A program made the position numbers and the translations under genes. A stretch of 64,000 nucleotides of DNA from Lytechinus pictus. Its lineage: Eukaryota. The DNA is taken from NCBI RefSeq assembly GCF_037042905.1, contig NC_087251.1:27406001-27470000 (forward strand), read 5' to 3'. This document shows, one piece after another, positions 1-64,000 of the stretch (positions within the stretch are counted from its first letter, which is position 1; the number at the start of each line of letters is the position of its first letter). The notes beneath the pieces are model-generated. The model saw only the letters and a program-made list of their open reading frames with translations. It ran no database searches and had not been told where the DNA came from.

Positions 1-65
1 TTTTTATGTAAATCTATGAAGGTTGTATTCTCTGTAGTAGTCATCTGAAACATCACTTGTCATTA

Positions 66-165
66 ACCCAAGGTTCCCTTCTTGGTCCTCTCCTCTTCTA
101 TGTATTAATGGTCTAGTGGTTTGTAGTAATGAGCTATGCCTGTAAGCTGACAACTCTACTCTTTT
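66..165 (+). mobile_element. Degraded non-LTR retrotransposon reverse-transcriptase fragment
   Basis: acc caa ggt tcc ctt ctt ggt cct ctc ctc ttc reads TQGSLLGPLLF, matching the LINE RT PQGSxLGPxLF motif. A decayed, out-of-frame (Y)ADD-like segment (gctgacaac) follows. Confidence 0.55.
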
Positions 166-2500
166 TGCACAAATAAGATACAAGTGAACACTCTTGTGTC
201 ATTGCCAGGTTGAACAGATAAGATTATGGGCAGCTAAAAGGAAAATCAAAGAAACAGTTTACAAGACCCAATGTGAATTCTGTGTTTGTGGCTCGGAATT
301 TCATGAACACTGCCCGAAACAATACTTTCTGGAAACAAACTGAATGGTTATTAAGGATGTCCATCCATAGTAATTCGAGGAGTGTTCAGCCCTGTACGAT
401 AAGTTTCTTTCTTTGTTGAAGTCACAACTCCCCTCTTTCTCTTTGTTTCTGTAAGCAATATGGGACAATATTGAATTATACTGCTCCAAGGCAATTGGCA
501 TTTTGCATTTTGAAGGACACATGGACTGTACTCTATGCACATATTCTGCTGTTGTGGAGTACCTGCGGTCACTGCTCTGTTGATGTGTAGGGGGACATTG
601 GACTGGTTCACATGATTACCATTTGTGTCAAGGTTTCGTATCAGGCCCTGTTTACAAACCAAACTTGTGTCCTGTAGCAAGATGCTAATCTGCATAAAGC
701 ACTTTACTGACAATTTTTTGTATGCGTTGTTTAGAGGCAGTTACTTTTTTGTTTTGATGACTAGATAGATAATCCATCACACGATGTCCTCTTTGAATCC
801 CAGCTCTATTTCTATTAAGAAAATAATAGGAGTTATGTCACCATGTCAAAGAGATCCCACTTGATACAGTGGCAGTCATGCCCAACTCAGGGCCTTTCTC
901 ACCTTGACCTATCAATTATGCTAGTTGCCATATACTCCTGCACATAAAAATCAAGTGAGGTCACACCAGTTTGACACATCTGAGAGACCTCAGGTACTTG
1001 GCGATACCCAGGTCTCAGAAGTCACTGCAACTTTGCTGAATGGTTGTTTGATTTGGAATGATGTCTCTGCAATATCTTTTCACTTTCCTGCAGGTTTAAC
1101 AGCAGTTTCTTTGACTGTTTCTCAAGTCAACTCTGTAATTGATAAAGGATGTTGCAGGGATGTCGCCAAACCCGCTGAAGGCTTTCCCTCAGAATGTGAT
1201 GATTTTCAAAATGTGATGACTGTGATGATAATGGCAATAAAAGAACCAAGTATATTTCGTTTCCCTTCCCCCCCCCCCCCCCTGACCAGTCAGAAACCCA
1301 GCTGGTCAGGCCCGAAGATTCTACAGTCTATGTAGTACATTACCAGTTACCAACCAGTCCCCAGACCAGTAAACCACCTATTTACCAATTATAGGTAGTG
1401 TGTCATGAAACCTGCTTAATAGCATGGACACAGGAGCCGGCACTATTCTACTTGACACTATCACCTGATTTGTTCATGTGTTTGGACCTAGAATTGTATT
1501 ATCCAGTCCTCTCAACATGTTCCATGAAGGTCCATGCACTTCCTTTTAAAAATTAGGAATATTCCATGAAAACATAGCTGTTCTGAGTAGAAAGCAGTGG
1601 AGAGTACTGTCTTATTAACCATGTAAATTCAAGCTCCCCGCTTATTGAGAAAATTTGCTTGCATTTGGTGCAGTTGTTTGTGTTGAGTAATGCCACATTT
1701 TATTGACTGGCTATTATGTTCAGTGAGCACCAGAGTTCATTCTATCTTCTTAGCTTGTTAGCTGCTACATTTATACAGGAGTCACCTAGTTCCAGTGTAC
1801 AAAGACTATGGTCTTCTCTGCTGTATCTTGGGATAATGAATGCAAGAAAGTGGGATTATGCATAACAAGTTAACACCTTCCAGCATCTATGTCACCCAGT
1901 AATTTTCCCTAATATACAAAAAGTAAAGATGATTAATTATTTCATAAACAGTGTATTTTATGAAATCCAGAAGATCTTTAGAATTAATCCTTTGAGGAAA
2001 CACTTGTGATTTGTATCTTGGCATTCTATACAAAGGCACTTCTTTAGGGTACGCAGAATGCGATTCACCTGATCAAGATTAAACATTGACACATCAGGTT
2101 TCTTGGAATTGGTTGAAAAGCAACTATTGACACTTCTTCTGAGTACATGTAAAAGTCAGAGCACATGCCCCCAGAGGGCCAAAGGAACAAAGCTACGATT
2201 TCCACCGTAACTCTGTTCACAGAGATGTTAACTAAAAAGCGATGTAAAGGACATGATTTGTATGTCTAGTAGATGTTAATGGGTTTCCATCAAAGTGTTT
2301 GATTATGTATTGGATTTCTATTTCAGCATGACAAAGAAAAACATGAAAATCCAGCAATTTGATATTTTGATATTTGATTTGTGAAGTTATTATCCTACCG
2401 TCACTTGAATGATTCATTAGATTATTCTTTAGAAATTAAAATATGTAACATCCGCAATCCTTATTTGTGATATAATCTGGTTATGCTGAATATTTTCTTT

Positions 2501-2800
2501 ATAATAATATATAATAACGCAGTTCTTGTATAGCGCATATCACATTATGTCATAACGTCCCTATGCGCTTCCAAAGGTCTTGGATATTATTACCCTGGCT
2601 TTAGCCCCGCAGCCTTTTACAGCGCGGTGGCATTTCAAGGAATAAATTCCTGCCAGGTACTCATTCACCTCACCTGGGTTGAGTGCAGCACAATGTGGAT
2701 GAATTTCTTGCTGAAGGAAATTACGCCATTGCTGGGATTCGAACCCACGACCCTCTGTTTCAAAGTCAGAAAACTAATCCGCTGGGCCACAACGCTCCAC
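2501..2800 (-). mobile_element. tRNA-derived SINE
   Basis: On the minus strand the head has Pol III A box TGGCCCAGCGG and B box GGTTCGAATCC. The element ends in a LINE-like 3' tail (gcgctatacaag...ttattat). A fragment of its central part (tgcactcaacccaggtgaggt) recurs near 34525. Confidence 0.8.
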
Positions 2801-3387
2801 TTTCTCAATGCTTTTTGTATTCTTTCTTTTCTTAATACCTTGTCAGGATTGCAATTATAATTGAGTTACCAGCTAAATCATTAGTTTTGATTTTGAGCTA
2901 TGGGCACCTTTACTAATTATCTTTGAACAAGGTATACAGCAATGGGTGCTTCAACATTCATTAAAGAAAAAAAAAAGAACTTGCCTTGAGCTTGCCTTCT
3001 ATGCTTTTTGAAATTGTAAAACCAGGGAGGAACTGGAGCTTGTTGGCAGACATAAATTTATTTATTTTTGTTAAAAGTTTTAAACCTATAATCTATGTTT
3101 TATCATTAATTTGCTCTACTGTTAAAGCACCTTGAGCATCATACTGTGATGGAAAGTGTGCTATATAAATCTTATTATTTCTTTTCTCTTTCTCCCACTC
3201 TTTAGATTTTTTGATAATTACACACTAAATAACAGGTGGTATATCTTTTTTCCAAACATATGAAATTACAAATACATAAGCATGTTTTAACATTTTCATC
3301 TCATACTCGAGGAGGGGGGGGTCAAAATTTGTATTATTGTCACTATAGAATGATAAAGTGTGTTTAGCATATTTCATATCGGGTATA

Positions 3388-5614
3388 CAGTGCGTAAATA
3401 AAAGGAAACGGGACAGTTTTGAAAAGTCTATAAAAAATTTGTTTAAAATTATTATATCTATATTTTGATGTTAATAGATGCTCTGAGATGTTATCTTTGA
3501 AATACCACTTTAAAAAATAAATTTTGTTCATGCTTGAGCGAACACGGGACAATTTTGTCGGGGGTTCAAAAAAAGGCTTGCGCCAAAATGGCAGAAATTA
3601 GACATTTGATGATTAGACTTTTGGCTAATCAGCAGACTTCCTCTTTATCTTTTCATTGTCTTTGCCATAATTTTTGTCTCACCTGCATAGCAGAGTGAGA
3701 CTATAGGCGCCGCTTTTCTGACGGCGGCGGCGGCGGCGGCGTCAACACCAAATCTTAACCTGAGGTTAAGTTTTTGAAATGACAGCATAACTTAGAAAGT
3801 ATATGGACCTAGTTCATGAAACTTGGCCATAAGGTTAATCAAGTATTACTGAACATCCTGCCTGAGTTTCATGTCACATGACCAAGGTCAAAGGTCATTC
3901 ATTTAGGGTCAATGAACTTAGACCATGTTGGGGGAATCAACATCAAAATCTTAACCTAAGGTTAAGTTTTTGAAATGTCATCATAACTTAGAAAATATAT
4001 GGACCTAGTTCATGAAACTTATACATAAGGTTAATCAAGTATCACTGAACATCTTGCATGAGTTTCACGTCACATGACCAAGGTCAAAGGTCATTTAGGG
4101 TCAATGAACTTTGGCCGAATTGGGGGTATCTGTTGAATTACCATCATAACTTTAAAAGTTTATGGATCTGATTCATGAAACTTGGACATAATAGTAATCA
4201 AGTATTACTGAACATCCTGTGCAAGTTTCAGGTCACATGATCAAGGTCAAAGGTCATTTAGGGTCAATGAACTTTGGCCAAATTGGGGTATTTGTTGAAT
4301 TACAGCCATAAATTTGAAAGTGTGTTGGTCTAGTTCATAAAACTTGAACATAAGAGTAATCAAGTATCACTGAACATCCTGTTCGAGTTTCAGGTCACAT
4401 GAACAAGGTCAAAGGTCATGTAAGGTCAAAGAACTTTGGCCACGTTGGGGGTATTTGTTGAATTGCCATCATATCTCTATAAGTGTATTGGTCTAGTTCA
4501 TAATACGTGGAAATAAGAGTAACCAAGTATCACTGAACATCTTGTGCGAGTTATAGTAGTTTTCAAAATCAGCACTGCTGCTATATTGAATCGCGTGATG
4601 CAGGTGAGACGGCCAGAGGCATTCCACTTGTTTAATTATGCTGTCAAATTTTGTTTACAAATTTATTTATTTACCTGAATTATTTTGTTTTTCAGTTGAA
4701 ATTCTTTTAACTTTGAATTTTCCTTCATAAGTAAGAAGAAAAGACTTTTTGTCAACTCAAGTAAGAAGATCTGCATTATTAATTGGGAGAATTTGTAATT
4801 ATTCAAATCCTTTTATTATGTGAAACAAATTATGTTATGGTACCTATAAAAGACATGAATCCTATTTTCAAAGTGTTATTGAATCCTTCACGAAGTTTAT
4901 GTGCTTGACAGGACAAACAGGAAAGGATTCATGTCTTTTAACGGCAATGGTGTATTGAGTCAATTTTGAAGGAGCATGATATGGCAGATCGGGTAAAATG
5001 TATTAAACAGTTGTGAAGCCAAAGCAAAAATTTCCACTTTCTTTATTAAAATATAAAATTTTGTGATTTTGACATAATATTCAGAAAATGATATCATATT
5101 TCACTTTCTATGTTTTCTGTTATTTTCATTTCCACTTTTTTTCTTGGTCATGAATTTTTTTATTTGGGGGGGGGGAGCACCCCAAGCCCCCACCCATCAG
5201 TATGCCATTGTTCAAAGGAACCATAACCTTTGTAGCACACAATCAAAGGATTTGAAGAAAAAAACACTCTCTCCCATACTTCGGTTTAAACAAAGATTGT
5301 TCTTGCCTAAAGAAGGAATATTCACAGCTAAAAGAAAACATATTAAAAAGGAACAACAGAACGATTCAAGCAAATAAGTAGATTTGGAAATGAATTTTGA
5401 CCACATAATTCGAAAATTATGGCAAAGATAATTTTTAACCCCAGACAAAAACATTCCGTGTTTGCTCAAGCATGAACAAAACTAAATTATTTTAATGGCA
5501 TTTGAATGATAACACTTCAGAGCACCTATTGACACCGAAATATAGAGATCATAATTTGAAACAAAAGTTTTATAGACTTTTAAAATCTGTCCCGTTTTTT
5601 GTTTATACGCACTG
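3388..5614. mobile_element. Non-autonomous Tc1/mariner-like DNA transposon
   Basis: Imperfect TIRs of about 185 bp (cagtgcgtaaata... / ...tatacgcactg), TA dinucleotide on both sides, no transposase ORF. Confidence 0.75.
3672..4632 (+). mobile_element. Helentron-associated (HINE/DINE-like) element with internal tandem array, nested in the mariner-like element
   Basis: Subterminal inverted repeats gtctcacctgcat (3676-3688) and atgcaggtgagac (4598-4610), a (GGC)n microsatellite near the 5' end, about 5 tandem units of 162-196 bp, and a 3' end cttgtt in a T-rich site. Confidence 0.7.
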
Positions 5615-6204
5615 TATATGCCTCTGTCTGTGTTGAGGCAATATACATCATTATACAAGGCAACTTCTTAAAGGTAGCAGCCTCAATGTCTCACTCTTCA
5701 GAGTTGAGTTCATATCGTTTCTATGTCACCAAATCATTCTAAACATTTCATGGAAAAGCTTTAAATACATACATGTACATGTGAGGTTCTCAGAAATATA
5801 GGTAGATCTTTACAGTGATTGTTAATTTTAACGGGATAGCAATCAAGAAAATACTTTTTCTCTGCTGATTGCCAGAGTTTTCTTACCTGTGTGGCGATTT
5901 TTAAATTCAAGGAATCAATGCTTCTATATAAAAATATTGAATCTTTAAGGATCATTATTGTTGTTTTATGAAATAATATTTAAATTACTCAAGCAGGTGC
6001 AAGTAAAACTGTCCAGCTGCGTTAACTCTGGAAAAGTCCTCAATGCTTTTCTTTATCTCATATAAACCTTGTCAAAGGTGGATATTTATTCCCGATGCCC
6101 TTTGCAATGTGAATTATTTATGTACTAATAGATGACTGAGAATTATGACATTTTCTGCTATGATTGATTATTTCTCACCATTGTTCCTGTACTTGTATTT
6201 TCAG

Positions 6205-6342
6205 ATTGGGTAACTTTGAGAAGGGTGATGACTACAAGAAAACATGGAAAGGAAATGACGATGGCAAGGTCAACTCTCACCAGCCAATGAGAGTGGAGGA
6301 TGATCGTGACGGTATGGCAGGCAACCAAACCATGATTACAAG
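6205..6342 (+). CDS. SNAP25: SNAP-25 internal exon (linker between the two SNARE motifs); upstream exons lie outside the window
   Basis: ttttcag| acceptor and |gtaaat donor, phase 2/2. Encodes LGNFEKGDDYKKTWKGNDDGKVNSHQPMRVEDDRDGMAGNQTMITR, which aligns with the SNAP-25 linker (cf. vertebrate [26 protein letters not shown]). Confidence 0.93.
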
Positions 6343-7030
6343 GTAAATCATCAACATTTTCTATTCCGGGGCCTGTTGCAGCAATCAAAATGAACATAAA
6401 GTTTGATTTTTTTTTTAACCACTCTGAAGCGTACACTTGGCTCTTAGGTTAGATTTGTTTAATTGCATTCAAAGGTAGTACTCTCTGCCACTGGACCCAA
6501 AGTTTTTTTTTTTTTTTAAATAAATGTATAAATTTACCAAACTTTGAGAAATAACATGGTAGGATTGATCATTGTCCAATTCAAATCCAGGTTTAAATTG
6601 CCATGCCATTGATGGCAGAATTATAATCATTGGTAATTTTTATCAACTGGGAGTGGTTCACCACGTAAACCAATGCAAATGAATAAGTACTCCCTCAAAA
6701 CAGACTCTTACTAGCTCTTCTTAAAAAACATCTTATAAATGTTTTTTTTTTAATGATCGCTTCAAGGCTACAGAAGTAATGAAAGATTACCATGAAAATT
6801 CTAGCATCAATTTTTTATACTAAGAAATGGGAGTATGGTCAATACAGAAGTATTTATTTATATAATGTATACATTATAATTGCAAAAAAAGAGAGAAAAT
6901 GGTTTAAATCACAATGTCACATTAAAAGGATTGCTATCATCAACTGACCTAAGCACTAAACCAGGATTTTTAGTCCAGCTTTTTTCTTTTTGAACGGCCA
7001 AGGCTGCTTGATAGCAATTTATCCCAGAAG

Positions 7031-7746
7031 CAGGCATGAGAATTGTCTGATTTCTTATCGGAATTCCGATTTTTTTTCCATCAAAATCTGTCGTTGCCGA
7101 GTTCGATGTGAATTTGATATAATATTTGGGGGGTAGCGAGTCACTGCGAGGCTGAATCTTTACCGGGCCGCGCCGGCAGAGAACGCACTGATCGATCCGT
7201 TGCTAGCTACGCTAGCTCAAGCAGCAACACGCACGGAGCGCGAGACTGCACCGCGCACTACTTCGGTCGCACCACTGACATGAACGATGCGAGCGAAAAT
7301 TGTGCGGTGGCTTTAATTCAGTCTCTAGTATCAAAATGGCGGCATCCACACCAAAGTTCGTTGATCGTGATGGGGGGGAAGCGGACCCGAAAGAGATAGA
7401 TAAATCCGTCAAAAATAGATGGAACTGGTTGTGGTGTGACCATATAATTTTGGAAGGCACTTCTGATGAACATTTGGCCGGGGATTGTATTCGTAAGCTG
7501 TACAATCAGGTGAAGCTTGGTGCTTATGGTGCAATGACAGCATAAGGTATGGCAACGGAGGTCTTAAAACACTGCGTCAGCATGCCACTGGAGACAAACA
7601 CAAGAAGAGATTCCGTGAAAGAAGGACCAACTGCTGCCTAAACTTTGGTAATTTTTGGACACCCTGCAGGGGCGCTGCCCCTGGAACCCCGTCCGTAGGT
7701 TTAATTTCCTTTCAGATATTTTTCAAGAAAGTCATTCTCATGCCTG
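7031..7746 (+). mobile_element. Internally deleted hAT-like transposon retaining the transposase N-terminus
   Basis: 13-bp TIRs caggcatgagaat / attctcatgcctg. The ORF from ATG 7336 (MAASTPKFVDRD...) continues after a frameshift as AWCLWCNDSIRYGNGGLKTLRQHATGDKH, a BED-like CxxC...HxxxxxH zinc finger. Confidence 0.7.
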
Positions 7747-9936
7747 CTGAAGACTTCATACAAGGCCAAGGTTAGCGAAACACGGCCTCCAGGCAAAATA
7801 AATTAAGCATTTTACAACAGGTTTGGCAAGGCCCAGGTTACATTAAATGTCACCTGTTATGCTGTTATCTTAGGCAGCGTTTCTGTTTCCACCTGCCCTA
7901 TCAAGGAATTACCTGTAAAGCATTGATACCTGATAAGGCGTTCACACCTGCCTGTAGCAGATGAAGTTTTTGTTATTATGAGCCTGAACATGACTTCACA
8001 TCACAGAATTCTACTGGCATCTCATGAAAGGTTCTCTTAATGTTGAAAAGTAATCATCGCTTCATGGTTATTCTGTTTGTGGAGAACAAGTACTTTGCTT
8101 TCATAATGGGTGAGATGTGTGTATACTGTATAAGTTCATCTAGTGGCATCAACTATTACATGTATATCTGAATCAATGATGCAGGATTTTACTTGAGGTT
8201 TATTTGTTTTGCCAATGTATGCAAAGATCTGCATCTGACCAAATAGAATAATTCAAATTAGTTAATTTAATATTAAAGATTTAATTCCTTTGTTGATATT
8301 GTTCTATGATCAGCCCCATGAGGTTTTCTTTCGGCAGGTGTCTAGATAGCTCCCCGATAGTATGTATTGAGTTTAAGGGCATATTTCAGAATCTAGTTCT
8401 CGGTCAGAGTACTGTCCTTTTCAATATGCATTGATAAATCAATTTGTGTAGATGTTGTGCATTTACTTTCTCTTTGTGGCTTGCAATGCTCATTGTGCTC
8501 CTTTAAGAACAGTGGTCAGTATGGAATATTCATGATGTTTTGGTAATGTCGATTGTGCACCATTGTGTGTTGTTTTTGAGGGGTGGAGAGGAATAATCTT
8601 TCATGCAACATGAGCTTTTTGAAGCAGTTGATTTCTCGGACCTGTTCTGTATCACTGTAAATGGAACATTCTCAACTTCATAAGGTGCATATATTGTTGA
8701 TGAAGAGATAGGTCACTTGAAACCTTCTAGCAAATAATACAATGGATGATGAATTGTTTAGTAAATAAATTTTCATGTGCATAAAACTATACATGACATG
8801 CATCTGTGTAGTCAAGGCAGACCAATTCAAAAGATAGGAGTGTAATAGATAATTTGATACATGCAGTACCACTGATGATTATTCTACAAGAATTATACCA
8901 CTTACACCATATAAAAGATAATGGAACACACTTATGGATACCTAGCAATAGGTCCATTGTATACCCATTTTACATAGGAATCTACACACATGTTCATGAA
9001 TGATGATGCACCCATACCACATGGAACTAATGGTGTGTACAGAAACAATGTCCAACTATATACTGCTGTGGTCTTTACAATTCCCACCTGTTCCCCATAT
9101 AAGAAACTAACGATGTGCATATAGGAAAGGAGGACTGCCAAAATGTATTCCTGTGCCACATTGGAAGCCCATGATATCACATACAGATACCAGTTGAGGG
9201 AGTCATACTGAAGGTATTCCCTCATACTTTGTAACTATAAAACACTTTTGTGTAGAATTTTATTATAGAATAATTACTACAATAAATATTGTTGGTCTTT
9301 GTCCAGAATTCTGGCATTACAAATTAAACAATAAATCCAATTCAGTATATTTTTTCCCAAAAATTAATATTGGTTATAAACAGAGATGAATAAAGTTTTA
9401 AAACAGTTATAGACATTATAATTTATTTCACTTGAGATACATATTAAACAAACTAATATCACTCGTTTCTCAAATGCTATCCAGATAACTTGGAAGTTAA
9501 TATAGGCCCTTTTGTCAAGTTTTAATGTGTCCAACAACATAAAAGGTTCAATATTGATAAATTAGTTGTTTTCAAGAAATAGACAGTGTGTTGCCTTTTT
9601 CTAGGCAGGTGTCAAGCATTGGATACATATAAATGTCTTAGTTAAGATCCGGGAATTGAACTCCAGATCTCAATCAGGAAATACCAAAGGTTATGTACCC
9701 TTCAACTTCATGGATACATTTCAAGGGTTTATTTCCGAGGATGGAATGTAATTCTGAGCGGATACATCGTAATTCAGAGAGCTCTCTTGCAGTATTTTAG
9801 TGTACATCTGCATGTAAAGGTCTACGACTTTAGCCTACATGACTGTATTTGGATTATTGTGTACTGTGCACATAATAAGGGCAGAGATAAGACAAAATTG
9901 TGATCATGGCAACCTCAAGTTGAAAGTAATCATAAT

Positions 9937-10204
9937 GGCCCGTATTCTGAACTCTGGTTTAAAATAACTCTGGTTTAAAGTTGTGGTTTAACTATGGATA
10001 GCCAAATGTTGCACACCTGTATATGTTCAATTTATTTTCTCCTTTGACATTCAAATCATTAATAACTATCTGGCAATGCTACTGAAATATTTTCTTACAT
10101 CATGAAAGCAAAGGGATACAAAATAGTAAACATTTTAGCTTCTTATAATTTTATCACAGAGTTAGACTATGGTCTAGGTTGAACTAGACTTCAAAATTCA
10201 GGCT
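9937..10204. mobile_element. MITE (same family as 29103-29361)
   Basis: Imperfect TIRs ggcccgtattctgaa... / ...ttcaaaattcaggct. Internal similarity (gagttagactatggtcta) to the copy at 29103. Confidence 0.55.
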
Positions 10205-12247
10205 TATGCATTTTCAAATGCTTCACAATTTTTTCTTTTAGGAAGAAGGTAATATTGAAAAAAAAATGTCTATTTCAGATGCCCTCTCATTTAAAATTTG
10301 TCAAAATATTGCCTGTTTGCTTTAAACCTGATGATAACAAGTGTTCATATTAAATGAAATAGCATCCTTAGAATGATGAGCTTATATAATTAGATGTTAT
10401 TGGGACTGTCCTCTTTTTCACTTGTGTGAAATGAATAGACTAGTGAAGAATGTAATTATTTAAAGTCCCCCCACCCCCCAAAAAAGGAGGGGTGTAAGTT
10501 TCCATGGTTTGTGCTATAAGTCATTATGAGCAGAAGAGGGAGAGGAGAAAGAAGAAGAAGCAGGCGATAGAAGATAGAAGAAGAAAAGAGTGGAAGATGA
10601 AGAAGAAGAAAAAGAAATCTAAAACATAGATGAAAGAAGATATTGGGAAAACTCCGGTGTAACTTAAAATGAAGCCTAAAGTCCTGAAAGTTTGGTAGCC
10701 AAATGTTAAACAAATTTCCATTTTTATAACTAGATGTTCAATTTATTAGCATACTTTGTACTTAAATGCTGCAAACCATCTTGAAATGGTAAATACATTT
10801 AGTTTTCTTCGCCATAATTAAAACATGGGAAACATCCCAGTATACTCACAAGCTTACAGTATCAACAAATATTTGACAATAATAAATTTGAAAATTTTTA
10901 GCCTAGTTTAGAAGATCGCTTTCAAGACCGCTTCGATCATTCTCATTACAGGTTAAACTAGTTTCCACTAAACTAGTTTTAGGATGGTAGTGAGAAGAGG
11001 GTCTAAAGTGATTAAATCCCATGAAGTTAATTTGTTGGAATTTATTGAGATTTTATTTTTATTTGAATATTAGTGTCTTTTGGTTATTGTATAAACAAAG
11101 ATGGGTGTCATCAGTGATATTTTAAAAGTGGTGATGCATATTCTTCCCAATAAAGTGGGGGATGGACAACCCACTCTGTCCACAGTATTGACCAGTTTTT
11201 ATATTGAAACTTTATCTGAGATGAGCATTGTTTACATTTGATAATACTTGTTACTTGATATTTTGACTTTATTCAAAGAATTTATCTTTTATTGGGTTGA
11301 CGTTTTGTAATTGACTGATAAACATAGACATGCATCACCTGTTATATGCCAGCAAAGAAAAAAACAAGAGATACACACATATTGCTTGTACGTGATGAAT
11401 CACTTGTTATATTGTGATTTAATTAAATTTTTGGTACATTTATAGTAGTTTGAGAGTAACAGGACCCGGGCAGGTGCTATCAAACCTTAAGGCAAAAGCT
11501 GATGAATGGATTCATTTATTTTGTGTCGGGAGAAGAGAAATACCAAAGGTTGACAACTTGATAGCTATACACACTGACTTTAGTGATAAGGATGGAAGGG
11601 ATGTCTGTTCAACTTGTGGTCTGCTGTGTGGGAAGTGATGTTTTTGTCCTAACTAGGAGAAAAAGATTTGTGATTTTTTTTTGGAATAATTAACCACCGA
11701 ATCAGACAGTACGTTCTAATTATGCATTAAGGACGTTCCTATTTCCCTGCAATATTTTACTAAATTTTTATTGCAGAAGATCTTAATTCGAATGGCACAT
11801 AATGTGATAAAAATAATAAAATTTATTATTTTAAAAGTTTTAGGTATTAGAATAATGATTTAAGCTAAGGATTACTTGTTGCTATTCTTAATTGACATGA
11901 ATTATCCATGATTAGTTTTATAATTTTTATGAGTTCAAATTTTTGAGCATTTTTTTGTGTGCTGGTTAGCCAGAATCTGATAACCAGTAATTATTTTATA
12001 TTGGATGGCTCAGAATGGAATACAGTACCAGAAATATTCCAAGAGTTTGGGCAAATATTCCAAGAATTGCAGATTCGTGGAATACCGGTATTGGCCCTAA
12101 CGAGTGGAACATTTTTATATTCCATGAAATAAAGCCATCCAATATAATTATTATCTATCTCATCCCCCCCCCCAAAAAAAATAATAAGAGGGAGAAATTT
12201 GATTGAACAAGTCATATCACTTGAGACATATGCACTGAGATCAAATT

Positions 12248-12643
12248 TGGTCTTTACATGTGATCGGCATTTGGTTCTTTTGGTTTATCTTGCACCGCGT
12301 TTACACGCTGTTACAGCTCGCGGTGCAGAATCGGCTCGCATGGCAAACACTGGATCCGTGCGCTTTGAAGTACGTCATAATGGTAAAGTAAATGAAATGC
12401 GCGCCAATTGCCGATGCAGAATTGGCTTTCTGTTTACACGTAGTAAAAAAGCCGATTCTGCATCGGCTCGCGGTTCTGAACCTACTACTTTGGTGGTGCA
12501 AAATTGCTGATTCTGTACCGAGAGCCGATGCAAGTTAATTGCGTTTACACGCAACAAAAAAGCCGATTCTGCATCGGCTCCCGGTTCAGAACCGCGAGCC
12601 GATGCAGGATCGGCTTTTTTTAATGCAGCGTGTAAACACGGTA
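12248..12643. mobile_element. PIF/Harbinger-like MITE (family of 60286-60736 and 60778-61023)
   Basis: Shares the internal palindromic motifs gccgatgcagaatcggc and ggttcagaaccgcgagcc and the terminus gtgtaaacacggta with the copies near 60.3-61.0 kb. Left end is decayed. Confidence 0.65.
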
Positions 12644-12797
12644 ATTGACTGTCATTGTGCTCAATGCTGTGCATCGCATTGCTTTTATTGTTGTATGCGT
12701 TGTATATTTCACGCATTAGTGCATACGCACTAGACTGTTGAATACGGTCTGACATTCAACGGCAAGTTTTGTACGGGAGCCCTTGGGATATAAGTCA

Positions 12798-13178
12798 TAC
12801 CCCTTTCCTAAACCCAATAAAACCCAATTATGCGGCTAATAGCAGCATAATTTGGTCGTAAAATCAGAGGAGGACAAGAGTTATCCGCATTATTCTGATG
12901 CTGCTATTATCCGCATAATAGCGGCATCGGGACAAGATTTTGAGTTTATGAACGTATTTCCAAATAATGCGGATAATTGCCATGGTGCGGTCACAAGGTC
13001 ACCCTTTTCCAACACAACCGCATCGGAGGGGGCGTGTCCAGTTGTCATGACGATTATCCGCCTTAAAAATAATGCGGATAATTTTCGGAGTTTGTGAACG
13101 CAATTTTTATTGAATTATCCGCATTACTCTTAGGCGGCTAATTGGAGGATAGGTTTTATTGGGTTTATTAAAGGGGTA
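12798..13178. mobile_element. PIF/Harbinger-like MITE
   Basis: TIRs tacccctttcctaaacccaataaaacc / ggttttattgggtttattaaaggggta, a 3-bp TCA duplication on both sides, and internal attatccgcat repeats. Confidence 0.7.
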
Positions 13179-13397
13179 TCAGATTTTGGTCCTTTGAGGG
13201 ATACGCTCTGGTATTTAACAGGCAATTGATGCAGACCAAAATAAGCATTTTTAATGTATCGCTATTAAAAACACTGTATGTAGATGATAATGAAAAATAT
13301 ATCTGTGAAGCACTAGAAAATCAGAATATCATTCTATTTGATTAGGTGCAATAGGACAATTAACCGTTTTATCTGTTTGGACGTCATGTTTCTTTAG

Positions 13398-13542
13398 AAT
13401 AACAAACGATGCTCGCGAGGATGAGATGGACGAGAACTTGACCCAGGTAAGCGGCATTGTGGGTAATCTACGTCACATGGCCATCGACATGCAGAGTGAG
13501 ATCGGAGCCCAGAATCAACAGGTGGAACGCATCACCAGTAAG
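13398..13542 (+). CDS. SNAP25: SNAP-25 exon encoding most of the second (Qc) SNARE motif
   Basis: tctttag| acceptor and |gtaaga donor, 145 nt, phase 2/0, in frame with 6205-6342. Encodes [48 protein letters not shown]. Confidence 0.97.
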
Positions 13543-16500
13543 GTAAGATACAAGCTCCGTTATAACTATGCCATCATTCCTAGCTCTCATACTGCATCCT
13601 CCATACGTACTATATTAAGTTGTGGCTTCACAATGAAATTGGTAGGTTTTGGATGCATCTTTGCCCGCAGGCGCACATCAGCAGATATTTTTGCAAATAA
13701 AAACTATTAAAAATTTGTCCAAGTATTGAGAGTCAATGCAATCAAAACAGGCCATACCCCATTCGTTATTGCTATCTTTCATAAAAGCAAGCGCATGTGT
13801 AATTTTTTCACACCATATTTTTTGTTGTTGCTTAATTGATATGCGGCAAAGCAAACATGTTTTAGTTGCAAAATACCATGTGGATTTATTTTTCTTTCCT
13901 GAATTTAAAGCTGGTCGAAAGCATAACATGCACTTTCAAAGCCTTAACAGAAGATTAGGTGGATATATTTAGTTTATTATGACATTATTTATATACTGTC
14001 TCCTAATCTATCATCACCATTTGAAAAGCTCCTTTATATTTTGTCCAGAAATACATTTGCCAAGCATTTCAAAAGCCCTAGGATTCAACATTCCCTTGCT
14101 TTGCACTGAATAGATTATCTTTTATTACTTTTTTGTAATAGTGTGAAAACTAGGTAATGTATATAAATTTTGAAGGGTGTATCATCTGTTTATTTTTCAC
14201 AGTAGATGGTTAATTTACTTTATTAATAATTTCCTGCCAGGCAAATACAATCATCATTTTATGAGTAAAGGTTGCTTCATTATTATTTTTATGTAATGAT
14301 TGTGACCGATTGTATAAAGAAATGTTTGTTTAAAAAATTCTGAATATCTGAAGAAATTGCTAGAAATGTTTTTATCACCCCCCCCCCTTTCCCGATAAAC
14401 CACTGTGAATTATTCTATGTTAGTTGAAATAATGTTGAACTAATGTATGCTATCTAGTGACTCCCATGTCACATATTGATCATATTTCATTCATCAAATA
14501 ATTTTGATTATAAATCATAATCTCATGCACCTCCACTTGCATCACATTGTTTTAATTCACTTTAATTGTCATAATTATTCTTGATTGAATGCTGACATTG
14601 CTTGGAACAGTTGTAGACAGTTAAACATTCTCATTAATTTTTCATATTTGTATACATGTGCTTGAACATACATGCAATACATTCACTTTAAATATCTGTG
14701 TACATTACAATTAAACATTCATATTGCAAATGATCCTGCAGATATTTGGATGCTATTTGACTATTTCTGTTTCCCATTTTAGTTTTCTTATTTTTTGAGA
14801 GATTTATTATCTGAGTAATTGACTATGTCTATTTTAGACAGGTGTAAATCATTCTTTATTGTAGCACTGAAATGAAAAGAATTAGAAAGTAACTGTTTTA
14901 CTCACCATATATGAAAAATAATATAGTATACCATTCTGTATTCTAGTCAGATATAGGCTGATTATGGTTAGAGGGGTCATTTCCAAAAATGATAAGTCAC
15001 TGAATGCTTATCAAAGACCCATGATTTTCAAAAGAAAAAAAAATATATTCCACTTTATTTTTATTTTTTTCATTAGACTTTGGATATTTCCCTTTCCGAG
15101 GTTATTGTATGATTTACAGACACTTTGAATTAAGTGTCCACCTTGAATTTCATCCACACCTATTCCAAATTCCATATATTTCATAGAATATTTTATCAGA
15201 TTGTATGGTATGCAACTGTTGTAAGCAATGCAAATTCTGTTTAGGCTTTGATGTTTTGATTATTTCATATTGCCTGACAATGCACCAGTGACTTAAGCAC
15301 ACTTTTAAGTATCATTTTCTACATCACCCTATGATTGCTTCGCGTTCATATGCATTTTTTAAATTATTAAATATCTAAGTTTGTTATTTGTGTTTAATCT
15401 CTGCTAAAACCATTCAGAGGTTAATGCTTTTTGGATTTTATTTCAAATGTTTTTATCAATTCTTTTTTTTAACTTGTCACCTGAGAAACGTGATGCTTGA
15501 AAAAAATAAAAGTATCTCCAAATTGATCAACAATGTGATAATGCATGGTTAATTTTTTTTGGTTCAGTTAGACTTAACCGATAATTAGTGGATTCATTGA
15601 TAACTGTGTGATTTCTTTGTTTGAAACAGGATTGATAGACATTGTACAATGTTGTTTTTTCTGAAATAAATAATCCAAAAGAAGTGAACTGGTTGTCGTG
15701 TATTGTAATAAAGGATTTTTAATATTTGTAGGGATTTGGTTTATATTTGATACTGATTTTCACAAAATACTATGTCTTTTGAAAAAGCATTTGAGGTGTT
15801 TAGTGAAATCAGCCATGTCAATCCATAGTTATGATTATATATGACCTTCAAACATGACAGAAATGTCACATTGGCCTTCTAACTATTAAGATTAAAAAGA
15901 CTTATTGATGAACATGCATCTCAAATAGCTAGGGTATGAATAATTTTGTGCACATTAGAAAATGTCAACTCAGACGAGAACCTTTAAAAAACTTTGAGAA
16001 ACTTTTGTGACTGACCTGAAAATACAAAATCATTTCTAGTTTAATACATTGTACAGGTCTATCAGCCTGTTGTTTTATAACACCTTATCATGTTTCAAGC
16101 ATGACATCTAAACTTTAGAGAGAGAAAAATGTATGCTTATGTAAAACTGCTAATATTAGAACTTACCACCCACACGGGAGAGAAAAACAAAATAATTTGA
16201 CAATTTCTGTGCGTGCATGATGGATTTTGCGCTATCCCACACACCGACCCAGATGCATTGATCACTTATTCCTTCAAATATCATCTTTGTTTTCCCATGT
16301 GGCTTATTCAAGAAGTTCAGTCTAAGCTTTCCATTGCTACTTCAAAGAAACAGGATGAGAAAGAGCTATGCAGGATTTTGAATTTACACCCACTCACTCC
16401 CCAAAGTGTTTTTGTGCATTTGAAAAATGACATCATATCTATTCCTTGTCCATTACATCAGAGTTAACTAACCATGGAGATAATTTTGAATTTTGTGCAT

Positions 16501-16993
16501 GCCTCTTGATGATAAATCAAATTTCTCATTCAGAATTGTTTTGTTTTCCTGTGAGGGTTAAATTTTATAATGTTGGTTATGGATATCAATTTCACCAAGG
16601 GTACATGTGGTATTTGTAGCATACATATTGTATGGGTCTAACCGTGACCAATTACATATTTAATAATCCATGTCAAGAATTCCATTTCTTAACCATGTTT
16701 TCACCCCTTTTGCATCATGGAGCTATAGCTTTGAATGATCAGTGTTCTATGAAAAATTACACTTTGTCATTCATTGGTTTTTCTTTCTTTCATGATTTTA
16801 ACTCATTCGTTCTTTTTTTCTTTCCATTTGTTTTTTTTATATCTGTTTCTCCCACACCCTACGCTGTACACATGCACACACTCACGCTTGTACATCACAC
16901 GGTTTGCTTGTTAATGTCGTCTTTTCATTCTTTCGTTAACCCATCTTCATCCCCCCCCTCCAAACGTGTTTTTACTTTGTCAAACAACTTTAG

Positions 16994-17056
16994 GGTGACT
17001 CTAACGTGGAGCGCTTGGCTGTAGCTAACAGCCGTGCTAGCAAGCTTCTGAAATAA
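16994..17056 (+). CDS. SNAP25: SNAP-25 alternative terminal exon A (GDSNVERLAVANSRASKLLK*)
   Basis: ctttag| phase-0 acceptor. The peptide aligns without gaps to the SNAP-25 C-terminus (human [22 protein letters not shown]). AATAAA overlaps the stop codon. Confidence 0.85.
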   Translation, partial: GDSNVERLAVANSRASKLLK

Positions 17057-17916
17057 ACCCTTACATGGATTGCTATGCGTGGGGATGGAGTTGCACACCA
17101 CACCCAGTGGAATCATCCAAGATTAATAAAAGATTAACCATCAAAAGCAGTTCATACATTTTTATTTGATTTTAGTTATCCATCAGGAATACTACAACTG
17201 CAATGAAAATAGTTTGGAGTACTTTTTTTCTCTCTTGAGAATGACAACACTTAATTCTAAATTTTCTGTATGTTGTTTATCATGAAAGCAATTTACCGTA
17301 CTTGATTATTTCATGAAAGCAAAGTAGTATTTTGCTGGTATCGTATATTTTCTCAAGCACATCAGTCTGAATTTCCCCATTTTTGCCTTCATGCATATGA
17401 ATGGCTCTTTGATATAAACCTGACACAATACAAACATTTTTAGTTTAATAGGCACAAAACACATCATGCTTGGGATCCATCTATTGAATTGTATAGATCC
17501 TAAATGTTTTCAACCGGAACTATATCAGCTATTAATTTTTAAATCCTCCCATTCAAACTTAAAACTCCAACCAAATATCATTGTGAATAAAGTTAACATT
17601 TTTCCCCTGCAATATTTACCGTGTCATTTTTTTTATTGTCAATGAATGAAAGAGACTTCAGTTCGAGAAGCAAGAACACAAATCAATTCAAATTATGTCG
17701 AGCAGCCTTGTAGAATATATAGGCTTAGTAAGATTCAGAAATGATGTAAAATTGCAAAATAACTGTTTTTACATATTTTTCAAAAGAAACCATACAATTT
17801 CAGTATTCTATATTAATAGGGAATGTACTAGCAATCACCATTTTGGGTATTATTTTGTCGCAGAAGATCATACGCAAATTTAAAGGTTAATAATCCATCC
17901 TATATATATCTCTTCT

Positions 17917-18028
17917 GGGCCCTGTTGCATAAAAGTTACTATTATGGTAACTACCATGGTAACGATGATCATCAGCCAATCAAATCCAAGGATGCATAAA
18001 AATGCTAACTTTTATGCAACACTGGCCC
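17917..18028. mobile_element. Short MITE (related to 56642-56800)
   Basis: TIRs gggccctgttgcataaaagtt / aacttttatgcaacactggccc, with an internal taccatggta motif shared with the 56.7 kb copy. Confidence 0.55.
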
Positions 18029-21000
18029 TGGTCCCCTTCCTGAAGTCATAAATTAGTCAACCACAGCTTGTTATAAAATGGGTGTTACCTTTTGAGAGTC
18101 ATTTGGATGAAGCCATGCCTAGAAGACATCTCTCGATATTATTTTAAGCTCACAGAACAAACTTCCCTGCAATAAACCTTTATAAATTATCATTCCATAT
18201 TACTATTTCTCAAGTATCTGTGTGATTCCCCCATTCATGTACCCGTCTTTGGATAGTGGTTTGATAATTGTTTTATCTCACATAGTTTAGTGCGACCCCT
18301 TTGCTTCTCATATAATCTCATATTTAATTGTATTCTATACCTATTTTATATATCATTTTACAGGACATGTCCTTACTTAATCCCAGTGTTCATTTAATAA
18401 TTGTTCTCCAGTTCTCTGTAATCTGGCAAAATGTAAATCTGTCCTTTTGAAAAACTCTATGCAATTTTCTGAATGTTGAATGGATGTTTGAACATAAAGT
18501 GATGGTAATACTGAAATTGCTCCCCCCATTTTGTCTTTTGATGGCATCTAAAATTGTTGCAGATGTAGTACGGTTTTGGAAAGGATTTCTTAGTTGTTTA
18601 ATCATGGTACAGTTGTGTAAAGTTTGTGACCTTATTCTCAAAATTGGCAAAAAAGTTTTGTATTGTTATTGATTATATTGTAACTGGGTTAAAGTGCTTA
18701 TCCATTTATGAAAAAAAAATTGCCACAAAATTTTCCTTACAAGTCTTTTTGAAAGACAATTGAATATTGAATTTTAGAAGTTATAATTTTTTGATAGAAT
18801 TATCCTTTTGTATATTTTATCAGACAGCAGTCTTTTATTTATTGCATCATTGCGTGGAAAATTCAATCAATTTCTGAATATAATTACCAGATATTGTTGG
18901 TTTTTATATGATCCATCATTCCTCCCACCAATTGTTCTTGAAAACATCATGCAACATTTTATATTAAAAGAAAAAGAAACAGTTTGGCCCTTGTTACAAG
19001 CATTTTACAATTGGAAATAGAGCGCCTGAAAAAATGTAGCAGTTTGATAGAGCATTATGAAAATTTTCACACACAAAATTTGTCATGAATTTGTTCATTG
19101 TGTCCTAGGGTATGGCCACATGAATACCTGATAATTAGCAAAAGTGATGAAGTGAAGTAATTACTCCTGGTTCATTGCTGTTTAGAACCAGGCCAATTTA
19201 TAATCATTCCATTAAGACCAAGTAGGTATTCATGTGGACACATAATGTGTTATCATTAGACAATTCCCTGAAAACTTGGGCTGTGGATGATTTTAATGGG
19301 ATATGGTGTCCATAATGCCAAAATTCCCCCAAAAACGAAATTTGATGGAATCACTTCAGGATCTATTACTTGCATGGTCCTAATGAATGCCTAACTTGGT
19401 CTATGTACATATTAAAGTGTAATATATTTATAGGCCTATATGTATAACATTCCACATCAGATTCATATAGACCAATATTTAAACTCCTAAACCTTTCCAT
19501 GGCAAAACCTTGCTATACCCTCCCACTCACTTACACATCTAACTTGATATGATTCATCCTTCCTACTAGCATTTTGTCCGACACCTACTCCATGCATCAG
19601 ACCCACCATATTATTTTTGTCATAGCTGTTAGAGCCATCCACATTCTTTTATTATTCATACCAATTTTTATGAACCTAATTCAGACTTTACCAATCCTTT
19701 CTCTCCATATATCAAATTTCTCACCTCCCATGCATTGCCCCAAGCTAAAAGACATACCCAATCACCTCATCGTTTCATCTTCTTCAAGGGTCTATATATC
19801 GTCCTCATTTCCTTCCTGTTTTCCTCCTTCAAAACAAAGATCCTCATCAAGTTATCCCCCATCCTTTGCCTATTTTAAGAATGGCTCTGCATAATATTTA
19901 GCAAATTCAATAATATTGGCCTGGATTTGGTTCAAACGATTTAACCCAACCGGGGATAGAAGAAAAAAAATAGAGTGAATATCTGCCCACGCATTGAAGG
20001 AGGAAAGCATACAAACAAACTTTGATACAGGGTCATATGAAATGGGGGATTTGTGAATACAAGCAGGGAACTGCTGTCAAGTTTTTCCTCATGAGAAATG
20101 TCCTATTTTGGGAAAACAAGTTATCTATTTGACGGAAGTGATTTGGTGAGAAGCTATATAATGTAGGTGAAAACATTGGAATGCTTACTTCTTAAAAAAA
20201 AGGACAAATTTACATTCTGTTATTGGCTTGAAAGCAATATCAGTTTTGGTTGACATTTTCCTCAGAGAAGTTACTTTACAAAGATTATTATTAAGTTCGT
20301 GATAGAGAATATCATTATCCTCCAAAAGCTTTAACAGTCTTTTATATTATCTGAAAGGAAATGAGATAAAGTTTATCATTGAATGAACCTTCTCGGGACT
20401 CAGAGAGTTGCTCTTAGTATATTGATTGGACATGCTTCCTATTTTCCCCCTTTCGGGTTGTGTTTTTAGGAGTACCATAAAGTGAATGATTATTGGTTAA
20501 CGTAGGATAGCATTATTAGCATACATGAGTGTGAAAATAACTCTTGTGCACAAGACCAGTTTTAAGTACACTGCCATGAATAGGAAGGAACAAACTATAG
20601 CTAGAAACGCTTTTCCTCAAACTTGCCATGATTGTGTATGTATGTTCCATCGTGCTTGCCACGCTTCGTGTGTATCGTCATCCTCCACCTGACAGATGGC
20701 CACTCAGTCTCATGCGACCATAGGGCCAATTATTGGTAAACACCGCCCTCTCTCTCCCCCTCTCCCTCTCCATGTGTATCGTCACCACACCGCAAGCACC
20801 ATGCCTGATATATATTTTTATCCTTTGCCAAAGAAGCGCTTGTACTCAAGCACTGACATTATGGCCTATGATGAAAGCTAAAAGGGCATCGACTCATATT
20901 ACAGTGCTAATTGTTAGCTTTCCTTCAAGGAGGTGCTAACAGTCTGGCATCTTGTTCTTGAAATGTTGGCTATACCACTCTTTTCGGTTTTTTAGAAGTC

Positions 21001-21249
21001 ATTTTTTTTTGGGAAGTTGTCACAAGGGAGTCAACTCCATGGAGTCAATTCTTTGTTGATGTCACCACAAAATCTATGCAATGCAAGTTAAGATTTGGGT
21101 TTGTTCAAGGCTTTGCTTCCTTTATTATCTGGAGTCATGCTGGCCCTGGTCAGACCTGAATTTACTCTTTGCCTGACCAAAACACTTTCACATCCACATT
21201 TTGGCTGGCCAAGAAAGTCTTGATGAAAAAATGATTTCAGTGAATTCTC

Positions 21250-21600
21250 CCCTGATATTAACTTCTTTCATATCGAGATAGGGAATGAAATTCTATGAAC
21301 AGTCACATTCTACCCCCAAATCCCCATTCCACTGCTGTTGATGGCAAGATGTAAAATATTTGCCATCTTCTTTCCTTTCTAATAATAAGAAATAACCCTG
21401 TGACCTGCTCTGGACTGGGTCTGTAATGTTATCACCCAAATTTCCATTAAGTTTTATCTCTTCTATGTACCTTGTGTGAAATCTGAATGAGCATAGTCTA
21501 TAGATTATGTCCCTTGGTCTACTACTTGTATCATCCATTTGCCCTTTAGTATGATCTCTTTCTATGTTATGTCCTTTGAGTATGATATCTCTCCATTTAC
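21250..21600 (-). mobile_element. Possible highly degraded L1/Tx1-type ORF1 remnant
   Basis: Minus-strand translation IERDHTKG...SRPRDIIYRL resembles the LINE ORF1 motif IERAHR...RPRxII. Weak. Confidence 0.3.
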
Positions 21601-22214
21601 CTCTTTTTAAGTTCTGAATAAGCATAGTCTTGAACAATATCATGAATGTATTTGTTGCCCGTAACTCACGTTCACAATGCTTGCATGGATTTCTTGTTAT
21701 TGCATCTACTTTTCACCAATTACTTTGATATTCATGTCAGTTACATTTCAAGTTTATTTCAATTGCTTAGATGCTCTTATGACATTATATGCATGGTAAA
21801 TCTTTTTTATCTGTCAATAATAATCATAATACTAACCACCAAGTCAAGATAATGCCAGCCATAATTACTCAAAATGTTATGTTCTTGTATATTCATTCCA
21901 GTGCAGAAACAATGCTGCAAGTGTAATGCTGTGTAATGATATTTAAACTAACCTTTTCCTTCTTTTAAAGAGAGAACAGTGCGCAGTGTTCATGTTGAAA
22001 TCGTTACCTTTATGTCTATTCATTATGGAATGATTATGTTTGTTTGCCAAACTGATACTTGTGTAACATGCAATATATACTCTTATGTTAACCCTCATGT
22101 TGCTAACTACTTTGTCTACCAATCAAGATGTGCCGTCCCACCAAATAATGTCATGTTCTGTCTTTTTTCCCCTTTCTCTCCTTTTTTACCCTCTGATCTC
22201 ACCCACTCACATAC

Positions 22215-22380
22215 AATCCACACCTTCTTCACATATAACCCCGCCCTCCTGACATATAACCACGCCTTCTTCACATCATTACGCCCTCATAACATAACCA
22301 CGCCTTCGTCACTCATAACCCTGCCCTCCTAACACACCACGCCTTCTTCATACTTAACCCATCATAACCCTACCCCTCAT
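22215..22380 (+). repeat. Degenerate ~20-bp C/A-rich tandem repeat inside the AG-free tract upstream of terminal exon B
   Basis: Repeated cataaccacgccttcttca / ataaccccgccctcct units. Confidence 0.6.
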
Positions 22381-22487
22381 TCTTTATCCATCACTCCCAT
22401 GATGACTGCTCACTTTGCCCCGCCCACCCACCTCCCCGACCTATGACTTCTGACCTTTACCTGTCATGTGACTTCCCCTGTCTGCAG

Positions 22488-22556
22488 GCACGCCTAAATG
22501 ACACCCGCATTGATATCGCGAACAAGCGTGCTACCACAATTCTGCAGAAGAATTGA
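22488..22556 (+). CDS. SNAP25: SNAP-25 alternative terminal exon B (ARLNDTRIDIANKRATTILQKN*)
   Basis: tgtctgcag| phase-0 acceptor. Gap-free alignment to the SNAP-25 C-terminus (TRIDIANKRAT vs human [11 protein letters not shown]). Confidence 0.9.
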   Translation, partial: ARLNDTRIDIANKRATTILQKN

Positions 22557-25500
22557 AAACATTACCACTATGCACTGTCACATGACTTGATCGATCATTG
22601 TCACCTGTTCTCCTACATACACGTATATCTTGTATGTACCAGTCACATGTGCAGTGGTATGTTACCCTTTATGACATGAACATTCATAATCATTCATTCA
22701 TTGTCACTCATACTTTGAACATATTCAGATAAGAGCTATGATAGGTCAGATTCTATGATCATGTTTTTTATGATTAATATGTAAAGTTAGGCAAGGAATA
22801 ATGACAAAACTTTTTTCCTCAACTGAAAATGGGCATGAATTACCAGCTGCATTCAGTTTACAATGTGCAATATTCAAGATATAATATGTTGGGCTGTGCA
22901 TCTAAAAACAATGTGACGACAATTGATCTACATTCCGCTGGTGAATAATATTACATTGATATTAAGAAAAAAACCTGCAATATGTTTGTAAGCTAAAGAA
23001 AAGTAGAAAAAACAGTTAAATTTTTTTTAAATTTAAAACAGTAATAAAGTTAAGCTTGTAATTATGTTATCCTGTCAAATTATTGATTTTTTTTAAATGA
23101 TTAGTGGAATATGAATAAAAAAATCAGGGTATTGTACAACTAGGGTTTGGTTGTCTTCATTCTTTTTAGAATCCGTTTTTGGGGCAAAAAAATGATAATG
23201 AGAAATGCTGTCATTCTTTTTGTTTGCTCAGTGTGTATCTTCTGAATGTAATTACCTGTGTTGGTGCAGCAAAATGCAATATTTATGGAAAATTCCAGCT
23301 GAGAGTTTAACAGTGTAGAATAGGCTATTATATTTATCAATTTGAAGCATGTAGGATTCCGAGGCTGAGCTTTAGTATTAATTGCTATTATCCTTGTGTA
23401 GTTAGCTCAGGAAAGATATAGATATTGTGTATAAATGACTGTCTGCAAAATTTTATTGATTAATTTGCCTAGAAACATATATGTATGATATAATCCTGAA
23501 CTATCTGTTTGTAAATAGGTATATGTAATTGTGTATCCTATATCAATAACTATATTATATGCATATAATATACAATGTGTGTTTGCTTTATATTCATAGC
23601 ATCAACAGATATATATTCTATATTATGAAGTTATGTGCCAATTTCAGTTGGTAGAGGTTTTTTTCAAAGTACTAGGACTTGTGTGTCACATACTAAGTGA
23701 AAAAATGTTTTTATAACGTTTTATTTTTAAGTATGTGTCTTAACTGAATTCTTGCAGGAGAAAATTATTTCTGAAGTTTTAATTAGGATTTTGGGGTTCT
23801 TTCATAGCTTAAAATCATATTTATGATTTGATTCTTAGTACAATATGAATCAAGTTGGATTGATATTTCCACAACTTGTACCAAAAAACAAAAAATAAAA
23901 ATACAGTGCCTGAAGGGCTGGACTTTTGCTTTCAAATTGTAGTGTAAGGTTCTAAAGTAGCTACTTGAAAATCTTTTAAAAGATATGAGTATTTCTAATT
24001 TATTTCAGAAATTTTGTTGTTGTTATATGTTTGGACTCTTTAATGATTGAGCTGTTTGTGAGAGAGAAATGTTTATTGCCAATTTTCTTGTAACTTTGTC
24101 TTGTCAGAATAAATTGGAGATTAAACATTTGGTTAATAGCAAAATTCTTGCACTTGACCTATAATCATTAGTAGATTTAGAATTAAGGAATGTAAATAAT
24201 TCATGTGTGAATTTGCTACATCTGAGTACTATTCAGACAGACTATTTATTTTCCCTGTTTGAAGTAATGCAACAACATCAATTTGTACATAGATTCAATG
24301 AATGAATTTTCTTTCATGAAAGCTCGATTGTGATGTTGCGACATGATTATTTTATTTAATTTGCAATTTTTCAGCATCCTGAGTCTTATTGTACGTTCAC
24401 TGATAATTATTATTAAGTAGTGTTAATTTTGATTAAAATCGTGAATAATTTAGTGTTCTTCCTTGTTTAAATTGATACTGTTTAGCATTTTGTTTGTACT
24501 TTGCTAAATCTTGAATACCACAAAATAAAATACAAAGATTTAAAAGAACTTAAAAGCAAGTCAAAAATAAAAGTAATGAAAACTAAATATTTTGTTTTTA
24601 AATTTGACTTTTGTGCTAATTGTTGAGTGTAGGATAAAGGATGGGGTGTTGTGTGAATTTGTTGGGTCATAGGCTAATGGTTTAAAGAAAGATCAATCCC
24701 AAATTTTATACACAGTGAAACATGGTGTCAAAACTACACCACCGGTGTCTTGAGAACTACACCAGTGTTACATTTAACACACTAGCGTTATAAAATTCTT
24801 TTGTTATTGTATTTGGTATTATGTTCAATTTTTTAAGGTGTGGCGATATTACTCTATCCAACACTGTCCACTTTTCAGAGCGCATAAACTATATCAGAAG
24901 CTAAAAAGTTTTAGCTAGCATTTTAGTTTGATGACAAATTGTCTCATTTGGTGGCAGTGGAACATTTTGACCAGACAAAGGTTTAGAAGAGTGAGCCATT
25001 ATTGTCCCTCTTAATTTGTTTTTCCTGATCAGATCATTGCAAAGAGATTCATGTAGTGATATTTCATTTCCTAAAACACAGAATATTTTGAAATGATAAA
25101 AAATGGCAATGAAGATGCTGTGATATAAATGTGTTCTATACTTTCCTTTGCCTATTTTCTTTTTGATTCTCTGTTAGTGTTTTTTTTCCAAACTAAAATG
25201 TTTTGTATCAAATCAGTATAGAAATCTATAATTTCTTCCTTATTTGATTTTCTTTGAAACTGAGGACTCTTATACATATTCTATGCTTTCTACCGAGTGA
25301 GAAAAAAAATAACTTAACAAAAAATAACCCAACTTAACCAACTTTTTAAACATGGTGAATAGCTTGAACACATCTATGTTGTGAATGGAATGTTTTTTAA
25401 AACCATACCTATTTCATCATGGTTTTATATACCTATCAGAATTTAACAAATGTCCATTCTAATGTCATTGGACAATTCTAACCAGTATTAGAATTGGCAT

Positions 25501-28415
25501 TTTTAAAATCCTGATGTGTAAGTAAAGCTCAATGTTTGATCCAAGCAAACATTCCTAGGGTAAAAAATGTAGATTAAATGTAGCCTGTGGTATTAAAGCA
25601 AATCCCTTTAATTAGGGAGAAATGTTTAAGCCCTCTTCAACGCAGACAAAAGGAAATGCATTTTATCTTCTTGGAGCCCTGAGAATGACGGATAAGTGGA
25701 ACAACTTTACAATATTATCAGTGTTTGATGTTGTAGAAATAGTTTGCTACAGTTTAATCTCACTTATTTTGTTGATTAATGTTTATCTTATTCTTTCTAT
25801 CTTTAGTATGCTCTTTTAAAATATATCCTATGATTTCCTCAACTTTTAGCTTTCTTGTGTTAGTCTATGTCTGGTAGATTTATTTTTTTTAAGAAACTGA
25901 GTGAGTGTAAAAAAACGCTTTGAAAGTTTGTTTGAATAGTATTCAAAATGTTGCCAAAGTTTGTAATTTAATTATGTATTGTTATTAGTCTGATGACATA
26001 TATAATAAAAAATATAACAATACATATGCCAATCTGTCACTTGGCTGTAAATAATCAGTTTGATTTCTGTCAGGAAGCTTGGGGATGTTGCAGTTTACAC
26101 CTATTCATCAAAAAGTGACTTCATCACAGGCATTTCCAGTATTAAATAAAGATTTGATAGCACCAAAAATTAATTTGTCAACGCTTGACATGATGAAACT
26201 TGTTGTATTTACAATCGAAACAAGTTCAAGAAAAACCTGAAAGTGAAGGTATTTTAAAAATGTTTTGAAGTTTGGGTTCATCTATGTGAGCATTCACTCA
26301 TACTCAATCCATTTCCTAGCATGAAATATTTGTTACTTTTTCTGTGAAAAGTTATTTGCATGCAAGCAATATACATGTAAGCCTATTGTCCAAGCAGGAG
26401 CTCATTACTTGTATTGATGTACTATTTTGTGTGTAAGTTAGATCATTGTTTGAATATGTTTTGTCTTGGTTATCTGTAAAGGAATTTCTTTTTTTATCAA
26501 GTGTATCCGTGAACTGTCGTACTTCACTGCACTTTGCAAGTGCTGACAAAATTTAAAGCCATCAGCCAGATGAAGAAATCATGTGCATGTTTACGATCAC
26601 GACCATCAACCCAAACTTTAATACCCCAAGTTTGTACACCGCAGCTTGCCATTCTAATGAGTCTATATTCTGTTATCTTGTCAAATGTCTTTCGCTGATG
26701 AGCTTTCGAGAGCTCAGCACGTCAGAGCGTTTCCGAACTTCAAGCGATTAGTGTGGCATGAAAACCACACCATGTTTCTTTGAGAAGTTTTGCCAAAGCA
26801 TTATTAAAGACAATTTAACAGTTGATTGATAGATCTACTGAAGACCTAGAAAGATTGAACCCTTTCAAGACAAGATCCATTTTTGAGAGTTCATTTGTTC
26901 ACACTTTGTTCTTCAAATTGGCAATGATAAATTTTGTCTTGTTGCTGCGTTATGTAGATGCAATATCTCTTGAAATAAGTTACATGTCTATAGCAAAAAT
27001 TACAATACTTTGAATACTCCAAATTTATTTGAAATTATGGTACCAATATTATAAAAATCAACACAGTCATAGAACAATAACCAATCTTCTATATAAGAGT
27101 AGAAGCTGTTTCCCATTTCCTCTTGTTCCAGACTTTATTATTATTGGGGAGGGGGGGGGGGTCTTTCATTCCATATTTATGTTATCAAACAAGAAATAAT
27201 GGTTAATAAAGGGTTAATATCATCATTTGAATATTTTCCATCCCCTTATGAACCTGTCGACAATCTAATTCTACAATTCACTTAGATTTTGTGTAAAAAC
27301 CTCCCAAGTTTCAGTAGACAATTGATTAGTTTGATAAAACAATGTTTCCCTTAACCTGTATGTGTCTTCATGTTATGTTTGTTCCTTTGAATGTCTGTTC
27401 GTAAATGAATCTTTTTTTTTAATCTTTCTTTAAATCTTTTCCACTCTTCGTTATTGAAAAGATATTATATACCTGTATAAGACAACTACTTTAGGGTGTG
27501 TTTTTTTTTCATTTTAGATCTGAAAATGTCAGTATATAGGTTATTTTATTAATTTGATTGCATTTTTATTTACATTTTTATGGGCTTGTAATTGCTATTC
27601 TGATAAATTTCTGTCACCTACATGACTTAATCACTAAATGTCATGCAAAATGAGCTTAATTATCTCAGTTTGATATTAAAAATACACAGGGAGGGAAATA
27701 TACTGATGAATTAACGTCTTGACTTAACAAATTTTTCCAGGAATTTAAACTTTCTCTCGTCTATACCTGTATCTAGTTTGTTTCATGTATAGTATGATTA
27801 CTCTTGTTAATAGAGTAGTATTCATATTGTGAACATATTTTTGTTTAAAGTTTTTAGAAAAGTTTTTACTTCTCTAATTCCTCCATATTGCTCTCCATAT
27901 TTTCACATTTGACTTTGATTGGTCAAAATTCTTTTCTCTCAAAATTATATTTCTTTTCTTATCTTCTTTTATGTTTCATTTTTGTTTGATCTGTTTGATA
28001 TTGTTCTTTACATAATTTATTTTTATGTACAAAGTTCTTGAGTGGAATTAGATGATAATATTTAACATTTTTTATATTGTCGCAATTTGAAAAGTTGATC
28101 AATTCAACTTTTTCTGGAAACTGTGTAAAAAATGAAAAAAAAAATTGTAGAATAACACATCTGGCAAGCCCCTTTTATGAAAAAACAATGCTCCCTTGAA
28201 ACATTCATACAATCCTTTTGTTTGCTATCTTTTGCTGAATGTATTAAAAATTATTTCCACTTTCGGAAATTGTCTCCTTCATATGATTAATTTTGCCTAA
28301 TTTATTCCCGTTTGCATTTCCAACTGATTACTTAAATTATTGGAAATAGCTGTCATAATGCATGATTAACTCTTGTCTCCCTTTTTTTCTTGGTCATCTT
28401 TCATTTTTTATCCAG

Positions 28416-28484
28416 GCGGAATCCAACGAGCAGAGGATAACCAGCGCCGACAAGAGAGCGAAAAACATCCTTAGAAAGCAGTAA
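28416..28484 (+). CDS. SNAP25: SNAP-25 distal terminal exon C (AESNEQRITSADKRAKNILRKQ*)
   Basis: Strong polypyrimidine tract and tatccag| phase-0 acceptor. Gap-free alignment to the SNAP-25 C-terminus, followed by a long AT-rich putative 3'UTR. Confidence 0.92.
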   Translation, partial: AESNEQRITSADKRAKNILRKQ

Positions 28485-29102
28485 GAGGTCACCTGACTGA
28501 TCACATGATTGAACATTGGAAGTGTGAATGTGTCACCTGACTTGCCAGGGCTTGTCCAGAATGGCAGCCGTCTTAACAAAGACTCGATGAGAGCGGATGA
28601 ACGCAGCAATATCTCTTTTGCAACAAGAAAATAGATGAATAAATTAATAATAAAAACTCGATAGATGCAAACAATAACATAGCTATTTTTTGGAAATGGA
28701 ACTTTGTTTTAAGGAAAGGTTGAGATTTGAAAGGGTTGTGTATCAACTGGCATGGTGATTATTTATTTTTCAAGATACTTGCCTGTGTTAGTTGAATATC
28801 ATTGAATATGATTGTTGTTTGCTTGTAACAAGGGACGTGTTGCTTAAATTTCAGGTACTGCCTCCCCCCCTCTTTTTCTCTGTAACGTCCTCCCATGTAT
28901 TTATCTGTATCTCGCTAATTTTCTGTCTCTTCCTCTATATCTGTGTCATTTATATTTTTTGCTATCTTCTGCCTTGCTTTTCTGTCTCTCATTTACACCA
29001 TCTTTTCTTTCACTTAGACTTTCTTGCTCTCTCTCTCTCTCTTCTATCTGTCTTTTTCCTTTTCTATGTCCCTTCCCCCGAATACTCGACTCTTTTCTTT
29101 AT

Positions 29103-29361
29103 GGTCCGAATTCTGAACTCTGGTCTAAATTAAAGCCTAACAGTACAAATCCACTTTATGAACTAATTTGACACTCAAATTGTACATAATTGTCTTGGAA
29201 TGATAACTGAAGTAGTTTTCTTCATTATGAAAGCAAAAGGAAACGAAATAGTAAACAAGAAATATACAATATAAACAGAATTTTTGAAATTTTGGTTCCC
29301 CATAATTTTAGCACAGAGTTAGACTGTGGTCTAATTTAAACCTGACTTCAGAATACAGTCC
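29103..29361. mobile_element. MITE (same family as 9937-10204)
   Basis: TIRs ggtccgaattctgaactctggt / aaacctgacttcagaatacagtcc. Confidence 0.55.
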
Positions 29362-31018
29362 TTTGTCTCTATCTTACGTTGCTCTATCTGTGGCTTTCAG
29401 ATTTTCTTCTCTGAATGTCTTTCTACCTTTCCCACTCTGTCTCTACTACCCTCCCCCCCCCCCCATTTATAATGTCTATATGCTCTTTTAGATTGTCAGT
29501 CTAAATGTATTCAATATTGTACGTTGATGATATTTAGCAACAAGGTGTGACAGAGATCTATCTATTCTTGGTTCAATAAGCAGAAGATTTGCTTCCATTG
29601 TTCAATATACATAGATATATAAGGCAAGTATATGGATACCATGTCCTTGCTCTCTTTCCTCGAGTCAACCTAGTTGGTTTTATGATATGGCATTGTTGCT
29701 GTATAATGCATTTGATTTATTGGCTCAGAATAAAATAGGTATGTAAAAAAAAACAGCTTCAATTATAATGCTTAGATAATCGACTTTGTATGTTGATGTC
29801 ACATTATTAATGTTGTACCTGTAGTTTTGTCCGTGTAGGTTGTAATCATTCAATCTGCTATGAGATAAGCTGTACTGTAGATTAATTGCCCTCAAAAACT
29901 ATAGAAACCTACCATTCTTTACTAAAAATTGAGGTGGGATAGTATATGAGTCATATCACATTTTCAATCTTTCATTTTGATCCAAGTTTGTTCTATTTTG
30001 TAATTTTAATATTATGTAACATATATAGTTAAACACAATAAGTAGGGTATCATATTGTTTGATTGTTTCATAAAATTTTTTTATGAATAACAAAGTCAAG
30101 AATTTTTGCAAACTTATCCATTCAAATGGCATATATTGATATTGATTGGCTTTTTAGATTTTTTTTTCAATTTTGAATTAGATATTTCCATGTTCTATAA
30201 GTGTTATGTTTTGTTTTGTTTTATAAAATCTAAAATTAATGAACAAGAGAGCCCACAAAAACCAAGAAGTGTGTGACATTGGTTTAGTTGTAATCTTTTT
30301 AAGGTGGGTTTGACAAAGAACCACTCCACTTATTTCTGATTTGAACAAAATATAATCGAATCAGTTTGTTTCTTATAAAATTTACTTGGTGACATCAAAG
30401 ATTTGCAGAGAAAAATCTACTGCCATTTGGTGCTTGTACAGTTTTTTTCCATTTTGTTTTATAAAACAAAATTATATAATTTTACTCTTTTTGACTGTAC
30501 AATTTACATGAATGCATATGGAAATAATTGCAGCTAGATTTCAGGGAAATCCTTATTTCAAACTCTCAGTTGACTACCGATAGTATCATTACAAGTCCTT
30601 TCTACTCTTCTATTTTTAGATGTAAGAATGGATATAATTTTAATCATATTAAGGACCAGCATAATTAAATATATATGGTGAGTTGGTTCTTAGGATATGT
30701 TTCCATACTAAATTGCTATTGAACCCAAAAGTCTTCTGAGTCCTTGTATAGTCTTGACTTATTAAACACAATTTAATTTCAGTATGAGACACATTTTCAA
30801 TAGACCAAAGTCCATGTTTCTCTTGCAAAGGTTCAAAAAGAATAATCCTGTTTAAAATAGAGTATTCAGTAGTCAAAGTTTGAGGAGAGGAGCTAACCAA
30901 TGATTCTGTTCTATACAGAGCCCTCATTTAACTTCCTATCTGAAGGACAGGGTGGTAATCACTAGCTCAACAGAGCTTTAGCACAACCTAGGTTTCATTT
31001 CCCCACCCGACCACAGTG

Positions 31019-31142
31019 TGTTGTATTACTTAAAAAGTTACAATTAACCTGTTGACATCTGGAACCGGGTTATACCTGTACAAAGTCTATGGGAATGACA
31101 GCATTCAGTATTCAACGGGTTAATTGTAACTTTGATGCAACA
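31019..31142. repeat. Short inverted repeat, probable MITE remnant
   Basis: aaagttacaattaacctgttga pairs with tcaacgggttaattgtaacttt. Confidence 0.5.
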
Positions 31143-33970
31143 AGGTCCAATGTTTGGGAATAGAATGGGTATGGTTGTTCATGTCATGGTAATATCTTCT
31201 GTTGATTCTGTAGGCAGTATCAACAAGTAGAAGAAAAGAAAAACAGCAGGATGTTACTCACTTTTGAACCATTTTGATATTTTGTACCACAATCAGAAGA
31301 TTCTCAATGCATAAAAAAATGAACTCAAATCAACATCCCATAGACTGATAAAGAAGATAACATTTCATTGAATCTCAATCTATTTGTTTGGTAGCCGAGT
31401 CATCAAACAACACTGTATCTCAAAATCACTGTTTTTTTATATTATTTTTTATAAAAGATTCCCAATTTGGTCGGCCAACAAGTGCATTTGACAAAATAAC
31501 AACAATAAATAGATTTATAGTATATATTATAACTCCAACATAAGCTTGGATGGAGGAGAGAAATTGCCCATTGATATTCTTGCATGAACCTCTCCCTTTG
31601 TCACAACATGGAGAAGGACTACCTGCTCAGATTTTTGCACAATAGAATAAGTGACCTGGTAGTATAATATTCATATGAAAAGGACTGTTATGGTACATAT
31701 GCTATTTCATATTTATTTAGACAAGGTCTTCCTATTGGACCGTGTTTAAGTGAATTTGGTGAGTCATGTTCGGAGTCAGTTTATTTATCTTTTTGAAAAT
31801 GTCTATGGTCAGCTATTATAATGATTCGGAAGAACAGTTTATATGGCATTCTGTATAATGCAGTAATTTGATGCAAGACTAATACTGAAGCAGTAGTTTC
31901 CAATTTATTATTTGAAATACAGATAAATCACTCTTGAGGGTTGAACAATTTTAGAACTGTTCAAAAGAAATTATGAAAGTAATTTCTTTATATCATGTGT
32001 GCCTGTGTGCTATCCCTGGTCTCTTAACCAAGTAATTACTCAAACACTAATTCACAAGGATTTAGATTAAGTCCATACAGATTTGAATTTAAAGCATCAA
32101 AAGTTGAATTCAAATCCTTTGAGATTTAGAAATGAATATTTAGAATTCAACTTAAATTGTTTGACTGTTTGCTATTCACAGCTGCTCTGGATTTAATTTA
32201 AATCCTTGTAGTTTTGAAGGTAGTTGGGCATTACTGATGAAAGAAAACTTTTATGTTGAACATTCGTATGAAAATTCAAATGTAATGTGATGAATATTGT
32301 ATGATATGAACATTTTATTGAAATTAATACTTTTGACTTATTGGAAGTTAAGTTCTTTATGTAGCTAGAGGAAATTAAGTTTGTTTTCAGGAAGTTGTTT
32401 GTAGTTGCTGTCGTATATGTGCACCATTTGCATTAGGAAAAATCGTCACATGATTTTTTTTTTTTCACGTTTGTTGATAATTTTAATATTCTTATAACGT
32501 GATATCTCTGTAATATACGATGATCTGCCAAATTGCAAACATGTTTTTAAGCTCTGTGGACTTATAGGACAATATTGACTGTAATTCCTTGATATTTTAT
32601 TGAGAAATAGAAGTTAAGATTCAGCATCTACATTTGCATGACTAACGTAAATATGCAGTATACGATGAATGTGGAGTATACTAGTAATTATAACATCTAA
32701 AGCCTCTCTTGTAAACTGCACAATAACATTATTGTTTGAATATGCAAATGTATCATTCCACTTTCTTGAAATGGCCATCTAAAACATCTTTCTTCTTGTA
32801 ATGTATTGCTTAAAGAAAAATCAGTGCCATTTTTCCCCTCCATAATTTTGTATTTTTATATAATTCAAGAGCAAGATAATTCAAGCCCTATATAGCGCAG
32901 TCACATTTCGCCTAGGATGGCCATACTCCAAGTCGAAAGCGGCCGTTTTTACCATCTTTGTACCAGCTTCCTACGTGTGGTTCGTATAGAAATCTGCTGT
33001 TTTCGACTCACCGTGCAGACACCGCAGGGGAAATGTGACTGTCACATTAGATTAATAAATTGTTTATAAAAATGAATTCCTTATTTTTAGATAAATTTAC
33101 CAAAAGAATCTGCTTGTGAATTGTACTAGTAATTTGTTTAAATTTTTTATAAAACATTATTTGTATTTTTTTACATTGTAGCTTGTTAATAATTCATATT
33201 TATTTGTAACCTAACTTTCATCTCATTTCCTTTCCAGTATATACATTTTAGACTCATGTTATTATTTAAAAAGAAACACCCATACCATGTGTTATTACAA
33301 GTATTTTCCCTTCTTTTCATTTATTAGCTTTTGCAAAAAACACATGTTTTTAAACAACCAGAAAAAAAATCAATTAATAGATTTGATTCTTTGTTTTGAC
33401 TTTCTAGTTGAAAAAGATGTCAACTTTTGTTCTTGATTTATTTCAAAATGTTTCATGTAGAGAGATTAAATAAGCAGTGTTGTTCTACATGTAAAAATGT
33501 GCATTGGTGATAACATTTGTATAGAAGAAGGTTATACATAAGATATCTATATATATATTTCATTTGAATTGTGCATATTGTGAATATATATTATACTATG
33601 AAAATGCAATCAATAATTTTGCATTCCCTTAAAAAGTGTTATGGAATTTATTTCTTGAAAATAAATCTGATTAAGCTAATAAGCTTGTACTTAAAGACTT
33701 CTTGCAAACACTTTCGAGTTGTTTTTGTATTGTGAACACTAGTTTAAGTTAGATATGTATATGATTGTTGAAGTGAACTGGAATATGAAATGATTGCAAC
33801 ATAATTTGCTCGACTGTACCCCCCAAAAAAAAATGAGGGACAGCATATTCAGTTTTCGTAACACTTCGTAGGGGGAGAGTGATGATGAATACAAAACATG
33901 AGCAAATTGTGTAACCCCTGATAAAAAAAATAATATTCAGAGTGATTATTATTTTAAATAATAATATATG

Positions 33971-33975
33971 TGATG

Positions 33976-34007
<32 letters not shown>

Positions 34008-34350
34008 GACAATGATGATAATGATGATGATGATGCCGATGAGGGTTATGATGATGATGCCGATGATGGCAGTGGTGGTGGTGGTGATGTTGGCAACAAT
34101 GGTGGTTTGGGGGTGGTGATGATGATGATGATGATGGTGATTGTTGCAGTGGTGGTGGTGGTGGTGATGGCAGTATAATGGAATGGGTGATTGTAACAGT
34201 AGTGGTTGTGCTGACAAAATTGGTGATTGTAGCAGTGGTGGTGATGGTGACAATAGTGGCTTTGATGGGAGTGGTGATATTATGTCACTGTCATTCAAAG
34301 TTGTTTGTGAACAGGAGGATGAGAATGGCGAGGACGATGAATTGGTGGTA
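33971..34350. repeat. (GAT)n/(GGT)n compound microsatellite
   Basis: Directly visible trinucleotide runs; source of the low-complexity ORFs. Confidence 0.9.
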
Positions 34351-35677
34351 ATAGTTATCACAAAATGTGTTTTACAACTTCCCTCCGCTTCCTGATCTTG
34401 GATGGACACGTTGTATTCTTGCTTAATTCACCCGGTGTTGATACCCAACTATATTATATACATGGTCTGTTGTTCTCTCGCCTTTCAAATCCAGTCCAAT
34501 GCATTATTTTCTCCACATCCTGCATGCACTCAACCCAGGTGAGGTAAATATTTTGGTAACAGGACTGGTATGACTTATTCCTTGAATGCTTTAGTACCTA
34601 TATTGCGTCTCGGCTTTAGATGGGGTGATCATGATACCATGTATGTAAACCATGTAAACGTAGAGTTTTAGCATAATAGCTGCACTTTATATTCTACCAT
34701 TATTAATTTTTGTAACTGGAGAATATCTAAATATGCCTTCTGAGGATGGAATTTTGTTAATCTCTAATAATAGGTAAATCACCTGATTTTTTCCCTCTGT
34801 TATTTACATTCTTGCCTTTACCACACTATAGGGGATGAGGAATAGTTAGAAGAGACAAAAGTAACTGCTTTTACTACATGTTTATCACTTATCTGTTGAT
34901 AAGCTTTACTTTTCTAATGTAAACTAATAATGTGTATGCTGCTTTTTTATTTATTTATTTTCAAATTACTTGTATTGTTTATACAGTATGTGATTTGTTA
35001 CACAAAATCATGAAAACCAAATAAAAAATTGTTTCTTTAAATATTACCAGCATCATTTTAAATTGGAAAGCTCAGATACTAATATCATCGGAGAATTGGA
35101 ACTATGGTCTTGTGAATTATGAACCATTTGATTTTTTTTTCTTTAAATGAATAATTTGTTATCCTTTATATAGTCAAATCAAGAACTAACTCGCAACTAA
35201 TACAATTGAGTTATTTGCAGCAATTATTTATTTAAAATAAGAGAATGTGCTTGCTTCTAATTTGCACTTTGTACCCTACACACACGACACACCCCATCCG
35301 AAATGTCAAATAGTTCAACGTCAATAAAGTTTTCTTTCTCTCTCTCTTTCCAACATCAAAGGCGACGCTATGGATGAACGGTCATCTAAAATACAAATAA
35401 TTTAGCAAAATCCCTGAAAACACAATTTCATTATTCTGATATTGTGACGATGTAGCCCGTGCCGGTGGCTGGGTGGTACATATTCGATGTACATTGAATC
35501 ATCGTTCTTTTCTATTAAAAACACAACACTCTTTTGGTGGGACTGTTTCACTGGAAAACTTTTAATGACTGGATTTCCTGGCTAGGCTTTAATAGTTCAT
35601 AATTCATAACTGCTCTGCGGAATTATCGTCACTTTGACATATTATTCACAGATTGATTGGTTGAACATCTTTAAAAG

Positions 35678-35735
35678 ATGAAGTCAATCCTCTGTTTCCC
35701 CCTGCTTCTCTTACTGGTGTGTTTCACTCGAAAAG
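35678..35735 (+). CDS. Type I membrane protein (Shisa-like/WBP1-VOPP1-like), coding exon 1: signal peptide
   Basis: ATG...MKSILCFPLLLLLVCFTRK, then a consensus AAG|gtaagt donor in phase 1, matching the phase of the next exon. Confidence 0.75.
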
Positions 35736-36593
35736 GTAAGTCATAATTCGCCGCAAAAATCTATATTTCTGTTATTACATCAACTGCGTCTGTTGACGTT
35801 CATTTTGCCACAATCTCATTATAACTGCAGTTATTTCCGATGAAAAGAAGAGGTATAAATAGATCGGCCGTAGATGGTTGTCATCCCAAGACAAAACTTT
35901 ATCCAGAAAATCTATTTTTTTTTTTTTTACTGCTGATTTATTTCATGACGGAAGACAAAAATTCTTTTCTTAGTGAGGGGATTTTGAGTGTGGTTTGAAG
36001 GAGTTTACAAAACGCCTCTTGATAGTGCCTATGATTTCTTTGCTTGCTCCTGTTTGCTTCTGTACGTCAGGAGTGGTTAGAAGGAAAGTACGCCCACAAC
36101 ATGATGATGATTATAAAATATATCATTTTTCACCTCTTTGGCGTTCATAATTTTCAAAACAGTGATTAGTTGTCTACCGAGAGGCTTGTTAGTAATACTG
36201 CTTACATTAAGCATGTTAAGGATAATATTGAGATTACAAGTAATAGACACTGGTTTTGTTGTTTAATGTCCGTTTTTTGCCCTCTATCTTATATAATGTG
36301 TTAAGTTTGCCTTATGTAAATAAGACGTGTCTGGTTGATTTGGAATGATATTGAAATGACTATAATTATGAGAGTTAACATTTTTAATTAAGACACAAGG
36401 ATTCATTAAAGCTGACATTTCTTTCAGGTTCCATTATTTATTTCACATCAAAATGTGCGTAATGCAGACTGACACTTGTTGCAGCTTTACATAACTCCCC
36501 TTCCCCCCAAAAACCAATATATATATATATATATATAATTTCCTTGAGCTTTTTTTTTGGGGGGGGGGGGGGGAGGTTGCTGTAGATGCTTTA

Positions 36594-39200
36594 GGACGTT
36601 CCACAGTTAAAATGAAGTCCATGTCATTTCACCAAATTTTGCAGAGAGTTACTTTGGTATCTATGCATTGTGAAAATGCAAAAAATAATATAGGTTCATG
36701 TGCTCATTTTTTCTAAGGGTCTTCAAAGTTGCCGTATTAAAATGATATGCAATCTTGCGCAATCAAGAGAATCATGCCTCTCTTAGACCTCACGAATTCA
36801 CCAAATTAGTTTAAATCATCTTTACTCAGTGGATACCGCATCAAACTTCATCAAATTTTCAAGATATATAATAAAGTGTATATCAAAGTAAGAGAAAGTC
36901 TTTTAATTGGTGAAACTATATCTATTTGGAGTCAGCAGCGCCCTCATTTGGCAAGAATGGGGCAAAAACTCGGAAAAAACAAATCTTCAAAGACGTGAAT
37001 CTAAAATTTAAAAAGGTATTTTGTATGCTGCACTTTTTTCAAAATCCATGTCATTTTCATCAAATTCGGCTTAATTGCAGAGGAATGCATATCGAAGGTG
37101 TAGGGAAGTTATAAATATTGGGTCCATGTGCTCGTTTTTTAACTATGAGTGTCCAAAGTGATGCGAGTTGGCATGAAAATGCGCCCAAAACGTGCAAAAG
37201 TTAATACCGTCTAAAATGCGAATGGTTCCGTATAGTTTTGCCCCCAAACATTCAAAATCCATGTCATTTTCATCATACTCTCTAGATTTGGAGAAGAATA
37301 TATTCTGAAGACATTAAAATATTAAAATTATGGGGTCCATGTGCTCGTTTTTAAACTAGTGGTGTCCCAAGTGTTGCAAGTTGGCTTGAAAATCGCCTAA
37401 AAAGCGCCGAAAACATGCAAAAGTCTCTTAATGCCCTCTAAAATTCAAATGGTTCCATATTTCGCTCCTAAACATTCAAAATCCATGTCCGACTTTTTCA
37501 TCGTACTCTCTAGATTTGTAGAGGAATATATTTTAAAGGCATTAAAATATTAAGAGTATGGGGTCCATGTGCTCGTTTTTAAACTATCAATGTCCAAAGT
37601 GTTGCGAGTTGGCTTTAAAATATTGAAATCCACCAAAAATGCGCCGAAAACGTGCAAAAGTCTAATAATACTGTCTAAAATGCGAATGGTTCCGTAGTTT
37701 TGCCCCCAAACATTCAAATCCATGTCATTTTCATCATACTCTCTAGATTTTTAGAAGAATACACTCTGAAGCCGTTAATATATTAAAAATATGGGGTCCA
37801 TGTGTTCGTTTTTAAGTTATCAGTGTCCAAAGTGTTCCGAGTTCGCTTAGAAATCGCCTAGAATGCGCCGAAAACATGCAAAAGTCTCTTAATACCCTCT
37901 AAAATGCAAATGGTTCCATATTTCGCTCCCAAACATTCAAAATCCATGTCAAAAGTCTAATAATACTGTCTAAAATGCGAATGGTTCCGTAGTTTTGCCC
38001 CCAAACATTCAAAATCCGTGTCATTTTCATCATACTCTCTAGATTTGTAGAGGAATATATTCTAAAGCCGTTAAAATATTAAAAACTTGGGGTCCATGTG
38101 CTCGTTATCATATTATCCATGTCTAAATTGTTGCGAGTTGACTTGAAACAGTCTATAATGCATCCAAAACGGGCAAAAGTCTAATACCGTCCAAATGTCT
38201 AAAATATGAATGTTCCTTAGTCCTGCTCCCAAACATTCAAAATCCATGTCATTTTCATCATACTCTCTCGATTTGTAGAGGAATATATTCTGAAAAAGTC
38301 AAGACATTTAAACTATGGGGTCCATGTGCTCGTTTTCAAATTATCAGTGTCCAAAGTATTGCGAGTTGGCTTGAAACAGCCCAAAATGCACCAAAAACAA
38401 GCATAAGTCTGTTAATACCGTCTAAAATGCAAATGGTTCCGTAGTCTTGCTCCCCAACATTTAAAATCCATGTCATTTTCATCATACTTTGCACATAGAT
38501 ACTTTAGCACCTGAATATTCCAAATATGCAAAAATTAACATGGGTCTATGTGCTTTTTTTTTTGCTATTGAGCTTCAAAGTTAATCCAAAATGGATGATG
38601 TTCTTAAGAATTGCGCATCCAAAAGAATTTAGCATTTTTAGACCTCACGAGATCACAGCAATATGAGTTTAAAGCTCTATTACTTAGTCAAAATCCATTA
38701 AAATTTCATCACATTACCTACAGCTGACTAATCACCAGTTCATCCATTGTAGATGAACAGGTGATTGATCAGCTGTAGGTATGAGCTGATTGTTCTCCTT
38801 AGCTGCACTAACTTCAGATCCGATGTGTTATTTTATAAAGCTAAATTAATAAACTGGATTTATTCCATGGACCATTTTTTTAAATTCCTCTACAATTTCA
38901 AAATACTTTACTCTGTAGTGCGGCAAAGTATGACGAATATGACCCCGAGTTCGAATAAAATGTAGAATGGTTTGGAATTTTTTCTCACGATACGAAGCTT
39001 TTCGGCGCGTTTTAGGGGGTTTAGAAAGCACATTTGCTCTCATAAAAGAGCTGATAATTTGAAAACAAGCAAACAAGGACATGAACCCACTTTTTTAAAT
39101 CTTTGCACCTCTAAGGTATACCTTCCTCTCAGTGGCGTACCTAGGATTTTCCACAGGGGGGGGGGGCAAAACCGTCGGAAAAAACGCAAAAAAATTGACA

Positions 39201-39231
<31 letters not shown>

Positions 39232-41831
39232 GGTCTTCACTCAAAAATAATGGAATTCGTACCCAAAAAAATTAGACAAGCAAAAAAAAAGAAAGAAAAA
39301 AAAAAAAAAAAGGTCTTCAAGCTCGTCAGGGGGGGGGGGGGCAAATACGGTCTTCAAACTCGTCAGGGGGGGCAAAAAAGGTCTTCAAGCTCGTCAGGGG
39401 GGCAAATACGGTCTTCAAACTCGTCAGGGGGGCAAAAAAGGTCTTCAAGCTCGTCAGGGGGGGGCATGGATACGTCTTTTGCATGGGTTGTGACTCGTCA
39501 GGGGGGGGCAGACTGCCCCCCTGCCCCCCCCCCCCCGTAGGTACGCTAGTGCTTCCTCTACTACTTTGCAAAGTTTGGTGAAAATGACATGGTTTTGAAT
39601 AAAGTACAGCATTTCTTGTATACTTCTCAAGTTTGTTATTGAAATTTCACATTTTTTTAGGTTGAATTTTTGTTGTCTTTCGCGCAATCTCTGAGAATTG
39701 AGAATGCTGTTAGACTTAAAAGGGCAAATAAATACCAATATAAATAGATTATCCATCATAAGGATACAATTATTGATTATAATGCGAAAATTTTATGAAA
39801 TTTTCATGGATTTTGACTGAGTAATAGAGCTTTAAACTTCTTGTTGTGATCTCGTGAGGTCTAAAAATCCCAAATTCTTTTGAATGCGCATTTCGGGGTG
39901 AAGTTTGAAGCTATATAGCAAAACATCAAGAACATGGACCCATGTTAATTATTGCATATTTGGAATATTAAGGTGCTAAAGTATCTATGTGCAAGGTATG
40001 ATGAAAATGACATGGATTTTCAATGTTTGAGAGCAAGACCACGGAACCATTCGCATTCTTGACGGTATTATCAAACTTTTGGTTGCTTATGTTTTCGGCG
40101 CATGTTGGGCTGTTTCAAGCCAACTCGCAATACTTTGGACACTGATAATTTAAAAACGAGCACATGAACCCCATATTTTTAGTGTTTGAACGCCTTCAAA
40201 ATATATTCCTTTAGTAATGTAGAGAGTATGATGAAAATGATATGGATTTTGAATGTTTGGGAGCAGAACTACGGAATCATCCGTATTTTAGATTGGACGG
40301 TATTAGACTTTTGCCGGTTTTAGGCGCATTTTTTACTGTTTCAAGCCAACTCGAAACACTTTGGACACTAATAATTTAAAAACGAGGACATGGAACCCCA
40401 TATTTTTATTATTTTAATGTCTTCAGAATAAATTTCTCTACAAATCTAGAGAGTAAGATGAAAATGACATGGATTTTTAATGTTTGGGACGAAATATAGA
40501 ACCATTTGCATTGTTAGGGGTATTAAGAGACTTTTGCATGTTTTCGGCGCATTTTAGGCGATTTCAAGCCAACTCGGAACACTTTGGACACTGATAACTT
40601 AAAAAAAGGAGCACATTGACCCCATATCTGTAATATTTAAACGGCTTTAGAATGTATTTTTCTACAAATCTAGAAAGTATGATGAAAATGACATGGATTT
40701 TGAATGTTTGGGAACGAAATATAGAACCATTTGCATTATTAAGAGACTTTTGAATGTTTTCGGCGCATTTTAGGCGATTTCAAGCCAACTCGGAACACTT
40801 TGGACATCGATAACTTAAAAAAAGGAGCACATTGACCCCATATCTTTAATATTTTAACGGCTTTAGAATATATTCCTCTACAAATCTAGAGAGTATGATG
40901 AAAATGACATGGATTTTGAATGTTTGGGAACGAAATATAGAACCATTTGCATTGTTAAGGGTATTAAGAGACTTTTGCATGTTTTCGGCGCATTTTAGGC
41001 GATTTCAAGCCAACTGGGAACACTTTGGACACTGATAACTTAAAAAACGAGCACATTAACCCCATATCTTTAATATATAACGGCTTTAGAATATATTCCT
41101 CTACAAATCTATAGATTATGATGAAAATGAAATGGATTTTGAATGTTTGGGAGCAAAACTACGGAAACATTCGCATTTTAGACGGTATTATTAGACTTTT
41201 GCACGTTTTCGGCGCATTTTAGGCGATTTTCATGCCAACTCGCAACAGTTTTGACACTCATAGTTAAAGAACAAGCACATGCATGGACCCTATATTTTTA
41301 ACTTCCCTACATCTTCCATATACATTCCTTTACAGTTTAGCCGAATTTTATGAAAATGACATGGATTTTGAAAAAAGTGCAGCTTACAAAATACTTTTTT
41401 AAGTTTTGAGTAGATTCACGTCTTTGAAGATTTTGTTTTTCTCGAGTTTTTGCACCATTCTTGCCAAATGAGGGCGCTGCTGACTCCAAATAGGTAGGCC
41501 TATAGTTTTACCAATTAAAAGACTTTCTCTTACTTTGGTATACACTTTTTTATATATCTTGAAAATTTGATGAAGTCTGATGCGGTATCCACTGAGTAAA
41601 GATGGTTTAAACTCATTTGGTGAATTCGTGAGGTCTAAGAGAGGCATGATTCTCTTGATTGCGCAAGATTGCATATCATTTTAATACGGCAACTTTGAAG
41701 TCCCGTAGAAAAAAAAAACGAGGACATGAACCTATATTATTTTTTGCATTTTCATAGTGCATAGATACCAGAGTAACTCTTGCAAAATTTGATGAAAATG
41801 ACATGGATTTCATTTTAACTATGGAACGTCC
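36594..41831. mobile_element. 5.2-kb foldback non-autonomous DNA transposon, Kolobok-like
   Basis: Termini ggacgttccacagttaaaatgaa / ttcattttaactatggaacgtcc, with ttta and ttaa flanks. Inverted arms of about 2 kb are each built of ~230-240-bp tandem units containing aaaatccatgtcattttcatca. Confidence 0.8.
39130..39551. mobile_element. hAT-like MITE nested in the foldback element
   Basis: TIRs cagtggcgtaccta / taggtacgctagtg, a perfect 8-bp TSD cttcctct, and internal ~30-bp ggtcttcaagctcgtcagggggg repeats. Confidence 0.85.
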
Positions 41832-41865
41832 TTAAGAGGTTTAAGAAGATTTTTTTAGCATGAAA

Positions 41866-42120
41866 ATTCTTCTTCTCCTCCCTCGTCTTTTTCTCCTCCT
41901 CCTCCTTCTTCTTCTTCTCCTTTTTCTTCCTTTTTCTCCTTCTTCTTCTCCTTCTTCTTCTTCTTCTCCTTCTTCTTCTCCTTCTTCTTCTTCTTCTTCT
42001 TCTTCTTCTCCTTCTTCTTCTTCTTCTTCTTCTTCTTCTTCTCATTCTTCTTCTTTTTCTTTTTCTTTTTTTTTCTTTTTCTTCTCCTTCTTCTTCTCTA
42101 GATCTCCTTCCCCTTCTCCT
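41866..42120. repeat. (CTT)n/(CTC)n microsatellite
   Basis: Directly visible. Confidence 0.9.
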
Positions 42121-42226
42121 TATTCTCACCCATTGGCACTTGAAGCGGATAGGGGCAGGGGCAGTCACCCTAATTAAGAAGCCAAGAAGATGAGTCCACC
42201 TGAGCTATTTTCCCCTCCCCTCAATT

Positions 42227-43634
42227 CACTGGCGTAAATCCGTGTTGATGGGTGGGGGGATGACTGAAATATGATAGGTACCTGTCTCGCTAAACAATAC
42301 GAGGGCGAAGCGCGAGCTGAAGTTTTCGTATATTTTGACCCCAAACAGCGAGATTTTGAGGAATATATTTTAGGAATCCATTAAGAGAATGCATATCTCA
42401 CCATAGTCATCTAATGCGAGTGCCAAGCGCTTGCTGGTTTATAAGAATTACATCTGAACACATGAAACACTTTTTGTATAGTCATTGCAATCATGATTAT
42501 CATACGCATCTCATTAATCAAATATTGCGAGCGCGAAGCGCGAGCTGAAAATTTAGATAATTCAGACCTGAAGTGGGGCATTCTAAGGTTTCTTTGTAGG
42601 AATTAACTAGGACCATACGTATTTCAATATCCAAATGATGCGAGCGCGAAGCGCGAGCTGAAAATTTTTGATATTTAGATCAGAAGAAGGGACATTTTAA
42701 GGACTGATTTTAGGAATTCATGAAGAGCAGACATATCTCACCAATCCACCAATGCGAACGTAATCACGGACAGGAAATATATACGAAGACCTTAACATGG
42801 GGCAATCACTTTTTGAGTCATGAAAAAGAAGCATATGTCACTACATAAAACAATGATAACTCAAGTGCTAGGAAATATATTTGGTTTATATTGACTTGAA
42901 AACGGGATGTTTCAGTACAACAGGATTATATATCTCGTTAACAGACAATGCAAGCACCAGGAACAATGAAGGCGTAGGCCCTGGGCAAATTATGTTTCAT
43001 AAAGTTATGATAAAAATGTTTCTTATGTAATGTAAAATAACATAATTATAATATAACATTATAATGAATAATATTTTCTTCTTTCCCACTATACGCTTCT
43101 CTTCATTTCTCCCTCTTTTCCCCTTTTCCCCGTTTCTTTTTTTGGGGTCAGCAGATGGGGGGGGGGGGGGGGCATGTGCCCCCCATGCCCCCCGTAGTTA
43201 CCCCACTGTATGTCCATATGGCAAATACCCCTCCAATATTATTATCTTTTTTACCCCCTCATGGTTTAATGGTTTTTATTAGAGATTACATTAAAAAAGA
43301 ATTGACATTCCATCTTAATCCTTTCCCAAAGACCCCAACATTGATGAATTGGAAGAAACGGGGGTTTCTCTTCAATGTTATAATAAGGACATAAGTATTT
43401 CGTTTGGAAATGGTGAACTGGCTCTTTATTTGCATTTTATGATTCAATAATATTGTTTTATTTGTTAAGCGGTATTTCAGGAAGAATTTTCACCAATAAA
43501 CGATAAAACAATTATCTCTTGTGATTTTTTTCATTTCTTTCGTAAAGAGTGGGGGATGTTTGTACAGGCCACCCCCCCCCCTCCTCGAAAAGTGGGGGGA
43601 TATATCCCCCCATCCCCCGGGATTTACGCCAGTG
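42227..43634. mobile_element. hAT-like non-autonomous element
   Basis: TIRs cactggcgtaaatcc / ggatttacgccagtg, 8-bp TSD cctcaatt/tctcaatt (7/8), and internal gcgagcgcgaagcgcgagc repeats. Confidence 0.75.
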
Positions 43635-43752
43635 TCTCAATTGCTTCCAGTGCGCGCCTGCTTCTTCCTGTCCATCTAAGACTACTTTCGATTTATTTAT
43701 ATATTTATTTATTTAGTGTTTATTTATTTATTTCATTTCTTAAAATCACCAG

Positions 43753-43945
43753 TGTATTCGAGTCACATTGAAGAGACTGGTATGAGCGATGTAGAGATGG
43801 AGCGAAGAAGGACCTACTGTATCCGGATCTCACGTGTTAGTAAGAGAGATACCCTTGAACTACGCCCTGTTCATTGCGCATCAGGCTTCGAGTTCTGTTT
43901 CACATCTACCACTTGTTGCTGTGAGAAAATTCCAGAGAAAAGGAA
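43753..43945 (+). CDS. Type I membrane protein, coding exon 2: six-cysteine ectodomain
   Basis: caccag| acceptor and |gtaagt donor, phase 1/2. Encodes (V)YSSHIEETGMSDVEMERRRTYCIRISRVSKRDTLELRPVHCASGFEFCFTSTTCCCEKIPEKR. Confidence 0.82.
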
Positions 43946-44649
43946 GTAAGTTGTCCACTACAAGTCGCGACGGTCCACCGTTATAATCGCGATATGAATA
44001 CATAATATTCCTTATAAAAATGAGTGCAAGATATCAGGTTCAAAATAAAGTGTAACTTTATTATGTGCTTCCAGTGATTTTTAAGAGAGGGCTTTTGAAA
44101 AAAAGTGGTATTCTCAAAAGATAAAAATCAAAGCACAATGTATATTAGAAGTCCATCATTAATGAAATATATTTTTACGGCCGACACTGGATGTGATAAC
44201 ATGAGCGATTGGAAGCATCGACAGTCGAAGCATAATTGTATAGATATAACTAAACAAAAAATGTTTTGCCCCTTGATTAAGATGATGATGATAATAATAA
44301 TGACGATGATAATAATAATAATAATAGTAATAATAATGATAATAATAATCCTAATATAATAATAATAATTAATAATGATAGTAATAATAACAATAACAAT
44401 GCTTATTCTTATTTACACAATGGGTAGCCAGTTCAGCTCTTATGAGCTGTGGCAGGCCCCGCTTCAGCATTCGGGGTCGCCCCCATTTTCATTCCATTGT
44501 TAATGTCAATTTTTAATAGGTAAATAGCAACCAAACAACAAAAGAGTATCAAAACAGACTTTCTTTTTTCTAATCTTTTCTCAGTCTAAACACATTTATT
44601 GTCCTTCAGGTTAATTCCCATTATGAATGACATTTTTTTCTTTATATAG

Positions 44650-44750
44650 TTCCAAGGCGTTAGCCATTGGTCTAGGAGTTGGTGGGGTTTTTCTCTCTCT
44701 TGTCATCTTCCTCGCTTTCTATATGTGTATGAGAAGACCAATGAGGAGTG
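44650..44750 (+). CDS. Type I membrane protein, coding exon 3: transmembrane helix
   Basis: tttatatag| acceptor and |gtaagt donor, phase 2/1. Encodes (N)SKALAIGLGVGGVFLSLVIFLAFYMCMRRPMRS: a hydrophobic helix followed by Cys and basic stop-transfer residues. Confidence 0.85.
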
Positions 44751-45139
44751 GTAAGTAACTGATACGTTTGCATCATTCACGTTCACTGAGATTCATCCCT
44801 CCAAAATTGAACGGGAATTGTCAGTTATATAGTATTCTGTTTTGACCGCGAAGAACTGGTCCACGAAGTGCTCATTGAAAGAGCGCCATCTGCGGCAAAC
44901 ATGACAGATTACTAATTTTGATTGCTCCAACTTTAGTAGCAGAAGTGGTGCAATGGATGAGGAAAGCATAGGCGATATGTCACTTTAGATCTGTAAGGGA
45001 TTAAACCAAAATTAAAAGGTAACAAACGAAAAAATAATGGAGAAATTTGAGAAAAAAAAAGAAAAAGAAAGAAAACATATTGGGAAAAGGGTGCAGAGAC
45101 GTTTGTAGGTATGTAGCCTTTTTGAACCATGCACATGTA

Positions 45140-45335
45140 CACTCTTAAAATGTTGGCCGCAACATACTGTCCACACAACAATTGGTTAAAAAATATCAAA
45201 CTCTGTGTAGTTTTTAACCAATACTGTGTAGTTCTCACCCAAAACACACATTATTGGTTTAAAACTACCCAGAATTGGACAAAGTTTTAACCAATTGTTG
45301 TTAGGACAGTATGTTGCCCAACATTTTTAAGAGTG
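45140..45335. mobile_element. Palindromic MITE
   Basis: TIRs cactcttaaaatgttgg / ccaacatttttaagagtg, TA on both sides. Confidence 0.7.
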
Positions 45336-45752
45336 TATGATATCTTATATGTTCTGGAAGTGCGACACCCTCTCTTTTCAATAACATAAACAAACATAAT
45401 AAAATTTGAATTGATTCGTTAAAAATATTGAAGTCAAATTGTCGCGATAACCTGAGACTATGACACTAAAAAATTGCAAAGTTTTCATTAAGATATAGGC
45501 CCTAATTATTATTTTTTTGTCCTACTGTTTTTATGTTGTAATAACGTATTTTGATGTGTTTCTGTGCTGATGGTCATAATCTTTTATAAACTGAAGAGAA
45601 GCAAGAAAAAACTAACACACTAGTCCAAAATGAAATAAAGGTATCTACAGTATTCCAACAAACCATATATTATGGGAGTAATTATGATGTCCTTGTAATT
45701 TTTACGGCGAAAACCCTTATTCTTTGTTGACCATCATTGTAATTTTATTTAA

Positions 45753-46353
45753 AGGTCAAGTCCACCTCATAAAAATGTTGATTTGAATCAATAGAGAAAA
45801 ATCAGGCAAGCATTATGCTGAAAATTCATCAAAATCGGATGTAAAATAAGAAAGTTATGACAGTTTAAAGTTTAGCTTATTATTCACAAAATAGTTATAT
45901 GCACAATTTAGTCATATGCAAATGATATATCGATGATGTCCCTCACTCACTATTTCTTTTGTTTTTTATTGTTCGAATTATACATTATTTCAATTTTTGC
46001 AGATTTGACAATATGGACCAACTTGACTGAACCATAAAATGTTAAGCAATGGTAATTCAACATGTTCAGGGAGAAATAAAACTTTGTTTTACAGGACAAT
46101 GAGGAGAAAATTAGAATATTTCATATTTCATATAATAAAATACAAAAATAATAGTGAGTGAGTGATGTCATCAGTTCCCTCATTTGCATACCGACCAGGA
46201 TGTGCAAGTAACTGTTTTGTGAAATTAGGCAAAACTTTAAAATTTCAGAACTTTTTTATTTTACATCCGATTTTGATGAAATTTTCAGTGTTATGCTTGT
46301 TGGATTTTTCTCTTTTTATTCAAATCAAATTTTTGTTGGGGTGGACTTGTCCT
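45753..46353. mobile_element. Kolobok-like non-autonomous element
   Basis: TTAA on both sides; TIRs aggtcaagtccacc...ttgatttgaat / attcaaatcaa...ggtggacttgtcct. Confidence 0.75.
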
Positions 46354-46567
46354 TTAAATAAAAAGAATGCCGTGATATTTTGAAAAATGAAACAAGGCAT
46401 AGATGATCAGTATAACAGACTATAGGCCCTAATTATGTATGAGTTATCATTAAAAAGTGAACAAATTAATATGGGCACAATCGCAAATAGATTGGACTTT
46501 AAATTAAGAGATATATGTAGGCCTATAAGCATAAGTTTTATTCGTTAATATTCTTTTTTTTTCGAAG

Positions 46568-46894
46568 TTCCTCCTCCTCCTGGCACCGCTGACCGTCGAT
46601 CGACCAGCAAACCTCCATTTTCAGATACAAGTAGTAGACAGAACTACACATCTAAATATGGCTCTTCCCCTTCATCTTATTACGGAGACCCGTCGGAGAA
46701 GTACGGACCGCCGTCGACGAGGTACGGATACGCTCCGGGGGCCATGGATGGTGAAAGTCTGGACGGTTTCGATGTAGGGAAAGTGGCGCCGTTATCCATA
46801 TCGGGCAATCTCCCTCCACCAGCTTACAGCGAGCATTCGTTTGCTGTCGGACCCGGTCCGGCTGGACCAGTGGTACTCTACAAACCTGGACGAG
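46568..46894 (+). CDS. Type I membrane protein, coding exon 4: Pro/Ser/Tyr-rich cytoplasmic region with PPxY motif
   Basis: tttttcgaag| acceptor and GAG|gtgggt donor, phase 1/1, GC-rich open frame. Encodes (V)PPPPGTADRRSTSKPPFSD...SGNLPPPAYSEHSFAVGPGPAGPVVLYKPGR. Confidence 0.85.
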
Positions 46895-46928
46895 GTGGGT
46901 AGGCCAACATTAATCCCCTATACCCTCC

Positions 46929-47098
46929 CAGTGGCGTACCTAGGATTTTCCAGGATTTTCGTCAGGGGGGGGGGGGGGGCAAAAAGGTCTTTCAAGCTCG
47001 TCAGGGGGGGGGAGGCAAGGATACATGCATGGGTGGTGGCTCGTCAGGGGGGGGGGGCAGACTGCCCCTCTGCCCCCCCCCCCGTAGGTACGCTAGTG
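46929..47098. mobile_element. hAT-like MITE (short copy of the 39130-39551 family)
   Basis: Same TIRs; perfect 8-bp TSD taccctcc. Confidence 0.85.
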
Positions 47099-47180
47099 TA
47101 CCCTCCCCTTCAAATAATTTTTAAAAATCAGATAATATTTAGTTTTCGTTTTCTTTGCCTGTTGAGCTATGCTGCTGCAG

Positions 47181-47670
47181 CGGTGACCCGACAATTGCTC
47201 CGCCGACATCTGCTCCGCCGACAATTGCTACGCAAAATAAGACAATTGCTCCGCCGACAATTGCTCCGGACAATTGCTCCGCCGACAGTTGCTCCGTCGA
47301 CACTTGCTCCGCCGATATGTGCTCCGTCGACACTTGCTCCGCCGTTACTTGCTCCGCCGATATTTGCTCCGCCGACATCTGCTCCGCCGACATCTGCTCC
47401 GCCGAAAATTGCTCCGCCGACAATTGCTCCGCCGATAATTGCTCCGCCGACATCTGCTCCGATTATACGACAATTGCTCCGCGACAATTGCTCCGCCGAT
47501 ATTTGCTCCACCGAAAATTGCTCCGATTATACGACAATTGCTCCGCGACAATTGCTCCGCCGATATTTGCTCCGCCGAAAATTGCTCCGATTATACGACA
47601 ATTGCTCCGCGACAATTGCTCCGCCGATATTTGCTCCGCCGACATCTGCTCCGATTATACGACAATTGCA
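47181..47670 (+). repeat. 15-bp minisatellite array (gacaattgctccgcc)n, left arm of a putative 5.8-kb element
   Basis: About 30 variant units; an inverted homolog lies at 52590-52985. Confidence 0.85.
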
Positions 47671-49040
47671 TGAACATCTTATTTCTCCAAGTTGGTCTAT
47701 ATTAAATGATAAGAAATTCATCCTGATACAAATTGTTTTGTCGTTGTTTTGTTCTTGTTATTCGTTAATGTTTTATTTATTTTATTTTCCCCCTATCATC
47801 ACAGCTTTATGCTTAAAAAACAAAACAAATTGTTCTCCCTGCCGCTGCCACTTGACAAATTGTAACGGAGAAGGGGAATGACACACTCCCCATTGAAATT
47901 GTGAATCTGGATTTTTGTTCATATATTATTATCATTGGTTTCACTCCGGTCTTGAGCGGGGAGAGAATTTGGGGGGGGGGGTGCTGGACACAATATCTCT
48001 TCTGCTTTCCAGCAACTTATACACCATACATTCGCGCGGGCTCTCTCTCTCTCTTTCTCGTTCTGTTCTTTCACGTTGTTTATTTTTATTGGTGACCGCT
48101 TGATTTATTGTATATTTATCAGTATTATAATTATTAATATTTTTATCAATAATTTTTATTTACGTCTTCGGCCTTATCTACCCTTGCACTTTTTTTCCTT
48201 CAATTTGTTTCAAACGAAAGTATGATCATCACTGGCGTACAGATGGGGGAGGGGCGTGCTAGGGGTCACGGATCCCCCATTCTCCCTACCAATGAAAAAA
48301 AAAAGAATAAAGGAAAGGAAAATAAATGTCATCCTTGTCTCGCCCCCTCCATTTTTTTGTTGTTGGCTCATTACGCGACTGGTGAGTTACTATAAAACTA
48401 GACTTCGGTTGTATTTTTGTTCTATTCTGTGCAATAGCGACAATATAAATATATTATAATAAATGAATATATGTATGTATTTCTCTCATTACGTCTAAAC
48501 AAATAATGTTATTTCTAAAAGACAATAATATATATACCAGCAATAATATAGTTACAAATTCATGAAACCCATTACGCATCTCACTGAATTTATAATGCGA
48601 GCACAAAGCACGAGCTGTTATTGACATGGAAAGGGGACATTTATACGCCTTTTTTAGATTGTAAACATGAAGCATATATCTCGGGGGGGGGGGGGGTATC
48701 TCGTAAAAGAAATGAGAGCACGATGCGTTAATTGAATATTTTTGATATATTTACCAGAGTTACAGTTCTATATATTTCCTTTTCTTTGTGTTATTTCTTT
48801 CGACAAACTGTAATTGAAGTATTGAAGAGTATATAGGCTGTTACGCCTGCTGATCATGATAGAATGTGGATTATTTTGCTGATTCATTAGATCTTAACAT
48901 GTGTTCTTTAAATTTGGTAATTTGGGTACATGTTAGAAACACAGGCATTGTGCATTCAGATGCACATTGTGGAAATGAGATTCAGTATTCCTTGCAGCTA
49001 AGAAAGGTTTTGAAAATGACACTACTCTCAATTACATGTA

Positions 49041-50755
49041 CAGTGCGTCCCACAAAAAACGAAACCGAGATTTATCGATGATTTATCATAACTTAATCGC
49101 AAATACAATAGACAAATGACCTACCATTTTAAGGACGTTCCACAGTTAAAGTGAAATCCATGTCATTTTCACCAAACTTTGCACATAGATAATTTAGAAC
49201 CTTAATATTCGAAATATGCAAAAATTAACATAGGTCCATGTGCTTGATTTTTTGCTATAGAGCTTCAAAGTTCACCCAAATTGATGTTCTTAAGAATTGC
49301 GCATTCAAAAGAATTTGGCATTTTTAGACCGCCCAAGATTACTACAATGAGTTTAAACCTCCATTATTCCTTCAAAATACATGAAAAAGTCATCAAATTT
49401 CGCAAGAGAGTTAATAATTGTATCGTTAGAATGGAGAATCTATTAATAGTGCTGTTTGTTTGCAATTTTAAGTTTAACAGCACTGTCAGTTCTTAAAAAT
49501 GGCGTAAAAGATAACAAAATCCCAATCTGAAAAATGTAAAATTTCAGTAACAAACTACAAACGTACAATAAATGCTGCACTTTATTCAAAATCCATGTCA
49601 TTTTCACCAAAATTTGCAGAGTTGTAGAGGAAGGTATACCTAAGAGGTACAAATATTAAAGAATAGGGGTTCATGTACTTGTTTTTAAACTATCAGCATT
49701 TTTATTAGAGCAAATGTGCTTTTTAAAACACCAAAAATGGGCCGAATGCTTAGTATCTATGGGAAGAAAAAATCAAAACCACTCTACTATTTATTCAAAC
49801 TCGGGCTAATATTCGTGATTCTTGGCAGCACTGCAGAGTAAAGTATTTTGAAATTGTAGAGAATTTTTTTTGAATGGTCCATGGAATAATTCAATTTTTT
49901 AGCTTCATGAAATAACGCATCGGATCTGCAGTTAAAGTGCAGAAGATGAGAAAAATCAGCTCATTACCGCAGCTAATTAATACCATAAGATCATAATGCG
50001 CACAAATATAACTGTGGAACATCCTTAAAGCTTAGAATCTCCTCTTTCATCTGAAATTACTTAGATTATTTCTCATTCACGCATTAGTGAGCAAAAACAA
50101 TTTGAAAAGGGGATACCAAAAAGTCACTTGGCGGGCCGTATCTGGGTTTTAAAAAGAAAACCACATTTTTAAAAAGTTCAATATCTGCTCTTTAATTTGA
50201 TACCTCAATTACAGAAAATGGTCAAGAAATAACAAAGTTCTGGTTATTTGAAATGAGGCTTGAATTTCAATAATTTTATAAAATGACGAGGTTTTACAGG
50301 CCAGCGTTCAAACTCACTCGACACTCTGTTTTGTTGACGATCAGCCATGCATTAAGTCTTTTGTTACCGTGCGATAGCTTCTGTGGGAAACCGGTGAAAA
50401 CACGTTTATTTAATGAAATTATGGAAATACAAGCATTGTTTCGAGGGATCATAACTTTTTTACTACTTGACCATTTTCTGTGATTTAGGTATCAAAGAAA
50501 AGAGAAGATATTGAACTTTTTAGTCATGTGATTTTCTTTTTGAAATTCAGATACCCCCCGCCAAATGAGTTTTTGGCATCCTTTCTTCGAATTGTTTTTG
50601 CTCAATCATGCGTGAATGAGGAATAATCTAATTAATACCAGATAAAAGAGGAGATTCTAAGCTTTACATTGGTAGGTCATTTGTCTATTTTATTTATGAT
50701 TAAGTTATGATAAATCATCGCTTAATCTCGGTTTCGTTTTTTCTGGGACGCACTG
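49041..50755. mobile_element. Non-autonomous Tc1/mariner-like element
   Basis: Long TIRs cagtgcgtccca...aaacgaaaccgagat / atctcggtttcgtttt...tgggacgcactg with TA flanks. The left TIR is interrupted by a younger insertion. Confidence 0.8.
49133..50024. mobile_element. Kolobok-like element, short relative of 36594-41831, inserted into the mariner-like TIR
   Basis: ttaa|ggacgttccacagtta ... taactgtggaacatcc|ttaa. The interior is similar to the centre of the large foldback element in reverse orientation. Confidence 0.8.
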
Positions 50756-51037
50756 TATACTGTGTCCATAGTTGCGAGTGTGTGAAAATGAAGGTGTTTG
50801 CAGTCATTAAAGTGTAGTTTTGGTTGGAAAACGTTAATAAAACTGTCGAGAACGTACAGTCTTCATGATTTCATTTATCTCATGTTCTGATCAGTAAATC
50901 AAATTAAAAAAATGATAATGACAAGAACTTGTTAAGTTTATCCTTCTATTTCAATCCCATGAATAAACAGAAATCGCGATATTCAGAAATAATAAGTCAT
51001 ACACCTCCTTTTTTCCTCAAGCTCTCACTCACTCCCC

Positions 51038-51074
<37 letters not shown>

Positions 51075-52297
51075 TCCATAACCCTTTTCACAATCATTTT
51101 TGTATGATTTCCGCATAAGCAAAACGACGACGACAATGATAATGATGGTGATGATGAAGATGTTGATAATGATGCTGATGATGATAATGGTGGTACAATG
51201 ATAATGATAATAAGTACATGAACACAAGTTTTCTTCTCATATAGTTCATTCTTAGAAAATACATAGGCGGCCATATACACATGAAGGTATATCATTTATA
51301 GAAGAAAATCTTGTTTGATTGATTTTTTTATTTTTTGAAACTACGTGTAAAATTATATCCCCCATCAACAACAAATTGTTACTTACATTATAACATCATA
51401 ATGAATATAATTCGACTATTGGCGGACCATATTTAGATTTAGATTAAGATTTATTCATTTTCCGTTCACAAAGCACAACAAAATCAAAGTAACAATACAT
51501 AGTCAAATTTAAAGTACAATATCAATCGGAATAATGCATAAGAATTAGAACGTATAAACAATGAGAACCAATGCGAACTAAAGTAACCTTGACTAATAAC
51601 TATATAAAACAGAACATATGGATTTAATTTTTGGATTATTTTTAAAAATTTAATTATCCTTTTTCTATCAGTGAAGAAAACAATCATGATCAACATAAAA
51701 CAAAAACCAACTCACTATTATTTACAGTATTATCATAATCTAAAAACCTACGGTGTGTATGACATGATGTGGATGTGGAGACCAGACTGAGAGCACTGTA
51801 TGTACGAGCTAGGATATGGAAACCAGAGTGGAGGGGTGTGCCGAGAAGGTGACACGACATGTAGCCGTTCACAAGTTGGTATTTTCTTGAATATTAATTT
51901 TTACTTACTGAATGTCTTGGTCATGTTTGTGTGGCACAAAATTTGCCGACAGTAAACATTTTGCGTGACTACAGTACAGGTTTTCCACAAAATAAGGTGG
52001 GGTATACCGTTGAATTTCACCTGGAGCAAATGTCTCCACTTCAGAGCATATTTCGCCAGTCTGAGCGATTTTGACGCTAAGAATGGGGTATGTCTAATTT
52101 GTTTCTACTGCTATAACATGGAGCTATATGGTTATAATAATTACATGAAAACGCGTTTTTTTTCCTTCATTTTAATCGCCAGGCACGTAATAAAACTTAC
52201 ACAAATGCTCCCCCCCCCACCATGAATAAGCATTAAGAATATCTATCCCTCCTTTGTGCTTACCCCTTTTTTTCTATTTCTTTCTAAATGCATGTAT

Positions 52298-52448
52298 CAG
52301 GGGCCGCGGAGCCGGGGGCTTTAGCCCCCCCAATTTTCCAAAGCCGTGTACAAAAAACGTAAGAATGACCATATGATTGTGATTTTATCATGGACAGCCC
52401 CCCACTTTTGACTCAGCCCTCACTTTGAAAACCGTTCCGCGGCCCCTG
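52298..52448. mobile_element. Small hAT-like MITE
   Basis: TIRs caggggccgcgga / tccgcggcccctg with a 5-bp direct repeat tgtat on both sides. Confidence 0.65.
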
Positions 52449-52589
52449 TGTATGACATGTAATATATCATGCAAGCATAGTTTAAGTTTACTTTGTAAAT
52501 TCATGGAGCTATGCTCCATGGTAAATTGACGCCTTCAGCCTGTGCTACAATTGTTATGCGTATGAAAGTACGAATAAAAAAATAAATGA

Positions 52590-52985
52590 ATAATTGTCGT
52601 ATAATCGGAGCAGATGTCAGCGGAGCAAATATCGGCGGAGCAATTGTCGCGGAGCAATTGTCGTATAATCGGAGCAATTTTCGGCGGAGCAATTGTCGTA
52701 TAATCGGAGCAGATGTCGGCGGAGCAATTATCGGCGGAGCAATTGTCGGCGGAGCAATTTTCGGCGGAGCAGATGTCGGCGGAGCACATGTCGGCGGAGC
52801 AAATATCGGCGGAGCAAATAACGGCGGAGCAAGTGTCGACGGAGCACATATCGGCGGAGCAAGTGTCGACGGAGCAACTGTCGGCGGAGCAACTGTCCGG
52901 AGCAATTGTCGGCGGAGCAGTTGTCGTATTTTGCGTAGCAATTGTCGACGGAGCAAATGTCGGCGGAGCAATTGTCATGGAACCG
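52590..52985 (-). repeat. 15-bp minisatellite array, inverted right arm matching 47181-47670
   Basis: Reverse complement of the left array with the same order of variant units. Confidence 0.85.
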
Positions 52986-53033
52986 CTGCAGCTTCCACAA
53001 TAACATTCCAAAGGTTGGTGGGCGAACTTCTTA

Positions 53034-53450
53034 AGGCGACCGCACACATTACGATCGGTCTGCGACCCGATTTTGGAATAACACGTAGTAGAATTTGATG
53101 CTAATATTGAGACATGGAATATTTTACTGTGTAATGTTCGAAATCATTGTACGAATACCTATGTTCAAATATGTGACTATGCTATCCATCCTTCTTAGAA
53201 TAAAAGCAAATTTAATATCTAGTCACAATGACGTCATAGCAGCCGTATGATTGGCTACGATTTTAAACTAAATTGGCCTTTACTAAAAAAATAAAGGCTT
53301 GCATTCTTTCAAAATGGTTATATTAGTATTCTTTCAATTAATTTCAACCTCTCATAAAATGATATGTTCCATTCATATTCTCAGAAAATTAGCAAAATGC
53401 GATTTGTTCCAAAATCGGATCGCGAACAGTCGTAAGGTGTGCGGTGGCCT
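53034..53450. mobile_element. PIF/Harbinger-like MITE
   Basis: TIRs aggcgaccgcacacattacga / tcgtaaggtgtgcggtggcct with TTA TSD. Confidence 0.75.
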
Positions 53451-53813
53451 TTAAACACAAAGCTGACGCTTAGAAAATGCTTATTTCCTCGTATATAAAT
53501 GTGCTAAAAATTAGAATAAATTGAAAGCTAGACGAGAGAAAGGTAGGCCTATTGATTTATTTCCCCTCTATAAAGTGCCGTTTAATCTGTTTCAATTTAC
53601 GGTTCTACGAACATCGCCCTTTCATATCAATTCTTAAAGCAAAAGTAAATTAAAAAGTATATACAAAAGTATACGAATCCAAGAAAGTTGTAACAAGTCT
53701 TAGACCAAGATACTTAAATTAGTAATCCTTTGTAGCCCTACATAAGCAATGGTACTAAAGGAAAGGTGACATTCTCAGCTGTAATTATATTAAAGCTCTC
53801 ACAGCCCCCCCCC

Positions 53814-53849
<36 letters not shown>

Positions 53850-54179
53850 ATGAAATAAAGTAAATAAATAAATGATAAAGAAATAAATAAAAATGATATT
53901 AAATTAGTAAATATAACAAAATATATAAAAGGGAAAAATAGACTAGAAAAACAAAACATAAAAACAACACAAACAATTATAACATGTTATTGGCCGAGTC
54001 ATGAGAAAGAGAGAACAGGTATAGTAAAAAAAAAAAAAAAAAAACCTTATCCCCATTATAATTCAGCGTTTTTAATGTTTCTGTATGGGTCTCTCAGACT
54101 GGTCAGTGGTTTAATAGCCCACAAAATGTACTTGAATCAATGCGTTGCAACAAATCTTTTTAATTCGTTTTCATAACAG

Positions 54180-54517
54180 GGAGTGACTTGAGTTCACGCG
54201 GCTACAGTAAACGTTCTTCTCGACCATCATCCGTCACTTCTTGGCTTAAAACACAAGAGGGCGCCCACTCTCAACCTCCTCGTCACTCCTCTGTTGGCAG
54301 CGAACGTTCGGTGGTGAGGAACTCCCGTCCTGCCAGCCGTGCGAGCAGCGTCATCAACGAGGGTTTCGAACCCGAGGGCGACCAGCGCAGCCAGTTGAAG
54401 ACGTCACCGAGTGTACGATCTAACGGTGGTTCGACCGTGGCGGCGAGTGAGGTCATCTATAACTCAGTAGGGGCTATGTCCAAGGCTGACCGAGCCTCGA
54501 CGGTACACGACGCTTAG
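54180..54517 (+). CDS. Type I membrane protein, terminal exon 5: Ser/Arg-rich cytoplasmic tail
   Basis: tttcataacag| phase-1 acceptor and a GC-rich frame (G)SDLSSRGYSKRSSRPSS...STVHDA*. The five exons sum to 1017 nt (338 aa plus stop). Confidence 0.82.
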
Positions 54518-54707
54518 CTGAAAAAAAATAGGGGCCAACTACTATTATTTGGACATGTTTGATGATGTTTATGAAAAGTTGATACAAAGTGGTGTAAATA
54601 TTCTTAATCATTGGGCTTATCATTGGAGGCCCCAATATACACTCTGAAAAAAAAATCTATTTAAGCTTTATCTTTTCAAAGGGGTACTTGCGGAAACAAA
54701 ATATTAA

Positions 54708-55170
54708 TGGGATGGTCCAGGCTGACGATATTTATATCTCAATAAATTGAGTAAAATTCACAAAGCAATATGTTCTTTTGTATTTTATTATATGAAATTA
54801 GGTTTATTCAAAATTGTTTTACCAATAACTAAAACAATTGGATTGACAACTGATGAAGTGCATTAGTTATTTATTGCTGCAACTTATTTCATCATAAAGG
54901 AGACACATCATTTACACAATGAAAAAATGAAACAATTATGATTTCATGTAATAACATAAGAAAAGGGAAATTGGGGATGTGACATCATCAGCCCACCTAA
55001 TGAATATTCATAAAGACATGCCTAGAACTGTTTCACCGGAATAATGCAAATCTTTAAAATTAAAAAACTTAATTATTTGATATCAAATTTTGATAAAATT
55101 TCAAACATTTTGTTTTGTGAATTTTACTCTATTTATTTCGATATAGATATCTTCAGCCCGGAGTATCCCT
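54708..55170. mobile_element. Kolobok-like non-autonomous element
   Basis: TTAA flanks; imperfect TIRs gggatggtccaggctgacgatat / atatcttcagcccggagtatccc. Confidence 0.6.
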
Positions 55171-56641
55171 TTAAGAAAGATACAAGATTCTTGTCAAAAG
55201 AGTTGATTCTAATCGTTCAAATGACAAGACATTTGTCTTTGTGACAAGAAACTTTCTTTTTTTATTATTAATTCTATGAAATGCTACAATGATAAAATAA
55301 TCTATTTGAATTTGAATATTGAGTGTACAGGATGTAGGCTACGCATGTGCAGTGATTTTTTTTGAGAGAGAGAATTTTGTCATATAGTGAACATACTGAA
55401 ATGGGAACAAAATCGCTGACGGTTTGGAGGTGGGAGACAACAATCTTTCATAGGCAGCTGTTCAAATTCAAAATTTTAGGGGGACAATTCCCCCGCTAAT
55501 GCACGTACGGCATGAAAAAATCGGTGTGATGATGTTGGATATCAATTCATCTTTTCCTTTTTGAAATCCCTCAATTTCCGATGGTTTTTTTTTCTTTCAC
55601 TTCATAATATTTAGAAAAAATTGTATATACCAGGCTAGAATTGCTTCAGGGTCGATTGTGATAATATTGACTCGGTAGTATCATATTCGAATTTCATTTT
55701 CATGCCTATTTTGTTGAACAGTACTAAATAGAAGTAAAGTAAGAAATATATTTATGTTAAGACTGTATGTAATTCTATGATATTGAATATAATGCTGTTT
55801 TCAATGCTTTAGTTTTATCATCATCTTTGTATGATACAGCTTTAATATTGAATACAGCGTTTACTATCAGAAAATCTTTAAATTGACATGAAACATAAAT
55901 GTATATACGATATATTATATCTTTGATGTTTCATTTGATAATAAAGTCGATCTGTTATGATGGTGAAATGACAACATTGATTTAGTTTACTTTGGATGGC
56001 GTTATTCTTTCGTTATACGGCTTGTTCGATTAGATAATTATGAACAAAGAACACAGGAGATAAGCCATGTGAGAATCGAATTGAGAGAGTGGATAGATAA
56101 ATCAATTATAAAATACATGCTATAATTTGTTCATCTGCATTATTTTGAGATGAAATAAGATAGTATCACAACCATGGGAATTCGTTCGGATTGAAAACAA
56201 ATAAAGCTCGTTTGACAATAACAGTATACGTGACAAATATAAACATCAGCAATTCTTTTTATTTGTTGCCGCTTCCTGAACTATTGTTTTCGTATTGATT
56301 TCAAGGTACAGTGTTGTATAATAATAATACAATTGGGGGAGGGTGCTGAGGGTTTGCTGGATACGACATACCGCTTTGATAACAAATTGTTAGAAAAAAA
56401 TCGAATAGATAATTAATTTTGTGATAGATTTGCCATGTAAAAAAAGTCAAATCAGTGAGTTACTCCAGGAAAATTCTTTGAAAAATAATATGAATTTGAC
56501 AATGCAATACAACGACCCAAGCTCAAATATCACTTGTATGGTAATTTTGGGAGGGGTATAGTACGTCAGTGTGTTTCATTTTCTAAAAGAGGTGTATTCG
56601 AACTGTGATAATTCCAACGAGTGTTAGCGGCTTATAGACCT

Positions 56642-56800
56642 GGGGCCCGTTTCATAAAGGACTTGCAACTGTTGTAACTTTGCCATTATGGCAGCTACCA
56701 TGGAATCCTTGATTTTGATTGGCTGCTGAACCCTGTTACCATGGTAGTTGCCATAATGACAAAGTTACAACAGTTGCAACTCTTTTATGAAACGGGCCCC
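56642..56800. mobile_element. Palindromic MITE
   Basis: TIRs ggggcccgtttcataaag / tttatgaaacgggcccc; nearly the whole element is an inverted repeat. Confidence 0.75.
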
Positions 56801-58165
56801 AGATAACAAGATGCTTAAGTTTACCCGAGTGTATCAATAAATGGTCAATATATCCGTACTCAATTATTGTAAGATACTAAATTCAAATTAATCGCAAATT
56901 TGCAATTGATCGATATGGAACTGAGCTTTATGTCAATATTTACACTTCTGCAGGCTTTTATGTTGTCTCGAATAAACTCTGATCGAAATTCCCATCAAAG
57001 TTGCCCATGCACAAAAGTTTGGATATTTGTCAAGGAAACAAGTCGATTATTTGCTGACAGTTGAACATTGTAATGTTTTTCAAATAATAAAAACAAATTT
57101 TAATCACCATGTGTCCATTATTTTGATCGAAAAGAAAACTTCTTTTTTTCTCGAGTATCACTACTGTATTTGTGAAAAGAGTTATATTATCGACGTTGAC
57201 AAACAGTCTGTGATAGTATATTGTGTGAAATATGTGTTGAAGATCGGAAGTTACACCCATCCTCTAGGAGTGCAATGACAATGTGTTTGACCCGTTATGA
57301 CAGAGGGCGATTTATTTATCGTTCCTGAATTTCGGGATCCGGAGGGTGCACTGGAGAGGTTGGTTAGTTGGTGATTGAGAGATATATACAAAAGTGGGAA
57401 GGGGGTGAGAGGGGGTATGGATTAGGAGAGTGGGGAAGAAATGGAGAGAGGGGGATGTGAGATAAAGAGAAATGTAATGACGATTCGAATACAATAAACA
57501 ACAACAAAAAACAATTGACATGAGAACGGGAGTGGGATGCTATAGATAATAGTGAAACAATATAGACTTATTCATAATATACGCGCCAATTTTCTATACC
57601 TACCATTTTGGTTTCTAACCCCCAAAATGATAGTAATAGGTGAAAGAAGATGGCTGAGAGTGTCACATCTGATTCCCCCACCAGCCTTGACGAAATTCAG
57701 CCCCTTGTGCGAGGAGGAGCCAGCAGTCCAGTCACTCAGTTAGCGCATTTACTTTTGAGAGTCAGACTGCCCATCAATGGGCAACACATAGGGTAAGAAA
57801 TGTCCCTCCCCAATCTAGAGCCCTGACGCAGCTTCTCATAACAACGTAAAATTGAAATATATATATATATATATAACTAATTATCGTTTCAGTTCAGCAC
57901 CAAATAACAATTCGGAGACTTAGGATAGAGGTTGAAGATTTTAAAGTATCAATTGAACTTGTCATTAGGCTAAGCGCTAATTACCCAACAGAATTAGATC
58001 CTGAAATTCATCACAGTTGTAAAATTCAAAAGGTACTACAAAGAGACGGTTCGGTGATTATGCGGCTGTCCCCAAGAGGTTTTGTATTTTGAAAATTATT
58101 ATTATTATTATTATTACTATCTTATTTATGTATTTATTTTAGGGGGTGTGGTTATTACACAGAAC

Positions 58166-58273
58166 CAGAGGCGGCGGAACATCAGTCTCGGACCAAAAAA
58201 AGTGGAGGCGCATCTTCTTTTGTCTGCCAAACAATAGGTGCCCATCCACTTTCATTACGTTCCGCCCCCTCTG
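58166..58273. mobile_element. Small hAT-like MITE
   Basis: TIRs cagaggcggcggaac / gttccgccccctctg; 8-bp TSD cacagaac/tacagaac (7/8). Confidence 0.65.
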
Positions 58274-60285
58274 TACAGAACCCATTATCTGTGCTACAAT
58301 TTATCTGATTGTTTTGTTATTGAACTAACTTCCGATTTAATTAGGAACATCCACCATTATAAAACCATGATTGGTAAAACTGAAGGTAAAGCTCGAAAGC
58401 TCCCATAACCAGTCACATATTTTCCCTTTACGTACATTAGGAAATGAGATTGGTATGAATCGGAAGAATAGGCGGCCAGGAATAATTTTCATCAATGAAC
58501 ATCTTGGATCGTAACCATACGATTCACATAGAATGAACCTTTGATAACTTTCCATGATTGCTTTGAATTCTTTTGTTTTTCGGCAGTGAATATGCATGAG
58601 GTGGTACATACCAACACCAATGTGTGCTTCAAATTGGACAATTGTTCTACGCATTTCAAATTATCTTGCTACCACCTTATCTGCAGTGATGACATTTTCA
58701 TTCATTCAAATACAATAAGACAGTTCGTAGTTCCCCGGGTAGTTCCACTCTGCGCATGATCAGAGGTAGGTCATTGGTACTAAAGTGACATGGTGGTTTA
58801 AAATTTAATGAGATAAACACCAACTTTGATGTCTTATATATTGTTTTGAACTGTATTTTTCATTTACATCCACAAAAAACAACAATGCGTCCACAAACGA
58901 CTGCAGTATTTCACAGTTTGCCAAATATACCGTATAAACATGCTATAATATGCATTCAATAGAAATGCAACAAATACCTTCATAGAGTGTTCATTGATGT
59001 GCTATTCTAATCACCTGATCTGTTCAATTTCTCCACCCTACTATGTAAGGCATGCTTACGTAATATCTTGCCTATCACAATGAAAGAAATGAAAGGTCAT
59101 TTGACCAAAATTGTCCATGAAGTAACTACGAACTGGTCTATTAATGATTGTTTCCTGTAGTCCAGGATAGGCCCCATAGAGAAGGGGTTGAACCTTGTTT
59201 TTTTAGATATACAATGTTTTTTTTTGGTTTCTTGTCAATTCGAGGGTGCTGATTCCGAATCTGAATGATGCCACTCTTGTAACCTTAAGCATTTTCCGCA
59301 AATTGGCAAAATCCAGTATGGCCGCAAAAATATGCAAATTACCCATGAAAATCATAAAATTGCCCTCATAATTATTAACAATAAAATGCATGTAGTTGTT
59401 GTGCAGAAGTTAAATACTCGTTGGAAAAACGATATTTGACAAAATATGTATTTATTGATATTCAAAATGGCCGCCATAAGCCTCTGTATACGTTATTATG
59501 TAGAATATGACTGGGGAAAAATAATTTTAAAACAAGAGCACTATTATTGCATGTTAATATGACCTACTAGTGGACTACTGTCTGAAAACATGATTATTAT
59601 CAAAACTATATCTAATGTGATAAATGCTGTATTATGATATTCAAAATGGCTGTCATAGACCCCTTGTACTGTGTACAATTATAAAAGGGGACAGATAATT
59701 TTCACAACATTTGAATTTGCTTGACTATAAAATGCCAGTAATTGCGAAATATTGGTGTAACAATGTCTGACAACACGATTTCTAACGAGACATATCATTT
59801 CCCTTGCCATTTTGGTAATTATGCTGTATTTTGACATTCAAAATGGCTGCCATAGGCCCTATCTGTATTATGAACAAAGCGAAAGGAGAAACTAATTTTC
59901 ACAAGAGTAAGAACAATAAAATGAATGTAATTGTAATCTAGGAGTGAAACATTGTCTGAACACATGTTTTCTAGCGAAACATATCATTTCCTTTGCCATG
60001 CATGAGATAAATGATGTATTGTGAAATTCAAAATGGCACCTATTGACCCTTACACTATTATCTACAATGTAAATGGGGACAAATAATTTTGTAAGAATTA
60101 GGATTTGTCTGACTATGAAATCCATATAATTCTGTTGTATGAGGAAAATATTGTTTGAAAACGTGATTTTGTAATGAAATATAGCATTTCCTCTCCCATG
60201 TAGGAGATAAATACTGTATTTTGACTTTCAAAATGACCGCTACAAGCCCTAACTAAATTATGCAACATGCGTATAGGGAAACTAA

Positions 60286-60736
60286 TACCGTGTTTACACT
60301 TAATCGGCATTTGAATCGGCTCGCGGTTCTGAACCGCGAGCCGATTCAGCATCGGCTTTTTCATAGCGTGTAAACGCGAGTAACTTGAATCGGCTCGCGG
60401 TTCAGAACCGGCAATTTGCACCACCAAAGTAGTAGGTTCTGAACCGCGAGCCGATGCAGAATCGGCTTTTTTACTACGTGTAAAAAGAAAGCCGTTTCTG
60501 CACCGGCAATTTGTGCGCATTTTAATTACTTTACCATTGTGACGTAATTGTAAGCGCACTGATCCAGCGTTGTCTTTATTATGACGTATATTGTTGGTAT
60601 GCGTATCATTTCAGGTTTTTGCATCGGCTCGCGGTTCTGAACCACGAGCCGTAACAACGTGTAAACGCAATCCAAATGCCGATTCTGCATCGGCATTTGG
60701 TTCAGAACCAAATGCCGATTAAGTGTAAACACGGTA
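60286..60736. mobile_element. PIF/Harbinger-like MITE nested in the foldback element
   Basis: TIRs taccgtgtttacacttaatcggc / gccgattaagtgtaaacacggta with TAA TSD. Confidence 0.8.
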
Positions 60737-60777
60737 TAATTTTCATCAGAATGAAAACCCAAAACGCACGTAACTAT

Positions 60778-61023
60778 TACCGTGTTTACGCTTAATCGGC
60801 TTTTGGTTCAGAACCAAAAGCCGATGCAGAATCGGCTTTTGGTTTGCGTTTACACGTTGTTACAGCTCGCGGTTCAGAACCGCGAGCCGATGCAAAAACC
60901 TGAAATGATACGCACACCAACAATATACGTCATAATAAAGACAACGCTGGATCAGTGCGCTTACAATTACGTCGGTTCAGAACCGCGAGCCGATTCAAAT
61001 GCCGATTAAGTGTAAACACGGTA
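60778..61023. mobile_element. Second, shorter copy of the same MITE in opposite orientation
   Basis: Same TIRs with TAT TSD. The interior is the reverse complement of the right part of 60286-60736. Confidence 0.8.
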
Positions 61024-62993
61024 TATGTGATGTATAAGTAAAATTGTCATGAACATGATTTCGATCTAAATACATCACATATTGGTTAAGAAGGTGATAA
61101 ATACCTTACTTTGAAATTCAAAATGGCTGCCATAGGACCCCAAAGTAGTATGTACATTGTAACTGGGGACAGATAATTTTGACAGAATTTTTACTATAAA
61201 AATTGCTTAATTTGATGTAAGTGTAAGGTATTGTCTAAACCCAATGATTTCTAACGAAATATATCATAGCTTGTGTCATAAAGGTGATGAATGCTGCATT
61301 TTGAACTGAAAATGGCCGCCATAGTCCCTAATCTTAATATGTAAAATTTGAATAGGGGAAAGATTATTTCCACAAAAAGCATATTGCAGCCATTTTGGAT
61401 TTTAAAATATAGCATTTATCGCCTAAATAACATAAGAAATGATCTATTTCGCTAAAAATCATATTTTCAGACAATATTTCACTCATACATGTAACACCAT
61501 TTAGTCAAGCAAAGCCAAATTTCTGTTGAAATTATTATGTTCCCATTCACATAGTACATAATAGACCTACCGTTAGGGCCATGTAACGGCCATTTTGACT
61601 TTAAAAATACATTATTTATCACCTACCTGGCAGAATAAATGATACATCTTGTTAGAAATTATGTTTTCAGGCAATATTTTAATCTTAGATTAAAATTATA
61701 TGCATATTATGGTGCTGACTCCTGTGAAAATTGGCTTCCCAGATCGATTTTACATAATAGGCAGTCAGTGTCTTTGGTGGCCATTTTGAAAATCAAAATA
61801 TATTTTAACACAAACATTAAACCCGAATAATATATTTCGTTGAAAATTATATTTTAAGGCAGTATTCCACTAATTTACCACAAAAACATGCGTTTAAGCG
61901 CTCACCTTGTGATTGGTTTTGTCCTCTCGAACATCTTACATTATAATTGTAGGGCCTTTGACGGCCATTTTAAATATCAAAACACACGATTTATCACATA
62001 CATGGAATGTTAAATAATAAATTTCGTTAACAATATGTTTTTAGTCAATATTCCACTCGTTTATCTTAACAAAATGCATTTTAGTACTCACTCTTGTGAT
62101 TTTTTTGTCCCCATTCACATTGTACATCATAGTGATAGGGCTTCTGGAGGCCATTTTGAATATCAAAATACAGGATTTTATCACATACATGACATAACAA
62201 ATGATATACATCGTTAGCAATCATGTTTTCAGACATTACTTCACACATAGATCATTATTACTTGCATTTTAGTGCTCACTTTTGTGAAAATTAATTTTCC
62301 CCATTCATATTGTATCTATGGCGGCCATTTTGAATATCAAGAAAATAAATATTTTTGTCAAATATCATTTTTTCAGAGAGTATTTCACTCCGGCTGCACA
62401 ATTGCATGTACTTTTTAGCCAATGTGTGGACAATTTTATAATTTTCATGGGTAATTTGATGATTTTGGCGGCCATATTGGATTTTGCCAATTTGCGGAAA
62501 ATGCTCAAGGTTATAAGAGTGGCATCATTCAGATTCGGAATCAGCACCCTCGAATTGACAAGAAACCATAAAAAACATTGTATATCTAAAAAAAACAAGG
62601 TACGACCCCTTCTATCCTGGACTAGTGGGGACGTATAGACTGAAAGAAGAGAGGTGATCCATTAACCTGCCAAATGCGTTGCTATGTCAGTGTATAAGGA
62701 TTTCAATTTTGTCATGTTGAAATTGCAAGAACAGCAACAACAAGTTCCCAAACGAAACCCGTATTAAAATCTCACATTCTTAAGCATACATTCAGGTTGC
62801 TCTTAAGAATAAAATTTGAATTGGATTGCTGGACATAGCAACAAGTTATGTAGCATAATATGCAAGCTGAATTCCAAAGCATCGGAGCTTATTCATTCAC
62901 TTTGAGCAATTAACATGTCTATTTATTAGGTTTCCAGGAAGGAAACAAGATCATGAAAGCCTGCCCAATCCTGCAACACAATTATAACTGTGG

Positions 62994-63180
62994 ATAGACC
63001 CGTTTACCAATATATTCAAACTTTCATACATCATTTTCAAACAAAAGTGATTCTTGACAACATTCCAAGTATTCCAAGTATCGCAGTTCATACATTAAAC
63101 AGGTCGATGGAATACTTGGTCCACAGGAAAGAACCATCCATACAATTTTGAATCACCATCATCACTGTAAACGGGTCTAT
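62994..63180. mobile_element. MITE
   Basis: TIRs atagacccgtttac / gtaaacgggtctat. Confidence 0.55.
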
Positions 63181-63829
63181 TGAATAACTCATTTCGAGCC
63201 TTCATATGGCATTGTTTGGTAAAAAAGAAAACACACACACACACAAAACCTAATATTGCTGGTTGCTAGGTCAGACAAAGACATTACCGACATTTTAATA
63301 GCGATCTGTATAATTTGTCTATAGTAAGAGGGCAGCCGTTGTTACTTGCATGTTGCAATGGTCAGAATTCAAGCTGCATATACAAGTTTGTTACGTCAGG
63401 CAAAGGGGTTTTCATTCTTAGCAAGTACAAGTAAACTGAAATTTACAAAGGTGTCGTCTGGTGAAGAACAATGACATCATTTTGAGGGATTGGAAATACT
63501 CCAAATTCTTAGTGATTTTCAACCGAAGACGACAAGATCCGTATCCGTGCATGATTTAAACATTCCCGAAGTGATCAGATATTACTATTGTTTTCCTCCT
63601 GTAGCAAGGATCTTACACCATGAACCATGCACCTGGAATGTTGCTGTGTCTCCAGGGCCATTGTGTTGGTAATCGTTTGCAGGAATTGTCCACTTTTCAA
63701 GAGAATTACTTCAGATTATGCAACTTTTTATTCTTTAACAGCCTGAGAATCAATGGTATAGTTGACCTATCTATGTCAGGAATTCACCAAGAATGTGTCA
63801 CTTTGAGGTACGAGATGGCGAAGAGAGTG

Positions 63830-63837
63830 TATATAAA
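63830..63837 (+). promoter_or_regulatory. Probable TATA box of the downstream secreted-protein gene
   Basis: tatataaa about 110 bp upstream of a signal-peptide ATG, followed by more GC-rich leader-like sequence. Confidence 0.5.
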
Positions 63838-63941
63838 CTGCTACCCAGGCTCCTTCGCCACACCTTGTCTTTAGTGGGTCCAGGCTGGTCGGACGTATCT
63901 CTGTCAATCTGCTCATGCACCAAGCAACCACGAACTTGACC

Positions 63942-64000
63942 ATGCAGTCTGTTGTCGCCTTTCTAGCCGTTCTGGTCGGGGTAGCCGTTGCCGTCAAGCC
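63942..64000 (+). CDS. 5' start of a secreted or membrane protein (signal peptide), truncated by the window edge
   Basis: acc ATG, then MQSVVAFLAVLVGVAVAVKP..., a typical signal peptide with an AVA-VK cleavage motif. An in-frame upstream ATG lies at 63915. Confidence 0.6.
   Translation, partial: MQSVVAFLAVLVGVAVAVK

What the first reader, a model, noticed from the sequence alone, without database searches (positions are those of the whole stretch)
13398..28484. SNAP-25 with three tandemly duplicated alternative last exons that swap the C-terminal end of the SNARE zipper
Seen: the phase-0 donor at 13542 can join any of three phase-0 acceptors, each followed by an intact 20-22 codon exon and stop. 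A is GDSNVERLAVANSRASKLLK, B is ARLNDTRIDIANKRATTILQKN, C is AESNEQRITSADKRAKNILRKQ. They diverge strongly in DNA yet all keep N4, R7, A11, R14, A15, L19 and the heptad-layer positions +3 to +8 (G/A, N, L/I, A, A, L/I), a pattern expected from purifying selection. Known: vertebrate SNAP-25 diversifies through duplicated exon 5a/5b near the palmitoylated cysteines, and C-terminal zippering drives the final fusion step. Inference: this lineage evolved a different exon-duplication system that tunes the membrane-proximal fusion layers, possibly for neurons versus egg cortical granules or sperm acrosome. I do not know of a description of this arrangement but cannot search. None of the three exons is in the ORF track.
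Basis: partly seen in the sequence, partly recalled or inferred. Interest (0 to 1): 0.92.

Follow-up and report, generated by a model that had tools for sequence, protein, structure and literature searches.

The report
Three alternative SNAP-25 tail exons
A sea urchin SNAP-25 gene ends in three interchangeable final exons that give this membrane-fusion protein three different tails; the arrangement is real, is already in public gene models, and is far older than sea urchins.

Summary
The window is the 3' part of a SNAP-25 gene; NCBI names the exactly matching proteins Lytechinus pictus SNAP-25-like. One phase-0 donor (13542) faces three AG-preceded terminal exons: A at 16994, B at 22488 and C at 28416. 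Each encodes 20-22 residues and a stop. A profile scan finds only these three copies. Contigs of one public run carry GT..AG joints 13542>16994 and 13542>22488. Three raw RNA runs cover C but not A or B.

The claim that this lineage invented the system is wrong. All three ends are already in RefSeq models. The three types recur in five echinoderm classes and in hemichordates. Same-type peptides from different classes have median identity 0.70; different types within one species have 0.43. Molluscs also have two or three alternative ends and beetles two. A metagenome contig shows two such exons in tandem. One-to-one matching across phyla holds only for type A.

Seven literature searches found no description. 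I read this as an old alternative-last-exon system. It keeps the core positions of the C-terminal SNARE helix and changes its surface and tail. Tissue roles are untested. It is a new member of a known kind, of moderate interest.

The parts
6205..6343 (+). Upstream coding exon of the SNAP-25 gene. It encodes the linker (K)LGNFEKGDDYKKTWKGNDDGKVNSHQPMRVEDDRDGMAGNQTMIT(R).
   Evidence: tblastn of RefSeq isoforms. AG at 6203-6204 and GT at 6344 in the sequence. A run X5 contig that ends on 13396-13543 continues upstream with the last bases of this exon (tables 7 and 8).
13398..13542 (+). Penultimate coding exon: the central part of the second SNARE motif. It holds the shared phase-0 donor (GT at 13543).
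   Evidence: It is 100% identical to the protein NCBI names L. pictus SNAP-25-like isoform X2. It is covered in RNA runs X19-X21 and by a 493-base contig of X5.
16994..17056 (+). Alternative last exon A, coding part: GDSNVERLAVANSRASKLLK plus TAA.
   Evidence: Identical to the end of RefSeq L. pictus X3/X4 and L. variegatus X4. Joint 13542>16994 with GT..AG ends in run X5, depth 66.3, 1 contig.
17125..17130 (+). AATAAA hexamer 69 bases after the stop of exon A; candidate poly(A) signal.
   Evidence: The 3' end itself is not shown.
22488..22556 (+). Alternative last exon B, coding part: ARLNDTRIDIANKRATTILQKN plus TGA.
   Evidence: Identical to the end of RefSeq L. pictus X1/X2. Joint 13542>22488 with GT..AG ends in run X5, depth 44.3, 1 contig.
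23043..23048 (+). First AATAAA hexamer after exon B, 487 bases after the stop; candidate poly(A) signal.
   Evidence: The 3' end itself is not shown.
28416..28484 (+). Alternative last exon C, coding part: AESNEQRITSADKRAKNILRKQ plus TAA.
   Evidence: Identical to the end of L. variegatus X1/X2. 18 of 22 residues match the S. purpuratus cDNA-derived proteins. The bin 28276-28899 is covered in 3 of 3 raw RNA runs with the first mate on the minus strand. No joint to 28416 was listed.
28638..28654 (+). Two AATAAA hexamers (28638, 28649) about 154 bases after the stop of exon C; candidate proximal poly(A) signals.
   Evidence: RNA depth continues at 30772-32000 in X19-X21, so a longer 3' UTR is possible.

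Best explanation
This is the 3' end of a sea urchin SNAP-25 gene. The last coding exon exists in three tandem, anciently duplicated copies: A, B and C, spaced 5.5 and 5.9 kb apart. Each copy has its own acceptor, stop codon and downstream poly(A) hexamer. They are therefore alternative terminal exons, and one transcript can use only one of them.

The single donor at 13542 is joined to A, B or C. The result is three SNAP-25 proteins, identical up to ...ERITSK, that differ in the last 20-22 residues of the second SNARE helix. The residues that face the core of the four-helix bundle are kept: positions 1, 4, 8, 11, 15 and 18/19 are G/A, N, L/I, A, A and L/I. The outward-facing residues and the extreme tail differ.

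I infer that the isoforms zipper onto the same partner SNAREs. I infer that they differ in how the membrane-proximal end is regulated: surface charge, a phosphorylatable serine, tail contacts, and possibly zippering energy. The three different 3' UTRs would add separate control of each mRNA.

Shown: the exons, their conservation, the A and B joints, and RNA coverage of C.
Inferred: the poly(A) sites, choice by competition between a proximal acceptor plus cleavage site and the distal ones (C has the strongest pyrimidine tract), and all functional differences.

The system dates at least to the common ancestor of echinoderms and hemichordates.
For: Anatomy. There are only three copies in the window.

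Gene identity: PF00835 at E 1e-20 in all three isoforms. Solved vertebrate SNAP-25 chains match at E 1e-67, and the last exon aligns directly after ...EK.

Use in RNA: run X5 has GT..AG joints 13542>16994 (depth 66.3) and 13542>22488 (depth 44.3). It also has a contig that joins exon 6205-6343 to 13398. Raw RNA runs X19-X21 cover the penultimate exon bin (0.95, 0.29, 0.91) and the C bin (0.45, 1.09, 1.98) in one orientation.

Gene models: the A, B and C ends are in RefSeq isoforms of Lytechinus.

Age and selection: 15 ambulacrarian species were read.
- All three types were found in 7 of 15. L. variegatus counts here through P0125, a protein it shares with L. pictus.
- Two types were found in 4 of 15.
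- Only C was found in 4 of 15.
Identity for the same type in different classes has median 0.70 (n=146). Identity for different types in the same species has median 0.43 (n=25). The nearest peptide in another species is of the same type in 33 of 33 cases. It scores 52-96, against 21-55 for the best paralog in the same species. Hemichordate ends find the same type in echinoderms in 7 of 7 cases. Third codon positions are near random between the copies, 3-9 of 20.

Terminal-exon character: there is no GTRAGT donor within 1 kb after any stop. AATAAA lies 69, 487 and 154 bases after the stops.

Surface differences (alignments): where the solved vertebrate chain has ...kaDSnk..., A has DS, B has RL and C has ES.
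Against: The A and B joints come from one run only. That run is kept as contigs, its kind is recorded as a guess ('RNA?'), and it carries another species label than X19-X21.

In 3 of 3 raw RNA runs A and B have essentially no depth (0.03 or less). No joint to C was listed in any of the 4 runs laid; few reads were sampled, about 6 in 100 of each run.

No 3' end was observed, so the poly(A) sites are hexamer matches only.

The RefSeq isoforms are automatic models. The types were assigned by a rule read from the sequences themselves, so the 33 of 33 is partly circular.

No functional difference between the isoforms was tested. A 20-22-residue peptide gives little statistical power.
Confidence: 0.8

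Rival explanations
1. The coding differences are nearly neutral. On this reading the three terminal exons matter because they attach three different 3' UTRs, which control mRNA stability, localisation or translation in different cell types. The peptides are kept only well enough to preserve the helix.
For: Each exon has its own downstream poly(A) hexamer and unrelated downstream sequence. The core positions are the ones most strictly kept.
Against: Non-core positions are also type-specific across more than one phylum. V5 and the KLLK end mark A from sea urchin to acorn worm. ADKRAK marks C in 11 of 11 distinct ambulacrarian C peptides. Selection for a generic helix would not predict that.
Confidence: 0.12
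2. A and B are decaying or accidental duplicates, used only as splicing noise. C is the only functional end.
For: C is the end in both S. purpuratus cDNA-derived records. It is the only end covered in the three raw RNA runs. It has the strongest acceptor tract.
Against: Type A ends are intact in 9 of the 15 ambulacrarian species read, and type B ends in 9 of 15. L. variegatus is counted for A through the shared protein P0125. Same-type identity to the L. pictus exon is 13-17 of 20 for A. For B it is 12-21 of 21-22; the extra second Ptychodera end scores 9 of 21. The joint depths of 66 and 44 are not small beside the depth of 216 on the shared exon in X5, although contig depth is a poor measure of level.
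Confidence: 0.03
3. This is the first reader's reading: a lineage-specific innovation of sea urchins, or of echinoderms, with no counterpart elsewhere.
For: None found here beyond the fact that vertebrate SNAP-25 is known for a different alternative exon.
Against: Hemichordates carry the A, B and C types; Ptychodera flava has four ends. Oysters and a chiton have three ends, two gastropods two, and three beetles two. Metagenome contig L033 has two such exons in tandem behind one donor.
Confidence: 0.02
4. The alternative ends of molluscs, beetles and ambulacrarians arose by separate duplications of the same exon. On this reading the last exon is a recurrent target, and only the ambulacrarian triple is a single inherited system.
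For: The two beetle ends are both A-like and close to each other. In the profile test the mollusc and annelid Leu-4 / ILRNQ-type ends go to the B profile in 8 of 10 cases, to C in 1 and tie in 1. By pairwise score the same 10 all point to hemichordate C. So the correspondence is unstable.
Against: The oyster end GGSNVERIIEANKRANLLLKD and the ambulacrarian A ends are reciprocal best matches. They also agree in the profile test, with margins of 5.8-7.1 bits in 3 of 3 oyster species. Hemichordate C and the lophotrochozoan ILRNQ type share Leu at position 4, the 22-residue length and the ILR.Q end. In L033 the A-like exon comes first and the ILRNQ type second, as A precedes C here.
Confidence: 0.5

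Closest known systems
RefSeq (Gnomon) SNAP-25-like isoform models of Lytechinus pictus, L. variegatus and other echinoderms and hemichordates
   Same: They are the same exons. L. pictus X3/X4 end in A and X1/X2 in B. L. variegatus X1/X2 end in C, X3 in B and X4 in A.
   Different: They are automatic models without any description. I found no paper that discusses them: searches, and passages read.
Vertebrate SNAP-25 exon 5a/5b (mutually exclusive tandem exons)
   Same: It is the same gene family. A tandem exon duplication gives alternative residues in a SNARE motif. I saw the abstract of PMC2581893 in the listing.
   Different: That pair is internal and lies at the end of the first SNARE motif and the cysteine cluster (position recalled). 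Here the last exon of the second SNARE motif exists in three copies, each with its own stop and 3' UTR. PMC2581893 has none of the words invertebrate, urchin, Ciona, amphioxus, 'exon 8' or 'last exon' in its text.
Vertebrate SNAP-25 versus SNAP-23 (separate genes)
   Same: They provide alternative versions of the same two-helix SNARE, with different C-terminal ends, for different secretory settings. The SNAP-23 ends retrieved here and the tunicate ends fit the ambulacrarian B profile best: 3 of 3 and 4 of 4.
   Different: The diversity comes from gene duplication, not from alternative exons of one gene. That the two have different functions is recalled, not tested here.
Tandem exon duplication-derived substitutions in syntaxin genes STX2 and STX3
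   Same: They are SNARE genes with duplicated alternative exons that have equivalents outside vertebrates. A passage of PMC8373072 says equivalents of the STX2 and STX3 events were found in Daphnia magna.
   Different: They concern another SNARE and another region. The same paper lists SNAP25 only among human events.

Membership tests
SNAP-25 family (Qbc SNARE) | The SNAP-25 family Pfam domain scores above the curated cut-off. | tested here: met
   PF00835 scores 74-74.5 bits against a cut-off of 25, E 1e-20, in the A, B and C isoforms.
SNAP-25 family (Qbc SNARE) | Full-length similarity to solved SNAP-25, including the second SNARE motif up to its C-terminal end. | tested here: met
   phmmer to chain 3j96_M gives E 1.4e-67, 5.2e-68 and 4.4e-67. 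The last exon aligns to the chain's final 19 residues with 10, 12 and 9 identities for A, B and C.
SNAP-25 family (Qbc SNARE) | A cysteine cluster lies between the two SNARE motifs. | tested here: met
   CCGICVCPWKK is present in the isoforms. It is encoded 4.4 kb upstream of the window at C7:27401555-27401674.
Alternative last exons derived from tandem exon duplication | Paralogous exons lie in tandem on one strand. | tested here: met
   There are three copies on the + strand at 16994, 22488 and 28416. Pairwise peptide identity is 7/20, 7/20 and 11/22.
Alternative last exons derived from tandem exon duplication | All copies are compatible in phase with one upstream donor and have acceptor signals. 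| tested here: met
   The donor at 13542 is phase 0. Each copy has AG plus a pyrimidine tract and an open frame from its first base.
Alternative last exons derived from tandem exon duplication | Each copy is joined to the shared donor in RNA. | tested here: inconclusive
   The A and B joints are seen in 1 of 4 runs laid (X5, contigs). The C joint is listed in none. C is supported by RNA depth in 3 of 3 raw runs, by cDNA-derived S. purpuratus records and by L. variegatus models.
Alternative last exons derived from tandem exon duplication | Each copy ends a transcript at its own cleavage and poly(A) site. | tested here: inconclusive
   AATAAA hexamers lie 69, 487 and 154 bases after the stops, and there is no GTRAGT donor within 1 kb. 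No read ends were observed (table 6: none).
Vertebrate-type SNAP-25 exon 5a/5b system | The alternative exons encode the end of the first SNARE motif and the cysteine cluster. | tested here: not met
   The alternative exons here encode the last 20-22 residues of the protein. The exon that encodes the cysteine cluster was found once at E below 0.5, in the 34.5 kb between the alternative first exon and the window start.

The most novel reading that the evidence does not exclude
The common ancestor of protostomes and deuterostomes may already have had at least two alternative last exons in SNAP-25: an A-like end (...KLLK) and an IL-type end. Ambulacrarians and molluscs would have kept or expanded the set. 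Other lineages would each have kept a different single exon: B-like in tunicates and in vertebrate SNAP-23/25, A-like in insects and flatworms. On that view the well-studied vertebrate C-terminus is only one of the ancestral isoforms of the fusion machine's final zipper.
Probability: 0.35. Interest if true: 0.75.

Novelty: new member of a known kind. Interest (0 to 1): 0.5.

Why it matters
The last 20-odd residues of SNAP-25 form the membrane-proximal end of the SNARE bundle. That is the part whose closure is thought to trigger fusion (recalled from the field's literature). Here nature supplies three versions of exactly this segment. They have been held apart for at least the age of the echinoderm-hemichordate split.

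That gives a ready-made set of natural variants for asking what the surface and tail of the C-terminal layers do. L. pictus is used for genetics (recalled), and its eggs offer a classical exocytosis assay.

It also shows that animals without the vertebrate SNAP-25/SNAP-23 gene pair can diversify this SNARE by exon choice. The same gene has a second pair of alternative exons in the first SNARE motif, so the isoforms may be combinatorial.

For annotation the practical point is smaller, because the exons are already in RefSeq models.

Tried and rejected
RNA holders. The run index listed no holder on record as RNA for 13350-23300 ('no RNA holder listed'). I therefore laid three raw RNA runs with the same species label, plus one contig run.

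Junction to C. It was not listed in any of the 4 runs. Both run tools are capped at one call, so I could not try other runs or a lower likeness threshold.

Earlier notes of this scan: none for this genome.

Literature. I ran seven searches:
- SNAP-25 / alternative splicing / sea urchin.
- SNAP25 / alternative last exon / invertebrate.
- SNAP-25 / splice variants / mollusc / C-terminal.
- SNAP-25 / echinoderm / isoforms / exon.
- SNAP-25 / alternative / last exon / SNARE motif / isoforms.
- SNAP-25 / Strongylocentrotus / cortical granule / cDNA.
- SNAP25 / bilaterian / alternative splicing / mutually exclusive.
I judged these from listings and abstract starts only. None describes alternative last exons of SNAP-25. 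Passages of PMC2581893 and PMC8373072 add nothing on invertebrate SNAP-25. The original S. purpuratus cloning papers are not in the searchable library, so I did not see them.

A fourth copy like the extra Ptychodera end: not found in the window.

One-to-one matching of all three types between ambulacrarians and lophotrochozoans: the pairwise scores and the type profiles disagree for two of the three types, so I do not claim it.

Other genes in the window. Seven of the 10 open frames of 130 aa or more went to Pfam. They gave only low-complexity matches below or near the cut-offs.

Not tried: a complex prediction or a fold, because SNAP-25 with its partners is a textbook pair and a pass would not change my reading. 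dN/dS could not be computed, because no DNA of the orthologous exons from named species was available.

Full report
WHAT IS THERE

The window is C7:27406001-27470000 of an 812-Mb assembly. It holds the 3' part of a SNAP-25 gene. The 48 residues encoded by 13399-13542 are 100% identical to a protein that NCBI names Lytechinus pictus synaptosomal-associated protein 25-like isoform X2.

tblastn of ten isoforms finds only these coding pieces in the window:
- a linker exon at 6205-6343 (boundaries read);
- the penultimate exon at 13398-13542;
- three last-exon copies at 16994, 22488 and 28416.

Each copy follows an AG and a pyrimidine-rich tract, with fractions of 0.68, 0.74 and 0.87. No GTRAGT donor follows within 1 kb of any stop. 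AATAAA hexamers lie 69, 487 and 154 bases after the stops.

A profile of last-exon peptides was run over all 2913 open pieces of 15 aa or more in six frames. It hits these three at E 1e-9 to 2e-10 and nothing else below E 1.2. The profile contains the window's own peptides.

The copies are old. Pairwise DNA identity is 27-33 of 60, with third codon positions at 3-9 of 20. Peptide identity is 7/20, 7/20 and 11/22.

IS IT USED?

I laid four public runs on 13300-32000.

Run X5 is kept as contigs, its kind is a guess, and it has another species label. It carries:
- a joint 13540>16992, read by the tool as GT..AG with the cut two bases further, that is 13542>16994, at depth 66.3;
- a joint 13540>22486, that is 13542>22488, at depth 44.3;
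- a 493-base contig over 13396-13543 at depth 215.9. Its upstream continuation reads the last bases of exon 6205-6343.
So this run holds spliced RNA of the gene with both A and B ends.

The three raw, stranded RNA runs of the window's species label were each sampled at about 6 in 100. They cover the penultimate exon bin (0.95, 0.29, 0.91) and the bin with exon C (0.45, 1.09, 1.98). A and B have 0.03 or less.

No joint to C reached the listing threshold in any run. C therefore rests on three things: that coverage, the two cDNA-derived S. purpuratus records (one named 'ovarian') that end in the C type, and L. variegatus models X1/X2, whose end is identical to exon C. The different pattern in X5 and in X19-X21 fits regulated choice, but sample types are hidden and the species labels differ.

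IT IS ALREADY ANNOTATED AND IT IS OLD

RefSeq models of L. pictus end in A (X3, X4) and B (X1, X2). Those of L. variegatus end in A, B and C.

I read the cluster members of 15 ambulacrarian species:
- All three types in 7 of 15: L. pictus (C from the window), L. variegatus, Diadema antillarum, Asterias rubens, Patiria miniata, Acanthaster planci, and the acorn worm Ptychodera flava, which has a fourth end.
- Two types in 4 of 15: Amphiura A+C, Antedon A+C, Apostichopus B+C, Saccoglossus B+C.
- Only C in 4 of 15: S. purpuratus, D. setosum, A. amurensis, Glandiceps.
These are only the members I read, so absence means little.

Same-type ends from different classes have median identity 0.70 (n=146, range 0.43-0.90). 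Different types within one species have 0.43 (n=25, range 0.29-0.57). Every peptide's best match in another species is of its own type (33 of 33). It scores 52-96, against 21-55 for the best paralog at home. The types were assigned from the sequences, so the count is partly circular, but the score gap is not. Hemichordate ends find their own type in echinoderms in 7 of 7 cases. The triple therefore predates the echinoderm-hemichordate split.

BEYOND AMBULACRARIA

RefSeq models behind one identical upstream sequence show the following.
- Three ends in Ostrea edulis and in the chiton Liolophura sinensis.
- Two ends in Crassostrea virginica, Magallana gigas, M. angulata, Saccostrea cucullata, S. 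echinata, Pomacea canaliculata and Babylonia areolata.
- Two ends in the beetles Anoplophora, Tribolium castaneum and Diorhabda.
- Only one kind of end among the members I read for Ciona, nematodes, flukes, rotifers and scallops.

One scan of metagenome contigs gave 80 loci. Of these, 55 had at least one last-exon-like frame and 5 had two in tandem. In L033, whose penultimate exon is 90% identical to a gastropod protein, one GT donor is followed in turn by:
- TTTTAG + SESNEERIKEANTRAAKLLKS*;
- 1.4 kb later, TTGCAG + GTSLTDRVDTANKRANKILRNQ*.

Whether these systems are one inheritance is open.
- The oyster end GGSNVERIIEANKRANLLLKD and ambulacrarian A are reciprocal best matches. They also agree in a profile test, with margins of 5.8-7.1 bits in 3 of 3 oyster species.
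- Insects (4 of 4), flatworms (2 of 2) and Capitella also fit A.
- Tunicates (4 of 4), SNAP-23 of three vertebrates (3 of 3) and scallops (2 of 2) fit B.
- The lophotrochozoan Leu-4 / ILRNQ type points to hemichordate C by pairwise score in 10 of 10 cases, with margins of 1-5. By profile it goes to B in 8, to C in 1, and ties in 1.
- The beetle pair looks like a young, separate duplication.
I therefore rate a single bilaterian origin of at least two ends at about 0.35, and recurrent duplication at about 0.5.

HOW IT MOST LIKELY WORKS

Alignment to solved vertebrate SNAP-25 puts the exon boundary right after ...EK. The last exon covers the final stretch of the second SNARE helix. By my recollection of the layer table this is layers +3 to +8.

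The outward positions differ in a type-specific, conserved way. Where the solved chain has D-S at exon positions 2-3, A has D-S, B has R-L and C has E-S. I recall these vertebrate residues as an acidic contact for the calcium sensor and a kinase site; I did not check that here. C has D at position 12, in ADKRAK, in 11 of 11 distinct ambulacrarian C peptides. The tails differ: KLLK, ILQKN and ILRKQ. B is closest to the vertebrate chain (12 of 19), then A (10) and C (9).

My reading is one core zipper with three regulatory surfaces and three 3' UTRs, chosen by competition between proximal and distal terminal exons. The functional part is inference.

NOVELTY

The exons are in public gene models, so the structure itself is not new. 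Seven searches and two paper look-ups found no description. The kind of event, a tandem exon duplication giving alternative SNARE residues, is known from SNAP-25 exon 5 and from STX2/STX3. I file it as a new member of a known kind. Interest is moderate because of its age, its position in the fusion-triggering end of the helix, and its recurrence across phyla.

Noticed in passing
Outside the window, same contig: C7:27392108-27392155 and C7:27393677-27393724 (13.9 and 12.3 kb before window base 1): The same gene has a second tandem pair of alternative 48-base exons, in the first SNARE motif. They encode SQDMGIKTLVMLDEQG and SKEAGIKTLVLLDEQG. Both versions are in RefSeq isoforms, and the same two versions recur in starfish and acorn worm models. 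With alternative first exons as well, the isoforms may be combinatorial.
   Followed up: partly
window 21679-22515: An 840-base contig of run X5 (depth 21.7) runs unspliced from the intron into exon B. It has 18 other letters and 15 gap letters. It could be unspliced RNA, an alternative start or DNA carry-over.
   Followed up: no
window 17917-17990 and 29196-29360: All four runs show very high depth on both strands here, with loose ends on both sides and many variant letters. These look like short dispersed repeats that are transcribed elsewhere in the genome. They are not part of the gene's exons.
   Followed up: no
window 28586: A 3-base deletion in the presumed 3' UTR of exon C appears in 5 of 5 reads of run X21. 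It is probably a polymorphism.
   Followed up: no
L023, L026, L076 (metagenome loci): An unidentified animal lineage, only about 70% identical to any named protein in hand, also has two tandem last-exon copies. An example pair is SGTVDMRIDQANKRTEKLLK followed by GASNESRVKLANDRAGRLLK.
   Followed up: partly
window 46778-47881 and 52501-53143: These are the longest open frames in the rest of the window. They give only low-complexity matches: Extensin-like at 29 bits against a cut-off of 105, and pentapeptide repeats near the cut-off. They are probably simple repeats, not genes.
   Followed up: partly

Follow-up and report, generated by a model that had tools for sequence, protein, structure and literature searches.

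Tandem alternative last exons in a Lytechinus pictus SNAP-25 gene encode conserved classes of SNARE-helix tail

Why should one SNAP-25 gene carry three different last exons, and what changes when one is used instead of another? The question is raised by a 64,000-nucleotide stretch of Lytechinus pictus DNA (assembly GCF_037042905.1, contig NC_087251.1, positions 27,406,001 to 27,470,000 of the forward strand), hereafter the window, which contains the 3′ half of a SNAP-25 gene on the plus strand. The penultimate exon aligns to SNAP-25 chains in the PDB with an E value of ~1e-17 and is a 100% match to an L. pictus SNAP-25-like protein that carries PF00835. Its second SNARE motif has the layer-0 Gln, which with the high SNAP-25 identity places the product among the Qbc-SNAREs; the first SNARE motif and the palmitoylated Cys cluster, neither of which is among the window exons examined, are inferred from matching full-length records. 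The donor at 13542 (GT, phase 0) can join any of three downstream exons, A, B and C (Table 1). Each has an AG acceptor just 5′, is in phase with the donor and ends in its own stop, and the three are homologous, as tandem-duplicated last exons should be. Each codes for layers +3 to +8 of the second SNARE helix of SNAP-25 plus the free tail.

Table 1. Features of the SNAP-25 locus, in window coordinates
Feature	Position	Strand	Basis
Linker-coding exon, constitutive, upstream context	6205..6342	+	translation, splice sites
Common penultimate exon: second SNARE helix to residue 184, layer-0 Q174, 180-181 R-I pair	13398..13542	+	translation, junctions
YCAY-rich stretch upstream of A, candidate Nova-type site	16662..16911	+	motif count
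Terminal exon A, 20 residues (185-204), S187 V189 L192 K201	16994..17056	+	ORF, junction, gene models
Long 3′UTR of A isoform, to at least ~24.3 kb, spans exon B	17057..24349	+	X1 contigs
Plus-strand YCAY cluster just before B, densest in the window (23 in 250 nt), candidate splicing silencer	22195..22444	+	motif count
Terminal exon B, 22 residues, R186 L187 T200 T201	22488..22556	+	ORF, L. pictus/L. variegatus models
AATAAA signals in or after the A 3′UTR	23043, 23114, 24524, 24566	+	sequence
Terminal exon C, 22 residues, E186 D196 K197 K200 N201 R204	28416..28484	+	ORF, junctions
3′UTR of C isoform, at least to 33251, end beyond the compared stretch	28485..33251	+	X1 contigs

No other copy was recovered. 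A fixed-position motif scan of 1777 AG-ORFs (855 on the plus strand, 922 on the minus strand) matched A, B and C only, and in a profile scan of ~42,000 stop-free stretches these three scored 46–53, with the next best below 0. A by-eye look-alike at ~28551–28635 was rejected as a fourth exon: it falls outside the best 8 plus-strand profile scores, lacks an in-phase acceptor, lies inside the C 3′UTR and carries a 3-nt deletion in 5/5 reads of run X21. Pairwise, A, B and C are identical at 27–33 of 60 nt and 7–10 of 20 residues, and their upstream flanks have 13–16 of 58 nt in common; with exons and flanks so diverged, the duplication must be old.

Exons A and C are both joined in RNA to the one donor. 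Four of at least 21 matching runs, none with a tissue label, were compared over 13300–33290, and no run is on record as RNA among the matches listed. Run X1 consists of contigs and is guessed to be RNA, as its GT..AG joints and the near-zero depth of the 14.0–16.6 kb intron suggest; the three raw-read runs (X19–X21) were sampled at ~6% each and gave 6 junction reads in all. The junction 13542→16994 to A (GT..AG) has a depth of 29 in X1. That to C, 13542→28416 (GT..AG), has a depth of 87.5 in X1 and 2+2+2 reads in the raw runs, and is thus present in 4/4 runs; in the raw runs neither A nor B had junction reads and both were almost without depth, the B bin having zero. No junction 13542→22488 to B was listed in the four runs; the contigs of X1 drop rare forms. 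Downstream of A, X1 contigs cover 16992–17930, 18448–21000, 21002–22946 and 23029–24349 at a depth of 20–45, one of them passing unbroken across the B acceptor, and depth falls to 0–4 beyond ~24.6 kb, before C. This run of contigs points to an A 3′UTR of ~7 kb with exon B inside it. It suggests that A mRNA reads through B and shares the poly(A) signals of B, bearing in mind that contigs do not mark RNA ends.

The three tails are already known in Lytechinus RefSeq models. The SNAP-25-like models of L. pictus (XP_063958450-452) and L. variegatus (XP_041468600-603), products of automatic annotation, represent this gene and share its tails: A and B among the listed L. pictus models, and A, B and C in L. 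variegatus. No C-tail model is among the L. pictus matches listed, despite the presence of C in every run. The window and L. variegatus have the same A and C tails, and B tails that differ by a single residue; window exon B equals the L. pictus tail of the RefSeq model. Gene models and conservation thus support B as a putative coding exon.

To place these tails among their relatives we hand-picked 96 named records from 494 proteins, one per distinct tail per genus, leaving out unnamed records, intron-read-through tails and second paralogues. At least two tails were found in 9/11 echinoderm genera (12 entries with Lytechinus split in two), five of which have three, and in 2/3 hemichordate genera, with four in Ptychodera. 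When echinoderm tails were scored against those of hemichordates, and hemichordate tails against those of echinoderms, A was recovered in 9/9, C in 14/14 and B in 6/9 cases; the B misses are three asteroid middle tails, which score nearer to hemichordate A than to B. Maximum-likelihood trees grouped A with one oyster tail (97/85), C (96/89), and B including the asteroid middle tails (94/86), whose assignment to B is by tree and elimination. Class A tails are short and share S187, V189, K201 and L202-L203-K204 (9/9 for V189 and K201). Class C tails (14/14) share S187, D196, K197, K200 and R204, with N, D or E at 201. L187 marks class B in 6/6 echinoid, holothuroid and hemichordate tails, and the three asteroid middle tails keep Ser. 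The strongest markers are D196, K197, K200 and R204 for C, and V189, L192 and the short tail for A. Positions 185, 188, 192, 195, 199 and 202, assigned to layers, are small or hydrophobic in every class. Our alignments show that the residues predicted to point into the bundle are nearly alike across classes, and that the predicted outward-facing and tail residues are class-specific and kept from echinoderms to hemichordates.

Tandem tails extend beyond these two phyla. In 14/24 mollusc genera and in the one nemertean, a single penultimate exon is joined to distinct tails, and mollusc tails fall into two classes, N188 and L188. In a metagenome contig scan 80/122 loci were kept, 57 of them having a GT donor where the penultimate exon ends; of these, 30 held at least one tail copy and five held two (L040, L060, L064, L065, L074), and the spliced contig L078 has a second copy downstream. 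The minus-strand control, 9192 AG-ORFs, gave a best score of −5.2. A-like sequence is found in the proximal copy of L074, for which the best named match is a crustacean protein. One copy alone was present in 25 genomic contigs, 8 of which ran on for more than 4 kb past it without a second, so the array is either not universal or more widely spaced. Single tails characterize the tunicate (3), vertebrate (6), cnidarian (3), nematode (2), flatworm (2), annelid (2), arthropod (2) and rotifer (1) entries. As these groups are mostly represented by one record each, and amphioxus lies outside the sample, absence there carries little weight; tandem tails were not seen in the few tunicate and vertebrate records checked.

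A bilaterian-old tandem array, with matching order where this is testable, is plausible. In its full form, which we advance tentatively and at somewhat below even odds, the protostome-deuterostome ancestor had two to three last exons: a proximal A-like exon, a middle one, and a distal C/L188-like exon with a cnidarian-like tail. These exons would have persisted in ambulacrarians, molluscs, nemerteans and some other protostomes as a tissue-specific switch of helix end and 3′UTR, chordates would have collapsed them to one exon, and vertebrates would have regained diversity through the SNAP-25/SNAP-23 duplication. Independent duplication of the last exon in Ambulacraria, Spiralia and arthropods, with the likeness of distal copies convergent or ancestral, comes close to an even chance. 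The tree favors it, as C joins cnidarian tails (96/92) and not the molluscan L188 class, and D196 is absent from 16/16 molluscan L188 tails. When each L188 tail was paired with its sister tail and the two were compared over the first 20 positions, the L188 member was the more C-like in only 8/14 genera. AU tests reject neither a single ambulacrarian clade (p 0.33) nor a clade of C, the L188 class and cnidarians (p 0.31); both trees and tests rest on 22 columns, too few to settle exon ancestry. Several shared features, however, speak against separate origins. All 16 molluscan L tails have L188 and R204, and 15 of the 16 have Q206; L188 is likewise present in 3/3 hemichordate C tails, and C tails have R204 in 14/14 and Q206 in 8/14 cases, versus 1/24 and 0/24 respectively for molluscan N tails. 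In L040, L064 and L078 the distal place, that of C in the Lytechinus gene, is taken by the L188 copy; over the first 20 positions the distal copies of L064 and L078 score as C and that of L040 as A, and the L064 distal copy carries D196 and K200. The nesting of an oyster tail in class A and the A-like proximal copy of L074 point the same way.

What do the tails do? An earlier note on this DNA had proposed that exon choice toggles PKC phosphorylation at 187, synaptotagmin coupling at 186/193 and G-beta-gamma inhibition at 201, a reading that we now regard as unlikely. With numbering anchored on the rat 206-aa SNAP-25 record and PDB alignments (exon residue 1 = 185), the residues named in that note were all borne out: for A, B and C respectively, 187 is S, L and S, 186/193 are D/A, R/D and E/T, 197-198 are S-R, K-R and K-R, and 201 is K, T and N, so that K201 is in A alone; the R-I pair equivalent to 180-181 sits in the common exon. 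The isoform-specific residues turned out to be conserved among orthologous exons for K201 and, outside the asteroids, L187, but not for 186/193.

At the PKC position, L187 in 6/6 non-asteroid B tails agrees with a switch. PKC acts at S187 and prefers a basic residue at +2, position 189, which vertebrate SNAP-25 has. Ser187 with a basic 189 was found in 0/9 A, 0/6 B and 0/14 C tails, and in the 3/3 asteroid middle tails, which have S187 and K189. Since basic 189 is absent from A and C, a PKC site kept in these two tails is unshown. Phosphomimetics at S187 change syntaxin binding (PMC5170865, in the portion available), one of several mammalian results that give the toggle its appeal. D186 and D193 are likewise implicated in synaptotagmin binding, although a review cautions that assay geometry may favor this binding mode (PMC9623538, PMC9811660; accessible parts of both). 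The proposed synaptotagmin switch fails on variation within classes: 186 is acidic in 2/9 A, 2/9 B-type and 12/14 C tails, 193 in 1/9, 3/9 and 1/14, and D186 and D193 occur together in 0/3 window exons.

The G-beta-gamma part fares better. Residues of SNAP-25 that bind G-beta-gamma include R198 and K201 (10.1101/2022.05.30.494040, from the part of the text available); both are present in A (9/9), and R198 without K201 is found in C (14/14) and in window exon B, position 201 being basic in 9/9 A, 0/14 C and 2/9 B-type tails. A simple on/off switch at K201 is nevertheless undercut by C, the most basic tail though it lacks K201 (mean net basic charge from 196 on, +3.5, the highest, versus +2.3 for A). 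SNAP-23, with a different extreme C-terminus, binds G-beta-gamma within twofold of SNAP-25 (EC50 78 nM vs 45 nM in the same partial source), so tail differences may have modest effects. As to toxins, sea urchin embryo exocytosis is inhibited by SNARE-cleaving neurotoxins, with isoforms not resolved in the part of the report available (PMC2120667). Q197 is in no ambulacrarian tail, and position 197 within A is E in five, S in two and T in two. The bonds at 197-198 and 180-181 are those cut by neurotoxins in SNAP-25; toxin sensitivity is not a plausible selective reason for the tail classes.

It is less probable again that the tails are near-interchangeable as proteins and that the exons are kept mainly for their 3′UTRs, through mRNA localization, stability or translation. 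The different multi-kb UTRs of A and C and the conserved layer residues would fit such a role, but it does not predict class-specific residues invariant from echinoderms to hemichordates, and A and B have most of one UTR in common yet distinct coding signatures. That B is a silent or decaying copy within the A 3′UTR, as its missing junction, the unbroken X1 contig and the empty B bin of X19–X21 might suggest, is very improbable given intact B-type tails in models of Diadema, Apostichopus, Ptychodera and Saccoglossus and a B-type protein from a Logan assembly.

The best reading, we infer, is a tissue-specific choice of Qbc-SNARE tail plus 3′UTR. We put at roughly 60% the probability that all three tails enter SNARE bundles and that cell type decides between them, with C used broadly and in eggs and A probably in neurons, so as to tune final zippering, charge and regulator access. 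As A mRNA reads through B, A and B would compete as acceptors under common poly(A) signals, and use of C would require that the A/B signals be skipped. All three proteins would be expected to assemble SNARE complexes, with exon choice presumably regulated by cell type. C may be a form of broad use or of the egg: the C tail is that of both S. purpuratus GenBank proteins, one of which is labelled ovarian, and three RNA runs have no junction but that to C. A, which combines K201 with a short tail and a 3′UTR of 7 kb, is probably a neural or secretory form, and B would be a minor one. Such a switch would alter final zippering, membrane-facing charge and C-terminal regulator binding, along with mRNA fate.

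How the choice might be made is suggested by YCAY motifs. The 300 nt before the A acceptor contain 13 (top 2.6% of windows; shuffle p 0.01) and those before B contain 24 (0.1% of windows; shuffle p 0.004), with 6 before C. Upstream YCAY clusters silence exons under Nova, and a Nova-type protein bound to the clusters that precede A and B may shift splicing toward C. The cluster before B partly overlaps a 21–40 nt tandem repeat, a minus-strand microsatellite gives a denser one, and no YCAY excess was found before protostome last-exon copies. Nova does act via YCAY clusters (PMC12445529, available portion), and we treat such control as a lead from motif counts. Rbfox, QKI and PTB-type motifs were not enriched. 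RNA-structure control of the docking/selector kind was rejected: the 25 longest of 161 inverted-repeat pairs held no convincing donor-to-acceptor pairing.

In vertebrates, exons 5a/5b of SNAP-25 are internal and alter the first helix and the cysteine cluster. They are likewise duplicated homologous exons that swap a SNARE-helix segment of the same protein (PMC8373072, in the part available), whereas in the Lytechinus gene it is the last exon that is triplicated, second-helix layers +3 to +8 that are altered, and the 3′UTR that is switched. C-terminal tandem exon duplication substitutions such as GNAO1, covered in the same part of that paper, also use homologous alternative last exons via alternative 3′ processing; unlike these, Lytechinus A and B appear to use common poly(A) signals and to compete 5.5 kb apart. 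Vertebrate SNAP-25 and SNAP-23, too, are Qbc-SNAREs with different C-terminal tails and, from the partial source cited above, somewhat different G-beta-gamma binding. They are separate genes and the Lytechinus tails are exons of one; one gene would thus do by splicing what vertebrates do with two, orthology of the tails to either not being implied. Alternative last exons of invertebrate SNAP-25 have no account in the literature searched, which includes accessible parts of PMC4342343 and PMC8373072, few subscription journals and no supplements, and a prior mention is possible.

SNARE zippering is completed at the C-terminal end of SNAP-25, which in mammals is also a site of GPCR (G-beta-gamma) and kinase control. 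To our knowledge, classic studies of exocytosis in sea urchins and molluscs take SNAP-25 to be a single protein. If the tail classes are deployed by tissue, results from egg, embryo and neuron may concern different isoforms. The vertebrate C-terminus is a known regulatory surface, as far as the available parts of four sources go (10.1101/2022.05.30.494040, PMC9623538, PMC9811660, PMC5170865), and the tail classes offer ready natural variants with which the surface residues that tune fusion could be identified. If the array is bilaterian-old, an ancestral splicing switch, lost in chordates, would join the evolution of the synaptic release machinery, and the array would offer a natural experiment in the tuning of neural versus housekeeping exocytosis by the last SNARE layers.

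A 25-nt stretch upstream of exon A of SNAP-25 matches one upstream of exon B at 80%, and the match, which starts with a branch-point-like TTAAC and includes a YCAY (the candidate Nova-type motif), may be due to chance. Short dispersed repeats were found in the 3′UTRs of the A and C isoforms, with inverted arms in the A repeat, and these draw most of the partly matching reads. A tail look-alike within the C 3′UTR was not accepted as an exon.

Elsewhere in the window, a large element, as judged by eye, has inverted outer arms enclosing tandem subrepeats and resembles a foldback transposon. Two pairs of related repeat elements carry low-complexity ORFs and are probably transposon remnants, not genes.

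Positions of the features described (window coordinates unless a metagenome contig locus, L, is named)
Feature	Position
25-nt match, upstream of A	16936-16960
25-nt match, upstream of B	22354-22378
Short dispersed repeats, A 3′UTR	17915-18030
Short dispersed repeats, C 3′UTR	29180-29360
Tail look-alike	28551-28635
Large element	~36500-41850
Repeat elements, pair 1	46778-47881; 52501-53143
Repeat elements, pair 2	12148-12755; 60113-60610
Intronless exon pair	L016:2027-2240
Divergent second tail copies	L060:11214; L065:6684

On a 14-kb metagenome contig, the penultimate and last exons are joined without an intron and encode a tail with L188; this arrangement is a possible retrocopy. Two other contigs carry a divergent second tail copy ~700 nt downstream of the first, conserved from one contig to the other.

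A fourth hemichordate tail (P0015, Ptychodera) and a nemertean tail (P0443, Tubulanus) have in common the unusual pattern T196, T199 and Q200, which may mark a further ancient class of exon or may have arisen by convergence. A second SNAP-25-like protein is present in sea cucumbers (P0196, P0197, P0294-P0296), and its sole tail, among those listed, is C-type (D196, K200, R204), as if the C form had become fixed in a duplicate.
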